In this document: positions 1 through 64,000 of the stretch, piece after piece
Layout: every line of letters begins with the position of its first letter
Position numbering within the stretch: the stretch's first letter is position 1
Source of the DNA: an uncultured Eisenbergiella sp.
Lineage (GTDB): Bacteria; Bacillota; Clostridia; Lachnospirales; Lachnospiraceae
Length of the DNA: 64,000 nucleotides
Assembly (NCBI GenBank): GCA_902492555.1
Contig: CABUMH010000001.1
Location: 40,960 to 104,959, forward strand
Reading direction: 5' to 3'
The notes under the pieces: model-generated
Database searches by the model: none
What the model saw: the letters and a program-made list of their open reading frames with translations, nothing else
Told to the model about the DNA's origin: nothing
Translations under genes and position numbers: made by a program

Positions 1-380
1 ATAAAGCGGTGGAAGAACGACTGGACGAATTAAAAACCCTTCAGGAGGATGTGCCGACTTTAGAAGACCTTGGAGTGACAGAGGAAGACCTTTCAGAATA
101 TGCATTGAGTGTGGAAAATTCTATGAACCAGGTCGTGGAACAGGAATTACAGGAACAGTATGCTTCGGATAAGGTGATCTCTGCGGGGCTGTTGGAGTGG
201 GAAGAGATGCTGAAGGTGATTGGCGATTATCAGGATGCAACTTTCCAGAAGGTGGAAATGGATTGGAGAGGGGTACATATTTTGCTTAAGATAAACGGTA
301 GCAAAGGAGAGGGGACATTAGAACTCCTTTTGAATAAGGAGCTGTATCTCGAGGAAATAAATGCTAAAGCCAGTGAATAA
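1..380 (+). CDS. hypothetical acidic protein, probably 5'-partial (frame is open to the window edge)
   Basis: ORF 9..380 in frame with positions 3-8 and no upstream stop; Glu/Asp-rich; no recognisable motif; followed by a GAGGAGG RBS for the next gene. Confidence 0.4.
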   Translation, partial: KAVEERLDELKTLQEDVPTLEDLGVTEEDLSEYALSVENSMNQVVEQELQEQYASDKVISAGLLEWEEMLKVIGDYQDATFQKVEMDWRGVHILLKINGSKGEGTLELLLNKELYLEEINAKASE

Positions 381-411
381 CGGCCGACTGTGACGTAAGA
401 GGAGGAACGAG

Positions 412-2889
412 ATGTTTTGCAGGAACTGTGGAAAGGATATCAGCGGGGCAGGGAAATTTTGCCCCTATTGTGGACAGCCGATTAAAGGCGGCCAGCCCGA
501 TGCCGGGAACAGTCTGGCCGGCGATGGGAGCGGCCAGTCAAATGCCGGAGGCAGCCAGGCGGAACAGGGAGGCCATCGGCAAAACGTCGGGGAAAATCAG
601 TCCGACGCAGCGGAGAACAATGGTACAAAAGATGGTTCTCCTATGGATCAGTATCGCAAATATGAGCCGATTTTCGGAGCCTGGTACCTGAAACGTTTGA
701 TCGGAGAAGGCGGTTTTGGAAAGGTATTTGAGATTGAGCGCAGAGATTTCGGTCAGGTCTACCGTGCGGCCTTAAAGGTAATCACCATCCCGCAGGAGAA
801 GGGAGAAATTGACAATCTCCATTCAGAAGGGATGAGCAATGAGAATGTATCCGGGTATTATAAGAATTATGCGCAGGACATTATCAGCGAGTTCGCTCTG
901 CTTTCCAAGCTGAAGGGGAATAGCTATATTGTCAGCTACGAGGATCATACGGCCATTCCTCACGAAGATAATATTGGATGGGATATTTTGGCAAGGATGG
1001 AACTTCTCACGCCGTTAACCCAGTATATGGAACAGCATGCGCTGTCCCCCCAGGAAGTGGCGAAGATCGGTATCGATATCTGCCGGGCGCTGGAGGTCTG
1101 CGGAAAATATAATATCATACACAGAGATATTAAGCCGGAGAACATTTTCGTGTCCGAGTTGGGTACATTTAAACTGGGAGACTTTGGAATTGCCAGGCAG
1201 ATGGCCCGTTCTCAGAGCGTCCTTTCCAAGAAGGGCACGTTCATCTATATGGCTCCGGAGCTCTACAAAGAGGAAAAGAGCGACGCCACAGTGGACATTT
1301 ATTCCCTGGGCCTGGTGCTGTACCGGCTGTGCAATAAGAACCGCATGCCTTTCCTGCCGCCTTATCCGCAGATGATCACCTATCAGGATAGGGAAGAGTC
1401 CTTAAAGAAGCGGATTTCAGGAGAAAAAATGCCTGTTCCGGCGGATGCGGATAAGGAATTAAGTTCGATTATCCTGAAAGCGTGCAGCTATAAGGCGCAT
1501 GACAGATGGCAGACGCCTGCAGAACTCAGAGAAGCACTGGAGAACTATCTGGCGCTTTGCGCCGCCAGACAAAAAGGGCGCAAAGCTATAAGGGAACATA
1601 AGAAGCAGGTGAAGCTGGAAAGGAAGCAGAAGGGCGCAAAGAAGAGAAAAGCGATTGCGATTGCTGCGCTGGTGCTGCTTCTGCTGTGTGCGGGCTGTGT
1701 CGCAGCGGCGACGCTGTTGCTTCCAAGGGATAAGGAAGAAGGCTGGGGCTCAAAGGCCGTCGCGGCAGTGGATGAGACAGAAAGTCAGAAGATGACAGAA
1801 GAGACAGTGGAAACGGAGAGCCCTGCGGAGACGGAAAGCCAAACCGCAGCTGTGGAAACGAACACTGTGGGAACAGAGGCTAGCACAGAGACATCAACTG
1901 TTATGGAAGAGACGCAGACAGAGCCAGCCACAGAGGAAGAGACGGAAAAAGAAGTGGAACTTTCTTCCATGAAACTGGTGAATTCCAGTGACCGCTATAC
2001 CCTTGTGGAATCTGGAAGCTATATGGATAGTCTGGGAAACGAGTACTATTCGGGGAACCTTTTCTACCTGAGCACCTATGGAAACAGTTATTGGGGAGAG
2101 TATGGATTTTCGGAGAACCGGTGTGGGTTTGGAGAATATTATTTGGGAAGAGGCTATAAGACGCTGAAGGGCCTTTTGGCGGTTTCGGATGATACTTCCA
2201 ACGAAGATGTATCCGCGCGGTTGGAGATATATGGAGATAACCGGGTACTCGCTTATTATGACTTTAACAGGAAAACAAGGCCATTTGAGATTGAACTGGA
2301 TGTAAGTGAGGTGGATTATCTGGCATTTAATCTGGTATTCCGTACAGAGGAAGGAGAAGGGGATGTAGGGGTATTGATGCAGGATATGGTACTTACATCC
2401 AATCCGAATCCGCTGCCTGAAAAAGAAGAGATCGGAACAAAGATAGTGGATTTGAAAGCGACCAATAGTAATGACGGGTTTGTGCAGATTTCTTCTCATG
2501 CAAGGACGGATGTGCTCGGAAATGTATATTCTCCGGATAATCTGCTTGAGGTTAGCGTAAATGGAAATACTGCCTGGGGAAATAACGGATATGATGAAGA
2601 TAGAACTGCTTTTGCAGAGTATTGCATTGACTCTCAGTACACTACGCTGACAGGTGTACTGGCGCCTTCGGATAAGATAGATCCAGAAAATCCTGGCCTT
2701 CAGGGAATATTAGTTGTTTTGGGGGATGATAAAGTCCTGGGTTCCTTTCTTGTGAATTCCACAACGGGCGCTACCGAAGTGAATCTGGATGTATCAGGAG
2801 TAGAGTGGATCCGATTTGAGTTTCAATTTAATGCTGCGGATGCGGCAGGAGACGTCTATGCTTTAATGTCGGATTTTGTGTTTGAATAA
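412..2889 (+). CDS. Hanks-type Ser/Thr protein kinase with N-terminal zinc ribbon, one TM segment and two C-terminal NPCBM-like repeats
   Basis: CxxC...CxxC at N-terminus (CRNCGK...CPYCG); kinase motifs GEGGFGKV, HRDIKPENI, DFG, APE; hydrophobic stretch IAIAALVLLLLCAGCV; two about 170-aa repeats (…WGEYGF…YYLGRGYKTLKGLLAVSDD…IYGDNRVL / …WGNNGYDE…YTTLTGVLAPSDK…VLGDDKVLG) resembling NPCBM/GH98-associated carbohydrate-binding modules; GAGGAGG RBS upstream. Confidence 0.85.
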   Translation: MFCRNCGKDISGAGKFCPYCGQPIKGGQPDAGNSLAGDGSGQSNAGGSQAEQGGHRQNVGENQSDAAENNGTKDGSPMDQYRKYEPIFGAWYLKRLIGEGGFGKVFEIERRDFGQVYRAALKVITIPQEKGEIDNLHSEGMSNENVSGYYKNYAQDIISEFALLSKLKGNSYIVSYEDHTAIPHEDNIGWDILARMELLTPLTQYMEQHALSPQEVAKIGIDICRALEVCGKYNIIHRDIKPENIFVSELGTFKLGDFGIARQMARSQSVLSKKGTFIYMAPELYKEEKSDATVDIYSLGLVLYRLCNKNRMPFLPPYPQMITYQDREESLKKRISGEKMPVPADADKELSSIILKACSYKAHDRWQTPAELREALENYLALCAARQKGRKAIREHKKQVKLERKQKGAKKRKAIAIAALVLLLLCAGCVAAATLLLPRDKEEGWGSKAVAAVDETESQKMTEETVETESPAETESQTAAVETNTVGTEASTETSTVMEETQTEPATEEETEKEVELSSMKLVNSSDRYTLVESGSYMDSLGNEYYSGNLFYLSTYGNSYWGEYGFSENRCGFGEYYLGRGYKTLKGLLAVSDDTSNEDVSARLEIYGDNRVLAYYDFNRKTRPFEIELDVSEVDYLAFNLVFRTEEGEGDVGVLMQDMVLTSNPNPLPEKEEIGTKIVDLKATNSNDGFVQISSHARTDVLGNVYSPDNLLEVSVNGNTAWGNNGYDEDRTAFAEYCIDSQYTTLTGVLAPSDKIDPENPGLQGILVVLGDDKVLGSFLVNSTTGATEVNLDVSGVEWIRFEFQFNAADAAGDVYALMSDFVFE

Positions 2890-2979
2890 GAAGAATGGAA
2901 TGGCCTGCTTCTAAATATCAGGGATATATTGTATTACGGAAATACTGTCATGATCAGATGAGGATAGAGGAGAAAGAAA

Positions 2980-4365
2980 ATGTTTTGTTCAAAATGTGGC
3001 AAGCCCATTCCTGACACGGCCAGGTTCTGCCCTTTCTGCGGAAGTATCTGCGGTGGGGGAACCATGGAAAATAAAATGGAAGGAGGATATGGAAATAAAG
3101 GTATTTCCGGCGGTGAGCCTGTTTCTTCCGGAGGAGAGGGGAAGGTGCGCCCTAAAGGACGAAGGAGGTTGTTAGGGCCGGTTCTCGCGGCGTCTTTTTC
3201 GCTCTTGGTCATAGCGGTTTTGGTTTTGTTTGGCGCGACTAGGCTGGTGGCGAACAGGCGGTATACGGAGCAGCTTTCCTTGGGGGAGAGGTATGAACAA
3301 GAGCTGGACTATGAAGCCGCCATGGCTGCTTATGAGGAGGCGATCCGGATTGACCCGAAGAGAGAGGATGCCTATTTGGCATTAGCAAGGCTGAATTTAG
3401 AGATGGGCGAATTTGATGCTGTGCAGGATGTATTAGCGGAAGCGCTGGAGCGAGCGGGAAATTCCGCAGAGGAAGAGGCAAACCGTCTGCTTCGGGAAGC
3501 AGAGGAAAGGGCGGAAGAAGCGGCGCAGGCAGAAGAAGTGGGGAGAGCGGAGGCTGATCAGATAGAAGAGGGAGATAATGGCGTGGCTGCCTCGGAGGAA
3601 CAGGAGGCCGTTTCATCCGGTTTTCCGGGCGAAGATGTGCCTTTCCCAGAGGCTGGAATGGAGGGAGAGACTGGACATATCGGGCCATATACCTTTTATC
3701 TTACTTCCTATGATTGGGATTGGTCGCTGGAAGGATATGGACAGTTTTTTGCGGTCGATCTGGAGTATCCGGTCTTTGAAGGGGATACGGAGGCGGAACG
3801 CGGGCTGAATGCGTATTATGAGACATGGCTGAATACCAAAAGGCTGGAATATGAAGAAGATGAATATTCTACGCCTAATCAGATCCTGAGTGATATCGAT
3901 GAAGGCTATGTATGGGAAGAAACCAGCGGCAGTGAGGATTATCAGGTGGAAAGTATGGCGATGACAAACGAGGTTTTCTCTGTTCTCAGGAGCAGCTATC
4001 TGTACTATCCGGGTGCGGCTCATGGCATGCCATTCAGGGAGACGGTTTATATCGACAGGCGGACAGGGGAGACGCTGGAACTGGAAGAATTTATCTCCAT
4101 TAGCAAAGAGGAACTGGATGAAAGGGTGAGGGATGCCTTTCGGGAAGTAGCGGCCCAGGAGCCGGAGGAATTTTCCTGGTCAATGGAATTCTTGGAGGAG
4201 ATCAGCGATTTTGCCGATTATAGCTATCTGGGAGAAGACGGCGTGATATTTTACAGGCCGCCTTATGAACTGGCCTCCTATGCCAGAGGCTTTGTAGAAA
4301 TTACGATTCCTTATGAAGACCTGGGGATGGGGGAAGTCGTGTATCTGGAAATTGAAACGCCATAG
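2980..4365 (+). CDS. zinc-ribbon membrane protein with TPR-like segment and C-terminal DUF4163/DUF3298 (RsiV-like) domain
   Basis: N-terminus MFCSKCGKPI…RFCPFCGS paralogous to the kinase N-terminus; TM LLGPVLAASFSLLVIAVLVLF; acidic coiled region; C-terminal PGAAHGM…RRTGETLELEEF pattern typical of DUF3298. Confidence 0.65.
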   Translation: MFCSKCGKPIPDTARFCPFCGSICGGGTMENKMEGGYGNKGISGGEPVSSGGEGKVRPKGRRRLLGPVLAASFSLLVIAVLVLFGATRLVANRRYTEQLSLGERYEQELDYEAAMAAYEEAIRIDPKREDAYLALARLNLEMGEFDAVQDVLAEALERAGNSAEEEANRLLREAEERAEEAAQAEEVGRAEADQIEEGDNGVAASEEQEAVSSGFPGEDVPFPEAGMEGETGHIGPYTFYLTSYDWDWSLEGYGQFFAVDLEYPVFEGDTEAERGLNAYYETWLNTKRLEYEEDEYSTPNQILSDIDEGYVWEETSGSEDYQVESMAMTNEVFSVLRSSYLYYPGAAHGMPFRETVYIDRRTGETLELEEFISISKEELDERVRDAFREVAAQEPEEFSWSMEFLEEISDFADYSYLGEDGVIFYRPPYELASYARGFVEITIPYEDLGMGEVVYLEIETP

Positions 4366-4492
4366 AGAATGGGATGCAAAAGAGAAAAGCGTATGTTTAT
4401 ATAATAAATAAAGGGATGGGGCATGATTTATACAAATCATCGCTCCATCCCTGTGCAGGACGGTCTGTCCGTTGACAGCGCCATACTGTTAA

Positions 4493-4560
4493 CGGAGATG
4501 GTGGGAGTCGAACCCACGCGCCCTTGCGGACCTATCGCATTTCGAGTCAAGTCGTTTTTA
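4493..4560 (-). other. tRNA 3'-half-like fragment (T-arm GTGGG-TTCGACT-CCCAC + acceptor 3' strand CATCTCC + discriminator G), putative att-site remnant
   Basis: minus-strand reading gives GCGCGTGGGTTCGACTCCCACCATCTCCG; no complementary 5' acceptor strand (GGAGATG) within 70-90 nt upstream, so not an intact tRNA. Confidence 0.4.
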
Positions 4561-4790
4561 GAGAATTTGTCGGAAGTTAAAAGAAGATAAAAAAAGATAG
4601 TGGAACGGAAAAAAATCCTCATAAACACTGGGTTTTTTTCCGTTTTTTTGATTTTTTCCTGAACCCATGGGCCTTTTCGGAAATTTGTATTTTTTTTACT
4701 TGATTTTCATTTTGGGAAGAATTGACACTGTGTCAGGAAAGAACTCGCCACCTGCCAATGACAAAAAAACAGAGAATGCGAGGGAAGAAT

Positions 4791-5303
4791 ATGAATTTAA
4801 AGAAATGTTATTTCTCGATTTCGTCAAAATATCCTGATTATGTAACTCAAAAGCAGTTAAGCGAAATTTGCGGGATTTGTTTAAAGACTGCTCACACGTG
4901 GGAACACAGCGGGAAGATTCCTTATCAGATTATATACGATGGATCAATCCGGCAGCATGCAATACGGCTGACAGATATTCTTTCTTACTTATACACGGAA
5001 GGGCTTCGTGAACCGGATCATCTGTCTGCGGATGCATTACGCACCTTTTATGAAAAAGAATTTTCTTATTTGCCGGATCTGCTTCTCCCGCAGGACATTT
5101 GTGAGATAACCGGATTTTCTGACAATACAGTCTGGAGATGGATTGGATCCGGAAAACTGAAAGTTCTTCATTCAGGCAGAAAATTTGTTATTCCAAAGGA
5201 ATTTTTTCTGAATTTTCTGATTTCTCCTACCTTTCGTAATATTCGTCAAAAAACGGAGATTCAGAAAGCCCTGATGAAAAAATTCATTGAATCTTCTATG
5301 TGA
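4791..5303 (+). CDS. double helix-turn-helix (excisionase/MerR-like) DNA-binding protein
   Basis: two HTH-like segments (…ICGICLKTAHTWEHSGKIPY… and …ICEITGFSDNTVWRWIGSGKLKV…); start chosen at ATG with GAGGGA RBS (ORF opens at 4722). Confidence 0.6.
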   Translation: MNLKKCYFSISSKYPDYVTQKQLSEICGICLKTAHTWEHSGKIPYQIIYDGSIRQHAIRLTDILSYLYTEGLREPDHLSADALRTFYEKEFSYLPDLLLPQDICEITGFSDNTVWRWIGSGKLKVLHSGRKFVIPKEFFLNFLISPTFRNIRQKTEIQKALMKKFIESSM

Positions 5304-5323
5304 TTCGAGAAAGAAGGAATATT

Positions 5324-5950
5324 ATGGACGATCCTAAAATGTATAAAAAACTACTGAAACAATATCCGGAGGTTGTTTCCAAAGAGCAATTCCGGATCAT
5401 GTGCCATATCAGTAAGCGCACCGCTTGCTATCTGCTGCAGTCCGGACTTGTCCCCTGCATACAGACCGGCAAGAAAAGCTGCAGCTATAAAATTCGTATG
5501 AAAGATATCATACATTATATGAAGCTTAGAGAAAGATATCCCGGAAGGTATAAGCCCCCAAAAGGATATTATATGGATACCTCCAGCACCAGCCATTGGC
5601 TTGCCATGCAAAACAGGGAATTGCCTCCTGGTGTAACAACAGCGAAATTGAAGAAATATTATTCAGAAAAAATTAAAGCCTACCCTGATCTGCTAAACGT
5701 TCGTCAGGTATCTGAGATAGCCGGGTATTGCACATCGGTCGTCCTAAAATGGATACACAGCCGTGAACTGCCTGCTCTCCCAGTAGGGAACTCCCATTTG
5801 GTACCAAAACATATTCTGATCGAATACATGGCAGGCGAGGCTTACAGAAACCGGATACCGAAGTCAAAAAAACAGTATGAAGACATAGGAGGATATTGGG
5901 TATGGGAACAGGAAAAATCATCATCGTTGCAAACCAAAAAGGAGGCGTAG
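5324..5950 (+). CDS. double HTH DNA-binding protein, paralog of the preceding gene
   Basis: same two-HTH layout (…ISKRTACYLLQSGLVPC… / …VSEIAGYCTSVVLKWIHSRELP…); AAGGAA RBS; ORF opens at 5300. Confidence 0.6.
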   Translation: MDDPKMYKKLLKQYPEVVSKEQFRIMCHISKRTACYLLQSGLVPCIQTGKKSCSYKIRMKDIIHYMKLRERYPGRYKPPKGYYMDTSSTSHWLAMQNRELPPGVTTAKLKKYYSEKIKAYPDLLNVRQVSEIAGYCTSVVLKWIHSRELPALPVGNSHLVPKHILIEYMAGEAYRNRIPKSKKQYEDIGGYWVWEQEKSSSLQTKKEA

Positions 5951-6684
5951 CCAAAACAAGCACCGTCAGGAACCTTGCTTTTTCTCTGGCCGAAATGGGG
6001 AAAAGAGTGTTGGCTGTAGATTTTGATCCACAGTATAATCTGACTACCAGTTTTGGCGTATTGCAAAATCAGATTGAACATAACACCGGCCATTTAATCA
6101 TGAAAATGCTCCTAGAAGAAAATCTGCCCGAGAAAGAAAACTACATCCAAAGGATCGGATCCATTGATCTGCTTCCTTCCGGTCGTAATCTTACGGTCGC
6201 TGAGGTTAACCTGCTAATGACCCCAGACAGTGACAACTGTCTGTCAGAGCTCCTTGCTCCTCTTCAGCAATATTACGATTACATTATTGTTGACACCAAT
6301 CCGGCGCTTGGAGCCCTGACCATTAATGCACTTGCCGCTGGTAATGAGGTCATCATTCCAGTGGATCCAGAATTATTCGCTCTTACCGGACTGCAGGCAT
6401 TATTAGATACGATTCGCAAAATCAAAAGAAAATTAAATCCTGAAATCAGGATTACCGGAGTTCTTTTCACCAAATGCAATAAACGTACAACTCTATATCA
6501 ACGGACTTACAGGCAGGTAACAGAAAGCTTTCAGTCATTACCCATCTTTCATTGCCAGATTCCCCATACCATCAAAGTAGGGGATGCGAACAGCTATGGA
6601 ATGAGTGTAATGGAACTGGACAAGTCCAATCCAGCAGCTTTAGCGTATCAGGAACTGGCAAAGGAGGTTTTACAAAATGGGTAA
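5902..6684 (+). CDS. parA: ParA/Soj-family partition ATPase
   Basis: deviant Walker A KGGVAKTST; ParA-like length; AGGAGG RBS 8 nt upstream of ATG 5902 (ORF opens with TTG at 5896). Confidence 0.85.
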   Translation: MGTGKIIIVANQKGGVAKTSTVRNLAFSLAEMGKRVLAVDFDPQYNLTTSFGVLQNQIEHNTGHLIMKMLLEENLPEKENYIQRIGSIDLLPSGRNLTVAEVNLLMTPDSDNCLSELLAPLQQYYDYIIVDTNPALGALTINALAAGNEVIIPVDPELFALTGLQALLDTIRKIKRKLNPEIRITGVLFTKCNKRTTLYQRTYRQVTESFQSLPIFHCQIPHTIKVGDANSYGMSVMELDKSNPAALAYQELAKEVLQNG

Positions 6685-7696
6685 AAAGACAATGCGAATC
6701 CAGTCTTTAGATGAACTGCTTGGATTGGAGCCGGAAGAAATTTCTCCCCCCTTTTCCAATATTCCGCAAAGCAGCATCACCTTTCTTCCCCCTCAGGCGA
6801 TCCGCTCGTTTCGGGAACATCCTTTCCATTTATACGAAGGGAAACGCCTGAAAGATCTGACAGAGAGTATTATGGAGAACGGCATTCTCAATCCGGTAAT
6901 TGTCAGAAAAATAGAACCTGATGAAGGAGGATATGAATATGAAATGTTGGCCGGTCATAATCGTCAGCATGGCGCTATTATTGCCGGCCTGGAAACAATT
7001 CCATGCATTGTGAAAGAAAATATTTCGGACAGGGATGCGTGGGTATATGTCATTGAAACGAATGTGATCCAGCGATCCTTTACAGAATTATTTCCTTCCG
7101 AAAAAGCAGCCATACTCTTCCTTCGGTATTCAAAAGTTATCTCACAAGGAAAACGAAACGACATTATTCGGGAGATACAGGCTCTGGAGGAATCTCCGGA
7201 ATTGCTGGAAGATGAGACATGTGGAAATCATTTCCACATGTCCAGGAACCGGGATAACATTGGAAAGGAATATGATCTGAGCGGACGTATGGTGGCTAAT
7301 TATCTGCGTATCCATGATTTAATTCCAGGCCTGAAGCTTCGTATCGACAATGGTGAATTTTCGCTTATATCCGGCGTTTCTCTTTCCTTTTTACAGGAAA
7401 CGGAACAGAACCTTGTTGATCAGGCATTAAACATCCTGGAGTGCCGGCTCGATAATAAAAAGGCATCTGCTCTGAGGAATGCCTCCGGAAATTTGACAGT
7501 TGATTCAGTCAAAAGCATACTTGTCGGAGAGACAAATGCCTCAAAGCAGCATTCAAGTTTGGCCGCGCCAAAGATAAAGCCATCCATATATAAAAAATAT
7601 TTTTCCCCAGACATCAGTCCTGCCGAGTTTAACGATATCGTGGATGAAGCGTTGGCTCTCTACTTTTCGCAAAAAGGCGCGATTGAGAAAAGCTGA
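6677..7696 (+). CDS. ParB-like nuclease domain protein (partition/accessory)
   Basis: ParB/Srx-like N-terminus (ILNPVIVRK…YEMLAGHNRQHGA); overlaps parA stop by 8 nt (operon). Confidence 0.7.
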   Translation: MGKKTMRIQSLDELLGLEPEEISPPFSNIPQSSITFLPPQAIRSFREHPFHLYEGKRLKDLTESIMENGILNPVIVRKIEPDEGGYEYEMLAGHNRQHGAIIAGLETIPCIVKENISDRDAWVYVIETNVIQRSFTELFPSEKAAILFLRYSKVISQGKRNDIIREIQALEESPELLEDETCGNHFHMSRNRDNIGKEYDLSGRMVANYLRIHDLIPGLKLRIDNGEFSLISGVSLSFLQETEQNLVDQALNILECRLDNKKASALRNASGNLTVDSVKSILVGETNASKQHSSLAAPKIKPSIYKKYFSPDISPAEFNDIVDEALALYFSQKGAIEKS

Positions 7697-7732
7697 TGCC
7701 AGTTTTATATGAAGGTATAAGAGGAACAACAG

Positions 7733-8956
7733 ATGAATGAAATGCAGTTTCAATATTTTTATGGCTCCCAGGCTGAACAGTTCAGTTTCTACAGGCTTCC
7801 CAAAGCTCTGATAATTGACCCCAAATTCAGCGGAATATCAAGTGATGCCAAAATTCTATACGGCGTCATGCTGGACAGGATGTCTTTATCCATTAAAAAT
7901 CATTGGGTGGATTTAAAAAACAGAGTCTATATTATATTTACATTGGAAGACGTAATGGAAACCTTTGCCTGCAGCGAAAGAAAGGCGAGCCGACTCATGA
8001 ATGAACTGGATTCCAGAACCGGTATCGGTCTGCTTGAAAAAAAGCGCCAGGGACTTGGGAAGCCCAATATCATTTATCTGAAAAACTTTATTTCCGAACC
8101 GGGCGCAACTGGTGCTTCAGTTGATACTGAATCTGATACGGAAGATCTGCAGGTCCAGAGTGGTCGGATTGTACAACTCCAGAGTTGCCAAAATTGGCAA
8201 CTCTGCGAAACTGAAGTGCCGGAGGGAAATCCCGAATCTTCCACGAGCCTTCCTCAAACTCCGGATGAACAGCCGCCTGATCCTCAAATTGATTCAAAAA
8301 ATCAGGTCTCCACATTCTATTCCGATACCCAGGCTTCTTCCCAGAGTGGCCAAATATGGCAACTCAAGACCTGCACGGATAAAGACGGTTTTGCTGCAAA
8401 AGAGTCTGGTTCGACTGAATCGTCCTGCCCCGTCCCCCAGACCTGTCAAATTTGGCAGGTCAAGAGTTGCCAAAACGGTCCGATCCAGAGTTGCCAAAAT
8501 TTACCACCTAATAAGACTGATAATAATTATACTGACACAAGCAAGACTGATTTTGTCTATCCATCTATCTATCCATCATCCGCCAGTCTTACTATGTCTG
8601 AATATACCCAGCTTATCAGGAAGCATGTCGAATACGACCTTTTAAAGCAGGAATACAGATATCCGGAAATTGCTTATCTGGATGAATTGATTGAGCTTAT
8701 GGCAGAAACTCTCTGCATTGTCAAAGGCCCCGTTAAAATCGGGAATAGAACATACTCGCCAGAGATCATTCAGGAACGGCTTTTGTGCTTGGACGCATCA
8801 CATTTCCGATATGTCATGGACAGTCTGCATAAAAACAGAACCAGCGTTCGGAATATTAAAGCCTATCTGCTCGCAGTACTTTTAAATGCGCCATTGACAA
8901 TAGACAACGCATATCGATCACAGGCAAATCACGATTTATATGCTGCAGACGAATAA
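7733..8956 (+). CDS. replication initiator protein (RepA_N-like N-terminus, repeat-containing linker, conserved C-terminal domain)
   Basis: N-terminus YRLPKALI…AKILYGVMLDRMSLS…VYIIFTLEDVME typical of RepA_N initiators of Firmicutes plasmids/CTns; internal QIWQ(L/V)K(T/S)C peptide repeats. Confidence 0.7.
   Translation: MNEMQFQYFYGSQAEQFSFYRLPKALIIDPKFSGISSDAKILYGVMLDRMSLSIKNHWVDLKNRVYIIFTLEDVMETFACSERKASRLMNELDSRTGIGLLEKKRQGLGKPNIIYLKNFISEPGATGASVDTESDTEDLQVQSGRIVQLQSCQNWQLCETEVPEGNPESSTSLPQTPDEQPPDPQIDSKNQVSTFYSDTQASSQSGQIWQLKTCTDKDGFAAKESGSTESSCPVPQTCQIWQVKSCQNGPIQSCQNLPPNKTDNNYTDTSKTDFVYPSIYPSSASLTMSEYTQLIRKHVEYDLLKQEYRYPEIAYLDELIELMAETLCIVKGPVKIGNRTYSPEIIQERLLCLDASHFRYVMDSLHKNRTSVRNIKAYLLAVLLNAPLTIDNAYRSQANHDLYAADE
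8154..8506. repeat. iteron-like degenerate direct repeats with internal dyad symmetry, inside the rep coding sequence
   Basis: CCAGAGTTGCCAAAATTGGCAACTC and variants (CCAGAGTGGCCAAATATGGCAACTC; CCTGTCAAATTTGGCAGGTCAAGAGTTGCCAAAAC; CCAGAGTTGCCAAAATTT) at about 8183, 8341, 8445, 8465, 8488; core TTGCCAA-AA-TTGGCAA is an inverted repeat. Confidence 0.6.
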
Positions 8957-9056
8957 TTTGAATATTCTGGCGCTACAGTACCCTGATTCCGGAAAACTGA
9001 GTACCGACGTTCCGGACGTGGATACCGGTATTGATTGGCTTGTCTACCTTGCTCGG

Positions 9057-9123
9057 TATTCTCAACAATGTCAAGCCCAGAGCCACTTTGTGGTGCGAAG
9101 CAGGCTTGACATTGTTGAGAATA
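9057..9123. promoter_or_regulatory. perfect 21-bp inverted repeat (TATTCTCAACAATGTCAAGCC … GGCTTGACATTGTTGAGAATA) with 25-nt spacer downstream of rep
   Basis: read directly; could be a terminator, oriT/sso-like element or operator. Confidence 0.5.
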
Positions 9124-9302
9124 CTGAGATAATGGTAGGCCCCAATCAGTCATTTTATTGCGGTACTCTTCGACCGGACTGTCGTCCATTTAGGACCGGA
9201 ATATTCATAATTGATTTAAAATTTCAGACGCATAATGATTCATATTTAACGGCAAGGACAGGAAAAGCATCCGCTTACCTGTCCTTCTGTTTTGCCAGAT
9301 TA

Positions 9303-9842
9303 ATGAAAGAAAGGGAAAAGATAATGAACAAAAAAGCGAATGAAAAAGAAAATTCCATTTACCATGACACTTGGATGCTTTTAAAGAAATACAGAGATGT
9401 TGTTTGGAGTCTTGAATTATCTGTCCAACAGGTACGCAACCAATTTCAAATCGAGTATGGAAGCACCGTGGACGAATTCCTTGATTCAATTTATTGCGCT
9501 GGAGCGGATATCGGAGGAAGCAATATTGAAAGGCATGCAAAAAGCATTGAACGAAGCAGAAATATGCTGCGGCTCCTTGATTCTTCGATTGAACTGCTCA
9601 GGAAAAAGCATAAATATGGAGAGGACTATTACTGGCTTTTATATTATACATTTCTCTCTCCTCAAAAACTCCCCAATGTCGAGGAAGTGATTGAAAAACT
9701 GAGGCCTCATATCAGAGACATCAGCAATAGAACCTATTACCGGAGACGCCGGGAAGCGATTGAAGCGTTGAGTTCCGTGCTGTGGGGCTATACTTCCCAG
9801 GATAGTCTGAATGTGCTGGAACATTTCTTTCCCGAACACTGA
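9303..9842 (+). CDS. putative transcriptional regulator with sigma-70 region-4-like C-terminus
   Basis: ORF opens at 8940 but coding-like sequence starts near ATG 9303 (MKEREKIMNKK); C-terminal …TYYRRRREAIEAL… resembles a sigma region-4/ArpU-like HTH; weak. Confidence 0.35.
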   Translation: MKEREKIMNKKANEKENSIYHDTWMLLKKYRDVVWSLELSVQQVRNQFQIEYGSTVDEFLDSIYCAGADIGGSNIERHAKSIERSRNMLRLLDSSIELLRKKHKYGEDYYWLLYYTFLSPQKLPNVEEVIEKLRPHIRDISNRTYYRRRREAIEALSSVLWGYTSQDSLNVLEHFFPEH

Positions 9843-10126
9843 TTCTATAAATGAAACCTTCAACCAGTAGCTTAACAAGAAATAAGGAATACAGGATTTC
9901 ATTAGCAATTGTATAAGCTTAACATTCTCAATGCTCAGTTTGTGAGAATACAGCAAGCAGCTTTTCCAATTAGAAAAACATTTTTTATATTAATGGTGAA
10001 TTAGAATAAAGATAAATAGAATATAACACTGTACACTTTCTATGGCCGAGAACTTATGCTACTCCGCGCAGAGGGTATCTCTGCCCGGAGCAGCCCAAAC
10101 CATATCTTATATCACAATGTTTCAGG

Positions 10127-10804
10127 TCACACAAAATCTGAAACATCCTTACTTCCTGAAATCAGACAAAGCTCCCCCTTCTTTACTTTGTACTTATTCA
10201 TAAAAAAATACTTTTCGTAAAAAAAATATATTTTCAAATAATCTACTCTATATATATTCTTATCGGATGGTTCGAAAATATATGTATTCTCCTCCATCAA
10301 TCTTGACAATCTGTTCAGGCCATCATCAACATCAGATAAAGAAATAATATAGTCATTCTCTTCGTCATAATTCGCTTCATATTGAAGAGGAACATTTATT
10401 AAATATTTCTCAATCCAATCAATATTATTTATATCACCTAATCTTCGCAAGAATAGTTCTAATATAAACAATTGCAGAAAAAAGCAATCATATTCAAATT
10501 CTTTTTCAACTTGATATTTCCAAAGATTTGTATGCTTTTCAATTTTTCCATTCCATCTTCCTTGCACGGTCTCATAAAATGAATCTAATATATTTCTTAT
10601 TTGTTCTAAAGCATTTCCACTATTACCTATTATCTCTTCGTATTCATTCAGCAAAGCAGTAAGATAGATAAGCTTTGCCAATCTATTACGTTCTACTAAA
10701 CCAGGTTGAAAATTACTGTCTTTCTCATATATAGAATTTTTAAATATTTGAATCAAATCCAAGTATTGATTAACGCACCATTGTACAAATATTTTTACTT
10801 CCAT
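10127..10804 (-). CDS. hypothetical protein, last gene of the SLATT-HD/GHKL-PRTase operon
   Basis: 243-aa ORF (start possibly 10858 or internal MEVKIF at 10804) overlapping the stop of the upstream PRTase gene; no recognisable motif. Confidence 0.5.
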   Translation of the reverse strand: MEVKIFVQWCVNQYLDLIQIFKNSIYEKDSNFQPGLVERNRLAKLIYLTALLNEYEEIIGNSGNALEQIRNILDSFYETVQGRWNGKIEKHTNLWKYQVEKEFEYDCFFLQLFILELFLRRLGDINNIDWIEKYLINVPLQYEANYDEENDYIISLSDVDDGLNRLSRLMEENTYIFEPSDKNIYRVDYLKIYFFYEKYFFMNKYKVKKGELCLISGSKDVSDFV

Positions 10805-10817
10805 ACCAGTCTCTCTT

Positions 10818-12572
10818 TCATTGAAAATAATTCTGTCTATAAATAAAGTCCATAACATCCCTTATATACTTCTTTTCTTTATTCAAATTTTTGCAAAGAA
10901 TGTATCGCTTATTTGCCAATTCACGTTGTAACACTTCCCCTTCCATAGCAAAATACTGGGAAAAAAATTGAAATGCCTCTGTTGAAATATACTTATTTTT
11001 AAAATAATTATTCTCTAAAAAATAAGTTTCTAAACTTTTAATAAATTTCCCATATTGCCTTTTATACTTTTCAGATACCATTTTCGAACAATTATAATAT
11101 GCATAGACTGCGGCATAAAAAACCGTAAGATCATGTTCGAACAGAATATCGCTGCTCTCTCCTAATTTAAAGCATCGTACAATTATATCTCCATCTTTTA
11201 TCACACTGTTTGACAGGACTCCGGTATCCAGTGCTTTTAAGATTATGCAGATAAGGCTTCTTTGAAACTGTGATTCATTGAGAAATGAACAATTTTCTTT
11301 TAAAAGGCTTTCTATCGTTTTCAAAGTTACAACCGCACTTGATGCATTGCCATTTTCATTGCTAGTGAGATGATCTCTTTTTTGTATTGCAAGCCACCCC
11401 ATAAACCATGACTCTATTTGGGGCATATCGAAATAATTTTTTTCATCTCTGCTAATATATTCACCTTGAGGTCTAGGTAATCGATTATAAAATTTTGAGA
11501 TTGAAAAATTATTGAAAATTCTATCTATACTTTTCGAAAACACTTCATTGAACCCAATTGGGGAAAGGTTTTTATATAATTCCATTCTTGTTCCCGTGAT
11601 AACTTCAGCATAATCTTGAAATACCTTTCCAATAAAGTAACTTAAAGCATAGACTATAGACCTATATAATGTAATATAATCTTCGTCATCTTTTTCGTCA
11701 CTATGTTTTTTGTAAATATAATCTAAAAAGGGGGTTTCTTGAAATAAAGAAATAAAATACTTCCAGCATTCTTTATATTCAACAGAACGCAACATAGCAA
11801 AAGGAGTAAAGCGACAAAATACCTTTGATTCTCCCTGCTCGTTTTCCTTTTTTTCATAACGGCATTTTATGACCAAACTTAGAAGCGCTTCTCCCATTAC
11901 GTTCTTTAAATATTTATTATCATATATGAAGAAACCATTATCGAATGATATATCTTTAATCTTTACTTTATAATCCGTAAACACCCAACCAGCATTATTT
12001 TCATTTATTAACTTCTCAAATGCTTCCTGGCAAATCTGAACTTCCTTAAATACAGGCAAATCAATGACATAAGAATGCCTACTTTCTTGAATCGCCTGTA
12101 ATTCTTTGATTACAAATTCCGACATTTGCGAATAAGTGAATACTTCTGCAAACATTCTTTTATATTCTTGAAAATCTGATTTATCAAAAAAACATGTGAG
12201 AGCTTTTGGCGTCATGGCGAATACGGCAATTGAAATATTCGGATTTAAAACTTTATCTCTTATTCTTTCAATAATCCGTAATAAAGTTTTTCCAGTATAG
12301 AGTGTATCATCTATTAATAATACTTTTTTACCATGTTCAAAGATAGAAAAATCCATCTCCTTTAAAATATCCCTATCTCTTAATTCTTGAACATTTAATT
12401 TATTATAGGGTATTCTATCCTCTTCCTTTTTATGCTCTTGAATTATTTTTGTATAAAAATAGCACTTTCGTGAAATGAAAATAAAATAACTATATTCATC
12501 AGCCATTTCAACTAATTTCATGTAAAATTTTAAATATCTCTCATCTATCAGTCTGGGATCTATCATTTTCAA
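10818..12572 (-). CDS. phosphoribosyltransferase (PRTase) domain protein with about 440-aa uncharacterised C-terminal extension
   Basis: type I PRTase PRPP-binding motif KKVLLIDDTLYTGKTLLRII in the first 140 aa; remainder unmatched. Confidence 0.65.
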   Translation of the reverse strand: MKMIDPRLIDERYLKFYMKLVEMADEYSYFIFISRKCYFYTKIIQEHKKEEDRIPYNKLNVQELRDRDILKEMDFSIFEHGKKVLLIDDTLYTGKTLLRIIERIRDKVLNPNISIAVFAMTPKALTCFFDKSDFQEYKRMFAEVFTYSQMSEFVIKELQAIQESRHSYVIDLPVFKEVQICQEAFEKLINENNAGWVFTDYKVKIKDISFDNGFFIYDNKYLKNVMGEALLSLVIKCRYEKKENEQGESKVFCRFTPFAMLRSVEYKECWKYFISLFQETPFLDYIYKKHSDEKDDEDYITLYRSIVYALSYFIGKVFQDYAEVITGTRMELYKNLSPIGFNEVFSKSIDRIFNNFSISKFYNRLPRPQGEYISRDEKNYFDMPQIESWFMGWLAIQKRDHLTSNENGNASSAVVTLKTIESLLKENCSFLNESQFQRSLICIILKALDTGVLSNSVIKDGDIIVRCFKLGESSDILFEHDLTVFYAAVYAYYNCSKMVSEKYKRQYGKFIKSLETYFLENNYFKNKYISTEAFQFFSQYFAMEGEVLQRELANKRYILCKNLNKEKKYIRDVMDFIYRQNYFQ

Positions 12573-12598
12573 TATGCCTCCACCTGTTTCGATTTGCC

Positions 12599-15500
12599 TT
12601 ATAAAGTTAGCCTCTTGAATTCAACCGTTAGTAACCTGCGATATGCTTTTCTTATTGCCTCCAGGTCATAAGAACCAGATTCTTTTTGATTTTTATAAAC
12701 CCACAAACATAAACGATCAAAAGAAGGATCATCCTGTACAACATTGATGTATTCCTGCAAAGTAAATTTCGTATATTCAGAATGACATTCATGCATGGTC
12801 TTTTTCATACGGTTAATTTTCGCTTCTATAGCAGCATTTATCGGATGAATCACATAGTAAACGCCCTGTTGTTCTGGAATAAAAGGAAGCTTTTTGACCA
12901 AAAGAGCCTCTTGGCCTTCCTCAGCCTTTACAACCAACTTATACTCTCGCTCACCTGAGTTGAAGGTTTTAGACATGTCGTTTATTTCTCTTTTAATACC
13001 CGGAATTTCTGAATCATTTCTATTCAAGATTCTAAATGCACCAAAATTAGGCTTCCCTGTATCTTTCTCAACTACATTTGTTGTTTTCAAACGTTTCAAG
13101 ACCATTTTATCATCTTGAATAAGATAGTAATTCAATACTAGCCTTATTTTTATATCGTCTATTATAACGATTTTCTCCACTAATTCTTTAAAACCATCAC
13201 TATTTTCATCTATAGTATAATTGATTTCTTCTTCATTTTCTGGAATTGCTAATATAATATCTCCTGTCCGTAAACCATGAAACAGATATTCATACAGGTA
13301 ATATTCCCGTTTCCAAACTCCTTCCGTTATCGTCCATACATATAGCCCATCCGACATAAAAGCATTACTATTATCTATGCTTTCTTCTAGCACTTTATTA
13401 CATATAAGCGTCATAGGGAATAATAGTTTAGTCCGTATTCTTTTATCATACTTCTCCATAAAATAAAGCCTTGCCTTAAAATAAGCTTGAGTATATTTCT
13501 TAACCAAAAATTGCTGCTGAATAGCATTATCAAAAAAACGATTGCGGCTAACTAATAAACATTCTTCCACTTTTTTCCCCATCACATCTAGCAGAATACA
13601 TGTAAGATAAGGATTTTTTCTCCAATCTTCAACTAAGTATTTCCGCGAAGTCATAGGAACATTAACATTTTTATATGCAGCCATAAAACTAACTTCATCA
13701 TCCGCTGATAAATCAAAGGAATAAAAAGTTTCACTCATATCATCCCAAAGTCGTAATGTTCCTTTATCCATATTAAAATTCATGTAAAGATTATCCGCGG
13801 CCAAGCCCAGCTTCTTAACTTCTGAAGCAAATACACGAAGAACCTCACATTCTTCTGCAGTTCCTGGCATAATTGAATTTTCTATTTCATCCTCTTCTTC
13901 AGAGAATTGAAATATTTGTGCATAATCTTTGTACCTTGGTATTATTTCCCTTCCTGTATCTTTCTCGCTTTCCACAAAAAAATACTTGCTTTGTATGGTT
14001 TCTGTATACTTCCCTTGGCCCGTATGCAAATAAATATTAATAGGAAAAAGACTGTTTTTAAAATGCTCTTTCACATAATTTATAACAATCTTCCAGACTA
14101 TCAATAAGCGATTTTCATAGGAAAATAAATCCAGTTTTCTCCATTCTTCCTTTCCGCTGTATTTATCCAAGATACTATCTGCGTCAATTTCCGAAAATTT
14201 AATAACAAGATGAATTCTAGTCCCCTGGTCTACCTTCTGTTGTCCATACTCAACTAATATATTATTGGGTTTTTCATCTTGACTAAGCGTTATTTTAAAT
14301 GCCGGATTATTCTTCGCTTTTGTATAAATCTCTACTTTATTTGTTACCATGAATGCAGACTGTAAACCAATCCCAAATCCCCCAGTTGGCCTTAACCACT
14401 GTCTCATCTCCCTAATTGTATTCGTAAAATTTGTACGTTCTCTCCAACCAGTTCCAATATGTGAAATGCTATTAATACCGGTTTCATCTATTCCAATGCC
14501 TCTATCCTCAATTTCTATAACAAATTGTTCTTCGTCAATTATTCCTTTTTTATCTCTGTATTCTCGAATATAAATTTTTACAGGGTAATTATCATAAGCT
14601 TCTTTTCTAAAGTCAATTGGCTTTATTTTATCTCTTTCAACTTGGGGATCGATTAAATATTTTTCTCTTTCGCCCCCCTGCTCTAAATCATTCCAGAGCA
14701 TTATTCTAAGGGCATCAAAAGAATTCTGAACGTATTCACGAATAAAATCCAAAGAAGAGTCATACAGATTATTACCAGTAAAGAGCTCCAAAAGTTTATT
14801 CCGATTCACCTCGAAATCCCTTGAGAACTCACTGCTAAACTCTTTATTTTTATGGAGTATTATCAGCTCAGGAATTCCCATATGGCACCCCTGAAGACTA
14901 CATGGAGCTATTTCCTGCCAGCGAGTTATCATATTAATAATTTCACTTTTTAAATCGTCAAACCACATTAAGCTGATTTTGCACACTTCAAAATCATCTG
15001 ATTTCGCTGTTACTTCTATTTTTTCCGGCTTTATTAAGAGGTGTTCTATAGCCTGATGCTTCTTATAGTGTGTAACGCTTACATGAGGGAGTTCGCCAAA
15101 ATGTTTCATAGCAAAAATATCAAATCGATTATTATCCAAGTCTAACAGATCTCCAACTCGTAACAATACCGCAAGAAATTGCGGATGCACGTAATCATCC
15201 TCAAATCCATCACATATTAGACTTATTTTTTTTATATCTTCCTGCCCAGCTGTATGTAATGCCACTATTTGGCCAAGTATTCCACATAATCTGTCGATAT
15301 ATACAATATTCCCCCTTCGATCCCATCTATTGAAAAATTCCTTACTTCTATTTCCGTGTTTTTTTCGAATATATTCTGACATTAAGCAAGTAATTTCTTT
15401 CCGAAACTCCAAAGGCCATGAATCATATTCATCCCACTCAAAGTTAGGTATTTCCAGTTTTTCGCTACTTATTCCTCCCTGGTGTTTTACAAAAGCATCC

Positions 15501-15931
15501 AAATATGTATAATGACGTGCCGCTTTACCGATTTCTTCGTCTAAAGAATCCCTTTCTCTTTCGACAAAATCAAGAAATTCTTCATTTTTCCATAAGTCTT
15601 TCAATTCATAATACTCAGTAGACATACCTATATCATGCGCATAAGCTGCATTTAAAAGAATCCATAAATCGCCTATCCCAAGCAGTTCAACCCGTTCTTT
15701 ACCCAAAAACCGTTCAATTGCTCTCAGTATATTGATAGAGTGTGAAGCATCGTGCCTGCTATAATTCATGAATTCAAAGATTGTCGTTTTTGTTCTTTCT
15801 TCATATTGATTCTTATTATAGATCCAATCACTCCAAAGTTTATTGCCCAAGGCAGATCTTTGACTTTTCAATTTAAACTGCTGCTCAATATATGTATCTA
15901 CCTCATACCTCCAATTCTGATTTTCCTGCAT
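12599..15931 (-). CDS. 1110-aa multidomain protein: N-terminal HD phosphohydrolase-like domain + central GHKL/HATPase_c ATPase + long unknown C-terminus
   Basis: HD signature RHDASHS…AAYAHDIGM…LLRVGDLLD; Bergerat ATP-binding motifs REYVQNSFDA (N-box), EDRGIGID (G1), GGFGIGLQSAF (G2); 27-nt gaps to both flanking genes. Confidence 0.6.
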   Translation of the reverse strand: MQENQNWRYEVDTYIEQQFKLKSQRSALGNKLWSDWIYNKNQYEERTKTTIFEFMNYSRHDASHSINILRAIERFLGKERVELLGIGDLWILLNAAYAHDIGMSTEYYELKDLWKNEEFLDFVERERDSLDEEIGKAARHYTYLDAFVKHQGGISSEKLEIPNFEWDEYDSWPLEFRKEITCLMSEYIRKKHGNRSKEFFNRWDRRGNIVYIDRLCGILGQIVALHTAGQEDIKKISLICDGFEDDYVHPQFLAVLLRVGDLLDLDNNRFDIFAMKHFGELPHVSVTHYKKHQAIEHLLIKPEKIEVTAKSDDFEVCKISLMWFDDLKSEIINMITRWQEIAPCSLQGCHMGIPELIILHKNKEFSSEFSRDFEVNRNKLLELFTGNNLYDSSLDFIREYVQNSFDALRIMLWNDLEQGGEREKYLIDPQVERDKIKPIDFRKEAYDNYPVKIYIREYRDKKGIIDEEQFVIEIEDRGIGIDETGINSISHIGTGWRERTNFTNTIREMRQWLRPTGGFGIGLQSAFMVTNKVEIYTKAKNNPAFKITLSQDEKPNNILVEYGQQKVDQGTRIHLVIKFSEIDADSILDKYSGKEEWRKLDLFSYENRLLIVWKIVINYVKEHFKNSLFPINIYLHTGQGKYTETIQSKYFFVESEKDTGREIIPRYKDYAQIFQFSEEEDEIENSIMPGTAEECEVLRVFASEVKKLGLAADNLYMNFNMDKGTLRLWDDMSETFYSFDLSADDEVSFMAAYKNVNVPMTSRKYLVEDWRKNPYLTCILLDVMGKKVEECLLVSRNRFFDNAIQQQFLVKKYTQAYFKARLYFMEKYDKRIRTKLLFPMTLICNKVLEESIDNSNAFMSDGLYVWTITEGVWKREYYLYEYLFHGLRTGDIILAIPENEEEINYTIDENSDGFKELVEKIVIIDDIKIRLVLNYYLIQDDKMVLKRLKTTNVVEKDTGKPNFGAFRILNRNDSEIPGIKREINDMSKTFNSGEREYKLVVKAEEGQEALLVKKLPFIPEQQGVYYVIHPINAAIEAKINRMKKTMHECHSEYTKFTLQEYINVVQDDPSFDRLCLWVYKNQKESGSYDLEAIRKAYRRLLTVEFKRLTL

Positions 15932-15958
15932 ATAACTGTCCTCCCTCTTTCGTCTACT

Positions 15959-16429
15959 TTATCCGCTATTACTTACACTTTTAGTTTCTTGAATATATTC
16001 CTTCCACCGCGAGCCTTCCTCTTTGATTATTTTTTCACAATTTATAACAAATACTTCAGAAGGATCTTCTATGCCATTATATATTCCTTTTTTAGTACAA
16101 TAGAACCTCTGTTCACTACAAAGCTGATCACAAGTTTGTCTATAACTTTTCCATTTATCTTGTGCATGTGAAATACCCAAGAAGCCTTCGGCAATGAGAG
16201 CGCCGGCACTTAATAAAGCTACTATACCATTACTTAATAATGGCGATTCCATTATTACGAACACAGGGATTAGAGCCGTCATTACAATCCGGCTTCCAGA
16301 GAGTATGTAGTACACCTTCTTATAAAATTTACTCCTTCTGTTATAGTAAATTACTAATTTCCCGATAATGTTGCTATACTCATCCCCATCAGGATTTCCA
16401 AAATACTCTAGGATACCCTCGCTTGACAT
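15959..16429 (-). CDS. SLATT-family (DUF4231-like) two-TM small protein, first gene of the operon
   Basis: YYNRRSKFYKKVYYILSGSRIVMTALIPVFVI…IVALLSAGALIAEGFLGI…WKSYRQTCDQL…YC pattern matches DUF4231/SLATT 2TM effector domains. Confidence 0.55.
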   Translation of the reverse strand: MSSEGILEYFGNPDGDEYSNIIGKLVIYYNRRSKFYKKVYYILSGSRIVMTALIPVFVIMESPLLSNGIVALLSAGALIAEGFLGISHAQDKWKSYRQTCDQLCSEQRFYCTKKGIYNGIEDPSEVFVINCEKIIKEEGSRWKEYIQETKSVSNSG

Positions 16430-17275
16430 GAAATCTTTCCCTTTCCTTTTTGGTTAGAAGTAATAGTTTTCTGCTTAACAGACAGCAGCGAAAACAAGGT
16501 TCAAGCTTCTCTATTGTTCATTATTCAGCAAGAACTGAAATTACAAAAAGAACAAGTTATATATTCAAGCAGACATTTAAAGCCCCCTTAAATTATATAA
16601 TATCATATTGCAACACTAAAGTCACTCATTCCCTTTTATTTTCATACAAAATAAAGAAACAAAAAAAGAATTCAGATAATATAATTTCCAATTTTTACTC
16701 GAACATAGTTTGTGAAGCCATCTATATTTCTACGGAATAATGGTTTATCATTATTGTTTAGCCGTCTTGTTCTTCATTCCAATTTGCTTGATTGTGGAGT
16801 TTTACTCAATTTAATGTAAGAAATAACCTACAGAAAGAACAAGTCCCAGAGAGTTTCCCGAAAAATCGCGTCCTCTGAGACCTCTAAAAACATATTTATT
16901 ATATCAAAGTTTATGATGATTCAAATAAAGGATGCCATAAGCTCTACAGCATGTTTCCTTACATGCTTGTCTATTACAAGCATTATACGTCCGAATTCAT
17001 TTAGGACAATGCGCCGCTAGAACCACTGTTTTCTATCAAACTTGTTCAAGGGGAAAGACTCTCGCAGACAGGTATAACATCGGGTTGCACCTTCCAGGAC
17101 ACAATCGGCCCAGCCCGGAGCATCCGGTTAGGAAACGGTGCAGTAATTCTTCGGCAGATTGAATATTCCGTTTACAAAGTGCACACTTTTCGCTGATCAG
17201 GTGCATCCCTTCCGGTAAGCCAGTGCAGGTTTTCCGGAAGGGAATGCAGTTTAATCATAATGGAACCTTGTCAAC

Positions 17276-17629
17276 TTAATACCGGCCGTCGTCGATCCCC
17301 TTTGCAAGCTGTACCATGGAGTCTGTGAACTCTTTGAAGGCCATGGGGTCTCCCCCATCATAACAGATCCGGGAAAACTCCTGATATGCCAGGCTGTCAT
17401 AATGCGGCATATCCAGATCTGAGAGGATATCAACTGTTGTGATCTGTTTCCGCTCGGGATCCGTTTCCATGGCAAACCGGTATCTCGCCCGGACCGCCTC
17501 AGCCTTAAGGTGCTGGATATCCCTGACCATTGCGTCCACCAGTTCCAGAAAGGAACGGATCAGCTCGCAGTTATCGGCTTCCGGACATTCATCCCATGCG
17601 TTGTAGCCGTCATACAGCATCGCCGTCAC
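17276..17629 (-). CDS. hypothetical protein within the IS21-like segment (passenger or decayed ORF)
   Basis: 117-aa ORF, GC-rich like the IS, no motif recognised. Confidence 0.3.
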   Translation of the reverse strand: MTAMLYDGYNAWDECPEADNCELIRSFLELVDAMVRDIQHLKAEAVRARYRFAMETDPERKQITTVDILSDLDMPHYDSLAYQEFSRICYDGGDPMAFKEFTDSMVQLAKGIDDGRY

Positions 17630-18398
17630 CTGCCTCTCCGGCTCCGGGGGCTTTCACGCCATGGCGTTCCCGCATGGATACAGCTCCCTCGATCAGGACC
17701 TCATAAGCATTGGGACGGATCCTGTCAATGACAGCGTCACAGAGGGTCTCATACTCCGGTGACCCGATCCGTTCATGCCAGCCGTCCGGTTCAAACTGGG
17801 TGCAGAAGATAATGGATCCTCGCTCTGCCCGTGGCTCAATGACCTCAGGCAGGTCGTTCGCCTGCTCATTCGTCATCGGAGTGAGCAGGAATTCATCTAT
17901 GATCAGCAGGTCGGCTTTCTGGTACGAGCGGATCATTTTCAGGTAAGTGCCCTCTCCTCGCGCGACAGCCAGCCCGTTCAGCAGGTCCGGGATCCGGACA
18001 TACCGGACGGTAAAACCGTTCCGGCACGCGGCAACACCCAGGGCATTGGAAAGATATGTTTTCCCGCTGCCGGATGCCCCCATGATGATGATATGGCGGC
18101 TGTCGCGGATGTAGCCGCAGCCTGATAGGCGGAGCAGTTTCCCGCGGTCCAGTTTCCGGTCTGCATGGTATTCGATATCCTCCATACATGCGCCCGGATA
18201 CCGGAACCCCGCGCTGCGGATGAGCCGGGCAAGGCGGTTGTTCCTGCGCGATTCCCATTCCCTGTCCACAAGGATCCCAAAGCGGTCCTCAAAGCTGAGC
18301 CCCTGGAGGCCGCCGGTGCGGCACTGGTCTTCGAACGCGCCTGCCATGGCGGAAAGCCGCAGCTCGCGGAGCTTGTCGATCGTAGACTGTACGGTCAT
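17610..18398 (-). CDS. istB: IS21-family helper ATPase IstB
   Basis: Walker A GASGSGKTYLS, Walker B LLIIDEF; DnaC/IstB-like length. Confidence 0.85.
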   Translation of the reverse strand: MTVQSTIDKLRELRLSAMAGAFEDQCRTGGLQGLSFEDRFGILVDREWESRRNNRLARLIRSAGFRYPGACMEDIEYHADRKLDRGKLLRLSGCGYIRDSRHIIIMGASGSGKTYLSNALGVAACRNGFTVRYVRIPDLLNGLAVARGEGTYLKMIRSYQKADLLIIDEFLLTPMTNEQANDLPEVIEPRAERGSIIFCTQFEPDGWHERIGSPEYETLCDAVIDRIRPNAYEVLIEGAVSMRERHGVKAPGAGEAGDGDAV

Positions 18399-19578
18399 GC
18401 CTGGACACCTCCCTTCTCACGGGCCGCGCGGCGTGTCAGGCCATAGCTGCCGGTTGTCCGGGGCGGGGTACCGTTTTTTACCTTATCCTGTCCGTTCTGG
18501 AGGATGGTGGTGATATTTTTCAGGCTCGGGCTCGGCGTATAGGAAAGTGCTTTGGCACAGGCTGCCTCCAGCCTGGCCGGTGTAAACCGGTCGGCGGGCT
18601 TCATCATGGACGCGCAGCTTTTATATCCCTGCTGGGGAGTCCTGTGCGTGTGGAGGAAGGTACGGACAACGATCCCTGTTGACGGACCGATATCTTCCGC
18701 CCACTGCTGAAAGCTCTCTTCATTATAATTAAGGTAACGCCGGTGGGCTTCCGGCATATGCTCCGGTACATAGACCGGATCCGCGGTATTAAAAACCCTC
18801 ACATGGGACGCGATCCTCTGGTTATGGAAAATCTCCATGTATTTCTCCGTTGTCCGGATATCAACCTTCCTGCCGATGTATTCACATGGTACGGAGTACC
18901 GACAGTCGCCTACTGTGACCAGGTAATCCGGCTGGACCGTTTCCGAGGACCATACGGCTGTCTCATACGGCGTGGATGGAAGCGGCAGGAGAAATGCCTT
19001 TTCTTCTTCCTCGAATGCAGAGAGCCGGCAGCCTTTCCTCTTTTGAAATGGACGGCTGTTGAACTCATCCAGTTTGATACGGATGGCCTCATTCAGTTCC
19101 TGAAAAGAAAAGAACTTATCATTGCGCAGGGATGCCACGATCCAGGTTGACAGGACGCCGACCAAGCCCTCGTCAGAGGCCTTGTCCTTCGGGGAGACCG
19201 GGCGGGCAGGGACAATGGCCGTTCCATAGTATTCCGCCATCTCCTGGTAAGAGCGGTTGAGGATCAGCTCCGCGCGGGTGTTCTTAACGACCGCAACCTT
19301 TGCATTGTCAGGCGTAAGGATCCGGGTAACGCCTCCAAAGTAGCTGTACGCATGGATGTGCGCCTGGATCCAGCTGGCGGTCTTCATGTCGGGGACCGCT
19401 TCCGCATAGCTGTACATACTGCAGGGGAGGCAGGCGACAAAGACATACGCGGTGACAGGCTCCCCTGTGATGCTGTCAGTAACATCCAGGGTGCTGCCGC
19501 CCAGTCCACTTCCATGAGTTCACCGGGTTTCCTGCTGATCCGCAGCGTTGCCTTTTGGGAGGCAGTGTAGACAAACAC
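18395..19578 (-). pseudogene. istA: IS21-family transposase IstA, frameshifted and 5'-truncated
   Basis: 340-aa ORF carries the C-terminal IstA region (…AYSYFGGVTRILTPDNAKVAV…); the integrase-core start (PGELMEVDW) lies in another frame (19384..19578); no HTH N-terminus upstream. Confidence 0.7.
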
Positions 19579-19960
19579 CGCATCATCCGATTGATACTGA
19601 TTTATACCACAAACGCGACCAACGCAACCTCACTCTCACTCAAAGCAAGATAATAAGGTATTATCCTCCATCTATTTGTCATTTTATCATACTTCTATCA
19701 CCAATAAAAGAAATATTTAGCTTTCTTCATATATTATTACCATATTTGTCCATTTTCTGAGTTTATACAACAAATCCGTTTAATGAACATAATAGAATGA
19801 TTACTACACATACTATTTAATGATACATTAATCTTTTAGTTTCTCAATTCTATTCCAATTTCGGTATATTATTTTCATATTCACGCTTTTTTTCCGATTC
19901 CGGAATTTTTATTGCTTAAAATATAGTAATATGGTAAAATATACACTAGGAGGTGGACTA

Positions 19961-21184
19961 ATGGTAAAACGTACTGAATATCTAAAGAAGCTGGAAATGT
20001 GGCAGGACGAGCAGGTCATCAAAGTTGTTACCGGCATACGCCGTTGCGGCAAATCTACACTCCTGGAGCAATTTCAGCAACATTTGCTGAGTAAAGGTGT
20101 AAAAAATGAGCAGATCCTTTCTCTTAATTTTGAAGAATTAGAGAATGAACCCCTGCTTGATTACCAGACTTTATATAAATATCTGGTTTCCAGACTCTGT
20201 CCAAATCAAACGACATACATTTTTCTGGATGAAATTCAAAAGGTTCCTGCATTTGAAAAAGTTGTGGACAGTCTCTATGTTAAGAAACATGTTGACCTGT
20301 ATATCACCGGCTCCAATGCATATATGCTTTCCGGAGAACTAACGACGCTGCTGTCCGGTCGTTATGTGGAGATATCGATCCTCCCTCTCTCTTTCCGCGA
20401 GTATTGCCAGCTGCAGCCTGGGATTGATACGGAGGTGATCTTCTCTTCCTACCTTCAAGATGGCGGCTTCCCGTATATTGCTTCAATGAACCGGTCAAAG
20501 GAAAAAACAGATATGTATCTGGAAGGGATCTATAATACCATAATCATAAAAGATATTGAGGATAGACAAAGACGAAGGGAAGCTGATCCAAACAAACGCA
20601 GGGTAACAGATATTGCCCTCTTAAAAAGCATTGCGAAGTTTCTGGCAAGCTCTGTCGGAAATCCCATTTCGATAAAAAGTATTACAGATTATATCATTTC
20701 TTCCGGTCGTAAAGTATCGCAAAATACAATAAGCGATTATATTGAGGTATTGACCGAGGCATTTGTTTTCTATCCGGCCGAACGCTTTGATATCCTAGGG
20801 AAGCAGCTTATGAAAACTAACCAGAAATTGTATATTGTCGATCTGGGTATCCGTCGCTATCTGTTGCCGCGAAGATCCTATGACCTAGGATTTTCTCTGG
20901 AAAATGTAATCTATTTGGAGTTGCTTCGCCGCGGCTATTCGGTGAACATCGGAAAGGTCGGGAACACAGAGGTGGATTTCGTGGCAAAGAGAAATGACCG
21001 CTATCATTATTTTCAGGTAACGGCTTCTCTGCTTGAGTCATCTACCTTTGAAAGGGAAATGAAGCCTTTGCGGAATATCCGGGATAATTATCCCAAAACC
21101 ATTTTGACGCTCGACCAGATGACACCTGGCAACTATGACGGCATCGAAGTTATTAATGCCGTGAACTGGCTACTTGGAGAATAA
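19961..21184 (+). CDS. AAA-superfamily ATPase with DUF4143-type C-terminus
   Basis: Walker A GIRRCGKSTLL, Walker B YIFLDEIQ; architecture typical of COG1373-like ATPases; ORF opens at 19931. Confidence 0.7.
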   Translation: MVKRTEYLKKLEMWQDEQVIKVVTGIRRCGKSTLLEQFQQHLLSKGVKNEQILSLNFEELENEPLLDYQTLYKYLVSRLCPNQTTYIFLDEIQKVPAFEKVVDSLYVKKHVDLYITGSNAYMLSGELTTLLSGRYVEISILPLSFREYCQLQPGIDTEVIFSSYLQDGGFPYIASMNRSKEKTDMYLEGIYNTIIIKDIEDRQRRREADPNKRRVTDIALLKSIAKFLASSVGNPISIKSITDYIISSGRKVSQNTISDYIEVLTEAFVFYPAERFDILGKQLMKTNQKLYIVDLGIRRYLLPRRSYDLGFSLENVIYLELLRRGYSVNIGKVGNTEVDFVAKRNDRYHYFQVTASLLESSTFEREMKPLRNIRDNYPKTILTLDQMTPGNYDGIEVINAVNWLLGE

Positions 21185-22387
21185 TGCTTCTTTCAGATAA
21201 TTTCCGCAGGTAAAACAGATGCCTTGAGTCATCAGATTGCGGCAGACTTGCAGCATAATTATGAAAAATAAATTCGTTGGCCCCATTTAATCGGATTTCC
21301 GTATTTTGAAATTTAATAAATAATCTGGAGGTAAAGTTTCCAAGATAATCAGACAACTGGACGGGGATGAGTATGTACCTCCGTCCAGTTCATATGACAG
21401 ACTTACTGAATCGGCCCGCCCCGGTTTATCCAGTTATCCGCCTGCTTTAACTCCCCATTTTCAATCGACAGCTTCAGAAAGTGTATCAAATTAGCAGTCA
21501 GCCTTTACTTTCAGCACGTCCAAAAAATCGGCCTCCGTAAAGGTATTTTCTTTTATCAACAGGAAAAGAATCATCTCCTTCCTGGGCAACCTTAAGGCCG
21601 ATGTAATCTATCAGGTTTTCAATATTAACCGTTGCGATGACCAGGATATAATCCCTACAATCCTGCCGGCAATCTCAAAAACTGACCGTTTAATATAGCC
21701 CTGATTGGCATGAAAATGCGGCCCTGCCAGCTTCGGAAGCGGCTATTTGCGCAATCCTTCTTACGGTACCGGAACGCGTCACCTCCCGGAACCAGTCCTC
21801 TACCACTTTAAAACAGTTTGTGGATTTCCCCATTTAACATCCACAGCCGGAATATATCAGTATCCGCCCGTTATACAAAACCGGGGTATATTTTATTACA
21901 CCTCGGCTCTCTGTCTGGCATCACTGAGACGTAAATTCTAGCGAGCAGTTCAGATGGTGTAAATACCATCACTTTACTCTTTGAAAAGTCCATCACGTTT
22001 CTTGTGATAATATAGTCGGCGTGAATCCTCTCTGTAGTATCACATTGAACCGTATCTTCAAAGTCAGCCCACTTCCGCGCTAATAATTCCCATCAATTTC
22101 ATTATATTTACATTTATCCAAAACCGTCAAATGGGTGTAGATTTGTTTGCAAGCACTATCTGGCACGAGAGGACAGGAAGTACGTCATTTGCCGGGCGGT
22201 TCGTCCGACTTGATCCACCGCTGTTTTTGTCCTCTCGGTCGTATGTGGGAACATATCTATAATTTATATTCTCCATAAAATATTAGCTAAAATAACTTAC
22301 CTATAAATTCTAGTAAAAAACTATAATGACACCATTTCATTTTTGTATTCATGAAATGATGTCGTTATTTAAAAATAAAATCACTCA

Positions 22388-23029
22388 TCATATAGAAAAA
22401 ACTTCATCTATAATCTCAAACAATCTGTCGGTTTCTATATCGCCATTAAATAAAACTAATGCTACTGTACTTGTATACTCTGGCAACTTTTTATTAATAT
22501 ACCATAGCAACCGATGATTCAAAAAATCTTCACACAATTTTTGCACATTTATTGAGGTTGCTTCCATACTATATCTCATTTTATCTGGGTGCTTACATGG
22601 ATGATTAATTTTACACTGACAAGGCTTACAAAGCCTACAGCTTCCACTTAATAAGGAGTATCCATCTGTATATGCTTCTATAATTCGGGCATATTTTTCA
22701 ATAAGTGATTTCAAAGTAACATTTGCAGCTTTTAGCGCTACATACTTATTTTTTATGTCAGCATAATCTTTCATTACTGTAGAAAAACAAATTAAATAAG
22801 CAGATGTATATTTTTTTTGTATACTTAAAAATGATTTTGAAAATGGTGGACAGCTCCATTTTCTTCCAAAATTCACACATCCTTCCTCACATTCTTTTCT
22901 TAACCGTTCCTCTTCAATATAATCACAAAGCACAGAAGTATCAGTAATCAGTTTTTCTTTTATCTTGACAGAAATTGTTCTGTTGGCCAACATCTTCTGT
23001 TTTTCTAAATATACAATTTCTTCTTCCAT
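22388..23029 (-). CDS. Cys-rich predicted metal-binding protein (DUF2284-like)
   Basis: CVNFGRKWSCPPF and CRLCKPCQCKINHPCKHP motifs; 6-nt gap after the radical SAM gene. Confidence 0.45.
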   Translation of the reverse strand: MEEEIVYLEKQKMLANRTISVKIKEKLITDTSVLCDYIEEERLRKECEEGCVNFGRKWSCPPFSKSFLSIQKKYTSAYLICFSTVMKDYADIKNKYVALKAANVTLKSLIEKYARIIEAYTDGYSLLSGSCRLCKPCQCKINHPCKHPDKMRYSMEATSINVQKLCEDFLNHRLLWYINKKLPEYTSTVALVLFNGDIETDRLFEIIDEVFSI

Positions 23030-23035
23030 ATCAGA

Positions 23036-24001
23036 TTATACCCCTGCCACTCTCCTCATTTTTCTTTGAACAGGGCATTTTTCTCCACAGCCACTAAGTT
23101 CCATTTGACGCTCAACAAACTTTCTTTCATATTTCAAATACTCCGAATGATAATAAATATCCTCTAAAGACTTGTTATAAATAGAATCCGGCTTAATTAT
23201 TCTATTATTTTCGTCAGTTAATTGAATATACTTGAATGCTTCACATCCGAATACCTTTCCATCATAACGGATGCACAGTTTATTCTTTCCGGCATAGCAA
23301 CAATAATCGGAATCCTCTCGCTGTAAAGGAATGCCAATTCTTATTTTATTATTATTGATTGCTTCAAGTTTTAACTTCAATTTCTCATTCTCATCTGTGT
23401 CCAAAACTAATTCCCCAATATTATTAGCCGCTCTTCCGTGAGGAACCAATCCCAAAAAACTAACTTTATTAACACCTGCTCTTTCTGCAAATTTTACAAC
23501 ACTATCTATTTCATCCAGATTTATTTTAGTTGGAACAAAATGAATTTCCGTATAAATACCTACATTTTGAGCTTTGTTAATACTCTCAAACACAAATTTC
23601 TGATATCCGGATGTTCCCATAAATTTATTATATGTAGTTTCATTTATAGCCGGTAAATCAAAAATTATTTTATCCACTGCTACACTATATAATTGTTGTA
23701 ATAACTCCCGCTGAATACTATCGACCCGTCCAGCAATGTTCAATATAATTCCACTAGTATAAATATATACCTTAATGCCTTTAGATTTTGCATAATGTAC
23801 AATTTCTAATAATCCGTCATGCAAAAAAGGTTCTCCACCAGAAATACTTAAAACTTCAGTATTTAACTTTGACGCACTATCAATTATTTTTTTTACTTCC
23901 GCAGTTTCTATTTTTAAAGTACAATTAATGTCAGAATTAGATGAACAATGCAAACATCTATTTGGACACTTATGTATTATTTCAATTGAAATTTGTTTCA
24001 T
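23036..24001 (-). CDS. radical SAM enzyme with C-terminal SPASM/twitch-like Cys cluster
   Basis: CPNRCLHC (Cx3Cx2C) at residues 12-19, SISGGEP glycine motif, C-terminal CCYAGKNKLC…GCEAF…CGEKCP; 4-nt overlap with the upstream HD gene. Confidence 0.8.
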   Translation of the reverse strand: MKQISIEIIHKCPNRCLHCSSNSDINCTLKIETAEVKKIIDSASKLNTEVLSISGGEPFLHDGLLEIVHYAKSKGIKVYIYTSGIILNIAGRVDSIQRELLQQLYSVAVDKIIFDLPAINETTYNKFMGTSGYQKFVFESINKAQNVGIYTEIHFVPTKINLDEIDSVVKFAERAGVNKVSFLGLVPHGRAANNIGELVLDTDENEKLKLKLEAINNNKIRIGIPLQREDSDYCCYAGKNKLCIRYDGKVFGCEAFKYIQLTDENNRIIKPDSIYNKSLEDIYYHSEYLKYERKFVERQMELSGCGEKCPVQRKMRRVAGV

Positions 24002-25731
24002 TTTTTCGCCTCTCTATCATCTATAAAACGGCAAACGCCATATTTTTTATTTTCACAATAAGGCTTTAATAACTCCTTTATTGCTTCTGTAAGAGTAGCT
24101 GCTTTTGTTTTTTTTCCTTTTGCTTCAGTGTCTCCAGAATTTTTTATAGTCAAAGTAAACGTATTATCTTGAGAACCATGATTTATCGAAAAATCAACAT
24201 CTATCTTCTCAATACTCTTATAGTCTTCATGAACTTTGATGTGAATATGCTTTATAAAGTCAAACTCTCTTCTAGCTGTATACTGCCCATCCCTAAAAGT
24301 AGTAAGATATAGCATATATTGCTTCTTTATAATTCTTTCTATATTATCTACTAATTGGCTTCCTGAAGCATTTTGCATATCTATTTCTTCTTCATATTCA
24401 ATCTTCTTAGCATTAAAAGAATTTATTGTCAATTGTACAGCACTATTGGTTACACCCCTGTACATACTTTTCCATGATTTTCTTCCCCATTCTTGAAGTT
24501 CATCACATACAAATAAAATCATAGGAAATGTAGCAACATCAATATGATAAATATTTTCACATGTATGAGATGAGATTGCTCTTAAAATATCACGCCTTAT
24601 ATAAAACTGTCTAGCATCTTCATTATCAAATACATAATTAGCATCTGGATTATTGTCTGCTTCAATAAAATAAATAAGCATTTTATATATAATAATTGCA
24701 CTTATCATTCCATGCGAAAAATCTTCCAAAGACAATTTATATTTAAATTTATATTTATCTTGTATACTAGCATTATATTTCGCAACAAAACTATCTTCAT
24801 TGCGAACAATCACCTTCATCTTCTTACTTGCAAATGTAATAATATCAAGATTATTAGAATCTTGAGTCCCATCAAATTTTAGATTTCTATCTACATAGGG
24901 ACTTGAAATGAATGCTTCCATCATTTTCTCTGTCTTAGACAATACTTTCTTCGATTTTTCCAAAGGATAGCCCAAATCGTGGCATAACGTCATAATAGTC
25001 CACATGCTAACTTTTTCTAATATATTTATTTCACTACTAAAAGTATTCGGTGGTACCAAAACATATGCATCTGTCTGGTCGCCATTCACATCCCTATGTA
25101 TTTTAAAAAGTTCATCTTCTTTTTTTACAATTAAACAATCTCCCTTTTTTAATTCTTGTGATATTTTTTTGATGTCCTCTTGAGTCGCTTTTTTTATCTC
25201 TCCAGGCACCTCTCCTTCAAAATGGAGTGAATCAATAAGCCGATTCCCGTTTTCAGTAATATGGGTATTAGCATTTAAAATTAAATATATACCTAACAGC
25301 CATACTCTAATGACATGAAAAACATGATCTCGATAATATGCATCGCTCCCATATAAAACGCCTTCGAAATCAATATAATTTTTATGATATTCTTTTAACT
25401 TATCCATTCCATAAACATATTGACGCTTTCCATTTTCCATAAAAGGTTCCCTTTTATCAAAAAAGCGTAAACAAATAATAGATTTTTCTATTAAAATATT
25501 CCAAAGTTCATCAATTTCATCATTTATTTCATATGATAACTCGCCGGTATTCTTATCAATTCCTCTTTGTTTTAAAATTTCCAGTTTACTCTTCACGGTT
25601 CCATCAAGAGGATAGTCCAACTCCACTTCAGAGCCATTAGATTTATATTGTTTTACAATTGCTTCTTCATTAAAAGCATCACAAAATCCGATAACCTCTT
25701 TAAGCAACGTTCCATCATTAATTTTTATCAT
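23998..25731 (-). CDS. HD-domain phosphohydrolase-like protein (about 580-600 aa)
   Basis: YRDHVFHVIRV … LCHDLGYP … FVCDELQEWG consistent with an HD fold; GGAGG RBS before ATG at 25731 (ORF opens at 25809). Confidence 0.55.
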   Translation of the reverse strand: MIKINDGTLLKEVIGFCDAFNEEAIVKQYKSNGSEVELDYPLDGTVKSKLEILKQRGIDKNTGELSYEINDEIDELWNILIEKSIICLRFFDKREPFMENGKRQYVYGMDKLKEYHKNYIDFEGVLYGSDAYYRDHVFHVIRVWLLGIYLILNANTHITENGNRLIDSLHFEGEVPGEIKKATQEDIKKISQELKKGDCLIVKKEDELFKIHRDVNGDQTDAYVLVPPNTFSSEINILEKVSMWTIMTLCHDLGYPLEKSKKVLSKTEKMMEAFISSPYVDRNLKFDGTQDSNNLDIITFASKKMKVIVRNEDSFVAKYNASIQDKYKFKYKLSLEDFSHGMISAIIIYKMLIYFIEADNNPDANYVFDNEDARQFYIRRDILRAISSHTCENIYHIDVATFPMILFVCDELQEWGRKSWKSMYRGVTNSAVQLTINSFNAKKIEYEEEIDMQNASGSQLVDNIERIIKKQYMLYLTTFRDGQYTARREFDFIKHIHIKVHEDYKSIEKIDVDFSINHGSQDNTFTLTIKNSGDTEAKGKKTKAATLTEAIKELLKPYCENKKYGVCRFIDDREAKK

Positions 25732-26171
25732 ATGGCGAACCTCCATTGCAAACTTTTTCTTACTCGCTACTAACCTCAAATAATATCTGATATGCCTTAA
25801 TTTCCACAAAGTATGTGTAACTCAATTATGCCAAGCTACTCCCTAGTAACTTGGCAATTGATTACTTACTATGCAGTAATTACATACAGAATTTCATACT
25901 ATTTCCCATTATTTTATATAGCAATTTTATTTTTTTGCAATGTAATTATCAGAAAATTTCTCTCTATTTCAAAAAATTCGGTAAAAATTCTGCAGTCAAA
26001 ACAAACTTAAAATCGAAATCACTTTTTTATTCTATATCAGATATTTTTATGTGGAGTATCAAGATAAGATGCTAGTTTTATTATAGCAAAATGAGGAATT
26101 TATTACAATCATTTTGCAGCGAAAAACTAGCAATAATCCAAGCAATTCAGACCATACGACCGTTCTGTTAT

Positions 26172-27960
26172 TTACCTCCCCACATCTACCTTCGCCCCAG
26201 ATTTAAATTCCACCTCAAACCGCTCATCGTAAACCGTGACCTTCTCAATCAGCCGCCGTACCAGCAGTTCATCATACTCCGCGACCTCGGTAGGTTGCTG
26301 TTCCAGAAACTCCCGCATCTCCCTGATTCGCTGTTTCAGTCCTTCCCGCTCGGCGCTCTCCACCAAGGCATTCTGCTTCAATTCCCGCAGCCTGTCAATC
26401 TCATCTGCAACACTGTTATAATCCTTTTTCGAATTCGCCAGTTTCAGAAGTTCCTTTTGCAGTTCCAGCAGCTTGGTCTCAATCCCTTCCGATGAGGTTT
26501 CATCCTCCTGCCGGATCACCGCTTCTATGTTCTCCTGGAGAGTGGCCATCATGTTTTCTCTGTTGCCAAGCGTAAGGTTGATCGTCTGCACCACCGCCGC
26601 CTGCAAATCTCGCTCCTGAATAGTTGGTGCATCACAGGCGGTTGGTCCATGTTCCACACGGGTACAACACCGCCACACTATGGAATGTTTTCCACGGTTA
26701 TTCCATGCGATCCGCCGGTAAATCTCGCCGCACTTCGAGCAGTAAACAATGCTGGATAAGGCATACTTGCCGCTGTAAACCCTCTTTTTTCAGTAGGCTC
26801 CACTGTGGAGGTTCGCCCGCCGGATCATTTCCTCCTGTACCTGCATATAAAGGTCATGAGGAATAATGGGCTCATGGCTAATTTCCACATAATACTGTGG
26901 GACAATCCTCTTGTTCTGCACCCACTTTTTATTAAGGAAATCAACGGTATAGGTCTTCTGTAAAAGGGCATCTCCGATGTACTTTTCATTCTGCAGGATC
27001 TTCTTCAGTGCTTCCAGACGCCACTTCGTTTTTCCTTCCCCGGTAAGAATGCCGTCTGCTCCCAGGCCACGCCCGCTCTGGAGTAGGTTTGCCCCTTCCA
27101 GGTACTCCCGGTAGATCCGCTTTATCACTTCCGCCTCCGCAGGCTCTATGACTAGGTTTCCTTCTTCATCTTTTGTATAGCCCAGAAAACGGTTGTGATT
27201 GATCCGGACCTCCCCATTCTGGAAGCGGTACTGCAATCCGATTTTCCTCGATGGCCGTTTCCAGTTCCTCGCCTTTTAGCAGTCGGGGTTGATCATTCAA
27301 TCCCCGCAGGCTTTACAAAAGAGGACGCAGCACCATCTGATGTCCAAAGACCAGCTTATTCATCATGGTAACAAACGCCAGTTTCAGGGCATCATCCGTG
27401 ATATATTTCTGCGAACAGCTTTCTTTATCTTTCAGATGATTGGCACAAGCCCAAGCCACATATTGGCCGCTGGTTTTATAGCGCATCCGTCTTTTATATT
27501 AGTTGCCGCATTTTCCACAGCAGATCCGGCCGGAAAAGCCATACCGGTTCTGGTATCTCCCGGTGTCATGGCCATTTCCTTTTTCACGCCCCGCTGTTTC
27601 AAAACCACATTGGCCAGTTTAAGCTCTTCCCCGCTGATAATTGCTTCATGGTGGTCCTACATTAGGTACGGATCAAGCTCTCCCCGGTTCTGATGGCGGT
27701 TAAAGCTGCTGTCCGTATAGGTCTTCTGGAACAGAACATCACCCGTATACTTTTCATTCCCGATGATGGCGTTGACGGTACCCGGTGTCCAATGTCCACC
27801 CTTTTTGGCAGCAACGCCACACTCATTTAGTTCATCCGCAATTTCGTGGGTACTTTTCACCACAAGCGTGTCCGCAAAGATCTGTTTCACAATTTCTGCC
27901 TGCTCCTGTACGATCACCATTCCCCGTCCAAATTGGCATAACCATATAGCGGATAGGAAA
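26172..27960 (-). pseudogene. decayed large serine recombinase gene(s): two Recombinase-domain fragments, Zn-ribbon-like fragment and C-terminal coiled-coil, no resolvase catalytic domain
   Basis: ORFs 27657..27920 and 26790..27236 both show the Recombinase-domain signature (…NEKYTGDVLFQKTY / …[14 protein letters not shown]); 26172..26678 is a typical coiled-coil C-terminus; multiple frame breaks. Confidence 0.6.
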
Positions 27961-28205
27961 TGATGAAGGTTCCCTTCTGAGAGCGCCGCTTAATCCCCCA
28001 CTTCTCATTTTCAGAAATGGACACCGACTCGCTTTCTGCTAGGCTGCTTAAAATGGGAAACATTAATCTGCCTTGCATTTCACATATACGGAATTTTCAT
28101 CTCCCATCTCATATATTGCTAACTTGTACACCTCTAACAGTAGGCAATACAGTCTCTCTCATTCAAAGCAGGATAATATGCAGTTATCTATGATACGGAG
28201 GTATT

Positions 28206-29285
28206 ATGACCTGTTCATACATTGTAGCAATTGATAATACTTATGCCCTTATTTCTAATTTTTTACAGCAGCTATTGTTCCATGTAAAAGAAAGTGACGA
28301 AATCATTCTAATTGATGACGCATGTAATAACTTCGACACTTTAGTCTTTTTAGATAATATGGCGAATAAATACAAGCAAATTAGACTAATTCATCTTAAA
28401 CAAAAGGCGGGCTTTGGGAAAGCCAATAATATCGGAATATCTATTGCGAATGGAGATACGATAATCTTTATTAATACCGATATTTTTCTTGAATCAAAAT
28501 GCATTGATAGAATGTTAGATTTGCTTTGGTCAAGCCAAAAAATTGGTGCAGTACAGCCACTATTGGTCTATCCTCAAACAAATAAAGTCCAAAGTACCGG
28601 TCATGTCTTTTCCGATTATAGAAGTGGTCAATTGTTTTCTATGAGAAAAATTCAGGATATAGTTCTCCAACAAAATGGTATTCGTCAGGCGTTAACTATG
28701 GCTTTATGTGCAGTTAAAAGTAACGTAATTGAAGAAATAGGTGGATTTGATGAATATTATTACAATTCACATGAAGGGTTGGAATTATCCCTTAAGATTA
28801 CATTGAATGGTTACAATTGTTATTTTTGCTCAAACGCTATCGCTTATCATTGTAGTGGGGGAGCACGCAAAACCGCATTGAATGATATTTCAAAGCAAAA
28901 AGCTCATTTTTATCATAAGTGGTACAATAGTATTCAAAGCGATTTAGTAAAGTACTTAAGTTCACAGTTGAAATTGGAATACCAAGGTTCAAACTATTTT
29001 ATACTCGATTTTAGCACTTCAAACAAATGGAAGTTTATTCTCAAACAATTAAATATTCATACCGTGCAGCATCAAAAATTTCAGGAACGATTCCTTAAAA
29101 ATATTAATCTGTTCTATTGTTTACCATATTCAACTTTGAATTATGGTGGTAATTTTCTGTTCCTTTGCGATAATATGTCACAGCTTAGTGGAAATTATAA
29201 ATGGATATTATTGCGAGAACAGTATAAAGATATTATAATGGATTTAGATGGTAATTTAGTACCACTAAATTATTTAATATATTAG
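28206..29285 (+). CDS. family 2 glycosyltransferase (GT-A fold)
   Basis: IILIDDACNN (DxD-type), GFGKANNIGI…GDTIIFINTD. Confidence 0.7.
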   Translation: MTCSYIVAIDNTYALISNFLQQLLFHVKESDEIILIDDACNNFDTLVFLDNMANKYKQIRLIHLKQKAGFGKANNIGISIANGDTIIFINTDIFLESKCIDRMLDLLWSSQKIGAVQPLLVYPQTNKVQSTGHVFSDYRSGQLFSMRKIQDIVLQQNGIRQALTMALCAVKSNVIEEIGGFDEYYYNSHEGLELSLKITLNGYNCYFCSNAIAYHCSGGARKTALNDISKQKAHFYHKWYNSIQSDLVKYLSSQLKLEYQGSNYFILDFSTSNKWKFILKQLNIHTVQHQKFQERFLKNINLFYCLPYSTLNYGGNFLFLCDNMSQLSGNYKWILLREQYKDIIMDLDGNLVPLNYLIY

Positions 29286-29295
29286 GGGGATACAA

Positions 29296-30405
29296 ATGAA
29301 AAAAATTCTGTTTATGTTAAAGCATCTTTCTTTAGGAGGCGCAGAAAAAATGTTTCTGCGATTATTGAATTATATTGATTTGGAACAATATGAGGTGCAT
29401 ATAAAACTTGTTTTTGGAGATCAAATCCAAAGTATGCCACAACATTCTAATATAAAAGTATCAAGTATCTTTGCAGTCAAAAATGATGAAACAAAGAAAC
29501 TTATAAAATTATGTCCCGAAAAAATATATGATGATAATGTCTTTGAAAAATACGATATTGAAATAGCCTTTTTAGAAGGTTATCCTACCCGTATAATTAG
29601 TGCTAGTTCAAATTCCTCTTCGATAAAAGTTGCATTTATTCATACAGATTTTCGCTTTTTTCATCATTCCCTAAATGCGTTTGAAAATTGTGAATGTGAA
29701 ATGTCTTGTTATCAAAAATTTACGAAGCTGTTTTTTGTTTCTAAGGCAGCTCGTGACGGATTTCATTCTACATATCCTCTCCTTTCACCAAAGTATGAAT
29801 ATATATTCTATCCTCCTTTATCTGATAGGATGATGTCTTTCGATGAGAAATATGAGAAAATCCCCGAAGAACCTTACTTTATTACGTTAACACGTCTTGC
29901 CCCTGAGAAAGGGCTATTTAAGCTCATCGATGCCGTTAAAAAAGTAAAAGATTCCGGCCTGAAAATAAAAATTAAAATCTTTGGTATTGGGCCATTATAT
30001 AATGCTATTATGCAAAAAATAAGGCAAGAAAATTTGGATGAGTGCATATTTCTAATGGGATACTGTTCTACGCCTTATTGTGAACTAAAAAATAGTATGG
30101 GTTATATATGTCCATCCGATAATGAATCTTTTGGTATATCAATAGAGGAATCACTTTTTTTAGAGGTTCCAATCATAGCATGTCGCTGTCCGGGAACAGA
30201 AGAAATTTTACATAATGGTGATTTTGGCTTACTTGTGTCTAATAGTGCGGAAGGATTATTCGGTGGAATTTCTGAATTTATTGAAAATACAACTTTACGA
30301 TTGATTTTAAAGCAAAAAGCTATAAAAGGAAAAGATTACTGGAAGATAAAACTTTTATCTTCCAGTAATTTTGAAAAGTTATGTCTACCAGACACGAATA
30401 TCTAA
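29296..30405 (+). CDS. family 4/GT1-type glycosyltransferase (GT-B fold)
   Basis: LTRLAPEKG…FGIGP and ESFGISIEESLFLEVPII (EX7E-like) motifs. Confidence 0.7.
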   Translation: MKKILFMLKHLSLGGAEKMFLRLLNYIDLEQYEVHIKLVFGDQIQSMPQHSNIKVSSIFAVKNDETKKLIKLCPEKIYDDNVFEKYDIEIAFLEGYPTRIISASSNSSSIKVAFIHTDFRFFHHSLNAFENCECEMSCYQKFTKLFFVSKAARDGFHSTYPLLSPKYEYIFYPPLSDRMMSFDEKYEKIPEEPYFITLTRLAPEKGLFKLIDAVKKVKDSGLKIKIKIFGIGPLYNAIMQKIRQENLDECIFLMGYCSTPYCELKNSMGYICPSDNESFGISIEESLFLEVPIIACRCPGTEEILHNGDFGLLVSNSAEGLFGGISEFIENTTLRLILKQKAIKGKDYWKIKLLSSSNFEKLCLPDTNI

Positions 30406-33400
30406 ATAATATGTATTAGGATACATTGTTTTATTCTTGAAGTACCAGTCGACATACTCTATCTCATTTACATTATGAAGATTATGATTAATAATTTTGC
30501 AGTATTCTCCAGTGCATAAATAAATTATATCTAAATTTTTTTGCAGAATTTCCGTGGCTTGTCGTATATCAGTTTTTATAATATATAAAACGGCAAGCAG
30601 ATTGTTCAAAAGATATGATGTTCTACCATGTACAATTAAGTGCGCATCCAATTGCCCTTGAAACAGCTCAGTATATATATCGTCAACAAATGGATTTAAC
30701 TGAGATAATTTATTAAACTCGGGAATAGAAATATATTTTAGAAGGTGACAGTAAGCTTTTCGTATTGAAGCTTTAAATGCTTCACTTAAAATTCCGTGTT
30801 TTTTTAAATCATTTTCAAGCCGTTCTAATTCTTGGATAGCATTATTATAATCCTTTTCCAGAATTGCTTGTAAAAAGATAATGTCTATTTCGCTTAATGT
30901 CTTTCTTCTATAATCAATATGTGCTGAAAAATTTTTAAAGCAATTCTTCTCAAGTTTTAGAGCCATTTGAGGATTCTGGATTCCAATTCCTCTAGCATAA
31001 TCCATGTCCCATTCTAAAAGCATAGAATCGTATTTGGAAGAATATCTACACTTAGGAATAGATAAATGATATTTATGATAATCGTCATAGTATTGTTTGG
31101 CTAAATCATAATTTCCTACAAGAAAATATATCATCATAATACGGTTCATGCAGGTCGAATACGCAATGCGAATTTGTTGTGACGTTAAATTATTTTCATC
31201 ATATATTTTTTGGATGCAATTTGAAAGATCATATTTTAAGACAATAGCTATTTCTATTAAGTCCTCTATTTCAAAGCGGCTATATTTATTATTAATTAAT
31301 TCTGCAGACGCTCGTAAATATAATATAGAATCTTTTGGAGTGTTATTTTTTATATAGGAAAATACATCTATTGCTCTCCTCTGCGAATCACAATGGATTA
31401 AAGAAATTCCAAAATAAAATAAAGCTTCCAATGCATTATTGGAACTTGAAGGTCGACTCAGCATATCAAAACAAAATATTTCTCCATAAAGCATCGCTTT
31501 TTTGTAATAACCTTTATTTATGTACTCTGTTATCTTTTCTTTAAATTCAATTTTCAGATTTTTATACATATCAATATCATATTGTATTAATAAAGCCTGT
31601 ACTTGAATTGTATCTAGTAATGGATCTAGAGAAAAATTTTTTAACATTAAATGCAAAATGCTTGCCATTTTCTTATCAGGTTGAATTTGAGCATTTGTAT
31701 TTAAATAGGTATAATAAAAATAATCATAACATGGCAAATAGCGATTATCATAAGAAATAAGATACCCCCTAGTGCATAAAGAATCCAAAGTACTTTCATT
31801 AAATTTTAAAGCATGTAGAAGTTTTTTGCTAACACCCTTTTGAAAGTGATAAATTATATTAATAATAGCTTTCTCTTCTTTCAATAGATCAAAATCAAGA
31901 TTTGTAAGATGATTATTAGTAATTTGGAGAATATAATTATTTATATTATTGGCCGGAAGTTTTGATTGCGAATTGTTTTGTATAAATAATATTAATTCAC
32001 TAAGTAGTTGGGGCTGTTTTGGCATACTTAAAATGGTAGATTTATATGATAAATAAGTCATATCAATTAAATTTGCTTTTAGACTTTCAATAATATCATC
32101 CGTATTCATACCTTTCAATTCATATGACAAAATATATTTTTTAGATTTAAAGTATTCACCTGAAAAAAGTAGTATAGAATTACTATATCCATTTTTCAGT
32201 TGCAATAATATCATATTAAAAACAGTCTTTTCTTCTTTGGTAAATAAGTGAATATCATCTAAAAACAAGATATGTCGTCTTGCAAATCGAGAGTTCTTTA
32301 TTATTCTTACAATTTTATTTTTACTTAAAAATAAAATTGTTTTTTGTGCAAGAGACGGATCGATACACCCATCAAAGAAATCCTCCAGTAGATTATCTGA
32401 GAGAATATTGTCAATATTGTTTTTTAGTAGCAAGTATTTATATGAAGTATAGAAATTTTTATCACCATGTTCAAAAATAAATCCATAATTAATAAACATT
32501 ATAGCGCGGCATAGTTTCACGGAATTTATACCGGGATAATATAATTTTTCACACTGTATAACATGCACTACATATAAAGAACTGAATTCTTTGGCTAGTT
32601 CTTTCATTAGGAATGTTTTTCCATATCCTAACTTCCCTTTTAAAAATATTAAGTGGGCAACATTATCGGGCAAATTCTGCAGTGTACGATATATCTCAAT
32701 TTTAATTTTTTCTTGCTGAGAATAAACAATTTGTGGATTTTTATTACATATAATTTTTACGTCTAAAGCATATCGTAAAATACTACCATTTTGCAACTGA
32801 AATTCTAAAGTAATTGGTTCAGTATTTGTACGAACTAGTTTAACTAGTACATGTCTTTGGTGTAAACCAGGGTTGAGATTAAAGGTTGTATCTTCTAAGA
32901 AAGTTAGGGGATAATTAAGGTTTTCTTTAATCATTACTTTTTCTTTCGTATTGCAAGATAATGTAATTTTTAAATCATATATATCTCCACAAATAAATTC
33001 TGCTTCAGTATAGGAACTTACGAAATGAGCATCTAATCGGCTGGTTAATGTTATATCTTCAATACATACAGCTTCCTCAATTTCTGTATGTGATAGTTTT
33101 TCACCAAAAAAGTATTCATATTTTTCGGGATGGATGATCAACCAATATTCTAGTTGTTTACGCGTAATACCAATAACATTAAAGCCGCATTTTCTTCCGA
33201 CTTCATTCATACGATTATTTATAGTATGGGGTATAGTTCCATTAGTTATTATGAAGACTAATTTTACCTTTCCATCTAAAAAACCGGATATCATGGTAGG
33301 GTCAATATCTTGTCTTCGTAAAGATGTCGAATTTTTCTTATATTTTGCTTCTCCCCAAATATTATCTAAAATAATAGATGTAAAATCTCTATTACCATCC

Positions 33401-33534
33401 CAAGAACTTTTTGTTCTTTCCCATGAGTATTGCTTGTAGGTGCTCGATAAATATGATATAGCCAATTCTTCAAAAAAGGTACCAGCTAACTTATTGTTTC
33501 CTTTTCTTATATAAAGTTTAGCCCAATCAAACAT
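30385..33534 (-). CDS. Avs-like antiviral STAND NTPase: N-terminal Mrr-like PD-(D/E)xK nuclease-like domain, central P-loop NTPase, C-terminal TPR-like repeats
   Basis: N-terminal …WDGNRDFTSIILDNIWGEAKYKK (D…EAK); Walker A LKGKLGYGKTFL about residue 300; Walker B ILFLDDIHLF; about 600-aa helical repeat C-terminus. Confidence 0.6.
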   Translation of the reverse strand: MFDWAKLYIRKGNNKLAGTFFEELAISYLSSTYKQYSWERTKSSWDGNRDFTSIILDNIWGEAKYKKNSTSLRRQDIDPTMISGFLDGKVKLVFIITNGTIPHTINNRMNEVGRKCGFNVIGITRKQLEYWLIIHPEKYEYFFGEKLSHTEIEEAVCIEDITLTSRLDAHFVSSYTEAEFICGDIYDLKITLSCNTKEKVMIKENLNYPLTFLEDTTFNLNPGLHQRHVLVKLVRTNTEPITLEFQLQNGSILRYALDVKIICNKNPQIVYSQQEKIKIEIYRTLQNLPDNVAHLIFLKGKLGYGKTFLMKELAKEFSSLYVVHVIQCEKLYYPGINSVKLCRAIMFINYGFIFEHGDKNFYTSYKYLLLKNNIDNILSDNLLEDFFDGCIDPSLAQKTILFLSKNKIVRIIKNSRFARRHILFLDDIHLFTKEEKTVFNMILLQLKNGYSNSILLFSGEYFKSKKYILSYELKGMNTDDIIESLKANLIDMTYLSYKSTILSMPKQPQLLSELILFIQNNSQSKLPANNINNYILQITNNHLTNLDFDLLKEEKAIINIIYHFQKGVSKKLLHALKFNESTLDSLCTRGYLISYDNRYLPCYDYFYYTYLNTNAQIQPDKKMASILHLMLKNFSLDPLLDTIQVQALLIQYDIDMYKNLKIEFKEKITEYINKGYYKKAMLYGEIFCFDMLSRPSSSNNALEALFYFGISLIHCDSQRRAIDVFSYIKNNTPKDSILYLRASAELINNKYSRFEIEDLIEIAIVLKYDLSNCIQKIYDENNLTSQQIRIAYSTCMNRIMMIYFLVGNYDLAKQYYDDYHKYHLSIPKCRYSSKYDSMLLEWDMDYARGIGIQNPQMALKLEKNCFKNFSAHIDYRRKTLSEIDIIFLQAILEKDYNNAIQELERLENDLKKHGILSEAFKASIRKAYCHLLKYISIPEFNKLSQLNPFVDDIYTELFQGQLDAHLIVHGRTSYLLNNLLAVLYIIKTDIRQATEILQKNLDIIYLCTGEYCKIINHNLHNVNEIEYVDWYFKNKTMYPNTYYLDIRVW

Positions 33535-33858
33535 TGTATTTCTCCAAAAAATATAAAGGATAACTGCATATTATCCTGCATTTATCCACAACTCTACTAC
33601 AATTTATCCACTATTTCCACAATATATCTGTCAACCAGCAGTTCTGTCCGGAAATTCATCAATGGTCTAAAGCATCCCATATGCTCCAGACAAACTCCAT
33701 CCGTCACTCCAGATATTCCTGTTTCAATTCATCGATAACATTAAATGGAAATATTTCCGAGCACCCATCGGGAATTTCCTCCAACTGGGATACGAATCCC
33801 TTTACCAGTTCCACGGCCTCCCTGCTCTTCCTCCATACTCCTCAACGGAAATATTTAA

Positions 33859-35373
33859 TTACTTTATATTCAGAAGTGACTCAGTCCACTTTATCCGGGT
33901 TCCAATTTGCGTTCCTGATGCATCTACCAGTATCACTTTTATATTTTTGGTCCTGCTCACCTTCAGCTTATCACCAATAAGTCCGGCTTCCTCTTCTTCT
34001 GTCTTTCCATCAAACAGTCTCACAACAATCAATCGTTTGCCATCCACGTCAATCAGGGTCCTGAGAATTCCATTTATATGCTCATCATCTGTCCCAAATC
34101 CAAATCCTGCAACTACAACTGCATCGGACTGCTGCCACATCCGGAAAGTATCAACATACTGTACTGACATGTCTATGGATGTCATCGGTTTGGTACCGCT
34201 CTGCGTAAACATCAGCGGGACGAGAAGGTGGCTTTCTGCTGCATTCAGGCTGCTCTTCTCCCCGATCCGGTTAAGATACGGGTCGTACCACATTTCGGTT
34301 GAACCATTTAGGTAAGCAACCTGTTGTCCGACAATCTTCTGGATAAACGTATTATAATTTGTCGTGGCAATGGCGGATACCTCAAACTTACCATCGTCTA
34401 TCGCCTTTTTGAGCAGATTATAATATCCGTCGCTTTTGGTAAGATCTGCCTGAGCCGCACTGGAAAGGATATAACTTCTGACAGTCAGCAGGAAAATGCT
34501 GATCTTGCAGAACTTGGCCCAGTCCGAAGAAGGGCTGTATAAATAATGCCAGTTTGTATCAATCAGGGATTTATAGTCCAATACGGACGCGTATATATCT
34601 TCCATGATCGTCTGGGCAAGATACAGGATTTTTCCGCTGTCGGTCTTTTTGTCAGGCTCCCGCATTTCCATCAGATATTCCATTCCGATGATCCCCGAGG
34701 CAGAATAATTCAGCTGGATAATCTCTCCCAGATCATCAAACACATCTATGTCATCATCTTTTTTCTGGAAAATTCCATCATTTATTTTTCTTGTCAGTTC
34801 TTCGCTTAACGCTCCTATCTGAAGCTGAAGGATGGAAAGGATGATTTTACGAAATTCAGGCCGGTCCTGGATATCCATGATACCTTTATTCTTATAAATC
34901 AGCAGAAAAGCAGCAAAATAGGAATTATGGAAAAGCTGGTTTCCTTCAGCAAACTCACTGATAAAGGCAACACTCTGATTCATATGCAGATTGTCCAGTC
35001 TCCTCTTCAGCAGTCTTTCCATAACTTCTTTACTGTCGATCCCTTCCTTCTGCAGTTTATCCGCAGCTTTCCGGGCAGTTTCATCAAAAGCGTTCAGTTT
35101 CTGAACGATATGGCTCCGCTTATGTTCCACCGTATCCTTGATAATATTCTGAAATACGCTTTTGCCAAAAGAGCTTATGCTCCGTCCCATGTAATCACGC
35201 GGAAGCCAGTTTGAGGCATAAGTAGTTGTAGAATCAACTGAATCCCGCATGGCTTTGAATTCTTTTTTACTTTCCGTCGTATCCTGCCTGAAAATATCCA
35301 GGGCAAATTTCCCTCCGGAAGGAAGCCCATAACCAACCTCCGCTCCAGCGCCAAATAAAAAGCCGTATCTCAT
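33859..35373 (-). CDS. SIR2-family (NAD-dependent) defence-type protein
   Basis: FLFGAGAEVGYGLPSGG (GAGxS-like), ATTNYNTFI (TTNYD-like), YLNGST (HLHGS-like); GGAGGAGG RBS before ATG at 35373 (ORF opens at 35445). Confidence 0.6.
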   Translation of the reverse strand: MRYGFLFGAGAEVGYGLPSGGKFALDIFRQDTTESKKEFKAMRDSVDSTTTYASNWLPRDYMGRSISSFGKSVFQNIIKDTVEHKRSHIVQKLNAFDETARKAADKLQKEGIDSKEVMERLLKRRLDNLHMNQSVAFISEFAEGNQLFHNSYFAAFLLIYKNKGIMDIQDRPEFRKIILSILQLQIGALSEELTRKINDGIFQKKDDDIDVFDDLGEIIQLNYSASGIIGMEYLMEMREPDKKTDSGKILYLAQTIMEDIYASVLDYKSLIDTNWHYLYSPSSDWAKFCKISIFLLTVRSYILSSAAQADLTKSDGYYNLLKKAIDDGKFEVSAIATTNYNTFIQKIVGQQVAYLNGSTEMWYDPYLNRIGEKSSLNAAESHLLVPLMFTQSGTKPMTSIDMSVQYVDTFRMWQQSDAVVVAGFGFGTDDEHINGILRTLIDVDGKRLIVVRLFDGKTEEEEAGLIGDKLKVSRTKNIKVILVDASGTQIGTRIKWTESLLNIK

Positions 35374-35554
35374 GGTACAGTTTCCTCCTCCGCCCGGTTT
35401 TCTTCCTTTTTTTATCATAACATATCCAGTTTTACGAATCAACAAATATTATTATTGCGTACACACAACCGATCAAATTCATCGCGCAACACTCTGTTAT
35501 GGACAAATATGTTGTATCACCACATAATAAGGGCAAAAAAGGAGGAGCATCCAT

Positions 35555-36523
35555 ATGCAACCTATCACAGAACTCATCAACGAATATCTCGCCTACTGTA
35601 AATCCCCCAAAAAGCTGGATAAAAAGACCATTAAGGCTTACCGGATCGATCTGGCACAGTTTATCAGGTTCTCCTCCAGCTTTGACTCTCCGTTTTCAAT
35701 CGACTGCATCAGGGAGCATATCAAATATCTGCAGTCAACCTTTGTTTCCAGTACCTCAAAAAGGAAAATCGCCTCCGTAAAGGCTTTTTTCTTCTATCTG
35801 GAGGAAATGAAGATTCTTCCGATTGAAAAAAACCCTTTCCACTTAATAAAAATGAAATATAAGGAGCCCAGGAAACTTCCGGCCACCATTCCGACCAATA
35901 TTCTGATCAGGCTCTTCCGCTCTTTATATTCTGAACTTTCTGATGCCAAAACACCTTATGCCAAAAAGGCGGCCGCAAGAAATGTCGCCGTTGTAGAACT
36001 GCTTTTTGCTACCGGTATGCGCATTTCAGAACTCTGCTGCCTGGTACCTGAGCAGCTTGATCTTTACGGTCAGTCTGTGCGTATCTGGGGAAAAGGGGCA
36101 AGAGAACGTATTATTCCAATTGAAAATCAGGATGTGCTGAAAGCGTTGCAATATTATATTTCACTGCATACAGAAGAAATTCAGAAATGCGGCTATCTAT
36201 TCGTTAACGGCAGAGGGACGCGGTATTCCGAGCAGTCTGCCAGAAACATGATCCGCCATCACAGAGATGCCTGCAATATTTCCCTGCGGATCATCCCACA
36301 CATGTTTCGGCACACTTTCGCTACCTCTTTTGTAGATGCGGATGTGGATATCCGGGTAATACAGATATTAATGGGGCATAGTTCCATAAAGACTACGGAA
36401 ATATATACCGAAGTCTCTACTGCCAAAAAGAGAAAAGTCATTGCCCAAAAGCATTTAAGGAATGACATTCATTCTGAAATCCGATCCCCTTTCTCTGCTG
36501 ATATTAAAGCCGCTAATTTATAA
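35555..36523 (+). CDS. tyrosine site-specific recombinase/integrase (XerC/XerD family)
   Basis: N-terminal SAM-like domain; C-terminal …HMFRHTFATSF…LMGHSSIKTTEIYTEV with R-H-R-Y catalytic pattern. Confidence 0.85.
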   Translation: MQPITELINEYLAYCKSPKKLDKKTIKAYRIDLAQFIRFSSSFDSPFSIDCIREHIKYLQSTFVSSTSKRKIASVKAFFFYLEEMKILPIEKNPFHLIKMKYKEPRKLPATIPTNILIRLFRSLYSELSDAKTPYAKKAAARNVAVVELLFATGMRISELCCLVPEQLDLYGQSVRIWGKGARERIIPIENQDVLKALQYYISLHTEEIQKCGYLFVNGRGTRYSEQSARNMIRHHRDACNISLRIIPHMFRHTFATSFVDADVDIRVIQILMGHSSIKTTEIYTEVSTAKKRKVIAQKHLRNDIHSEIRSPFSADIKAANL

Positions 36524-36531
36524 TATTATTT

Positions 36532-36560
36532 CAGGCCGGCAGATTCATTTGCCGGCCTGA
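36532..36560. terminator. bidirectional stem-loop terminator between convergent genes
   Basis: CAGGCCGGCA-gattcattt-GCCGGCCTG between the stops at 36523 (+) and 36545 (-). Confidence 0.6.
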
Positions 36561-36883
36561 GATAATTCAAAAAGTTTATTGTCAAGCTTTTTTATTTCTC
36601 TTTTTGCCCGAAATAGATGAATCAAAAAGAAAAGGGTGAAAAAAAGAAGAAGAAGTCCCGGAAGGAGAAGATGCGAAACCCAGAAAATAACCGGGCTTTG
36701 ATAATCATTCAACTGTGGCAGATCCTGAATCAACCGGAAACATGAAAAGCCAAAAAAGGCACCTATGAATGTTCCCATCATTATCTGGATGGACTTATAC
36801 ATATTCTTTTCAGTCTTTTTCTTATCCTGAAGCACTCTTATTTCGAACTTTATATTTTCTGGTCCTTCCATTTTTTCCTCCAT
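36545..36883 (-). CDS. small membrane protein (2 predicted TM helices), hypothetical
   Basis: hydrophobic stretches IMMGTFIGAFFGF and HLLLPGLLLLFFTLFFLIHLF. Confidence 0.45.
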   Translation of the reverse strand: MEEKMEGPENIKFEIRVLQDKKKTEKNMYKSIQIMMGTFIGAFFGFSCFRLIQDLPQLNDYQSPVIFWVSHLLLPGLLLLFFTLFFLIHLFRAKREIKKLDNKLFELSQAGK

Positions 36884-37078
36884 CGTATCAACTGCACTCA
36901 GAGCATTCTCTCCGATCCATGTCAGGAGTTATCCTGCAACAAATATTCCTCAAATGATTCTTCAACCTATAATAAGATAAATCCGAAATTTTTGCAATTA
37001 GTTACTGCAACATTTGGCATTTTTAGGAATGAGGAACCCAATAATTCTCCATACAAACTCCTGAATAGAAAAAGCTAT

Positions 37079-37276
37079 TTATCTCCATTGCTTCGGGTAA
37101 AAATTAAATTCATTTTTTATTAATTCTTCTTTCATCCTTTTTATTATCTCACTGCTCGGGATCTGCATTATTCTGCTGATATCTCCCTCCTTTGGGGGAT
37201 ATTCCCGGATCAGCTGCCCCATAACCTCTGGCAATGTCTCTCCAATCAAATCCGCCACATGATCTCCACACTCCAT
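37079..37276 (-). CDS. small hypothetical protein
   Basis: 65-aa ORF only. Confidence 0.25.
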   Translation of the reverse strand: MECGDHVADLIGETLPEVMGQLIREYPPKEGDISRIMQIPSSEIIKRMKEELIKNEFNFYPKQWR

Positions 37277-37413
37277 ATTCCCAATTTCCTTTCCTGACTA
37301 TGATATTAAATCATAATATATTTCTTTTTCTATATCAATATCACATTGATACTCTGATCTTCTTATAAATGGAGAACCCACCCAGCAGGGCGGGTTCTTC
37401 ACTTATAGCAAAA

Positions 37414-37848
37414 TCAGAGTAATTTTTTCAGCTTAGCCAGGATCTTGTCCCTGCTTTTCCGCAGGGTTTTCCTTGGGATCCTTGCCCTACGGGACAGTTC
37501 TGACAGAGACAGGCACTCATAATACAACGCATAGATCAAAGAAAGTTCTTCCTCTGTCAGAGTATTCAGAGCTTTTCTGAGTCTTTCTTTCAGAACAGTC
37601 TGTATCGCCTGTTCTTCCACATCTTCATCATCTGGCATGGATCTCTCCCGCTCCGACACTTCTTCCCAGGATACTTCCTGCGGAGGAATATAGATCTCTT
37701 GCCCGCTCTTCGGATCCTTCCTTATTCTCCCGAATTTCAGATCCTTAAAGAAATACCGGTCCTTTCTCTCATATTTATAAAAGTCCTGATAGACAGCCCT
37801 TGAAACCTCGATCCGGACGCCATCCAAATATATATAATACATATTCAT
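37414..37848 (-). CDS. sigma-70 region-4-type HTH transcriptional regulator (CTn-type sigma-like factor)
   Basis: C-terminal …LTEEELSLIYALYYECLSLSELSRRARIPRKTLRKSRDKILAKLK…. Confidence 0.6.
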   Translation of the reverse strand: MNMYYIYLDGVRIEVSRAVYQDFYKYERKDRYFFKDLKFGRIRKDPKSGQEIYIPPQEVSWEEVSERERSMPDDEDVEEQAIQTVLKERLRKALNTLTEEELSLIYALYYECLSLSELSRRARIPRKTLRKSRDKILAKLKKLL

Positions 37849-38427
37849 TCCACCTCATTCTTCTGTAAATCATCTACTGCCAAATCCTCAAAAGCCAATC
37901 TTGTTCAGATTTTCAAACCGCAATGAGGCGGGGACCTGGCTCTACCTTCATGCCAGAAAAAGCGAAAGGCTGAACCATCCAGTCCAGAATACTTATTTTG
38001 ACTACAAAAATGGGGTAGTAACTGACTTTTCCGCAAATAAAAAACAGCCCCACCATCTTTTTCCAATGATGAGACTGTCCCCCCGAAAAGCAGAAAAAAA
38101 TCCGTCATCCGGTGACCCCATTTTCTTATTCTATTTTTTCAAAGTAAGGTTACTGCAGAATCTTATCTTACAGAAAATACAATTTAGAAAACTACTTTCC
38201 CCGTCCTACCTAACAAAACGGGCCGCACAAAGCAGCCCGTCTTTCTTCAATCCGTATCCTGTTCCAGATCGATCTGATCCAGTTCTTCCTCCGTTACCGG
38301 CGGATATCCCTTTTCCTCCCGGAGTTTATTTCCCTCCTCCAGGATCGTCTTCCGTACAAATTCATCAAATGCCTTCATTTTTTCCAATTCAGCGTTGGAT
38401 ACGTTTTCGCCCATACCGATCCCCCAA

Positions 38428-38655
38428 TTATAATTCGTTTTCTTTCTTCATGGACTCCAGGAATTCCTTCACCGTCTTTCCGGATGTCCTGATCTCCTCA
38501 TACAGAAGCTTCAAATCCGCCTCCTCTTTCATCTGGTTCAGTTCCTTCCTTCTGGCTTTCATTCCCTTCAGTTCTTCTTCCTTTTGGGAAATATCCGCCT
38601 CCAGATACGCCAGTTCTTCCTCAATCGTCATGTTTTTCTTTCTTCTTCCTGCCAT
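38428..38655 (-). CDS. small coiled-coil protein, hypothetical
   Basis: 75-aa charged helical ORF. Confidence 0.35.
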   Translation of the reverse strand: MAGRRKKNMTIEEELAYLEADISQKEEELKGMKARRKELNQMKEEADLKLLYEEIRTSGKTVKEFLESMKKENEL

Positions 38656-39295
38656 GGTCTACCTCCTGAATGTATTGATATTTGAAGCATAGCACATTCC
38701 GATTCCGCTGTCCATAAGCGGACAGTCAGGAAATGGAAAACCAGACTATTGCATTGGAACTTCTATCCATTTTTATTTTACTATCCCGCTCTTTTCCCTT
38801 CAATCCGGTTATTCCATCTTTCTGTCAGGCAGGGAATCATGTTCCGAACCAGAAAGCAGGAAATTCTTGACGGCGCCGGTATTTCGTATTATATTGAAAC
38901 TGTAATCATGATTTCTGTGCGTATCAGTATTATACTGAATCGGCGTATAACCGAATTGCACACGCTGTTAAATTTGTACGTCAGTAAGTGTTTCTGCCCT
39001 TATGCAGAGAAATACTGGCTTTTTTATTTCTTTATTTTGAGAGAATGGACCCGGTCTGCAAAAGCAGGCAGCATGATCATCGGGCGCATTCTCTTTTTTT
39101 TGTCTGAAAAGCAGCAGCTTTCAGAATAAATATCCCGCCGCAATGCGGCAGAAAGAGAGGAGCCAATGAAAAGAAAACAGAACAATCTCAGAAACCAGGA
39201 GAAAAACTGGAGACAGAAGGTCTCCCGGATCCGGCGGCAAAGTTCGCAGGCCAGACGACGGTGTTACCGCCGGGGACCAGTGGCGAGGATGCGCC

Positions 39296-40366
39296 ATGGA
39301 TGATACCAGAAAAAGATATACCCCCGGTGTCCTTGTGGATACCGCCTCCCTGTCCAGGGAAGAATGGCTGGATTTCAGGCGGAAAGGGATCGGCGGCAGC
39401 GACGTGGCTGCCATATTCGGGATCTCGCCCTTTCATACCGGAAGGGATATCTACTATGAAAAGACAGGTGTAACGAGCAGGGAGGATCAGCCTGACAACT
39501 GGGTAGCGCTGGAGGTCGGACACCTTCTGGAGAACCTGGTCGCACAGATTTTTTCCAGACAGACTGCGCTTCCGGTATATCAGAAGAAAAAGATGTTCTT
39601 CCATCCGGATTATCCTTTCATGCTGGCCGATCTGGATTATCTGACTACCATGCCGGACGGCCGGACAGCTATCCTGGAAATCAAAACGACCGGATATCAT
39701 GGCAGGAACCACTGGTGGAAAGACGGGAAGGAAACTGTCCCGGCCTATTATGAAACACAGGCGCGCCACTACATGGCCGTCATGGATATTGACGTGGTAT
39801 TTTTCTGCTGCCTGTACGGAAACAGCGAGGACCAGGTAATCATCCGCCGGCTGGACCGGGACCCTGATTACGAGGATGAACTGATTTTTCTGGAACAGGA
39901 TTTCTGGCACAGCCATGTGATTCCCAGGATCCCGCCTCCCTATACGGAAAACGGGGACCTTATTCTAAAAAGCCTGTCCACGTATGCCGGCCTTCCGGCA
40001 GACAACACAAACACCACCCTTCTATCCCCAGATGTATCCGGGATACTATCACAGTATCTATCCATTCAGGAGAAAAAAGAACAAATCGAATCCCAGTCCA
40101 GACAGCTTGAAAAGGAACTGAAGCGGCTGAAAGCGCTGCTCATTGCCGCCATGGGGCCTAACTGCTCCGCAGAATGCCTGGCAGATGGCAGCTCCTTCAC
40201 GATCACCTGCAAGCCTTCCTACCGGACTGGAATCCCAAAAGAAAATTTAAAACGGCTTCAGCTTCTCTATCCGGCCATTTACAGTCAGTTTGTCACTGTC
40301 ACAGAAAGCCGGCGTTTTATTGTCCGGCTGTCATCTGAAACAGAAGAAGACCCGGAAGCAGCTTAG
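39296..40366 (+). CDS. YqaJ-like (lambda-exonuclease/PD-(D/E)xK) recombination exonuclease
   Basis: SREEWLDFRRKGIGGSDVAAIFGISPFHTGRDIYYEKTG matches the YqaJ domain N-terminal signature. Confidence 0.7.
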   Translation: MDDTRKRYTPGVLVDTASLSREEWLDFRRKGIGGSDVAAIFGISPFHTGRDIYYEKTGVTSREDQPDNWVALEVGHLLENLVAQIFSRQTALPVYQKKKMFFHPDYPFMLADLDYLTTMPDGRTAILEIKTTGYHGRNHWWKDGKETVPAYYETQARHYMAVMDIDVVFFCCLYGNSEDQVIIRRLDRDPDYEDELIFLEQDFWHSHVIPRIPPPYTENGDLILKSLSTYAGLPADNTNTTLLSPDVSGILSQYLSIQEKKEQIESQSRQLEKELKRLKALLIAAMGPNCSAECLADGSSFTITCKPSYRTGIPKENLKRLQLLYPAIYSQFVTVTESRRFIVRLSSETEEDPEAA

Positions 40367-40392
40367 TGCAGAAGCCCGCACAGAAAGGAGCA

Positions 40393-42648
40393 GAAATGAG
40401 TTATATCGGCACTTATGATGGCACCATCTATCATAATCCGGCCAATCAATATTGTGTCATCAGCGTAAAATCTTCCGATACCGGCATCCCGGGAGGATAC
40501 CGGTCCCCCGTCAGGAAAAAGGATCACCTGATCCGGTTCACGGCAGTCGGATACAGCCTGCCTCTTACAGATGCTGTCCAGGTGGAACTGGATGGAGAAT
40601 GGGTAAATGGAAAATACGGCTACCAGCTGCATGTCACGGAATGCCGGGAACTGATCCCGGAAACAGAAGACGGCATACAGGGTTATCTGGCATCCGGCCT
40701 GATCAAAGGCATCGGCCCCAGACTGGCGGAAGACATCGTGCAGAAATTCGGGAAAGATTCCCTTTCCGTTCTGGAAAAAGAGCCCGAACGCTATCTGGAA
40801 ATCCGGGGGATCTCGGAAAATAAGCTGGAAGAAATCAGGCAGTCCTATCTGGAAAGCCATGCCCTGAAGGATATCATGATCCTGTTGTCCCCATTTAAAG
40901 TCAGCCCGAAGACGGCTTTGAAAATTTATCAGGAACTCGGGCCCACTGGCGCTGAACTGTTAAGGAAAAGCCCTTATGAACTGTGCCGGCTGCCCGGATT
41001 CGGGTTCCGGCGGGTGGATCTGATTGCGCGGAAAACCAATAAGAACCTGCACGATCCTCTGCGGATTAAAGGCGCGATCCTCTGCGCCCTGTCGGATGCG
41101 GCTGCTCAGAAAGGCCATCTGTTCCTTCCAAAAGCAGAAATTCTGAAGCAGTCCCTTTCCCTTTTAAATGCATCCATTCCGCTTCCCGCGATGCGCATTA
41201 CATCAGAGGAAGCTGGAAAAACTCTTTCCGACATGATCCTTCACGGTAGCGTGGTTTCCGCAACAGACCATATTTATCTGCCGAAATTCTTTAGCCAGGA
41301 AGATGAGGCTGCCAGATGCATTGCGAAGCTGATACGGCACAGGCCGCCCAAAATCAACATTTCCGTACAGCTGCAGAAAATCATTTCCGAAAGCGGCTTA
41401 GCCCTATCAAAGGAACAGCAGCTCGCGGTAGAAACAGCCTTTCAGACAAATCTGTCCATCATCACCGGCTCTCCCGGGACCGGTAAGACCACTGTATTAA
41501 AGATTATCCTTACGATTATTCAGACCCTTTATCCCAAAGCAAAGGTTATTATGATGGCGCCCACAGGCCGCGCCAGCCGGAACATGGCGGAAAGCACAGG
41601 CTTCCCGGCTGCCAGAACCATGCACAGCGTTCTGCACCTGTATTCTTCGGAAGATGATCTGCCCAATGACAGAGAAGGCTATCTGGACGCAGCCATGGTT
41701 ATTGTGGACGAATGCTCTATGATCGACATGTGGCTGGCATGGAAATTCTTTTCCCGCATCAGGCCTGGAACCAAACTGATCCTGGTTGGAGATCCTGATC
41801 AGTTGCAAAGTGTTGGGCCAGGCGCTGTATTCAGCGAATTAATCCAGTGCGGCCTGATCCCGGTAACCAGACTGGTGCAGATCTTCCGTCAGGCGGAGGG
41901 CAGTATCATTCCCTATAATGCAGCATTAATCAACCAGGGCGAAACCCGGCTCACCTTCGGGAATGATTTCCAGTTCCTTACTGCCGGTGACCAGACCGAG
42001 GCAGCGGAAAAAATCCGCCTGCTGTACTGTCAGGAGGTTGAGAAATATGGCATGGAACAGGTGCAGATTCTCACGCCGTTCCGCTCTTCCGGGGAAGCAT
42101 CCGCAAATGAACTCAACCTGGTGATTCAGGAGACGGTTAACCCCTTTCAGAGCACTGAGGATGAAATCCATCTGGGGCAGAAAACATTCCGCGCCCATGA
42201 CCGGATCATGCAGACCAAAAATACGAACGACGTATCCAACGGGGATCTCGGATTTCTGGAAGCCGTGGAAGATACCGGTTCCGAAAAAAAGGCGCACCTT
42301 ACTTTTAACGGCCTGAAACTGACCTACAGCATGGAAGCGCTTGCAAACGTTGACCTGTCGTATGCAACCACAATTCATAAGTTTATGGGCAGCCAGACCC
42401 GGATCGTCCTGATCCCGGTTTTGATGTCCCAGTACAACATGCTTTACCGCAACCTGATCTATACGGCAGTGACAAGGGCAAAAGAAAAGGTAATTCTGGT
42501 CGGTGAAAAAAGGGCCTTGTTTATGGCGATTCACCGGGCGGATACGTCAAAGAGGAATACCATGCTTGGAGAAAGAATCCAGCTCTACGCAAAGGCATAC
42601 GCCAAAGCAGCGGAACTTTTTCCGGAAGAGTTGAAAGATGCTGTATGA
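40393..42648 (+). CDS. RecD-like (SF1) DNA helicase
   Basis: Walker A GSPGTGKTT, Walker B VIVDECSM, ILVGDPDQL, C-terminal …YATTIHKFMGSQ…; ORF opens at 40366. Confidence 0.8.
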   Translation, partial: EMSYIGTYDGTIYHNPANQYCVISVKSSDTGIPGGYRSPVRKKDHLIRFTAVGYSLPLTDAVQVELDGEWVNGKYGYQLHVTECRELIPETEDGIQGYLASGLIKGIGPRLAEDIVQKFGKDSLSVLEKEPERYLEIRGISENKLEEIRQSYLESHALKDIMILLSPFKVSPKTALKIYQELGPTGAELLRKSPYELCRLPGFGFRRVDLIARKTNKNLHDPLRIKGAILCALSDAAAQKGHLFLPKAEILKQSLSLLNASIPLPAMRITSEEAGKTLSDMILHGSVVSATDHIYLPKFFSQEDEAARCIAKLIRHRPPKINISVQLQKIISESGLALSKEQQLAVETAFQTNLSIITGSPGTGKTTVLKIILTIIQTLYPKAKVIMMAPTGRASRNMAESTGFPAARTMHSVLHLYSSEDDLPNDREGYLDAAMVIVDECSMIDMWLAWKFFSRIRPGTKLILVGDPDQLQSVGPGAVFSELIQCGLIPVTRLVQIFRQAEGSIIPYNAALINQGETRLTFGNDFQFLTAGDQTEAAEKIRLLYCQEVEKYGMEQVQILTPFRSSGEASANELNLVIQETVNPFQSTEDEIHLGQKTFRAHDRIMQTKNTNDVSNGDLGFLEAVEDTGSEKKAHLTFNGLKLTYSMEALANVDLSYATTIHKFMGSQTRIVLIPVLMSQYNMLYRNLIYTAVTRAKEKVILVGEKRALFMAIHRADTSKRNTMLGERIQLYAKAYAKAAELFPEELKDAV

Positions 42649-42694
42649 CCATTCTCAGGCAGAAGCTGATCCTTCTATCAGGAGAATATCACCC

Positions 42695-42901
42695 ATGAAG
42701 TTATCCAACAACGATGTTATATATCTCAGGGATCTGGGATATACAGATACCAGATCGCTCAAACAAATCGAAAAAGCAGCCGGGCAGACTGTCTATACCC
42801 TGGGAGGAGGAAGAATATCAGGGAAACAGGCTGCTGAAATTTGGGGAAGGAAAGCTTTTCTGTCTGGAATCAGCAAAGTGCCTTTCACTGGAGCGCTGTA
42901 A
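42695..42901 (+). CDS. small hypothetical protein
   Basis: ORF opens at 42638; start chosen at MKLSNND. Confidence 0.3.
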   Translation: MKLSNNDVIYLRDLGYTDTRSLKQIEKAAGQTVYTLGGGRISGKQAAEIWGRKAFLSGISKVPFTGAL

Positions 42902-42967
42902 GAGAAACGGAGGACGGAAGAATGGTTTTCTTCGACTCTTCCAGATTATTTAAGGAGGAAAAAACAG

Positions 42968-43990
42968 ATGAAAGATAATACGGAAGGATCCCGTCAAATG
43001 AAAAAAACAGGGGGCACAGATAACGTACCCTATAAATTTTTGGCCCGTCTCGATAACCGGATGCCCTTACGCTACCGGAAGCTGTGGTTCCAGCTGACCT
43101 GCCCCCAGGGCCGGATCCGGATCATCGTGCATTCCAACACAGAAGATGCCGCCTCCTGCACTGCAGAGGTTTACCTGAACAAAAAGGATTCCAGGCCGGT
43201 ATCCACGCATACAGCAGCCTGCAGCCGCAGGGAAACAGAGAACTTTCTCAAAGCAGCTGAAAACCGTGCCCTGACCGGTGCCCTGATCCAGGCCGGCTTC
43301 TCCCGGCCGGAAAGAATAAAGCCGGTTCACGCGCCAAAAGATTCTCCTTCCCCCATTCCGGAGCATATCTCTCCGTCCGCAGGGCGGGCGAATGACAGGC
43401 AGCTTCCGCCGCTCCCCGAAAAGGGAGAGGCATCACAGGCTAATCCCATTGCGAAAGAAGAGGCTGTTCCTGTCCAGACAGCTCAGCCTGCTCCTGCAGC
43501 AAATGTGATGGCAGACAGCTTTCAGGCGGTTGGGACTTCAGACCCAATCCCCTTTCCCGGTTCCGGAAAAGCGCCAGTGTCTTCTGTCAGCGCACAGCTG
43601 TCCGGAGAAATTTCTGAACAGAAGAGAATACAAAAGGCAGACCTCCGGCAGACAGCAGATCCCGTTGCTGACACTCCTGATCGGTCCAGGAAAGCGGAAG
43701 GCACCATATCACCAGCCGCCGCCAAAGAAACGGAAACCGCTCAAATACAAATGGCCTATACCAGTTCTACCCCTGTGGAGGAGATCAAACGGCACATGAC
43801 TCTGGAGGACGCTCTCCATACGCGTATAGATATGGGGGTATGCAAAGGCATGACCCTGGAAGAAATCAGCATAAAGCGTTTCCCCAACCTGCGCTGGTAT
43901 GTCTATGGTTACAGGGGCAATGACAACATCCTGCGCGCCGCCGCGCAGATCGTATGGGATTCTCTTCAGGAAGGGAATAAAGCCGGATGA
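42968..43990 (+). CDS. hypothetical CTn-associated protein with low-complexity middle region
   Basis: 340-aa ORF, no motif recognised. Confidence 0.45.
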   Translation: MKDNTEGSRQMKKTGGTDNVPYKFLARLDNRMPLRYRKLWFQLTCPQGRIRIIVHSNTEDAASCTAEVYLNKKDSRPVSTHTAACSRRETENFLKAAENRALTGALIQAGFSRPERIKPVHAPKDSPSPIPEHISPSAGRANDRQLPPLPEKGEASQANPIAKEEAVPVQTAQPAPAANVMADSFQAVGTSDPIPFPGSGKAPVSSVSAQLSGEISEQKRIQKADLRQTADPVADTPDRSRKAEGTISPAAAKETETAQIQMAYTSSTPVEEIKRHMTLEDALHTRIDMGVCKGMTLEEISIKRFPNLRWYVYGYRGNDNILRAAAQIVWDSLQEGNKAG

Positions 43991-44009
43991 TCAGCCAGGG
44001 GGTGATGCA

Positions 44010-45560
44010 ATGACCGGCTATGACTTCCCATTCGGGATCGCGGAGGTTGCGGACCAGCTGCCTCTGAAGAAAAGGAAGCCGGGGCCGGACAGTTATTATT
44101 ACGACTGTCCCTTCTGCGGCAAACCCGGCAAACTGAACCTGAATTATGTAAAAAATGTATGGCGCTGCAACTACTGCGGGGAATCCGGAGGTATGCTGGA
44201 GCTATACGCGCGCATGTATGGTATTACAACTTCGGATGCCTTCTACGAACTAAACGAACTCCTAAGCTGCGATATAAAAACCGGAAAAACGGCGCCCCGG
44301 GAGGTCTTCCGGGCCTCCCCTCCACCCCCCAAGCCGGCAGATTCTAAAAAGGAAGGAATCCCCCAATCGCCCCGGGCGGATGCCAAAGTAATCCATCATA
44401 CCTATTCCGTAATGTTGGATATGCTCCATCTGTCAGACAGGCATCTGGCCCATCTCACATCCCCCAAGCGGGGACTGAGCCAGGAACAGATCACACAGCT
44501 GCAATACAAAAGCACCCCGCTCCCATTTCTATGCCGCTCCCTTACGGAGCGGCTGATAAAGCGGGGATGCACCGTGCAGGGGGTTCCGGGATTTTACCTG
44601 GATTCTGCCGGGAAGTGGACACTGAATATTTCCAAACGGACTGCCGGGATCCTGATCCCGGCACGCAGTCTGGACGGCCTGATCTGCGGCATGCAGATCC
44701 TGTTAGACATACCAATCCGCGAAAAGGACGCACCGCCGGACAAAACCGGCGCAAAATACATCTGGCTTTCCAGCGCTTCCAGGCCTATGGGAACCACCTC
44801 GCAAAGCCCGGTTCACTTTGCCGGGCCTCCCGCCAATACGATATATATCACGGAAGGGCTCCTGAAAGGGGATATCGCCCATCTGCTTGCTGACCGGACC
44901 TTTCTGTCCGTGGCCGGCGCAAATAACCTTGGCGGGATTGAACGGCTGATTCCCATCCTCGCAGCGACAGGTACGACACAGCTAATAGAAGCATTTGATA
45001 TGGACAAATACAGCAATCAATATGTGAGGAAAGGGGCAGACCGGCTGTTTCAGCTTGCCGGAAAGCACAACCTGAAATTCGGCCGTCTCAAGTGGAATCC
45101 CAACTATAAGGGAGTGGATGATTGGCTGATTGCAAGAAGGAGTCTGCCGCCCCGGCAGGGAGAGAACGTGGTAATGCTGAACCGGACTCTGGAATATCAT
45201 TTCCGCATTTACCAGCTTGATCTCAGCCAGGTTGTCCCTTTTGCGTTCCAGGATATTACAGCGCTTCACAAGGCAGGTTATGCCCAGCCGCCGGCAGCAA
45301 TGTACCAGCTGGTCTGGGACAGTACATACACGGCACCTTCCGGGATTTCCCCGGAACATTTGCTGGACCGCATTCATGCCATGTATCGATCAAGCCTCCC
45401 TTCAGGGTACCTCGGCCGTGCAGTGGCTCCGTCCGATATCATTGAACTATATGGGAAGGCCTATAGACACTACTACTACTGCAATAAAGGCGGGTTTACA
45501 CCCGTCACCTTCTCGCCTTTCCTCTGCCGCAGCATCCAGGCCCGCCGTCCGGCGGCCTGA
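44010..45560 (+). CDS. zinc-finger + Toprim domain primase-like protein
   Basis: CPFCGK…CNYCG zinc ribbon; Toprim signature YITEG … IEAFDMD; AGGGGG RBS; ORF opens at 43899. Confidence 0.65.
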   Translation: MTGYDFPFGIAEVADQLPLKKRKPGPDSYYYDCPFCGKPGKLNLNYVKNVWRCNYCGESGGMLELYARMYGITTSDAFYELNELLSCDIKTGKTAPREVFRASPPPPKPADSKKEGIPQSPRADAKVIHHTYSVMLDMLHLSDRHLAHLTSPKRGLSQEQITQLQYKSTPLPFLCRSLTERLIKRGCTVQGVPGFYLDSAGKWTLNISKRTAGILIPARSLDGLICGMQILLDIPIREKDAPPDKTGAKYIWLSSASRPMGTTSQSPVHFAGPPANTIYITEGLLKGDIAHLLADRTFLSVAGANNLGGIERLIPILAATGTTQLIEAFDMDKYSNQYVRKGADRLFQLAGKHNLKFGRLKWNPNYKGVDDWLIARRSLPPRQGENVVMLNRTLEYHFRIYQLDLSQVVPFAFQDITALHKAGYAQPPAAMYQLVWDSTYTAPSGISPEHLLDRIHAMYRSSLPSGYLGRAVAPSDIIELYGKAYRHYYYCNKGGFTPVTFSPFLCRSIQARRPAA

Positions 45561-45661
45561 TGTTGCCAGCAGCAGACAGCAAACGATCACACCGGCTGCC
45601 ATACGCCTTGCGGGTTTTCAAAACGGGCCCGCAAATCTGTGGCGCCAGAAAGGAAAACGAC

Positions 45662-46387
45662 ATGGAAAAGAAAAATGACAAAGATGAATATGAAGCAAAA
45701 GAAGCCCTGCACAGAAAAGAGTGGGAGGAAAAACAGGCCCAAAAGAAGGCGGACGAACAGGCGGAACTGGATGCGATCCGTTCCCTGTCAGATGAAGATG
45801 TGATATCCCAATCCCTCCGCCGCGTCTCTGAAGACACGGACAGGATAACGCGGCGGAACATGAAGGAATGTGTCTCGGAATACGTCCAGACGCTCAGTCT
45901 GAGCGATCTCAATTTTGCACGTAATACTCTGTATCCTAAAAAAAACATGCGTAACTGCTTCCGCTTCATCATCAGGAAAGCCCGGGAATATCTGGAAACG
46001 GAAGGCTCTCTTGACACGGAAGAACCGCTGGAAGCTGGAAGCCCAGGAAGCCGCAGGCCTGGCCCGCAGGTCCGGACTCTGTATGGAGATGTCCCTGATG
46101 ACCTCTGCTATGCCTGGGCGGAAGAATATTTCCGAAGCTCGGATATCAAAGAAGACCAGGAAAAGGAAGACGTCTATGTTCCTCTGCCGCGCCCTGCCGG
46201 CTCCCGGCAGCCGGGCCGAAAAACTTCTGCCGGAAAGAAAACCTCAGAAGATTCTGATAATCCTTCCGTAACGGAAGCTTCGGAAAAGAAAGCGGAATGC
46301 ATTTCCACGAAAAAAGATGAAAATGTCCAGCTGTCACTCTTTGATATGGAAACGGAGGTACCGAATGAAGAAGAATTACCCGCTTAG
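45662..46387 (+). CDS. hypothetical acidic protein
   Basis: start at MEKKNDK with AAAGGA RBS (ORF opens at 45560). Confidence 0.4.
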   Translation: MEKKNDKDEYEAKEALHRKEWEEKQAQKKADEQAELDAIRSLSDEDVISQSLRRVSEDTDRITRRNMKECVSEYVQTLSLSDLNFARNTLYPKKNMRNCFRFIIRKAREYLETEGSLDTEEPLEAGSPGSRRPGPQVRTLYGDVPDDLCYAWAEEYFRSSDIKEDQEKEDVYVPLPRPAGSRQPGRKTSAGKKTSEDSDNPSVTEASEKKAECISTKKDENVQLSLFDMETEVPNEEELPA

Positions 46388-48395
46388 GAAACTTGATAAA
46401 ACGGAATGCCGGAAAACCGGCATTCCTCCCATGCATATCCCGATGTCGCAAAAACTGGACTGTCCCCCAAAAACTTCTGTCCTCCTCCGAAGCAGGATTA
46501 AGCGGATCGGCAGAAGGAACGTCCTGCTTCTGAGTCTCTATCCTGTCGAGGATCAGCTGCTTTTGTCCACATCCCCGGACTTTGTCCTGTTCCAGGGCAG
46601 GCAGGATTACACCACCCTGGATTTTTCTTTCGATGCGAAAGGGCGTTTTCGGAACGCATCCATATACTATCTGGATGACCGGTTATATGATCCGGAAAAA
46701 TATGCGTTTTTTTCTCCTTCCGACAGGGAACGGGTTCTTTCCTTCTGCCGGGATTTTTCGGAACAAGACCCAATCCAGCGTCTGGACAGTCTCCAGCAGC
46801 GCATCAGGGAAACGAGGGCATATCGGCAGATGCTGAAGAAACAGGAAAAAATCAGGAAAGCCATGCAGGTTCCTCCCCTGCCGAAGGGAATCCCGCAATG
46901 GGCACGTAAAAATATCCTTCCTGCCTACCTGTTTTATGATTCCGAAAGGGGAAAAAAATCTGTTCTGTGCCGCTGCTCTTCCTGCGGCAAAAGGTCAGCT
47001 TTTTCCAAAATCCGCCATAATATGCCGCTTGTCTGTCCACACTGCGGCAGGAACGCCCTGGCTAAAAACCGGAAGCGTTTCAAGCGGCTGTATGACCGGA
47101 CAACCCTTCAGGTCATTCAAAGGCTCTCTTCAGAGAAGCTTCTGTTCCGCTGGATGAAAATTACCTGCCAGCACAGTCCCCATAAATCTCCTGTCATTTC
47201 TTATCATGAAAGCGCAAGGGGGATTATGGGATATCAGAAGGACAAGCCCACAGCATGGTCCACATATTACAATACTTACGATGGTTCCGGCTATACTTCC
47301 TGGCGTCCCGGATACCGTCCCACCTGGTATGGTAAATATACCTATGAGTCAGATCTGGCCGGCTATTTATACACACCGATTCTGGATGATCAGCTGCTGG
47401 GAACTCCCTGGCAGTATTCCCAGCTTGCTGCTTTTTATCAATCCGATCCATGCCCCGGGCAGTATCCATATTATTTAGACGCTTACCTGAAGTACCCCTT
47501 TCTTGAGTATCTGGTGAAACTGCGGCTGTACCGGCTTGCGGATGAAGTTGTTTTTACGCGCAGCAGTTACTTTGTGGAAAAAAACTTTGATATATCGGGA
47601 AGGACAGCGGCGCAGGTACTCCGCGTCCGCGCACAGGATATCCCTCTGCTGGCAACGGTCAATCCGGATTTTTCGCAGCTGCAGCTGGTACAGGGAATGA
47701 TCCGAAAATATGGCCATATCCATATCCCTCTTATAGAATGGAGCGGCCGCCACGAAATTTCAAGAGAGGAAAATATCCTGGCTCCACTCCATTATATGAC
47801 GCCTGAAGCCCTTATGAAATATGCAGAAGCGCAATACAGCAATTACAGTAAAAAAAGAACTTGCTACGCAAGAAGATACAGTGTCATGAATTCTGTCTTG
47901 GACGACTACAGGGACTACCTATCCATGAGTGAGGCATTGAAACTCGACATGTCGAGCAGCTTTATTTTATATCCCAAAGACCTGAAAACCGCCCATGACC
48001 AGAGGATGGATTTACTTGCTCCAGGCCAGCTTGAGCTTTACAATCATGCAGTCGCTTCTCTGCATCATGAACTTTCCCCAGTCTATTCCTTTTCCCGAAA
48101 TGGCTATATGATCCGGCTGCCGGAATCTGCAGAAGAGATCTGTCAGGAAGGGGCGGCCCTGCACCATTGTGTCCAGCGTTATATTCCGGACCATGTGAAA
48201 AGGAGATGCACACTTCTTTTTCTGCGGAAAACAGACGCCCAGAAGAAACCGCTGTGTACGCTGGAAGTACAGGGGGACCGGCTGATGCAGGCAAAATGTT
48301 TTGGCAATGACCCTCCCGGGCCGTCCATACAGAAATTTTTGAATAGATATAAAAAAGAAGTCCTTCACGCAGCCGGCAGCCGGCTGGCTGCGTGA
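46365..48395 (+). CDS. PcfJ-like protein with internal zinc ribbon
   Basis: CRCSSCGK…CPHCGRN; C-terminal …HHCVQRYIPDHVKRRCTLLFLRK… resembling the PcfJ family from conjugative elements; GGAGG RBS (ORF opens at 46317). Confidence 0.5.
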   Translation: MKKNYPLRKLDKTECRKTGIPPMHIPMSQKLDCPPKTSVLLRSRIKRIGRRNVLLLSLYPVEDQLLLSTSPDFVLFQGRQDYTTLDFSFDAKGRFRNASIYYLDDRLYDPEKYAFFSPSDRERVLSFCRDFSEQDPIQRLDSLQQRIRETRAYRQMLKKQEKIRKAMQVPPLPKGIPQWARKNILPAYLFYDSERGKKSVLCRCSSCGKRSAFSKIRHNMPLVCPHCGRNALAKNRKRFKRLYDRTTLQVIQRLSSEKLLFRWMKITCQHSPHKSPVISYHESARGIMGYQKDKPTAWSTYYNTYDGSGYTSWRPGYRPTWYGKYTYESDLAGYLYTPILDDQLLGTPWQYSQLAAFYQSDPCPGQYPYYLDAYLKYPFLEYLVKLRLYRLADEVVFTRSSYFVEKNFDISGRTAAQVLRVRAQDIPLLATVNPDFSQLQLVQGMIRKYGHIHIPLIEWSGRHEISREENILAPLHYMTPEALMKYAEAQYSNYSKKRTCYARRYSVMNSVLDDYRDYLSMSEALKLDMSSSFILYPKDLKTAHDQRMDLLAPGQLELYNHAVASLHHELSPVYSFSRNGYMIRLPESAEEICQEGAALHHCVQRYIPDHVKRRCTLLFLRKTDAQKKPLCTLEVQGDRLMQAKCFGNDPPGPSIQKFLNRYKKEVLHAAGSRLAA

Positions 48396-48431
48396 CAACG
48401 CTGATACAGCTTGTTTTTGCAGGAGGTATGT

Positions 48432-49055
48432 ATGAATCAGAATACACTCGTTAAAATCTGTGTTTCAGAAGACAGTTTGATCTTTCACACATATAGCAGG
48501 CATGGCGGTTCCTCTCCGCGATTTTACATATCCAGGAAGAAACTTACCCGTCTGTCAGATACCGGAAGCGTATATGCCCGGGATCTGAATAACCTTGTTG
48601 AAATTTATTTGATATGCCGCCCGGATAGAAAGATGTATGTGCATATGGAATTTTACTGGCTGTCTGTCTTCGGGGACGAAACAATATCTGGCCGCCGGGA
48701 AACAATTCACGTGCCATTGGGAATCATTTGCCCGCTGCTTTCAGCACCGGATAAGACCGTATACCATGTGTTATCCAAAGAGTATACCAGGCGTCCACCT
48801 GTTATCTTCCAGAGCAGGAAAAACCTGCATGCTGTAGTATCCAACCGCAGGCTCCGGAAAAAACTGGGCCGCTGCCTGATGTCCCATTTCCACTCAGGCT
48901 CTGGAACTATTCAGAAGGTTGTTCTTTATGATGATTGCGAACCCGGCAGTTTTTATTTTCAGGAATATGTCAATGACAGATTAGGCCTTAGCGGGCTTCT
49001 TCTCTTATCAGGGGCTGAAAATCCGAAGGCTGCATCTTACAGTATGCATACCTGA
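48432..49055 (+). CDS. hypothetical protein (possibly PcfK-like)
   Basis: AGGAGG RBS before ATG 48432 (ORF opens at 48411). Confidence 0.4.
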   Translation: MNQNTLVKICVSEDSLIFHTYSRHGGSSPRFYISRKKLTRLSDTGSVYARDLNNLVEIYLICRPDRKMYVHMEFYWLSVFGDETISGRRETIHVPLGIICPLLSAPDKTVYHVLSKEYTRRPPVIFQSRKNLHAVVSNRRLRKKLGRCLMSHFHSGSGTIQKVVLYDDCEPGSFYFQEYVNDRLGLSGLLLLSGAENPKAASYSMHT

Positions 49056-49270
49056 TTCCTTGTGATCCTTTTATGCCAGAAGAAAACGCTTATTAAAATC
49101 ATAAGCTCCTTCGTTCTGAAGGGGCTTTACCATTCTGTGGCATCACAGGCATGACTAAAAACGCCAGGATAACTGAGGAATTCTATCCAAAAGGAAACTT
49201 GAAATCCCATATGAAATATGCTACCATTAATTCGATATTTGCGAAGTAATGTCCAGGAGGTGATGATACA

Positions 49271-50374
49271 GTGATTTTAATGGGCCTTTCCCTTGATGGG
49301 ATCTATGGATTCCATGATTTTTCCATTCATTTTAGTTATCCAAAAAAAATCGTCAATTCCATCATCGATGCTGAACACCTGAAAGGAAGGGAACGTTTCC
49401 GCTACAAGAAAGCGGTCATCCTTATGGGAGCAAACGCAACCGGAAAAACCAGCCTTGGCAGAGCACTGCTGCATATCTTTGAGTATATAGCAAGCGGAAT
49501 CCCCTCTCCACTCTGCGAAATGGTTTCTGCCAAAAAAGGAAACTTTTGTATTGATTTTGTAAATGGGGATTATCGTCTGCAGAGACTGTCCGGGGAAATT
49601 GATCCAGCCTGTAATGATGTTGTTATCCAATATTATACAACTGAAATCGGTCCCATGGATTCTTATGAGAAATGCATTGGGAAACTGGAAGACCACACAA
49701 AAGAAGCCATCCGGTCCGCGTCATCCCTGAAAAGACTGATCGGCAGTTTCCAATACCGGTTTGCCTATCCTGAAATAGAAAAATCCCTGAAATTAAGCGG
49801 AACCGGCAAAAGCATCCTCCTCAAAACTCTTCGTGCTGTGATCGGGACACTTGATCCGACCCTTCAGGACGTCACTCTTGCCAAAGACCTGAAGGACACT
49901 TTTATCATCCGGCGCGGAAATACCGAGATCATCATCCAGGAAGGAAAGCTGTTAAACCGTGAGGTTCTTTCCAGCGGTACCGCAGAAGGCATTGATGTAT
50001 CCCTGTTCCTTGCTGCCATGATTGCCAGAGAAAGCAGTTTCTATTATTGTGACGAACACTTTTCGTTCGTTCAGAGTGATATTGAAAAAAGAATATTTGG
50101 TATTATGCTGGACTGCATCGGAGATAATGAACAGTTGATCTTTACCACGCATAACACTGATATGCTTGATCTTAATCTGCCAAAGCACAGCTTTGTTTTT
50201 TTAAGAAGGCAGCTGGAAGAGGGAGAGTATAGAGTATCTGCCATTTCCGCATCGGAAGTTTTAAAAAGGAATACCGACTCCATACGCAATGCCGTTGAGA
50301 ATGATGTCTTTGGCTCTCTGCCACAGGATTATCTTCTCGATGAACTGGAAACGGGGTGGCCCAATGAGCAATAA
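49271..50374 (+). CDS. ABC-type AAA_21-like ATPase (OLD/AbiLi/AriA-like)
   Basis: Walker A GANATGKTS, ABC signature-like LSSGTAEG, Walker B FYYCDEHFS, H-loop TTHNTDM. Confidence 0.7.
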   Translation: MILMGLSLDGIYGFHDFSIHFSYPKKIVNSIIDAEHLKGRERFRYKKAVILMGANATGKTSLGRALLHIFEYIASGIPSPLCEMVSAKKGNFCIDFVNGDYRLQRLSGEIDPACNDVVIQYYTTEIGPMDSYEKCIGKLEDHTKEAIRSASSLKRLIGSFQYRFAYPEIEKSLKLSGTGKSILLKTLRAVIGTLDPTLQDVTLAKDLKDTFIIRRGNTEIIIQEGKLLNREVLSSGTAEGIDVSLFLAAMIARESSFYYCDEHFSFVQSDIEKRIFGIMLDCIGDNEQLIFTTHNTDMLDLNLPKHSFVFLRRQLEEGEYRVSAISASEVLKRNTDSIRNAVENDVFGSLPQDYLLDELETGWPNEQ

Positions 50375-50873
50375 GTGTATTTACTATGTTGAAGGGTTCT
50401 GTGAACAGCAATTAATAGCTGCATTAAAAGAGGCACCTGCCAGGATAATACCTGGAAAAATCAGAGTGTTTAATGTGGTACAGAATCTGATCCCCAAATC
50501 ACAGATCATTTCCATTCAGCCAGGAACCCTTGTCGTACTCGTGTTTGACACAAATGTTCCCCAAACGGCAAATTTAAAGAAAAATATTGAGTTACTGAAC
50601 CGATACTGCGGAAAAATCCAAATCATATATCTGCCACAGGTAATGAGTTTGGAAGATGAACTTGAGCGTTGCACAGATATAAAATCGGTTTCCGAACTCA
50701 CTCACAGCAATAGTATCAGGAATTTTAAAACCGATTTTTGCAGACTAAAAGCAAAAGACTGCCGTTCAATGCTTGAACGTCACAAATTAGACTGCAAAAG
50801 GTTATGGACGACAAAAGTGCCGGAAGAATATCATTTTGTGAAAAGTAACAGCTATCAGGTGAAGACTATATGA
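50364..50873 (+). CDS. small Toprim/DUF4276-like partner protein (AbiLii-like)
   Basis: start ATGAGCAAT overlaps the ATPase stop by 11 nt; N-terminal KCIYYVEGFCEQ resembles the hhVEGxxE motif of OLD-type Toprim/DUF4276 proteins; family assignment from memory. Confidence 0.45.
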   Translation: MSNKCIYYVEGFCEQQLIAALKEAPARIIPGKIRVFNVVQNLIPKSQIISIQPGTLVVLVFDTNVPQTANLKKNIELLNRYCGKIQIIYLPQVMSLEDELERCTDIKSVSELTHSNSIRNFKTDFCRLKAKDCRSMLERHKLDCKRLWTTKVPEEYHFVKSNSYQVKTI

Positions 50874-51071
50874 GGATGGCAGTATATGAAATTGAATGGA
50901 AGGTGGGATGGACAGAGTATACCTATGAAATCAATGCTTCCACCGGTGAAGTGGTGAGCTATGAGATGGACTATGATGATTGATCCTTTTCATCCTTCAT
51001 TTTGAAAAAACAGAAAATCTAACAACATCCCCCTTAAGGAAACCAGTTGAAGCTTTTCTTTAAGGGGGATT

Positions 51072-51998
51072 TTATGGGATGCCGGTTATTTCCTCTGGAT
51101 ACACATCCTGCCGGTACCCCTTGAATACCGGCTGGCGGAGTGTATTTTTTGTGTTTGGCATATACTGCACAACACACACATGGTCCGGATTTACCCAGAC
51201 TGCATCCGGATTTGCTTTGGGATGCAGCCGGATGGGACTTTTCCCTGTTACTGTAAGCACGGATACTGTATCTGCGGTAACACCGGATGTCACATGGCCC
51301 TTATAAGCCAGGCTGGCTCCTTCATATTTTGCCAGGATAAGACTGTAGATATCCTTCCCCTTCCTGAAATATCCGGCTACAATAAATTCCTCATCAGACA
51401 TTCGTTTGCACTTGATCCAGTCACGGCTCCTTTTCCCCATCAGGTAGACACTGTCTTTCCGCTTTGCCACTATGCCTTCCAGTTCCCTTTGCTCCGCAGC
51501 CTGATACAATGCTGTCCCATATTCTTCTACATATCTGGAAACCGCAATCCGTTCATTTTCCGTAACCGTTTCTTCCAGGATTCTTTTGCGCTGCATCAAT
51601 GGCTCCCATTGAAGCTCTCTTCCGTTTTCATAAATACAGTCAAATGCGACAAAGGAAGCCGGGAACCGGGATGCTTCCAGATCAATTTTAAACCGGTCAG
51701 TCAGGAGCGTCCTTTTTTGCAGGGCAAAAAAATCAGGAACCCCATTTTTCAACACAACAACTTCTCCATCCAGGATGCACTTTCCCGAAACATTCCGATA
51801 AAGATCCGCCAATTCCGGAAATTTGGAAGCCACCCGGAGATTCCGCTTGTTCCGGAAATCCACACAAGCTCCATCCATATAAGCCAGGCACCGGAAGCCA
51901 TCCATTTTCAGCTCATAGATCCAGTCCGGATGATCAAACGCTTCATCCTGACGGGCGATCAGCATCGGGCTGGCGGCCCTCTCTTCAAACAGGCCCAT
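51072..51998 (-). CDS. ligD: ATP-dependent DNA ligase (LigD ligase-domain type)
   Basis: adenylation motif I ELKMDGFR; about 300-aa size typical of stand-alone LigD ligase domains. Confidence 0.75.
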   Translation of the reverse strand: MGLFEERAASPMLIARQDEAFDHPDWIYELKMDGFRCLAYMDGACVDFRNKRNLRVASKFPELADLYRNVSGKCILDGEVVVLKNGVPDFFALQKRTLLTDRFKIDLEASRFPASFVAFDCIYENGRELQWEPLMQRKRILEETVTENERIAVSRYVEEYGTALYQAAEQRELEGIVAKRKDSVYLMGKRSRDWIKCKRMSDEEFIVAGYFRKGKDIYSLILAKYEGASLAYKGHVTSGVTADTVSVLTVTGKSPIRLHPKANPDAVWVNPDHVCVVQYMPNTKNTLRQPVFKGYRQDVYPEEITGIP

Positions 51999-52780
51999 CA
52001 GGCGGTCCCTGTTCTCTGATGCTTACCGGAAAGCTCCAGACTTTTCTTCAGCGCTTCCATCAGATCGATCACATTGGACGGGCCGCCGGTATCCACAGCC
52101 ACAATCTCCTGTCCATGAATCTTCTTCGTAATGGCTTCCTTCAGCCTTGCCTGGTATTCATCCCGATATGCCTCCGGCTCAAAGGGCTTTGTCATGTTTT
52201 CAATCAGCATTTTTGCCATTTCCATCTCATTCTCATCCAGTTTCATCTTCGGCACGGCTTTGGGCATGGCCGCAATTTCGTCCTGGTAGAAAAGAGTTTT
52301 GACAATAATCCCCTCTTTCGTCGGATACAGCACCAGAAGTTTCTCTGTGGTTCCCATCACGGTTTTTGCTATGGCAACTTTCCGCTGGGATAACAATGCC
52401 TGCCGTAAGAGCTCATAAGCCTTCTCTGCGCCGGCCTCCGGGACCGCATAATAATCTTTCTCATAATAGATCATATTGATTTCTGACATCCGGGCAAACT
52501 GGAGGATATGGATGGTTTTATCTTTTTTCGTTTTTATCTTCTCCAGTTCCTCGTTAGTCATAACTACATATTTTCCCTTTTCGTACTCATACCCCTTAAT
52601 GATATCATCACTTGTCACTTCCTTATTACAATGCCTGCAGTATTTTTTATACTGCACACGCTGTTTGCTGTCCTTGCACAGTTGATTAAAGTGGATATCA
52701 TTATCGATAGTGGTTTTATAAAGCCCCACCGGAATCAAAACCAGTCCCAGGGAAATACTGCCTTTATGCGCAACAGCCAT
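51998..52780 (-). CDS. ku: Ku protein (bacterial NHEJ)
   Basis: N-terminus KGSISLGLVLIPVGLYKTT… and 260-aa length typical of bacterial Ku; adjacent to ligase. Confidence 0.75.
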   Translation of the reverse strand: MAVAHKGSISLGLVLIPVGLYKTTIDNDIHFNQLCKDSKQRVQYKKYCRHCNKEVTSDDIIKGYEYEKGKYVVMTNEELEKIKTKKDKTIHILQFARMSEINMIYYEKDYYAVPEAGAEKAYELLRQALLSQRKVAIAKTVMGTTEKLLVLYPTKEGIIVKTLFYQDEIAAMPKAVPKMKLDENEMEMAKMLIENMTKPFEPEAYRDEYQARLKEAITKKIHGQEIVAVDTGGPSNVIDLMEALKKSLELSGKHQRTGTA

Positions 52781-53103
52781 ATCATCACCTCACTCTTAGA
52801 GGTAGTATCTGTAAAAGGGCGCAGGATATGCAAATCCAGCGAAAATTCATCTTTTATGCGTAGTTAGAAGTTAAATTTCACCACGCTCTTACTATAACCG
52901 GATTATCCATGAACGCTCAACCAGTATAAATATAAAGAGACAGGGAATATTTCTGCCCGACGAAAAAGGCGTTCCCCAGGTTTGTTTTACCTGTGAAACG
53001 CCTTTAACAAAACTATGTATCCAGAATTATATATAAGACAACCGCCTGATTGAGGAAGGATTTTGACTACTTATCACTTTTTATCTTTCCTATTCTTGAA
53101 GGC

Positions 53104-53766
53104 TTAATCAAGGCAGCAGTCCGCTCTTGTCCCCTTAAAGGCCTCTACCAGCTTCCTCTTAACTTCAGCATCATCCCTGAAAACATACATCCAGACCGAG
53201 AAAAAACCACTTGATTTTGCCAGCATTTCTGTCACTTGGAGATATTCTTCCTTTACCTGTGTCTCTTTTATTTTCTCCCAGCCTGCTTTACTGACTTCAG
53301 CACATCTGCGTGCTTCATTCCTTTGACTGTAACGGCGGTCTTTATCCTTTGGCGTTAACGGAAAGTTGTCCAGCTTTATGAGACGGAACAGGTTATTGGC
53401 TTTCTGCCTGACATCATTTCCCTCACTCTGCAGGTACTGCTCATTCAACCTTGGGATATCATTCTCATACAGGAAAGCATGAAAGGTATCATCTTCATCG
53501 GGCCACAGGTATTTATCCTTATCCCCTTTTTCTACAATTTTATTTTTCCGGGTATTACAATATTTACAGGAAAGCAGCAGGTTTTCCCATTCCAGCAAAG
53601 CTCCACCGCCTGCTTTTGCCTCCTTGTGATCAACCTCCGGTACGTGTTTTATGGGGAACTCACAGTAAGAACAGTACGGTCCGATCCGTTCTTCCAGGTG
53701 CGGTTCCGCATCCTGATATTCGTTGAAGGTTATGTCAGGGGCTTTCCCTTTATCTACAGGTCTCAT
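53104..53766 (-). CDS. ptuB: HNH endonuclease, Septu PtuB-like
   Basis: CSYCE…EVDHKEAKAGGG…SCKYCNTRKN HNH core; 4-nt overlap with the upstream ATPase gene. Confidence 0.6.
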   Translation of the reverse strand: MRPVDKGKAPDITFNEYQDAEPHLEERIGPYCSYCEFPIKHVPEVDHKEAKAGGGALLEWENLLLSCKYCNTRKNKIVEKGDKDKYLWPDEDDTFHAFLYENDIPRLNEQYLQSEGNDVRQKANNLFRLIKLDNFPLTPKDKDRRYSQRNEARRCAEVSKAGWEKIKETQVKEEYLQVTEMLAKSSGFFSVWMYVFRDDAEVKRKLVEAFKGTRADCCLD

Positions 53767-55100
53767 TCTGCATCGATCTCCACTTTTTTCTCCAGGTATT
53801 TTTGTTTCATCAGAGCCGCATATGCTGGATTGTCACTATACTCGGATGACAAAACATCCAGCTTTTCCTTTAATTTCTGAAGGCTTTCCCTGGACGTACT
53901 CTTTTCCAGCGCATCGTAATATTCTCTGGCAGCTTCATACATCTTCCGTTTTCTCTCGCTATATTGTGGTATGGGTACACGCATGATGTCTTCCGCAATA
54001 TCTTCAATGCTCTGTCCAGAATAGTCTTCATCCAGAGTTGTATCCAGCGCAATCAGTTCCCCGGGATCTAACGACTGTATGATAAAAGGGGAATGTGTTG
54101 CACAGATAAACTGGATCCGTGGAAACAGCTCTTTCAGAATAGGTACAATCCTTCTCTGCCATGTTGGATGCAGGCTCAGGTCCAATTCATCAATAACAAC
54201 CACACCGGGCGTCTTTTTTAACGCATCTCCCCCAAGGTAAGGGTTCAAAATACACATTTTGGCCGCTATCTCTGTAACAACCTTAATCACATTTCTGTAC
54301 CCGTCACTCAGGGCAGAAAAATTAATGATCGTACCATCCTGGTTTTTTACCGCGATTTCCCCATATCTCGATGAATACAGGACCTGCTGTCCAGGAGACA
54401 GTTCGTCTTTCATGCTAAACTTTACAGCGTCCATAATGACCGTATAAGCCGGAAGAGGCGTCCCATTATTTTCTTCAGCAGCCAGCCCTCCCAGAAGCTT
54501 AATGTATTCAAACGCAGACTGGCAGCCTCTTTTTTCATCAAGACACCTTTGATAGGCATCAGTCCTTCCCGGGATGCTGTCCATTTCATCAATCCTGTTT
54601 TCGTTCCACAATCTTGCGGAGCTCAGATACAGTACCAGCGGATAGATCTGATCCTGATCTGACCCGTCAGCTTTTTTAATGGATTTTTCCCATTCGGAAA
54701 CAAATCGCTGCATAAGGTTCCTCTTAACTGATTTCGTCCTCCCCCCCTCTTTTTCAAGGATCCTGGCACAGTGTATTTCTTCCTTTCCCCACATCACATG
54801 GCTGCCTACCTTGCACGGGAACTGCTTGACCGCCGGGGTTACCGCCACATTTTTTACAGACTGCACAGATTTTCTTAAAACATCATTTTCAGAAATATTG
54901 CGCACAAACCTGGCCGGCACATATTCTTTAAAAGCAGCCAGATAAGCGCCAAGGATAACCGTCACCGCTTCCAGAACAGCAGTTTTCCCTGATGCGTTCC
55001 TGCCGATAAATACATTCATGTGCGGGTTCAGTTTGTAAACTGAATCATCAAATTTTCTGAAATTTTGCAGTTCTATATCTTTCAGATAGAAATTATCCAT
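53763..55100 (-). CDS. ptuA: AAA_15/RecF-like ATPase, Septu PtuA-like
   Basis: N-terminal IELQNFRKF…MNVFIGRNASGKTAVLEAV Walker A; Walker B VVVIDELDLSLH; 445 aa. Confidence 0.6.
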   Translation of the reverse strand: MDNFYLKDIELQNFRKFDDSVYKLNPHMNVFIGRNASGKTAVLEAVTVILGAYLAAFKEYVPARFVRNISENDVLRKSVQSVKNVAVTPAVKQFPCKVGSHVMWGKEEIHCARILEKEGGRTKSVKRNLMQRFVSEWEKSIKKADGSDQDQIYPLVLYLSSARLWNENRIDEMDSIPGRTDAYQRCLDEKRGCQSAFEYIKLLGGLAAEENNGTPLPAYTVIMDAVKFSMKDELSPGQQVLYSSRYGEIAVKNQDGTIINFSALSDGYRNVIKVVTEIAAKMCILNPYLGGDALKKTPGVVVIDELDLSLHPTWQRRIVPILKELFPRIQFICATHSPFIIQSLDPGELIALDTTLDEDYSGQSIEDIAEDIMRVPIPQYSERKRKMYEAAREYYDALEKSTSRESLQKLKEKLDVLSSEYSDNPAYAALMKQKYLEKKVEIDAE

Positions 55101-55196
55101 AATGACCTCCGTCCACAGGGATAAGGTTCCAACTACTATTTACGCATAGTATACCTGTTCCTGATCATAAAATCAACAGAGCCGCTTCCTACATGA

Positions 55197-55538
55197 TCAG
55201 ATTGCTTCATACAGGGAGATTCCTTCCTTCATAACATTATTATAAAAAGAATATTCACCGCACCAATCCTGAAAATGTTCTATATTTTTTACCACCGGCA
55301 TAATCCAGATACCATAGCTGACGTTATATTCAAATCCCACTTCTGACAATTCATCAGAATAACAGTCCATTTCTCCTTCAGGCAGATCAACTAGCACCAT
55401 AAGGTCAATATCTGAATCATCCCGATAATCTCCGCGTGCGTATGAGCCATACAAAATAATCTGCTTCAGATGGTTTCCGTATATTTTTCGCAATTCTTCG
55501 ATATATCGTTCTAATAAAACGCGGTTTTCTTCAATCAT
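55197..55538 (-). CDS. minimal nucleotidyltransferase (MNT-type antitoxin-like), apparently orphan
   Basis: GSYARGDYRDDSDIDLMVLV. Confidence 0.7.
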   Translation of the reverse strand: MIEENRVLLERYIEELRKIYGNHLKQIILYGSYARGDYRDDSDIDLMVLVDLPEGEMDCYSDELSEVGFEYNVSYGIWIMPVVKNIEHFQDWCGEYSFYNNVMKEGISLYEAI

Positions 55539-55716
55539 AATAGCATAACCATCCTTCTTTTCAGATTAACCAAACATTGCCGGAGCGCTTTCAGTTTAGA
55601 GGCTCTTTCCACCCCAGAGCATTTTCAGCCTGTATCTGATACATACTCTCCTACCCGATAAAATGGGGACAGCTTCCGCCGTCCCCGCAATGCCTCAGAA
55701 CCTTTCGCAGCGATTT

Positions 55717-56012
55717 CCTATCTTCTTTCCAGATATACCTTCACTGCATGAATTACCTCCTGCGCACTCAATATCTGCTCTTCTCCCTCCTCTTTTGACA
55801 CAATAACAAAATCATCATAGTCATATTTTTCCCTTTTCTGCTGCAGTCTGGCCAGTTGCCTTTACTGCATAAAAGGCAGCATAGTAAGACCGGTTCACCG
55901 CATCTTTATAATGTTTTCCGTCCATGCATATCTGAGCAGCATCCAGTGTTTCCTCTGCTGTATTCATCCGATATCTGCTCAGATCCTCCCGTCTGTTATC
56001 CGGCAAGGACAA
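55717..56012 (-). pseudogene. HEPN-domain (HepT-like) gene interrupted by a frameshift
   Basis: N-terminal 63-aa ORF (…AVNRSYYAAFYAVKA…); the C-terminal part (…DYDDFVIVSKEEGEEQILSAQEVIHAVKVYLERR) continues in another frame to about 55717. Confidence 0.5.
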
Positions 56013-56328
56013 TCCCCTCCTTTTCTACATTGTCATAATAAGGCAATGCTCCCAGCCAATAGTTGAAGTGGTCCTCATTCCTGATATTTACGCTGATCTG
56101 TACCCTGTCAGACAGTTCATAATCGAAGGCAATATCATAAGCCTTATCCTCTATTTTCCGTATTTCATCATCTGACAGCGCAGTCAGGATCATAATGTCA
56201 ATATCCGAATCATCCCGATTATCTCCTCTTGCATAAGAGCCATACAGAATGATCTTCTTCAGGGATTCCCCAAACAATCCCTTCATCTCCATCACAAACC
56301 TTTGCAGGATATCCTGTTTCTCCTTCAT
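55996..56328 (-). CDS. minimal nucleotidyltransferase (MNT-type), paired with the HEPN remnant
   Basis: GSYARGDNRDDSDIDIMILT; paralog of 55197..55538. Confidence 0.7.
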   Translation of the reverse strand: MKEKQDILQRFVMEMKGLFGESLKKIILYGSYARGDNRDDSDIDIMILTALSDDEIRKIEDKAYDIAFDYELSDRVQISVNIRNEDHFNYWLGALPYYDNVEKEGIVLAG

Positions 56329-56415
56329 AATATCTGCTCCTCTCCTGCTTCAGCAGAAATATTTCCTAAAGATACTGCCTCATACGTTTATTATACCAGA
56401 TTTCACCCCTCTTTT

Positions 56416-57639
56416 CTATGTAAAGTATGCCTCTTCCGCCTGGATTTCAGGAAACAGGCTCATCTGTACCGGCTCCATTTTCTGTTCTTCCTCCTTTTTC
56501 TTCCGTAATTTCTCCAGCCCGCAAATTCTTTCCTCCCCGAGCCATTTCCGTGCCCGTATCTGATCGATGCTTTCCAGCCCGTCAAATCTTGAATCCAACA
56601 GCCGCTTTTCAAGCCTGCTGATCCGTTTTCGTTTTGCTTCTTCCCGCCGTTCCTTTTTCTCTATCCTTTGCTTTCTTTGTGCATCCGAGTCATGAATGAC
56701 TGTAATCCCATCCCTGGTATCCTGCAGATCCTGCATGAGGTCACGGCTTTCCCGCTGCTCTGCCCGGATGTTTTCCACCTCAAGCTTCCAGTCCCGTCCT
56801 AAATAATCTGCAAAAAACAATTCCTGGCTGTACTGGCCTTTTACCTTCCAGAGTATCTCATCCTTACAGGTATTGACAAAGATCCGGCAGATATCCATAC
56901 TCACTGGCTTCTTAAAAAACCGGCATCCTTTTTTGATATGGCAGAACCGCTCTCCTTCAAACAGGGTCCCATCCAGGTCATAACGCCTCCCGCTTGTCCG
57001 GATATCATAAAAAACATTCCCTTTTTTCCGGTCCAGGCTGCGGCCCAGGACCGGGCAGATCCCGGAGCAGTTCATGGACGCGCAGATTCCCGGATCATAA
57101 TTCATCTTCCACTTTTTTTCCTCGCAGTCATAGTGCATCTGCATTTCACAGACCCGCCCCCTTTGCTGCATGGAAAAACTGATCTTTTCTCTCCGGATCT
57201 TATCATCATGCAGCTTCAATGCTGCCTCCAGACTGCCTTCATAAGTATACGGTTCATCGGTCCGGTGCACGTTGCAGTGATACCGGAGCTTCAGATCCCT
57301 CAGGTATTCATGCGTCAGTCCGCAGTCCTGTTTCTCATAGGGGCAGACAGTCACCGCCATATCATTTTCAAAGGTCCAGTTGATTCCCATATAAGACATG
57401 CAGGAATGGCAGCTGGAGCCTTTACAGAGCAGGCCGCAGGGAGTCCGGAAGGTCTGGTCATAGATGTACCATTCATAGTACCGGAAGCCCCCGTCAAAAT
57501 TCTGAAGAGGATCCTGATTTTCGCTATAGCTGTTTCTGACATATACATAGTCCGGATGGTTTTCCACCGTATACCCTTCCGCCAGCAGCTTTTGTGTCAA
57601 AAGATTATATTCTCCCATCTCTTTTCCTTTCCGGAGCAT
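56416..57639 (-). CDS. Cys-rich hypothetical protein with basic coiled-coil C-terminus
   Basis: 407-aa ORF, many CxxC-like pairs; no family recognised. Confidence 0.45.
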   Translation of the reverse strand: MLRKGKEMGEYNLLTQKLLAEGYTVENHPDYVYVRNSYSENQDPLQNFDGGFRYYEWYIYDQTFRTPCGLLCKGSSCHSCMSYMGINWTFENDMAVTVCPYEKQDCGLTHEYLRDLKLRYHCNVHRTDEPYTYEGSLEAALKLHDDKIRREKISFSMQQRGRVCEMQMHYDCEEKKWKMNYDPGICASMNCSGICPVLGRSLDRKKGNVFYDIRTSGRRYDLDGTLFEGERFCHIKKGCRFFKKPVSMDICRIFVNTCKDEILWKVKGQYSQELFFADYLGRDWKLEVENIRAEQRESRDLMQDLQDTRDGITVIHDSDAQRKQRIEKKERREEAKRKRISRLEKRLLDSRFDGLESIDQIRARKWLGEERICGLEKLRKKKEEEQKMEPVQMSLFPEIQAEEAYFT

Positions 57640-57647
57640 CCACTGTT

Positions 57648-57851
57648 CTAAAGCCCCTGGCAGGGACGCATCCCGTAGAAGTCCTCCATTCTCTCCCGGA
57701 GCACTTGCACATCCATATCATATTCCCTGGCAATGCAGGCTTCACAAACCGGATACCGGTATCCCAGCGATTTTGATAAGCGGCGGTCCCAGCTCGTCAG
57801 CCGGCGGCCGCATGCGTTACAGTCCGCATCTTCTCTTTTTTTAATTGACAT
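57648..57851 (-). CDS. small zinc-ribbon protein (CxxC…CxxC)
   Basis: DCNACGRR…PVCEAC. Confidence 0.45.
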   Translation of the reverse strand: MSIKKREDADCNACGRRLTSWDRRLSKSLGYRYPVCEACIAREYDMDVQVLRERMEDFYGMRPCQGL

Positions 57852-57871
57852 TGCTGTTCTCCTCCTCCAAT

Positions 57872-58983
57872 TTATGCATCCGTTTTTCCCTTCCCCGGAA
57901 AAATCTGAGGAAACTGGACCAGATTAATCTGTCCAACGCTTTCCCATGTTTTTGTGGGTATCCCGCAGTGTTCCATCGCTTCCCGGTAGGTTATCCCATT
58001 ATTTTTTATCTGCATCCCCCATTCATAGATCTTTCTATGGGCCGGGACGGGAGATATGGACAATCTCTGTATCCGGTTCGGCTCCTTCTCCATCTGGCAG
58101 CCAAATCCGCACAGGATACAGCCGGTCCGTTTCTCTGCTGTGGTATCCAGCCACCCGCCGCTTTTCCGGATCACGTTTCCATATACACTGCAGATCGGGA
58201 TCCTGTTTTCCTCTTTGAAACGCAGCACATCCTGACGGGTCCAGAACGCAATGGGCTGGCTTTTTACGGTTGTGCCTTCATACACATTGCATCCGGTATG
58301 CCGGTACTGGTTTTTTCTCCGGAAGCTTTCGTCCTGCGTGATCCCAATTACGGGATAGCAGCCCGTCCTTCTGCGATATCTCTGAAATGGTTCCGTCTTC
58401 AGTATCTTATAGCAGGCCGACGAGATATCGAACGTGGTAGCCTCTCTGTCCGCCAGATACTGCCATCTGGCCGCAAGCATTCCGAACTTTCCTCTTTCAT
58501 CGCCATGAAGCAGATAATTCCGGTATCGTTCTCCCAGTTTCCCGTGCCGGAGCTTATGGATTTTATCCGCCGTATCCTTACTGAGGATCGGGAAGCCCTT
58601 TTCTTCACATACACGCTTAAAATTCCAGCCTTCCTTCGGACGGATAATCTCAAAAACAATTTCAAGATCTGGAAATTCCGCTTTCAGCCACTCCGCATAG
58701 CGGCAGGTAAACGCCCGTACTTCCGGGAATTCCGTACCTGTATCCGAGAAGACCAGACGCACCGGACCTTCCAGAGAATATTCCCGGTAAGTCTGGCAGA
58801 CCAGGAAAGCCAGATGGTACTGTCCAGGCCGCCGCTGAAGGATACATAGATTCTGCCGTCAAAGTAGCCATACCATTGATAAATCCGTTTTGCGGAAAAA
58901 GACGGTTTTAACCGGTATGGCTGGTATACCATGCTGTTATATTCCCACTCCGGAAATTTCAAATCTTCATTCAATAAAAACAC
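57872..58983 (-). pseudogene. PAPS-reductase/PP-loop family protein interrupted by a frameshift
   Basis: PP-loop SFSGGLDST in ORF 58684..58983; remainder (VFSDTGTEFPE…) in ORF 57872..58762 in a different frame. Confidence 0.55.
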
Positions 58984-59039
58984 GCTTCCGCTTCCTTTCT
59001 TTGAAAAAAGAGCGCTCTTTTCAGAACGCTCTTAAAAAA

Positions 59040-59642
59040 CTACTGTTCTCTTTCCCACTTTTCCATAATGGAGATGTACTCTGTAAATGGCAGAAGACGC
59101 TCTATGCCTTTCTCTACGTTCTCTTTTGAGTTCCAATAACCTATTTCTGCAAATTCGTTGTCGGAGACAATAGTACCGTCTTCCGTGCGAAACATCAGAA
59201 GCCCTTCGTATTCGTATAGATAATACAGAAACCGGTCTGTTGCATAAACCAAATTGGCAATATTCCCCATGTTATATATAAAGTACGGGATAACCCGGTC
59301 ACCGGTGATCGCCGGGTATTTTTTAAATTTATCCAGTGCCTTTTTCAGTACCGGCCAGATATCGTTCACGGTCAGCGTTCCTGTCTCATTGCGCGTTATC
59401 CTTCCGGCAACGTCCCTCAGCGCGTCAGTAGGAGTCTGCCGCTCCCCAAACCAGTTCACAGCTTTAATTACAAATGGTGATAGCACTCCATCCGTTTCTT
59501 TATACACATTATCAACTCTTATATCCTCCAGCATACACTCAAGCCATTTGCATCCCTTGTCTTTACGCGTCTTTTTATACCACGATATGTCCGCATCAAA
59601 GATGTAGTGTCCGCCCTCTAAAGTGATATCCAAAATTTTCAT
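59040..59642 (-). CDS. hypothetical protein
   Basis: 200-aa ORF. Confidence 0.4.
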   Translation of the reverse strand: MKILDITLEGGHYIFDADISWYKKTRKDKGCKWLECMLEDIRVDNVYKETDGVLSPFVIKAVNWFGERQTPTDALRDVAGRITRNETGTLTVNDIWPVLKKALDKFKKYPAITGDRVIPYFIYNMGNIANLVYATDRFLYYLYEYEGLLMFRTEDGTIVSDNEFAEIGYWNSKENVEKGIERLLPFTEYISIMEKWEREQ

Positions 59643-59721
59643 AATCAGTTTCCTCCTGTTTTTCTATATTGTTCTATGCAGATACATCCAGCCTTCCATC
59701 CGGCTGAGCAGGAAACAGGGA

Positions 59722-59991
59722 TTATCCCAGCGGCTGCATCCCTTCCAGAATCAGCTGTACCGCGAGGCGGAACCCATAAATAAATCCTTCCCGGTTCCGG
59801 AGAGCTTCCATCCGCCTGGTCTCCTCTTCCAGTTTTTCCACCATGGCATAGCCTTCCTCCGTAAGCAGCTTTTTCAACTCCTCCCATATTTTATCAAGAT
59901 TCTCCCTGATTTCCTCATACTCCGGGCCATGTCCGTTGATCCTTTCATCCGGATATAATTCTCCGCCATATAACTCTTCCAGTCTTCCCAT
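59722..59991 (-). CDS. small hypothetical protein
   Basis: ORF opens at 60027; start chosen at MGRLEEL. Confidence 0.3.
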   Translation of the reverse strand: MGRLEELYGGELYPDERINGHGPEYEEIRENLDKIWEELKKLLTEEGYAMVEKLEEETRRMEALRNREGFIYGFRLAVQLILEGMQPLG

Positions 59992-60040
59992 TCTGCTCTC
60001 CTTTCCACATAGCGTCTCTGCTGTCACTGTCCCAGGCGGT

Positions 60041-60964
60041 TTATTTTGGCCCTTTCAGAAGGGACAGCTTTCCCTCTTCCCAGACGTACATGCTGTTTGA
60101 CAGCTCATTTTCCACATCTGCTCCCTCTTCCTGTCTTTCTCTCAGATACACAAGCGTTTTTTCCAGCAGCCTGTGGTCCTCTTCATGGATCAGCATCATC
60201 CGTTCCGTATTTAACGGAAAGAGGAAAATTTTTCTGCCAAAAAAGCTTTCAGCTCCTTTCATTACTTTTCTGTTCAGGACCGCCGCCGCTCCGAACAGGC
60301 GGTCTGCATATACCGCATACCACAGCTTCGGATTATAAAGAAACCCTTCCGTTTTTAACGGTTCTGTTTCCCTCAGCTGCGGTCCTTCCGGCCCCGGTAT
60401 CAGCTCTCCTGCGGAGAAAACGCACTCTTCTTCCTGGAGGTTCTGATAGGCTGTCTGATACAGTTCCTCCTCCGTGACATTCCACATCTTTGCGATCAGT
60501 CTGGTCACGGCCGTGCTGCTGTCTGCATCTATCTTTATCTGATACATAATACCAAGATCTATATGCTCCAGTTTTCTCCAGGGCACCCGCTGAAGCAGAT
60601 GTCTGTTTTGATCTACATGGATCAGGCGGATCATAAGCTTTTCCTTCATCCGTTCCCAGCCCTGTTCTATTTCTTTTGCAGCCTTCTTATAGTTTTCCGG
60701 CAGTTCTGTCCGCCAGCCAGGCCAGTCTTCTACGATTTCCCGCAGGGTCCGGCCGCTCCGGTATTCTTCATATTCCTTTTCCGGATTCACAGATTTTCCA
60801 GCGCCGTCCCCTGCCCTGCGTACGCAGATCGTATCCGTTTCCATGTTATTTTTATAAGATTTTCCGATATCTTCGATGATATACTCCTCCGGATGTTCTT
60901 CATGCAGCAGGACATAGGTCCTCAGTTCTTTCATCAGTTCTTCCTTAAATTCTTCATATCTCAT
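60041..60964 (-). CDS. hypothetical CTn-associated protein
   Basis: start at MRYEEF gives an ATGA 4-nt overlap with the upstream gene stop (ORF opens at 61012). Confidence 0.45.
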   Translation of the reverse strand: MRYEEFKEELMKELRTYVLLHEEHPEEYIIEDIGKSYKNNMETDTICVRRAGDGAGKSVNPEKEYEEYRSGRTLREIVEDWPGWRTELPENYKKAAKEIEQGWERMKEKLMIRLIHVDQNRHLLQRVPWRKLEHIDLGIMYQIKIDADSSTAVTRLIAKMWNVTEEELYQTAYQNLQEEECVFSAGELIPGPEGPQLRETEPLKTEGFLYNPKLWYAVYADRLFGAAAVLNRKVMKGAESFFGRKIFLFPLNTERMMLIHEEDHRLLEKTLVYLRERQEEGADVENELSNSMYVWEEGKLSLLKGPK

Positions 60965-61485
60965 TCGTCTTCCCTTTCCTTTCTGACCCATCTCCCATCC
61001 CGCCAGATACATCCGGTCAGCAGGTTCCGGATTTCCGGGCAGTCCGGGGGATTGTCAAAGCACTCTTCTTTCAGGTACAGACAGATATATCCGGGATAAA
61101 AGGGTTCCAGCGCTGCTTCTGTCAGCCTTCGAAGCTTCTCCGCAAGCCGGTCGATCTCGTTGATATCCTGACGTTCATAGGCAGCAGCGGAAATCTCTGA
61201 CTGGATCCCCGATTCCTCGACCGCCCGGTAAACTGCGGCAGAAATCTCTTCGGCGTCACTTTTCAGGGGATAAAAACCATGAAATGCCGTTTCCGACACA
61301 TACTCCGTCAGCAGGGCGCCGATCTCCCGGGACAATGCTTCATAGCCTTTCCGGTATACCGTTTTCAACACCTGTCTGGGATACAGCTCCAGATTCCTGC
61401 GGAGCTTGTCCAGCCGTTCACACAGTATCTTTTTCAGTTCCACTCTCCGGCTTTCCCGCGTTATCCTGTTCTGTATCTCTTCCAT
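60961..61485 (-). CDS. hypothetical protein
   Basis: 174-aa ORF, translationally coupled to the downstream gene. Confidence 0.4.
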   Translation of the reverse strand: MEEIQNRITRESRRVELKKILCERLDKLRRNLELYPRQVLKTVYRKGYEALSREIGALLTEYVSETAFHGFYPLKSDAEEISAAVYRAVEESGIQSEISAAAYERQDINEIDRLAEKLRRLTEAALEPFYPGYICLYLKEECFDNPPDCPEIRNLLTGCIWRDGRWVRKEREDE

Positions 61486-61566
61486 ACTTCCACCTCCTTT
61501 CCTGAAGCATTGACTGTAAAATCCGGCATTGGATTTGCCTTCAATGATGATGGCCTGCAGCCCGTG

Positions 61567-64000
61567 TCAGGAAACAATCTCCTGTTTTCCCCACCGGATA
61601 CACAGCCGCCCTTCTTCATCTTCCTCTTTCCGCATCAGCATGGACATCAGATCATAGTCCACGCCAAATTTCTCATAGACAGAATCCATATCGGCATCTT
61701 CTCCCTTCATAAAGCGGTTCAGCTTTTCCTTGGCAAGGATCATCCGCATCAGGTTGGATTCCAACGTGCCGGCGTAGGTGATAAAATAGATTTCCTTCTG
61801 ATTTTCGGAGGTATACCGGATGAACCGGAAATAAAACTGGCTCATCTGCGCATTGTTGTAATGCAATTCCGGAATGATTACCTTGTCCACGAATTCAAAA
61901 TTGACGCTGGAAGGCAGGCTCTGCTGGGTGCATAAAAGGATCCCGTTCCGGCTCTCCTGAAGGGTCTGCTTCAGATTCCGCCTCTGCGCAAAGGACATCT
62001 CTCCCGTTACGATAAACAGCGGCCTCTCCGGCAGGTACATCCGGATGGCTTTTTCATAGGACTTCAATACCGCTTTATGCCGCACGCCGACCGCTACGAT
62101 CTCATCCTCCCAGCCGGCCGCAAGTTCCACGGCCGTCATTACCTTAACCGGGATATCCCCTTCGTACTCTTCCACTGTATCCGGCGCGGCGCTGATACGC
62201 AGCAGCAGTACGATCTGCTGGATCAGCTTCATCATGCTGTCCTTCCTGTAGTTTCCGGTGGAAGTAAAATACCGTTCCCACATGCTGTTAAACTCATCCA
62301 TGGCTTTCTGGTAAACCGCTCTTTCCTCCGGAGCCAGACGGATCGTATACTGGTGGATGTTTTCAATATCCTTTCCGGATACTTCGGCAAATGTGCGCGT
62401 AATTACTGTCTTATCCAGGATTTCCCGGAGCACATCCGCATTGTAAATATCCTGTGTCCACTGTTCCTGCCCAAATACGGTGATTTTGCAGGGCAGATGG
62501 CTTTCCGTGAACAGCTTATACCCTTTCTTATAGGCCGGGATCGGCATCCCATAATATGGATTCTCACTTTCGGACAACCCTGGTTCCCCATCCCTTTTTT
62601 TCGAATACTTATATAGAGTTGTTGGCCAAGAAAGCATGTTAACCGAATTGTTATACAGCAGTTCCAGCTGGGGGACGAATTCCCGGATGTTGTTCCGGGT
62701 GCTTGTCCCCGTCGTCAGAAGCTTCGCCCGGCAGCGCCGGAAGCACGCAAGCACCGCCTTTGTCCTCTGGCTGTCCGGATTTACTATCTCATCGCTCTCA
62801 TCCAGCACCAGCTGTATTTTCTGGCCATGCCGCCTCACCCATCTCTGAATCTGCTTTTTATATTTCACAACTGTATTCAGTGTCAGAAGGACAAAATCTC
62901 CCGGCCGGACTTTCTGCAGGTCTTTCAGCTTCCGCACAAATCTATGGGAAAGTCCATAAGATGGCAGGACCAGCATCCAGTTATTCCGGATGGAGATCGC
63001 GGAAGAAACCACCCAGGTACTGTGCATGTGCTGCTGCTCCATCCGGTACAGCCCTATGGCAATCCCGGCGAGGGTTTTCCCGCTTCCCTGCTCCCACTGC
63101 AGCATTTCGTACTTTTTCTGCAGCATCAGGTTGATGTCATGCCGCTGGATCTCATTCAGCCTGATCCATTCCATTTTTGTGCGGTCGAACAGGGTGAATT
63201 TCTCCAGCCATTTGGCGATCCGCTCTTCCTCTTTCATTTCCGCGAAAGGCGCTGACTGGCGGTCGTATTCCCTGCACTTCTTCCGAAGCAGTTTTGCATA
63301 TGGGGGAAATAAATCTGTCTGATGTTTAAAAACCATATGATAGAATGGATGATACTGTCCTCCGTTTATCCGGCAGTCCGGCTGATAAAGGCCGAAGTCA
63401 CGTTTGATTATTTCCTGACGTTCTTTGATCGGATTACAGTTTTGACTTTTTAAGATTTGTTTGAGACAGGCGAGTACATCTTCTTTTTTGATTTTCTTTT
63501 TTTCCCATTCCTGGTATTCCATACCGGGCGGCTTTTTCTGCTTCTTAAACTGCTGCAGATACGCCACACATTCCACATACCTTTTCCTGGTTGCTGGATG
63601 TATTTTGATCTGATAAAGATATTTCTGGGTCTGATAGATAAACGGATCTCCCGGATCCGCTGTTTCCAGGAAAATACTTGTCCGGTTCCTTTTCTGCCGT
63701 TCCCTGGCCGGCCGGAGATAATTTTCATAAAGCAGGCACGCTTCTTTCTTCAGGTCTGAATCTTCCTGGATGGTCCTTACGCTTTCCTGCGTATAAGAAC
63801 TTTCCGGCAGCTTCACCCTTTTGCTCTTCTTCTGCCAGAATTGCAGTTTGACCGCAAATTTTTCCACCCCATATCCGGAAAACATGGTTTCCGGAAGGTC
63901 CGCCTGGCAGAGAAAGGAATACCGTTCTTCCATCAGCCGGATCGCATCCTGATCCATAAAGGAATCCGCCAGAAAAGATTCCGGCACGATAACCGCCAGG
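61567..64000 (-). CDS. SNF2/DEAD-like SF2 helicase, N-terminus probably beyond the window edge
   Basis: motif I EQGSGKTLAG, motif II LVLDESDEI, motif III TGTSTRN, motif VI-like QFYFRFIRY; frame open to position 64000. Confidence 0.65.
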   Translation of the reverse strand, partial: LAVIVPESFLADSFMDQDAIRLMEERYSFLCQADLPETMFSGYGVEKFAVKLQFWQKKSKRVKLPESSYTQESVRTIQEDSDLKKEACLLYENYLRPARERQKRNRTSIFLETADPGDPFIYQTQKYLYQIKIHPATRKRYVECVAYLQQFKKQKKPPGMEYQEWEKKKIKKEDVLACLKQILKSQNCNPIKERQEIIKRDFGLYQPDCRINGGQYHPFYHMVFKHQTDLFPPYAKLLRKKCREYDRQSAPFAEMKEEERIAKWLEKFTLFDRTKMEWIRLNEIQRHDINLMLQKKYEMLQWEQGSGKTLAGIAIGLYRMEQQHMHSTWVVSSAISIRNNWMLVLPSYGLSHRFVRKLKDLQKVRPGDFVLLTLNTVVKYKKQIQRWVRRHGQKIQLVLDESDEIVNPDSQRTKAVLACFRRCRAKLLTTGTSTRNNIREFVPQLELLYNNSVNMLSWPTTLYKYSKKRDGEPGLSESENPYYGMPIPAYKKGYKLFTESHLPCKITVFGQEQWTQDIYNADVLREILDKTVITRTFAEVSGKDIENIHQYTIRLAPEERAVYQKAMDEFNSMWERYFTSTGNYRKDSMMKLIQQIVLLLRISAAPDTVEEYEGDIPVKVMTAVELAAGWEDEIVAVGVRHKAVLKSYEKAIRMYLPERPLFIVTGEMSFAQRRNLKQTLQESRNGILLCTQQSLPSSVNFEFVDKVIIPELHYNNAQMSQFYFRFIRYTSENQKEIYFITYAGTLESNLMRMILAKEKLNRFMKGEDADMDSVYEKFGVDYDLMSMLMRKEEDEEGRLCIRWGKQEIVS

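Follow-up and report, generated by a model that had tools for sequence, protein, structure and literature searches.

The minus strand of the window (the whole 64,000-nucleotide stretch of DNA analysed) carries a tight four-gene operon in which the conserved unit is a single ~1,100-aa HD-GHKL protein, g2, rather than the four genes together. The domains of g2 retain intact catalytic motifs, the accessory genes are distributed in a modular way, g2 co-diverges with its neighbour g3, and the surroundings of the operon are those expected of a defence island or mobile element. We propose, with a probability of about 40%, that the operon is a modular abortive-infection module carried as cargo, which would combine an ATP-gated HD phosphodiesterase (g2), a PRTase/winged-helix effector resembling those of type III-A retrons (g3) and a SLATT membrane effector (g1). 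That it serves in defence we infer from genomic context and from analogy.

Layout and setting of the operon

Four ORFs at 10127-16429 make up the operon, all where a sequence-only reading had placed them:
16430-16950, minus strand: AT-rich non-coding leader of ~500 nt upstream of g1, without a credible ORF on this strand
15959-16429, minus strand: g1, 156 aa, SLATT/DUF4231
12599-15931, minus strand: g2, 1110 aa, soluble core protein
10818-12572, minus strand: g3, 584 aa (or 582 aa), PRTase and winged helix
10127-10804, minus strand: g4, 225 aa, soluble; ORF also readable from 10858 (10127-10858) as 243 aa

That reading had described same-strand genes with gaps of 26-28 nt in an AT-rich island, and this description holds: the gaps are 27 nt between g1 and g2 and 26 nt between g2 and g3, and GC content is 0.30-0.35 over 10-17 kb compared with 0.40-0.58 on either side. 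The alternative start of g3, chosen by gene callers, is an ATG two codons downstream and gives the 582-aa form. A reported 40-nt overlap of g3 and g4 fared less well. The ORFs as first read do overlap, by 41 nt, but this is probably an artefact because all g4 homologues begin at the residue corresponding to Met19; g4 would then start at 10804 and follow g3 after a 13-nt gap. Shine-Dalgarno-like sequences lie upstream of g1, g2 and g3. The leader is presumed to be the promoter region, with promoter matches at consensus level only (for example 16625-16597, with an extended -10) and no family match in Rfam.

The insertion sequence, integrase and other defence genes said to lie nearby are all present. 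IS21-type IstB/IstA genes are found close to the operon at 17610-19417 and a tyrosine integrase at 35555-36523, the PADLOC candidate PDC-S01 is encoded at 19931-21184 (E 7e-156), and the window also encodes a viperin-like radical SAM gene and a SIR2-like protein. A ParA/ParB/RepA_N module lies directly downstream of the operon. The low-GC island is carried as cargo by a conjugative or integrative element.

Domain composition of the four proteins

In g2, an HD-CE domain is followed by a GHKL ATPase, then a transducer-like domain and lastly a C-terminal region specific to the family:
14939-15766, minus strand: HD-CE domain, residues 56-331 (Pfam PF24391, E 1.4e-40)
14132-14827, minus strand: Bergerat-fold GHKL ATP-binding domain, HSP90-like, residues ~369-600 (NCBIfam HtpG/HSP90, PDB)
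13652-14131, minus strand: second (transducer/S5-like) domain of the GHKL module, residues ~601-760, boundaries approximate
12602-13651, minus strand: C-terminal region, residues ~761-1110, without a recognisable fold

Both domain calls made earlier for this protein, an HD-like N-terminus and a GHKL ATPase with three motifs, were borne out by these matches. The HD-CE domain has the layout H60xxxH64 ... H99D100 ... D261/D264 of metal-dependent phosphodiesterases, and its invariant residues are H60, H64, H99, D100, H192, H226, H249, D261, D264, N267, R269, K291 and H292. When the HD-CE profile was compared with the PDB, its sole sequence relatives were class I cyclic-nucleotide phosphodiesterases, at marginal E values (0.002-0.05) and over ~84 residues spanning HNxxH...HD. 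Because these relatives are not nucleases, a nucleotide is no less plausible a substrate than DNA or RNA.

The motifs REYVQNSFDA, DRGIGID and GGFGIGLQS are present in the ATPase domain, and their key residues do not vary among 20 divergent homologues; the invariant positions of GHKL motifs I-IV are E399/N403/D406, D476xGxG480, G518-G522 and G570-T571. Matches were to NCBIfam HtpG/HSP90 (E 1e-11, 44 bits, where equivalog cut-offs are 371-455) and to the N-domains of HSP90, TRAP1 and GRP94 in the PDB (E down to 4.6e-15). Neither the HD ligands nor GHKL motifs I-IV vary across 20-24 divergent family members, and both enzymes look active by this measure. The C-terminal region conserves D782, R796, a YIISP motif (P1030) and WVY..Q near its end.

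Two units were delimited in g3:
12078-12572, minus strand: type I PRTase-fold domain, residues 1-165, PRPP loop V83-LLIDDTLYTGKT-L97
11163-11426, minus strand: winged-helix unit, residues ~383-470, within a larger helical and winged-helix region

The type I PRTase call made from the letters alone is upheld by the fold in the AF2 model (pLDDT 85, pTM 0.84) and by the PRPP-loop motif VLLIDDTLYTGKTL, which is conserved through the entire g3 family; in Pfam, the PRTase match does not reach the gathering threshold. The best PADLOC match was the retron type III-A PRTase model, at a weak E of 1.6e-4, with the ShosT model at E 0.047, and g3 lacks the retron-specific motif Gx14PNNxP. PurR and PyrR are both among the structural matches. 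PRTase folds may be non-catalytic ligand sensors, as in these two proteins. The ~440 residues earlier left unassigned turned out to contain the winged-helix region, which gives g3 the same PRTase plus winged-helix layout as type III-A3 retron effectors.

The view of g1 as a 156-aa SLATT/DUF4231 protein with two transmembrane segments is supported by matches to NCBIfam SLATT_1 (E 1.9e-20, 73 bits, cut-off 41), Pfam DUF4231 (E 2.4e-16, 60 bits, cut-off 25) and PHROG 7395 (E 2e-17), and by a hydrophobic stretch at residues 41-87 that fits two transmembrane helices. SLATT proteins of other defence systems are demonstrated or predicted membrane effectors (PMC7159879; for example DRT10, bioRxiv 10.64898/2026.04.29.721553), and g1 is presumed to be a membrane effector that forms an optional component of the g2 family. 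The small protein g4, considered unassignable from the start, matched nothing in Pfam, PADLOC or PHROGs. Its family is tiny, with 12 representative relatives among 1.84 billion proteins, and confined to the closest sub-clade of the g2 family; sister lineages carry other small ORFs at the same position that are not detectably related to it (hhalign probability 3%).

Distribution of the family and interpretation

Homologues of g2 fall into 406 clusters, nearly all of ~950-1230 aa with HD-CE. At least 136 relatives occur among 185,579 species-representative genomes, spread over several phyla in a patchy and rare distribution. Family members mostly stand alone or have type I restriction-modification and Abi-type genes as neighbours; given that most are solo, they must carry both sensing and effector functions. 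The 124 neighbours include five AbiLi/PtuA/AriA-type ATPases, four HsdS, ResIII, SNF2, integrases and relaxases, entire type I restriction-modification operons are present at six loci, and RefSeq records list a neighbouring 'Abi family protein' and an AAA+UvrD pair. The family is nearly absent from phage and plasmid collections, which is neutral evidence for defence. Several loci lie inside polysaccharide-synthesis clusters, regions that are variable but do not count as classical defence islands.

The gene set is found again, with its order kept or permuted, in genomes with only 30-55% protein identity, so the association is more than chance. Nevertheless, the four-gene unit proposed earlier did not survive the check for co-conservation: the core is g2, whereas g3 belongs to one clade, SLATT is optional and g4 is lineage-specific. 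The g3 gene adjoins g2 in 20 of the loci retrieved, in the window and in two further loci, amounting to ~17 independent loci, all within one clade of the g2 tree. Pairwise distances of g2 and g3 are correlated (r 0.87, Mantel p 2e-4), indicating co-divergence, and an HD-CE gene lies beside every g3 homologue looked up. The protein g3 is a clade-specific partner of g2. SLATT genes adjoin g2 homologues in at least 12 loci, in two separate clades and at an operon end that changes between loci; pairs of SLATT and g2 occur also where the PRTase is absent, and most PRTase-clade loci lack SLATT.

We suggest that a Clostridia-type bacterium of the human gut carries the module on a conjugative or integrative element, and that the HSP90-like GHKL ATPase and transducer domain of g2 would form an ATP-driven dimerising switch triggered by a sign of invasion, which would be nucleic acid or a phage protein. 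Once switched, g2 would license its own N-terminal HD domain to hydrolyse phosphodiesters in nucleic acid or nucleotides, as a first effector. As a second, g3, the co-inherited partner in this clade, might attack the nucleotide-precursor pool when released or activated by g2, and the two-transmembrane g1 could act as a third, optional effector that permeabilises the membrane; g4 may be a lineage-specific adaptor or inhibitor. Here we infer the assignment of sensing and killing roles, the substrates and the physical contacts between the operon proteins, as well as abortive infection and nucleotide targeting themselves.

The same domains could instead restrict invading DNA directly and without suicide, with g2 as an ATP-gated clamp nuclease like VcSduA, the winged-helix, kleisin-like part of g3 helping to load or close the clamp, and the PRTase serving as a ligand sensor and not a toxin. 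We regard this as unlikely: in the present operon, at least, a SLATT pore protein points to cell suicide, strict conservation of the PRPP loop suggests catalysis or at least PRPP binding, and HD-CE resembles a small-substrate phosphodiesterase more than a known nuclease. Moreover, kleisins pair with SMC ATPases and not with GHKL ATPases, and the likeness depends on generic winged-helix units. The resemblance to phosphodiesterases would suit a cyclase-free nucleotide-signal pathway, in which the g3 PRTase uses PRPP to produce a signal that is a nucleotide or resembles one, the GHKL-controlled HD domain makes, trims or degrades it, and SLATT is a signal-gated killing pore. Retention of the PRPP loop across the g3 family and direct pairing of SLATT with g2 in a clade without the PRTase are consistent with such a pathway. 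However, the phosphodiesterase matches are marginal and cover only 84 residues, most family members have neither SLATT nor PRTase and would have a signal without producer or receiver, the SLATT-g2 pairs lack the proposed signal maker, and profile searches of the operon found no SAVED, CARF, SLOG or STING nucleotide-binding sensor domain. We consider a signal pathway quite unlikely.

Direct adjacency to the element's ParA/ParB/RepA_N maintenance genes raises the further idea that the operon is a toxin-antitoxin-like addiction or stabilisation module, or an exclusion module, for the mobile element itself. Potential toxins (PRTase, SLATT and HD) are accompanied by a small, fast-evolving g4 as a possible antitoxin, and ShosTA provides a precedent for a system that is toxin-antitoxin and defence at once (PMC11961720); stabilisation and defence roles are not mutually exclusive. 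As the main explanation this is improbable, given that most g2 relatives are solo genes on chromosomes or lie in restriction-modification, Abi or polysaccharide variable regions and not beside partition genes, and that a 1,110-aa two-enzyme ATPase is atypical of toxin-antitoxin modules. Least probable is an ordinary role in nucleotide metabolism or regulation, with g3 as a PurR/PyrR-like PRPP sensor and g2 as an HD nucleotidase with a chaperone-type ATPase, alongside a membrane protein. PyrR and PurR are indeed among both structural and sequence matches of g3, and HSP90 chaperones are nearest to the GHKL part of g2, but scores come nowhere near the equivalog cut-offs of HtpG, PyrR and HPRT, the family is patchy and rare, the island is low in GC with mobile-element and defence neighbours, and the SLATT association speaks against housekeeping.

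Comparison with known systems

In a PADLOC-DB v2 profile search, no gene of the operon fell into a named system. The claim of the sequence-only reading that no described system joins HD-GHKL, PRTase and SLATT stands for the combination, of which we found no description in the literature searched, nor any there of SLATT associated with a GHKL ATPase; it fails for the N-terminal domain of g2, already catalogued as Pfam HD-CE, so that the family is not wholly unknown. A name newer than PADLOC v2 may exist for a g2-family system.

All four ATP-binding motifs of g2 (REYxQNxxDA, DxGIG, GGFGIG, GT) are closest to HSP90, and structural superposition aligns its N and middle domains with TRAP1 and GRP94. 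Unlike HSP90/HtpG, g2 is HD-fused, island-borne and rare, has no detected HSP90 C-domain and scores 44 bits against cut-offs of 371-455; on these grounds we ruled out an HSP90 orthologue. HD-CE shares the arrangement HxxxH ... (~35 aa) ... HD of catalytic and metal-binding histidines with class I cyclic-nucleotide phosphodiesterases, but the rest of the domain is family-specific, including extra invariant His residues and a GDLLDLDNNRF motif.

The effector of Retron-Eco11 (type III-A3) is a PRTase with a winged helix that depletes PRPP in abortive infection (PMC12746101). Like it, g3 begins with a type I PRTase fold, PRPP loop included, and continues with winged-helix units; unlike it, g3 has about double the length, adds a beta-rich middle domain as well as helical regions, lacks Gx14PNNxP and is partnered by a GHKL ATPase instead of RT-msDNA, in an operon without reverse transcriptase or Rfam-known ncRNA. 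PRTase domains also act as toxins in ShosTA, where ShosT is the toxin (PMC11961720), in Rst_DprA-PRTase and in DS-32 (DefensePredictor), where they serve phage defence by acting on purine or PRPP metabolism. The present operon differs in architecture and partners, having no DprA/SLOG-type antitoxin or NADAR partner. As in SLATT conflict systems (CBASS-type, GAP1 GTPase, DRT10/UG17), a small two-transmembrane SLATT protein, presumed to be a pore-forming suicide effector, sits beside a large sensor or enzyme, here without CD-NTase/SMODS, SLOG, TIR, GTPase or reverse transcriptase.

In VcSduA (Shedu I-D/paraMORC3), a validated defence protein, a GHKL ATPase controls a fused PD-(D/E)xK nuclease and phage protection needs both activities (PMC12137116), and paraMORC families associate with restriction-modification systems (PMC2292703). 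Profile searches including PADLOC found no match to Shedu or DUF4263 in the operon proteins. The effector of g2 is an N-terminal HD (HD-CE) in place of a C-terminal DUF4263 nuclease, its GHKL domain is HSP90-like by sequence, an extra ~350-aa C-terminal region has no known fold, and in one clade g2 is joined by a PRTase partner and SLATT. Like VcSduA, however, g2 is a single large protein that joins a GHKL ATPase, a clamp-like second domain and a hydrolytic effector domain, and its family, like Shedu I-D, is often solo, patchy and found in defence contexts.

Organization of the operon and its proteins

All four open reading frames that a sequence-only reading had named as an operon were recovered on the minus strand of the window, and we refer to them as g1 to g4.

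Genes of the operon
15959-16429, minus strand: g1, SLATT protein, 156 aa
12599-15931, minus strand: g2, HD-GHKL protein, 1110 aa
10818-12572, minus strand: g3, predicted PRTase/winged-helix protein, 584 aa
10127-10858, minus strand: g4, small accessory protein, 243 aa as an ORF

Purine-rich ribosome-binding sites lie 5' of g1, g2 and g3, and the intergenic distances are 27 nt between g1 and g2 and 26 nt between g2 and g3. The g3 gene may start at a TTG or at an ATG two codons on; public gene calls take the ATG (582 aa). The 41-nt overlap of g3 with g4 that the ORF coordinates give is probably absent: because every g4 homologue begins at Met19 of g4, the true gene is probably 10127-10804, encoding 225 aa and separated from g3 by 13 nt. 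GC content is 30-35% across the operon block and 40-58% in the flanks. A non-coding leader of about 500 nt lies 5' of g1; an Rfam search of positions 9800-17300, leader included, returned no match, and a terminator scan found no intrinsic terminator 3' of g4. A GC-rich imperfect hairpin lies 30-70 nt past the g4 stop codon (window positions about 10058-10094, minus strand; arms GCTGCTCCG...CGGAGTAGC, inner stem GGCAGAG/CTCTGC) and is followed by no T-run.

The g1 protein passed the curated cut-offs of NCBIfam NF033634 (SLATT_1; 73.1 bits, cut-off 41) and Pfam PF14015 (DUF4231; 60.5 bits, cut-off 24.7; E 2e-16) and scored 17.7 against Pfam SLATT_1, under the cut-off of 26.3. A Kyte-Doolittle hydrophobic block at residues 41-87, with a short polar turn inside, fits two membrane helices; together with the profile scores, this bears out the proposal of a two-TM SLATT/DUF4231-like protein of 156 aa. 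It was also the only operon protein matched in a PHROGs search. SLATT was reportedly defined by Burroughs and colleagues in NAR in 2015.

Both domains that had been assigned to g2, HD and GHKL, were confirmed by profile and motif tests. Residues 56-331 matched Pfam HD-CE (PF24391) at 140 bits (cut-off 27; E 1.4e-40), and in alignments of 20-24 divergent relatives H60, H64, H99, D100, H192, H226, H249, D261, D264, N267, R269, K291 and H292 were invariant. As a single sequence, the HD region found no relative in a PDB search; as a profile, it reached class I cyclic-nucleotide phosphodiesterases (PDEs) only, at marginal E-values of 0.002-0.05, with H60xxxH64...H99D100 aligned onto the PDE HNxxH...HD signature. 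Because these E-values are marginal, we take the PDE likeness as a lead on a possible catalytic layout of the HD domain and assign no family on this basis. Residues 369-600 or so (domain boundaries within g2 and g3 are approximate, being derived from secondary structure and the lengths aligned) form a Bergerat-fold ATP-binding domain with GHKL motifs I-IV (ExxxNxxD, DxGxG, GxxGxG and GT). In g2 these motifs are invariant and nearest to those of HSP90 (REYxQNxxDA, DxGIG, GGFGIG and GT), and the AlphaFold model of residues 360-1110 has a pLDDT of 85. We rejected g2 as an HSP90/HtpG orthologue, its score being 43.9 bits against equivalog cut-offs of 371 and 455 over model positions of about 4-177 only.

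The PRPP-binding loop of g3, VLLIDDTLYTGKT, fits the pattern of four hydrophobic residues, two acidic residues and xx[TS]Gx[TS]. Loop residues D88, D89, T90, G94 and T96 were invariant in the closest 21 sequences, and the pattern recurred in 42 of the 42 family sequences covering the loop (the 43rd is a C-terminal fragment), in agreement with the original loop claim. The AlphaFold model of g3 (pLDDT 85) contains a type I PRTase core fold and, at residues 383-470, the textbook winged-helix order of secondary structure. Against Pfam Pribosyltran the protein scored 23.1 bits, just under the gathering threshold of 26.3, and in PADLOC-DB v2 it matched weak PRTase models only. Fold and loop together point to a divergent type I PRTase or PRTase-like domain.

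Searches of Pfam, PADLOC, PHROGs and PDB gave no match for g4; a marginal likeness to PCID2 in the PDB profile search (E 0.03) was disregarded. Its relatives comprise 12 representatives among 1.84 billion proteins and are restricted to the closest sub-clade of the g2 tree.

Genomic setting on a mobile element

The operon's protein set recurs on human-gut metagenome contigs, the longest of 140 kb. One flank has ParA, ParB and a RepA_N/DUF6017 replication-initiator gene. The opposite flank carries an IS21-type IstA/IstB pair, a candidate PDC-S01 ATPase, a low-GC operon with a viperin-like radical SAM/SPASM gene, a protein with a SIR2-like C-terminus, a tyrosine integrase and conjugation-associated PcfJ, YodL and RecD2-like helicase. 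Because of this combination of ParA/ParB/RepA_N, IS21, integrase and conjugation genes with defence-type neighbours, we conclude that the operon is cargo of an integrative or conjugative element and sits where genes of defence type are plentiful.

Features flanking the operon in the window
412-4365, plus strand: Ser/Thr protein kinase (825 aa), then zinc-ribbon/TPR/DUF3298 protein (461 aa), at the window start
8940-9842, plus strand: 300-aa ORF converging on the operon end
17276-19417, minus strand: IS21-type element, 54-58% GC; IstB (262 aa) and IstA-like ORF (340 aa)
19931-21184, plus strand: AAA_14/DUF4143 ATPase (417 aa), PADLOC candidate PDC-S01, matched near end-to-end (E 7e-156)
22388-25809, minus strand: second low-GC (about 30%) operon, three genes
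30385-35445, minus strand: very AT-rich (27-30% GC) gene of a 1049-aa protein, then 528-aa protein

The IS21-type element separates the operon from the defence gene that follows. Its IstA-like ORF may be truncated or mis-started, since it matches the Mu-transposase C-terminal domain only; a 117-aa ORF overlaps the end of IstB. The second low-GC operon could be a further defence or peptide-modification module. Its products are a 603-aa protein with no family match, a radical SAM/SPASM enzyme weakly similar to viperins of prokaryotes (PADLOC pVip, E 1e-13) and a metal-binding protein of the DUF2284 family. In the 30385-35445 pair, the 1049-aa protein has a weak AAA match only and the 528-aa protein is similar at its C-terminus to SIR2 domains associated with Argonaute (E 1.7e-8). 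Just upstream of this pair, the opposite strand carries two glycosyltransferase genes (28206-30405). All related contigs keep the 300-aa ORF, which has no family match in Pfam or PADLOC, together with the RepA_N gene, and the kinase and zinc-ribbon/TPR/DUF3298 genes also occur beside the element on related contigs. No near-identical operon DNA was found in plasmids; a plasmid protein search gave four distant relatives named 'ATP-binding protein' or 'hypothetical protein', and a phage protein search one weak unannotated match.

Distribution of the HD-GHKL family and its conserved core

Homologues of g2 form 406 clusters, nearly all of 950-1230 aa and with HD-CE. A scan of one genome per species with two peptide patterns found at least 136 relatives, a lower bound, in Bacillota, Bacteroidota, Campylobacterota, Myxococcota, Spirochaetota, Pseudomonadota and one archaeal bin. 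RefSeq names for g2 relatives are 'ATP-binding protein' or 'hypothetical protein', and their neighbours include an 'Abi family protein' or an AAA-ATPase/UvrD pair. In loci fetched from other genomes and contigs (L numbers), we called ORFs, built profiles of g1 to g4 and mapped the results on a tree of g2 N-terminal halves.

The four genes are not a single conserved unit: g3 is confined to one clade, g4 to the closest sub-clade, and SLATT is optional. A g3 gene adjoins g2 in 20 fetched loci, in the window and in L096/L097, or about 17 independent loci, all within one clade of the g2 tree; the one member of this clade without g3 is on a contig of 3.3 kb only. Looked up independently, g3 homologues each lie beside an HD-CE gene, and the pairwise distances of g2 correlate with those of g3 (r 0.87, Mantel p 2e-4). 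In the sub-clade of the window g2 precedes g3; sister lineages have the order g3-(small ORF)-g2 or g3-g2. At least 12 loci have a SLATT gene beside g2; it is on the upstream side in the window and L010, and on the downstream side in L001 and L097. SLATT-g2 pairs without a PRTase occur in one separate clade and at L028 and L032. The remaining family members, among them WP_012740570 of Lachnospira eligens, are solo genes, six of which adjoin complete type I restriction-modification operons. Among 124 immediate neighbours were five AbiLi/PtuA/AriA-type ATPases, four HsdS, ResIII and SNF2 proteins, integrases, relaxases and recombinases. The core of the family, probably self-sufficient, is the HD-GHKL protein.

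In the sister lineages with a small-ORF slot between the PRTase and HD-GHKL genes, the slot is always filled by an ORF of 150-250 aa.

Slot ORFs in sister lineages (locus coordinates)
L007, 5250-6014
L012, 7200-7850
L014, 4658-5365
L015, 7322-7945
L017, 7343-7984
L034, 7284-7742

These ORFs have no detectable kinship to g4 and barely any to one another; homology with g4 was rejected after hmmsearch scores near zero and an hhalign probability of 3%. As judged from these comparisons, the slot is conserved and its sequence is not. At three independent loci the HD-GHKL/PRTase genes lie beside surface-polysaccharide genes (L001 1-5805, L007 144-3071 and L097 9124-13737; epimerases, NTP transferases, DegT, glycosyltransferases and YfhO), which suggests that the system recurrently inserts at variable glycan loci.

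Candidate mechanisms and relation to known systems

Because its distribution, composition and neighbours are of that type, we take the locus for some form of conflict or defence system, with a probability of about 0.7. Parallels for its parts come from several systems. In VcSduA (Shedu I-D/paraMORC3), the nearest validated analogue, a GHKL ATPase and a clamp-like middle domain control a fused nuclease, and protection needs both ATPase and nuclease activities (PMC12137116). The layout of g3, a PRTase-like domain plus winged helix, is shared with the type III-A3 retron effector, which once triggered causes PRPP depletion and abortive infection (PMC12746101). ShosT is a PRTase toxin in defence (PMC11961720), and other systems use SLATT proteins as effectors, among them DRT10, which has been studied experimentally. 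Drawing on these parallels, we tentatively propose, at somewhat less than even odds, a combined model in which the GHKL module would be an ATP-driven sensor and switch, the HD domain a built-in phosphodiesterase effector, g3 a co-evolved second effector acting on PRPP and the nucleotide pool, SLATT an optional membrane effector, and g4 a lineage-specific adaptor or inhibitor.

Other readings account for part of these observations. Direct, non-suicidal restriction with g3 as a kleisin-like DNA-clamp accessory would fit the MORC/MutL-like module and the JetB match, but it leaves SLATT and the strictly conserved PRPP loop unexplained and is rather unlikely. A cyclase-free nucleotide signal that the PRTase makes, the HD domain processes and SLATT responds to would also agree with the PDE-like motif and with what SLATT is known for; yet most family members lack both PRTase and SLATT, and SLATT-g2 pairs occur without the supposed signal maker, so that we hold this to be quite unlikely. 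More doubtful still is cyclase-independent immune signalling by HD-GHKL and PRTase proteins. In this reading, infection would lead the PRTase to produce a nucleotide-like messenger from PRPP; or else the messenger would arise from a nucleotide through the PDE-like HD domain, under ATP-dependent control by the HSP90-like switch. In either case it would open the SLATT pore. If true, this would add a new chemical class to the second messengers of bacterial immunity and would put an HSP90-type ATPase to a new use, that of immune sensor.

An addiction module of the element, as the position beside ParAB/RepA in the window might indicate, is a poor fit to the many chromosomal solo members and seems very unlikely. 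The rarity of the family, the island composition and scores far under the equivalog cut-offs make a housekeeping role of the operon highly improbable.

If the combined model is confirmed, HD-GHKL proteins, which are widespread in Bacillota, Bacteroidota, Campylobacterota and other phyla, would be a new family in the immune class that joins a GHKL ATPase to a hydrolase (MORC/paraMORC/Shedu I-D). It would also mean that a wholly different sensor can drive the PRTase/winged-helix effector known from type III-A retrons, which would help to tell the effector's role from the retron's, and that SLATT is coupled to a sensor without a nucleotide cyclase, making SLATT activation directly testable. Being common in Clostridia of the human gut and on the mobile elements of these bacteria, the family could be relevant to gut phage-bacterium dynamics.

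PADLOC-DB v2 gave no match for g1, g2 or g4 and has no model for the system, and the four proteins were assigned to no named system. The literature searched, which lacked the SLATT-defining paper, contained no mention of HD-CE, PF24391 or PRTase-CE and no description of a system with SLATT, GHKL/HSP90, PRTase and HD; the sequence-only reading, which knew of no such combination, therefore stands with respect to PADLOC v2 and this literature. We rejected assignment to Shedu, type III-A retrons, CBASS or ShosTA. For Shedu, including type I-D/paraMORC3, none of g1 to g4 has a DUF4263 or Shedu match in Pfam or PADLOC. Type III-A retrons combine an RT with an msr/msd ncRNA, whereas neither the operon nor its immediate neighbours encode an RT and positions 9800-17300 have no Rfam match; their PRTase effectors (cluster 67_3) carry the retron-specific motif Gx14PNNxP (PMC12746101), and a regular expression found no PNNxP in g3. 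CBASS requires a CD-NTase/SMODS cyclase and a signal-binding effector, neither of which is present in the four proteins or the flanking ORFs. The ShosT model matches g3 at E 0.047 only, and there is no match to ShosA (DprA-like).

The g1 to g3 proteins do belong to known groups: g1 to SLATT, g2 to HD-CE and the GHKL superfamily, and g3, judged by its fold and loop, to the type I PRTase superfamily. GHKL-plus-S5 proteins of the MORC/paraMORC type associate with nucleases and restriction systems (PMC2292703). Compared with MORC, paraMORC and Shedu I-D, a putative HD phosphodiesterase takes the place of the PD-(D/E)xK nuclease, and the ATPase is HSP90-like, not MORC-like. By analogy, the system would be a defence protein whose hydrolase is gated by a GHKL ATPase, joined by borrowed effector modules, and would not be categorically new.

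Follow-up and report, generated by a model that had tools for sequence, protein, structure and literature searches.

A radical SAM enzyme and a divergent HD/PDE-type protein in an uncultured Eisenbergiella: a candidate nucleotide-directed defence module

Three coupled genes in an AT-rich island

The window analysed here is a stretch of 64,000 nucleotides from an uncultured Eisenbergiella species, in which a preliminary description had pointed out three tightly coupled minus-strand genes within an AT-rich island. Both features were recovered: the open reading frames (ORFs) of A (23998-25809) and B (23036-24001) overlap, that of C (22388-23029) follows B after a 6-nt gap, and the DNA of the trio has a GC content of 30-33 %, against 43-58 % in the flanks (Table 1). 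ORFs of this size in AT-rich DNA, each with hundreds of homologues, are not a product of chance, and A, B and C are real genes, co-transcribed and, in this window, coupled in translation. The candidate promoter lies within the 440-bp AT-rich leader 5′ of A; promoter and terminator scans yielded no more sites in the region than expected from shuffled sequence, and an Rfam search of the window gave no match. Among the neighbours in the window are PDC-S01, a SLATT/HD-CE operon and a SIR2-like gene. The second HD domain that had been noticed in the SLATT operon is indeed present, as HD-CE (1.4e-40) together with DUF4231 in Pfam searches.

Table 1. Features of the three-gene locus, in window coordinates
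Feature	Position	Strand	Remarks
A/B/C trio	22388-25809	minus	three intact, tightly coupled ORFs
Gene A, divergent HD/PDE-superfamily protein	23998..25731	minus	577 aa; start is the ATG at 25731
Gene B, radical SAM enzyme	23036..24001	minus	321 aa; first 4 nt shared with the end of A
Gene C, DUF2284 protein	22388..23029	minus	213 aa; PF10050 98.3 bits, cut-off 25
Shine-Dalgarno sequence GGAGG	25740..25744	minus	8 nt ahead of the start codon of A (25731); read from sequence
Candidate promoter TTGTAA, 17 nt, TG-TATAAT	26080..26108	minus	consensus scan, 10/12 matches; weak

Called mechanically, the ORF of A extends to a TTG at 25809, and a length of 603 aa had been given for the protein. Its homologues, 577 aa long, begin at M27, which corresponds to the ATG at 25731; these starts, together with the GGAGG in front of it, identify this ATG as the true start, and the length was corrected. 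An N-terminal helical region is followed by an HD core and a C-terminal alpha/beta domain. Within the core H136/H139, H251-D252, H340, H389 and D410 are invariant, and the metal-site pattern H..HD..H..H..D is complete and conserved across homologues. A has both the all-helical HD fold and the dimetal ligands of HD/PDE metal-dependent phosphohydrolases, and its predicted fold can confidently be described as that of a divergent HD/PDE-superfamily enzyme, in agreement with the HD type first proposed for it. No model matched A in Pfam, NCBIfam or PADLOC, whose dGTPase models likewise showed no sequence match, and neither the single sequence nor a profile matched any solved structure in the PDB. 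Relatives of A were absent from 50,697 phage genomes and from IMG/VR, and BFVD held no structural match, which indicates that A is not typical phage cargo; the idea that it is a phage's own DNA-modification gene was dropped on the same grounds. An insertion of ~60 aa in the A protein of the window was considered as a dock for C and rejected, because its occurrence is unrelated to whether C is present.

B is a radical SAM (rSAM) enzyme, as had been stated: it matches PF04055 with 70.5 bits (cut-off 29.5; E 2.6e-19), and the motif C12xxxC16xxC19 is kept in 97-100 % of 31 family sequences. A full SPASM domain is a seven-Cys C-terminal domain (CX9-15GX4C ... CX2CX5CX3C ... C) that holds two auxiliary clusters. 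Of the SPASM-like Cys cluster described earlier, the C-terminal auxiliary domain stands and the full motif does not: the match to Pfam SPASM (PF13186) reaches 20.9 bits for a cut-off of 21.5, and the B protein of the window keeps three to four C-terminal Cys, namely C235, C253 and C309, universal among the 31 B-family sequences, plus C305, found in 45 % of them. Archaeal and deltaproteobacterial relatives retain the full CxxCx5Cx3C, and the auxiliary domain is best described, on the pattern of its cysteines, as a reduced, twitch-like descendant of the SPASM domain.

In a profile search against the PDB, the best solved relative of B was PqqE (1.3e-24, aligned over residues 7-298), followed by MoaA (5e-16), BlsE (9e-16) and viperin (1e-8). 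All 59 NCBIfam matches fell far under their cut-offs, including the NirJ, AhbC, AhbD, PqqE and MoaA equivalogs; the best, to the tungsten-cofactor maturase model TIGR04317, scored 91.6 bits for a cut-off of 380. B lies outside every housekeeping cofactor family, and the assignment to such a pathway that the preliminary description had named as speaking against its reading was not obtained. No cobalamin-binding domain was detected with Pfam, the sequence opening directly with the rSAM core. The PDB profile search returned no match to SPL either, and kinship with SPL-like rSAM enzymes of the M6 gp53 type was rejected for this reason.

The third gene had been called DUF2284-like, and PF10050 matches C well above its cut-off. 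Seven Cys are invariant in this protein (C47, C51, C60-PP; C131xxC134xxC137...C145), and the fold is nitroreductase- or MetH-activation-like, with likeness to cobalamin-handling proteins (the MetH activation domain, CblD and PceA). C probably assists B as an accessory protein that binds Fe-S clusters or a cofactor.

Distribution and genomic neighbours

B adjoins A in 31 of the 37 species-level loci with a strong match to A, and the adjacency occurs in both gene orders. The pair is found in Firmicutes, Deltaproteobacteria, Spirochaetes, Planctomycetes, Bathyarchaeia, Asgard archaea and Methanomassiliicoccales, and fusions of the rSAM enzyme to A form four clusters at 50 % identity (P0352, P0408, P0432 and P0454), which represent at least four lineages and predict direct contact between B and A. 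The conserved core is B plus A, with C as an optional partner of B. Isolates with the module include Candidatus Clostridium eludens WILCCON 0269 (order A-B-C), Lachnoclostridium sp. An138 and Agathobaculum sp. LCP25S3_E8 (both B-A), and Parabacteroides distasonis TSDC17.2-1.1. The A family is rare and patchy (64 loci in 185,579 species genomes; 906 clusters among 1.84 billion). The module lies at the borders of prophages or recombinases. Two further loci carry B and C without A, 9 nt upstream of a gene for an 800-aa protein that is followed by an RdrB-like adenosine deaminase.

The genes around A connect it to nucleotides. In loci that lack B, A sits between HMUDK_hel, a thymidylate-synthase (TS)-like gene, Nmad1, a ThsB-type TIR gene and Nmad2, and these alternative partners are in line with the nucleotide rather than RiPP chemistry originally suggested for the locus. 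Other loci combine both sets of genes: a Parabacteroides locus reads TIR-Nmad2-HMUDK_hel-rSAM-A, and deltaproteobacterial and planctomycete loci read M78 peptidase-HMUDK_hel-rSAM-A. In one such hybrid locus rSAM and A stand in place of the TS-like (+Nmad1) genes. UDG-family and dCTP-deaminase-like genes recur near the module. Flanking genes of the rSAM-A pair include MADS, CapP, ThsB, AriA, dGTPase, Wadjet, SIR2 and AbiEii, and PARIS, TIR and PDC-S01 are further defence neighbours. At some loci, one in Intestinibacter among them, the neighbours are not obviously defensive.

A precursor peptide was not found, as the first description had also reported. Its proposed search of 25810-26170 and flanks for short conserved peptide ORFs gave none that was conserved, and no conserved precursor ORF of at least 20 aa lies in 25732-26171 or 21185-22387. 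Neither the window nor ~30 related loci contain a precursor-like ORF, an RRE/PqqD domain, a protease or a transporter, and RRE, protease and ABC-transporter families are absent from the 25 most frequent Pfam families among 146 flanking genes. The small genes upstream of the module in relatives resemble regulators, not Cys/Gly-rich peptides. One is weakly Phd/YefM-like (E 0.022, short of the cut-off), encodes 68-84 aa and, at several loci from Firmicutes, runs into the start of B; one is an archaeal winged HTH and another is an M78 peptidase; a second archaeal type gave no significant match.

Comparison with known systems

The closest experimentally supported parallel is DS-4 ('NTTI') of E. coli, a system of five genes (thymidylate synthase, dNMP kinase, HMUDK_hel, TIR and Nmad2) validated against phages in 2026 (DefensePredictor, Science 2026, PMC13092281). 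Its thymidylate synthase is homologous to the TS-like genes found beside A (E 5e-31 and 4e-21), relatives of A lie within operons that resemble DS-4 (HMUDK_hel, TS-like, TIR and Nmad2), the hybrid loci combine HMUDK_hel, TIR and Nmad2 with rSAM and A, and DS-4 and the module both reside in defence islands. These neighbourhoods and the homology of partner operons to a validated system support the defence logic proposed in the preliminary description. Published DS-4, however, contains neither an A-like protein nor an rSAM enzyme. The main text of the paper does not describe a mechanism for DS-4 (PMC13092281), so the link supports a role for the module and not a mechanism. Furthermore, DS-4 partner genes occur beside A only in lineages other than that of the window, and none of the five DS-4 genes is present among the scanned window ORFs (Pfam scans of neighbours between 8.9 and 35.4 kb); the link of the window's genes to nucleotides is hence one by association in other lineages.

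Prokaryotic viperins (pVips) are, like B, rSAM enzymes in defence islands, and the logic proposed here for B, a radical conversion of a nucleotide to an antiviral analogue, is the same as theirs. B differs from them in its SPASM/twitch domain, which viperins lack, and in its obligatory HD partner. Its match to the PADLOC pVip models is weak (1e-13), spans profile positions 2-174 of 257 and covers the generic rSAM core alone (B residues 4-188). With no full-length match, and with viperin reaching 1e-8 across the N-terminal half where PqqE reaches 1e-24, B was rejected as a prokaryotic viperin. Of the viperin-like pairing suggested earlier, the nucleotide and defence reading is supported and the viperin identity of B is not.

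The pairing of an rSAM and an HD enzyme also recalls OxsB/OxsA, in which a B12-dependent rSAM enzyme and an HD phosphohydrolase act on a deoxynucleotide to give the antiviral nucleoside oxetanocin-A (PMC9204698). The fold of C, like that of cobalamin-handling proteins, adds to the likeness, which is a functional analogy and not a claim of homology. B lacks the cobalamin-binding domain, and a minimal HD enzyme has only about a third of the size of A. As B has no B12-binding Pfam match and A no match to solved structures, the trio was not classed with OxsB/OxsA-type pairs.

With SPASM/twitch enzymes (PqqE, SkfB, MoaA, BtrN and BlsE) B shares the CxxxCxxC core and a C-terminal auxiliary-cluster domain; it differs from them in reaching no family cut-off, in the three to four auxiliary Cys of the window's protein and in having no peptide substrate or RRE. 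Nucleotide-depleting defence by dGTPase/SAMHD1-like HD enzymes or dCTP deaminase also differs, in that A has no PADLOC dGTPase match and needs an rSAM partner. Literature searches on DUF2284, rSAM+HD defence and Nmad2 found nothing relevant, and the earlier statement that the locus matches no system that can be named still holds, A having no PADLOC match and no paper having been found.

Proposed function and its alternatives

The explanation that we favour, and to which we give an even chance, is that the three genes form a mobile module of defence type, with a nucleotide-directed complex of B and the HD/PDE-fold dimetal phosphohydrolase A as its conserved core. Of its possible roles, action on nucleotides is the most likely, ahead of the production of a peptide or cofactor. 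B would use radicals derived from SAM to act on a nucleotide, either as such or as part of nucleic acid; C, where present, would be its Fe-S or cofactor-carrying partner in redox or methyl handling; and A, bound to B, would hydrolyse phosphate groups of the substrate or product. During phage infection the outcome could be a modified nucleotide that poisons replication, or the removal of a nucleotide that the phage needs. OxsB/OxsA sets a precedent for an rSAM and HD pair that yields an antiviral nucleoside. The analysis establishes the genes and their folds, the adjacency and fusions of B and A, the optional coupling of B and C, the defence-island context and the recurrence of A among nucleotide-modification genes with homology to a validated defence system; the kind of substrate, the chemistry, the way in which the pathway runs, protection against phage and the role of C are inferred. 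The sequence of B may also accommodate a protein or peptide substrate, since its closest solved relatives, PqqE and SkfB, are mostly peptide-acting, and adjacency in defence islands can reflect mere co-mobility.

HMUDK_hel, which often accompanies the module, is a helical domain from kinases acting on 5-hmdU in DNA, and UDG-family and dCTP-deaminase-like genes belong to the same surroundings. The rSAM enzyme gp53 of phage M6, which acts on DNA, provides a precedent for such chemistry (PMC8989533). These observations would suit a DNA- or RNA-directed modification/restriction-like system in which B alters a base in nucleic acid and A is a metal-dependent nuclease or phosphodiesterase against the wrong modification state. 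We consider this unlikely: B is not of the SPL/gp53 type in profile searches, the core has no helicase, ATPase, methyltransferase-like specificity module or DNA-binding domain, and a two-gene core that would need to mark the whole chromosome is hard to square with a sporadic, mobile distribution.

The resemblance to OxsB/OxsA, together with the non-defence neighbours at some loci, would also be compatible with two enzymes that synthesise a nucleoside-type secondary metabolite, whether secreted or intracellular, which, like oxetanocin, serves microbial competition and not phage defence. This is improbable, as the core is not accompanied by a conserved exporter, resistance gene or tailoring enzyme, CapP/M78- and Phd-type regulators and defence-island neighbours predominate, and B has no cobalamin-binding domain.

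The Phd/YefM-like gene that overlaps the start of B at several Firmicutes loci, and the position of the module at prophage or recombinase borders, recall a toxin-antitoxin-like addiction or selfish stabilisation module, with A as a toxic hydrolase checked by the small protein (or by B/C). We hold this to be very improbable, for the Phd match is below the cut-off, the gene is missing from the window and most loci, and antitoxin logic leaves unexplained a costly Fe-S radical enzyme that occurs fused to A and whose conservation reaches from bacteria to Asgard archaea. A cassette for RiPP or cofactor maturation, with a SPASM rSAM enzyme acting on a peptide or protein-bound cofactor, is scarcely credible: the nearest characterised relatives of B do point that way (PqqE, SkfB, NirJ/Ahb-type enzymes and the tungsten-cofactor maturase model), but NCBIfam scores lie far under the cut-offs (92 against 380 at best), the accompanying genes of such a cassette are missing from the window and ~30 related loci, the small upstream genes are regulator-like, and the obligatory partner is an HD enzyme.

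Returning to the nucleotide-directed complex of B and A, the hybrid locus in which rSAM and A replace the TS-like (+Nmad1) genes points to a downstream logic that the two branches share. As a tentative and rather doubtful extension, the rSAM-HD pair might be an ancient two-enzyme machine, present in bacteria and archaea including Asgard archaea, that makes a hitherto unknown antiviral nucleotide analogue, chemically distinct from the ddhNTPs of viperin. DUF2284 proteins would then be Fe-S helpers of a new class, possibly handling corrinoid or SAM, and the module and the thymidylate-synthase branch of DS-4-type systems could replace each other. If the module protects against phage, it would represent a second radical-SAM-based immune chemistry after viperin and possibly a new antiviral nucleotide scaffold, and a function would be assigned to two orphan families, DUF2284 and the A family, for which none of the searched libraries contains a model. 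The module also offers a way into the mechanism of DS-4, a family only recently validated and as yet unexplained. Its presence in Asgard archaea and Bathyarchaeia bears on the age of nucleotide-based immunity.

Gene layout and predicted proteins

The preliminary description had placed three minus-strand ORFs in an AT-rich island, and this placement proved exact: the gene for A (a divergent protein of the HD/PDE superfamily) overlaps that for B (a radical SAM, or rSAM, enzyme) by 4 nt, B is separated from C (a DUF2284 protein) by 6 nt, and the block has 30-33 % GC, against 43-58 % in the flanking DNA. Compared with their homologues, all three are full length. The 603 aa given for A had to be revised: close homologues are nearly all 572-582 aa long, their alignment begins at M27 of A, and GGAGG precedes the ATG at 25731 with a spacing of 8 nt; the protein is thus shorter than the mechanical ORF. 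Best identities in public data are 99 % for A, 94 % for B and just 70 % for C; the lower figure may reflect an exchange of C, which forms the 3' end of the operon, or nearest contigs too short to reach it.

Features of the module and its surroundings in the window
Feature	Position	Strand	Basis or content
Four-gene AT-rich operon	10127-16429	-	DUF4231/SLATT, HD-CE, PRTase-like and an unmatched gene
IS21-type pair	17610-19417	-	translations read by eye alone
AAA_14/DUF4143 ATPase	19931-21184	+	PADLOC candidate system PDC-S01, 7e-156; same gene type after Wadjet in L074
C ORF	22388-23029	-	ORF reading
B ORF	23036-24001	-	ORF reading
A ORF (mechanical)	23998-25809	-	ORF reading
Broken serine recombinase	26172-28078	-	split into short ORFs, among them 168, 148 and 87 aa
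AT-rich block	28206-35445		27-34 % GC; GT2 and GT1 glycosyltransferases, 1049-aa and 528-aa proteins

No match to A was obtained in Pfam, NCBIfam or PADLOC, nor in the PDB, whether the query was a single sequence or a profile. An alignment of 36 family members revealed very strong conservation, with the motifs YRDH136vFH139, LCH251D252LGYPLEK, H340G, SH389TC and CD410ELQEWGRK, which make up the H..HD..H..H..D pattern known from dimetal HD enzymes and from which we infer the metal sites of individual residues. Relatives of A were found neither in isolated phage genomes nor in IMG/VR contigs, predicted viral structures gave no structural match, and there was one plasmid match. Two Lachnospiraceae MAGs (L047, L048) carry distant A-like proteins (~22 % identity) as tandem pairs lacking an rSAM gene, which suggests a wider superfamily with other partners.

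The radical SAM call for B holds, with 70.5 bits against PF04055 and a Cys triad that is universal among 31 family members. The proposed C-terminal SPASM-like cluster stands in part: C235, C253 and C309 are also universal, but the SPASM score falls slightly below cut-off, and the complete CxxCx5Cx3C motif, kept in archaeal and deltaproteobacterial members, is partly lost in the window's clade. In the comparison with pVip (prokaryotic viperin) and PqqE that had been proposed, the family profile lies nearer to PqqE (1.3e-24), which together with SkfB, MoaA, BlsE and BtrN ranks above viperin (1e-8); spore-photoproduct lyase was not among the profile matches. In locus L084 (7001-8229), which lacks A and C, a B homologue of 59 % identity is broken into ORFs of 292 aa and 117 aa. 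Its 192-kb contig, which also encodes primase, HSP70, DnaJ, RNase J and RNA ligase, resembles a large phage or plasmid.

C matches Pfam DUF2284, as first read, and has seven invariant Cys in two clusters. Its structure model (pLDDT 94) resembles four groups of proteins, namely nitroreductases, the MetH activation domain, the corrinoid reductive dehalogenase PceA and the cobalamin-trafficking protein CblD, which suggests a helper role in redox chemistry or in the handling of some cofactor.

Coupling of the three genes

One genome was scanned for each species, which yielded 64 loci; a B-type rSAM gene adjoined A or lay within 1-2 genes of it in 31 of the 37 strong-A loci, in the orders A-B-C, B-A and B-A-C. 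The hosts are bacteria (Firmicutes, Deltaproteobacteria, Spirochaetes, Planctomycetes, one gammaproteobacterial and one Cloacimonadota MAG, and, for Bacteroidota, a Parabacteroides distasonis plasmid) and archaea (Bathyarchaeia, Asgard archaea, Methanomassiliicoccales). When 1.84 billion representative proteins were searched with a profile, only 906 A-family clusters were recovered, and at least four of these combine, in one polypeptide, an rSAM(+SPASM) at the N-terminus with A at the C-terminus. Such fusions argue strongly for B and A acting as one unit and, with adjacency across domains of life, show that the two are coupled. Coupling of B with C is also shown but is optional, C being present in at least 11 of the 31 rSAM-A loci.

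C accompanies B and not A: the rSAM and DUF2284 genes occur, A being absent, in one archaeal locus and in one Firmicutes locus (L082/L083, 7001-13704), the latter continuing after a 9-nt gap with a gene for an 800-aa protein that matches no family and then an 889-aa RdrB-like adenosine deaminase (PADLOC RdrB, 5e-35). This Firmicutes locus may be a RADAR-like variant using the rSAM/DUF2284 pair.

Defence islands and nucleotide-modification genes

The module lies in a defence-island context. In its nearest relative on a long contig (L074, A 85 % identical) it is bracketed by prophage lysis genes, three serine recombinases and a Wadjet JetABCD operon, and a DUF4143 ATPase comes after Wadjet. The window has a similar layout, with recombinase remnants and the DUF4143 gene, and lacks Wadjet; the 1.2 kb between that gene and C (21185-22387), in the position of JetABCD, contain no notable ORF or Rfam match, and homology to L074 ends at ~22161. 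The broken recombinase is 70-78 % identical in DNA to the intact 520-523-aa recombinases at the prophage end in L074 and is probably a decayed integration module. Other module loci are flanked by TIR, SIR2, AAA_15 and AbiEii genes, and the PADLOC models recurring among neighbours include MADS (mad2, mad3, mad8), CapP, ThsB, AriA, HEC-01A and dGTPase.

Besides PDC-S01, neighbours in the window include the SLATT operon, where a second HD domain had rightly been noted: it encodes a 156-aa DUF4231/SLATT protein, an 1110-aa protein that matches HD-CE and HATPase_c_3, a 584-aa protein with weak PRTase and PADLOC PRTase_III-A matches and a 243-aa protein without match, and appears to be a candidate defence system of its own. 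In the AT-rich block, the 1049-aa protein has a weak AAA match and no other, and the C-terminus of the 528-aa protein matches SIR2 models of Argonaute-associated systems (1.7e-8). The IS21-type pair, at 54-58 % GC unlike the flanking islands, comprises a 262-aa IstB-like ATPase with a P-loop and a 340-aa IstA-like transposase that is probably 5'-truncated.

Of the six strong-A loci without B, five (Syntrophomonas, Dysgonomonas, Paludibacter, a Bacillota MAG and a Bacteroidetes MAG) carry A in a second operon type, while the sixth, L018, has unassigned neighbours. The second type also occurs in a Desulfosporosinus locus and in L045, a Bacteroidales locus that is weaker and truncated. It comprises HMUDK_hel, thymidylate-synthase-like (TS-like), Nmad1, A, a ThsB-type TIR and Nmad2, Pfam-confirmed in L008, L009 and L033 and elsewhere inferred where sizes and order of the genes agree. 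The commonest Pfam family beside rSAM-A pairs is HMUDK_hel, which is the helical domain of kinases for 5-hmdU in DNA. Hybrid loci occur in deltaproteobacteria and Planctomycetes (M78 peptidase-(weak TS-like)-HMUDK_hel-rSAM-A) and on the Parabacteroides plasmid (TIR-Nmad2-HMUDK_hel-rSAM-A), a single locus where, in an otherwise similar gene set, the rSAM gene replaces the TS-like gene (and Nmad1). Mainly because of this replacement, B is proposed to act on a nucleotide or nucleobase.

These results show an association with genes of the type found in DS-4 ('NTTI'), a five-gene E. coli system validated by the DefensePredictor study (thymidylate synthase, dNMP/adenylate kinase, HMUDK_hel, TIR and Nmad2 proteins), for which the main text describes no mechanism (Science 2026, PMC13092281). 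The TS-like neighbours of A are homologues of its synthase (28-29 % identity, E 5e-31 and 4e-21). DS-4 has neither an A-like nor an rSAM gene. OxsB/OxsA, where an rSAM enzyme works together with an HD phosphohydrolase and turns a deoxynucleotide into an antiviral nucleoside (PMC9204698), is a pairing analogous and not homologous to B and A. In phage thymidine hypermodification the rSAM enzyme M6 gp53 acts on DNA (PMC8989533); gp53 is SPL-like and was rejected as a relative of B. By association the closest kin of the module is the DS-4 family, and by logic its closest analogues would be viperin and OxsB/OxsA.

Proposed function and alternatives

In the model we favour, B, with C where present, would perform radical chemistry on a nucleotide, A would remove or rearrange phosphates of the substrate or product of B, and the outcome, a toxic analogue or the loss of a needed nucleotide, would harm phage replication. 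We give this general model about an even chance. A version directed at nucleic acid, by modification or nuclease action, is markedly less probable, and nucleoside secondary metabolism is unlikely. Slightly less likely again is a toxin-antitoxin-like module: in B-A loci a small gene overlaps the start of B, which in Firmicutes encodes 68-84 aa with a weak Phd/YefM-antitoxin match, but no such gene is present in the window. In archaea it encodes 81-90 aa and is of two types, one a winged helix-turn-helix and the other with no significant Pfam match; these small genes resemble regulators. RiPP or cofactor maturation is very improbable for A-B-C: as first noted, a plausible precursor ORF is lacking, both from the 440-bp leader and from the downstream gap of the window, the 146 genes that flank ~30 loci show no recurrent RRE, protease or exporter family, and all NCBIfam matches of B are far under their cut-offs.

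The gene integrity and protein folds of A, B and C are clear, and the nucleotide and defence reading of the trio is backed and sharpened by the DS-4-type partner genes and defence-island neighbours. The module had been said to match no nameable system; indeed, our literature search found no paper on an rSAM-A(-DUF2284) module, which belongs to none of DS-4, viperin or OxsB/OxsA. We regard it as a candidate defence system, as yet without a name, whose rSAM-HD core is deeply conserved.
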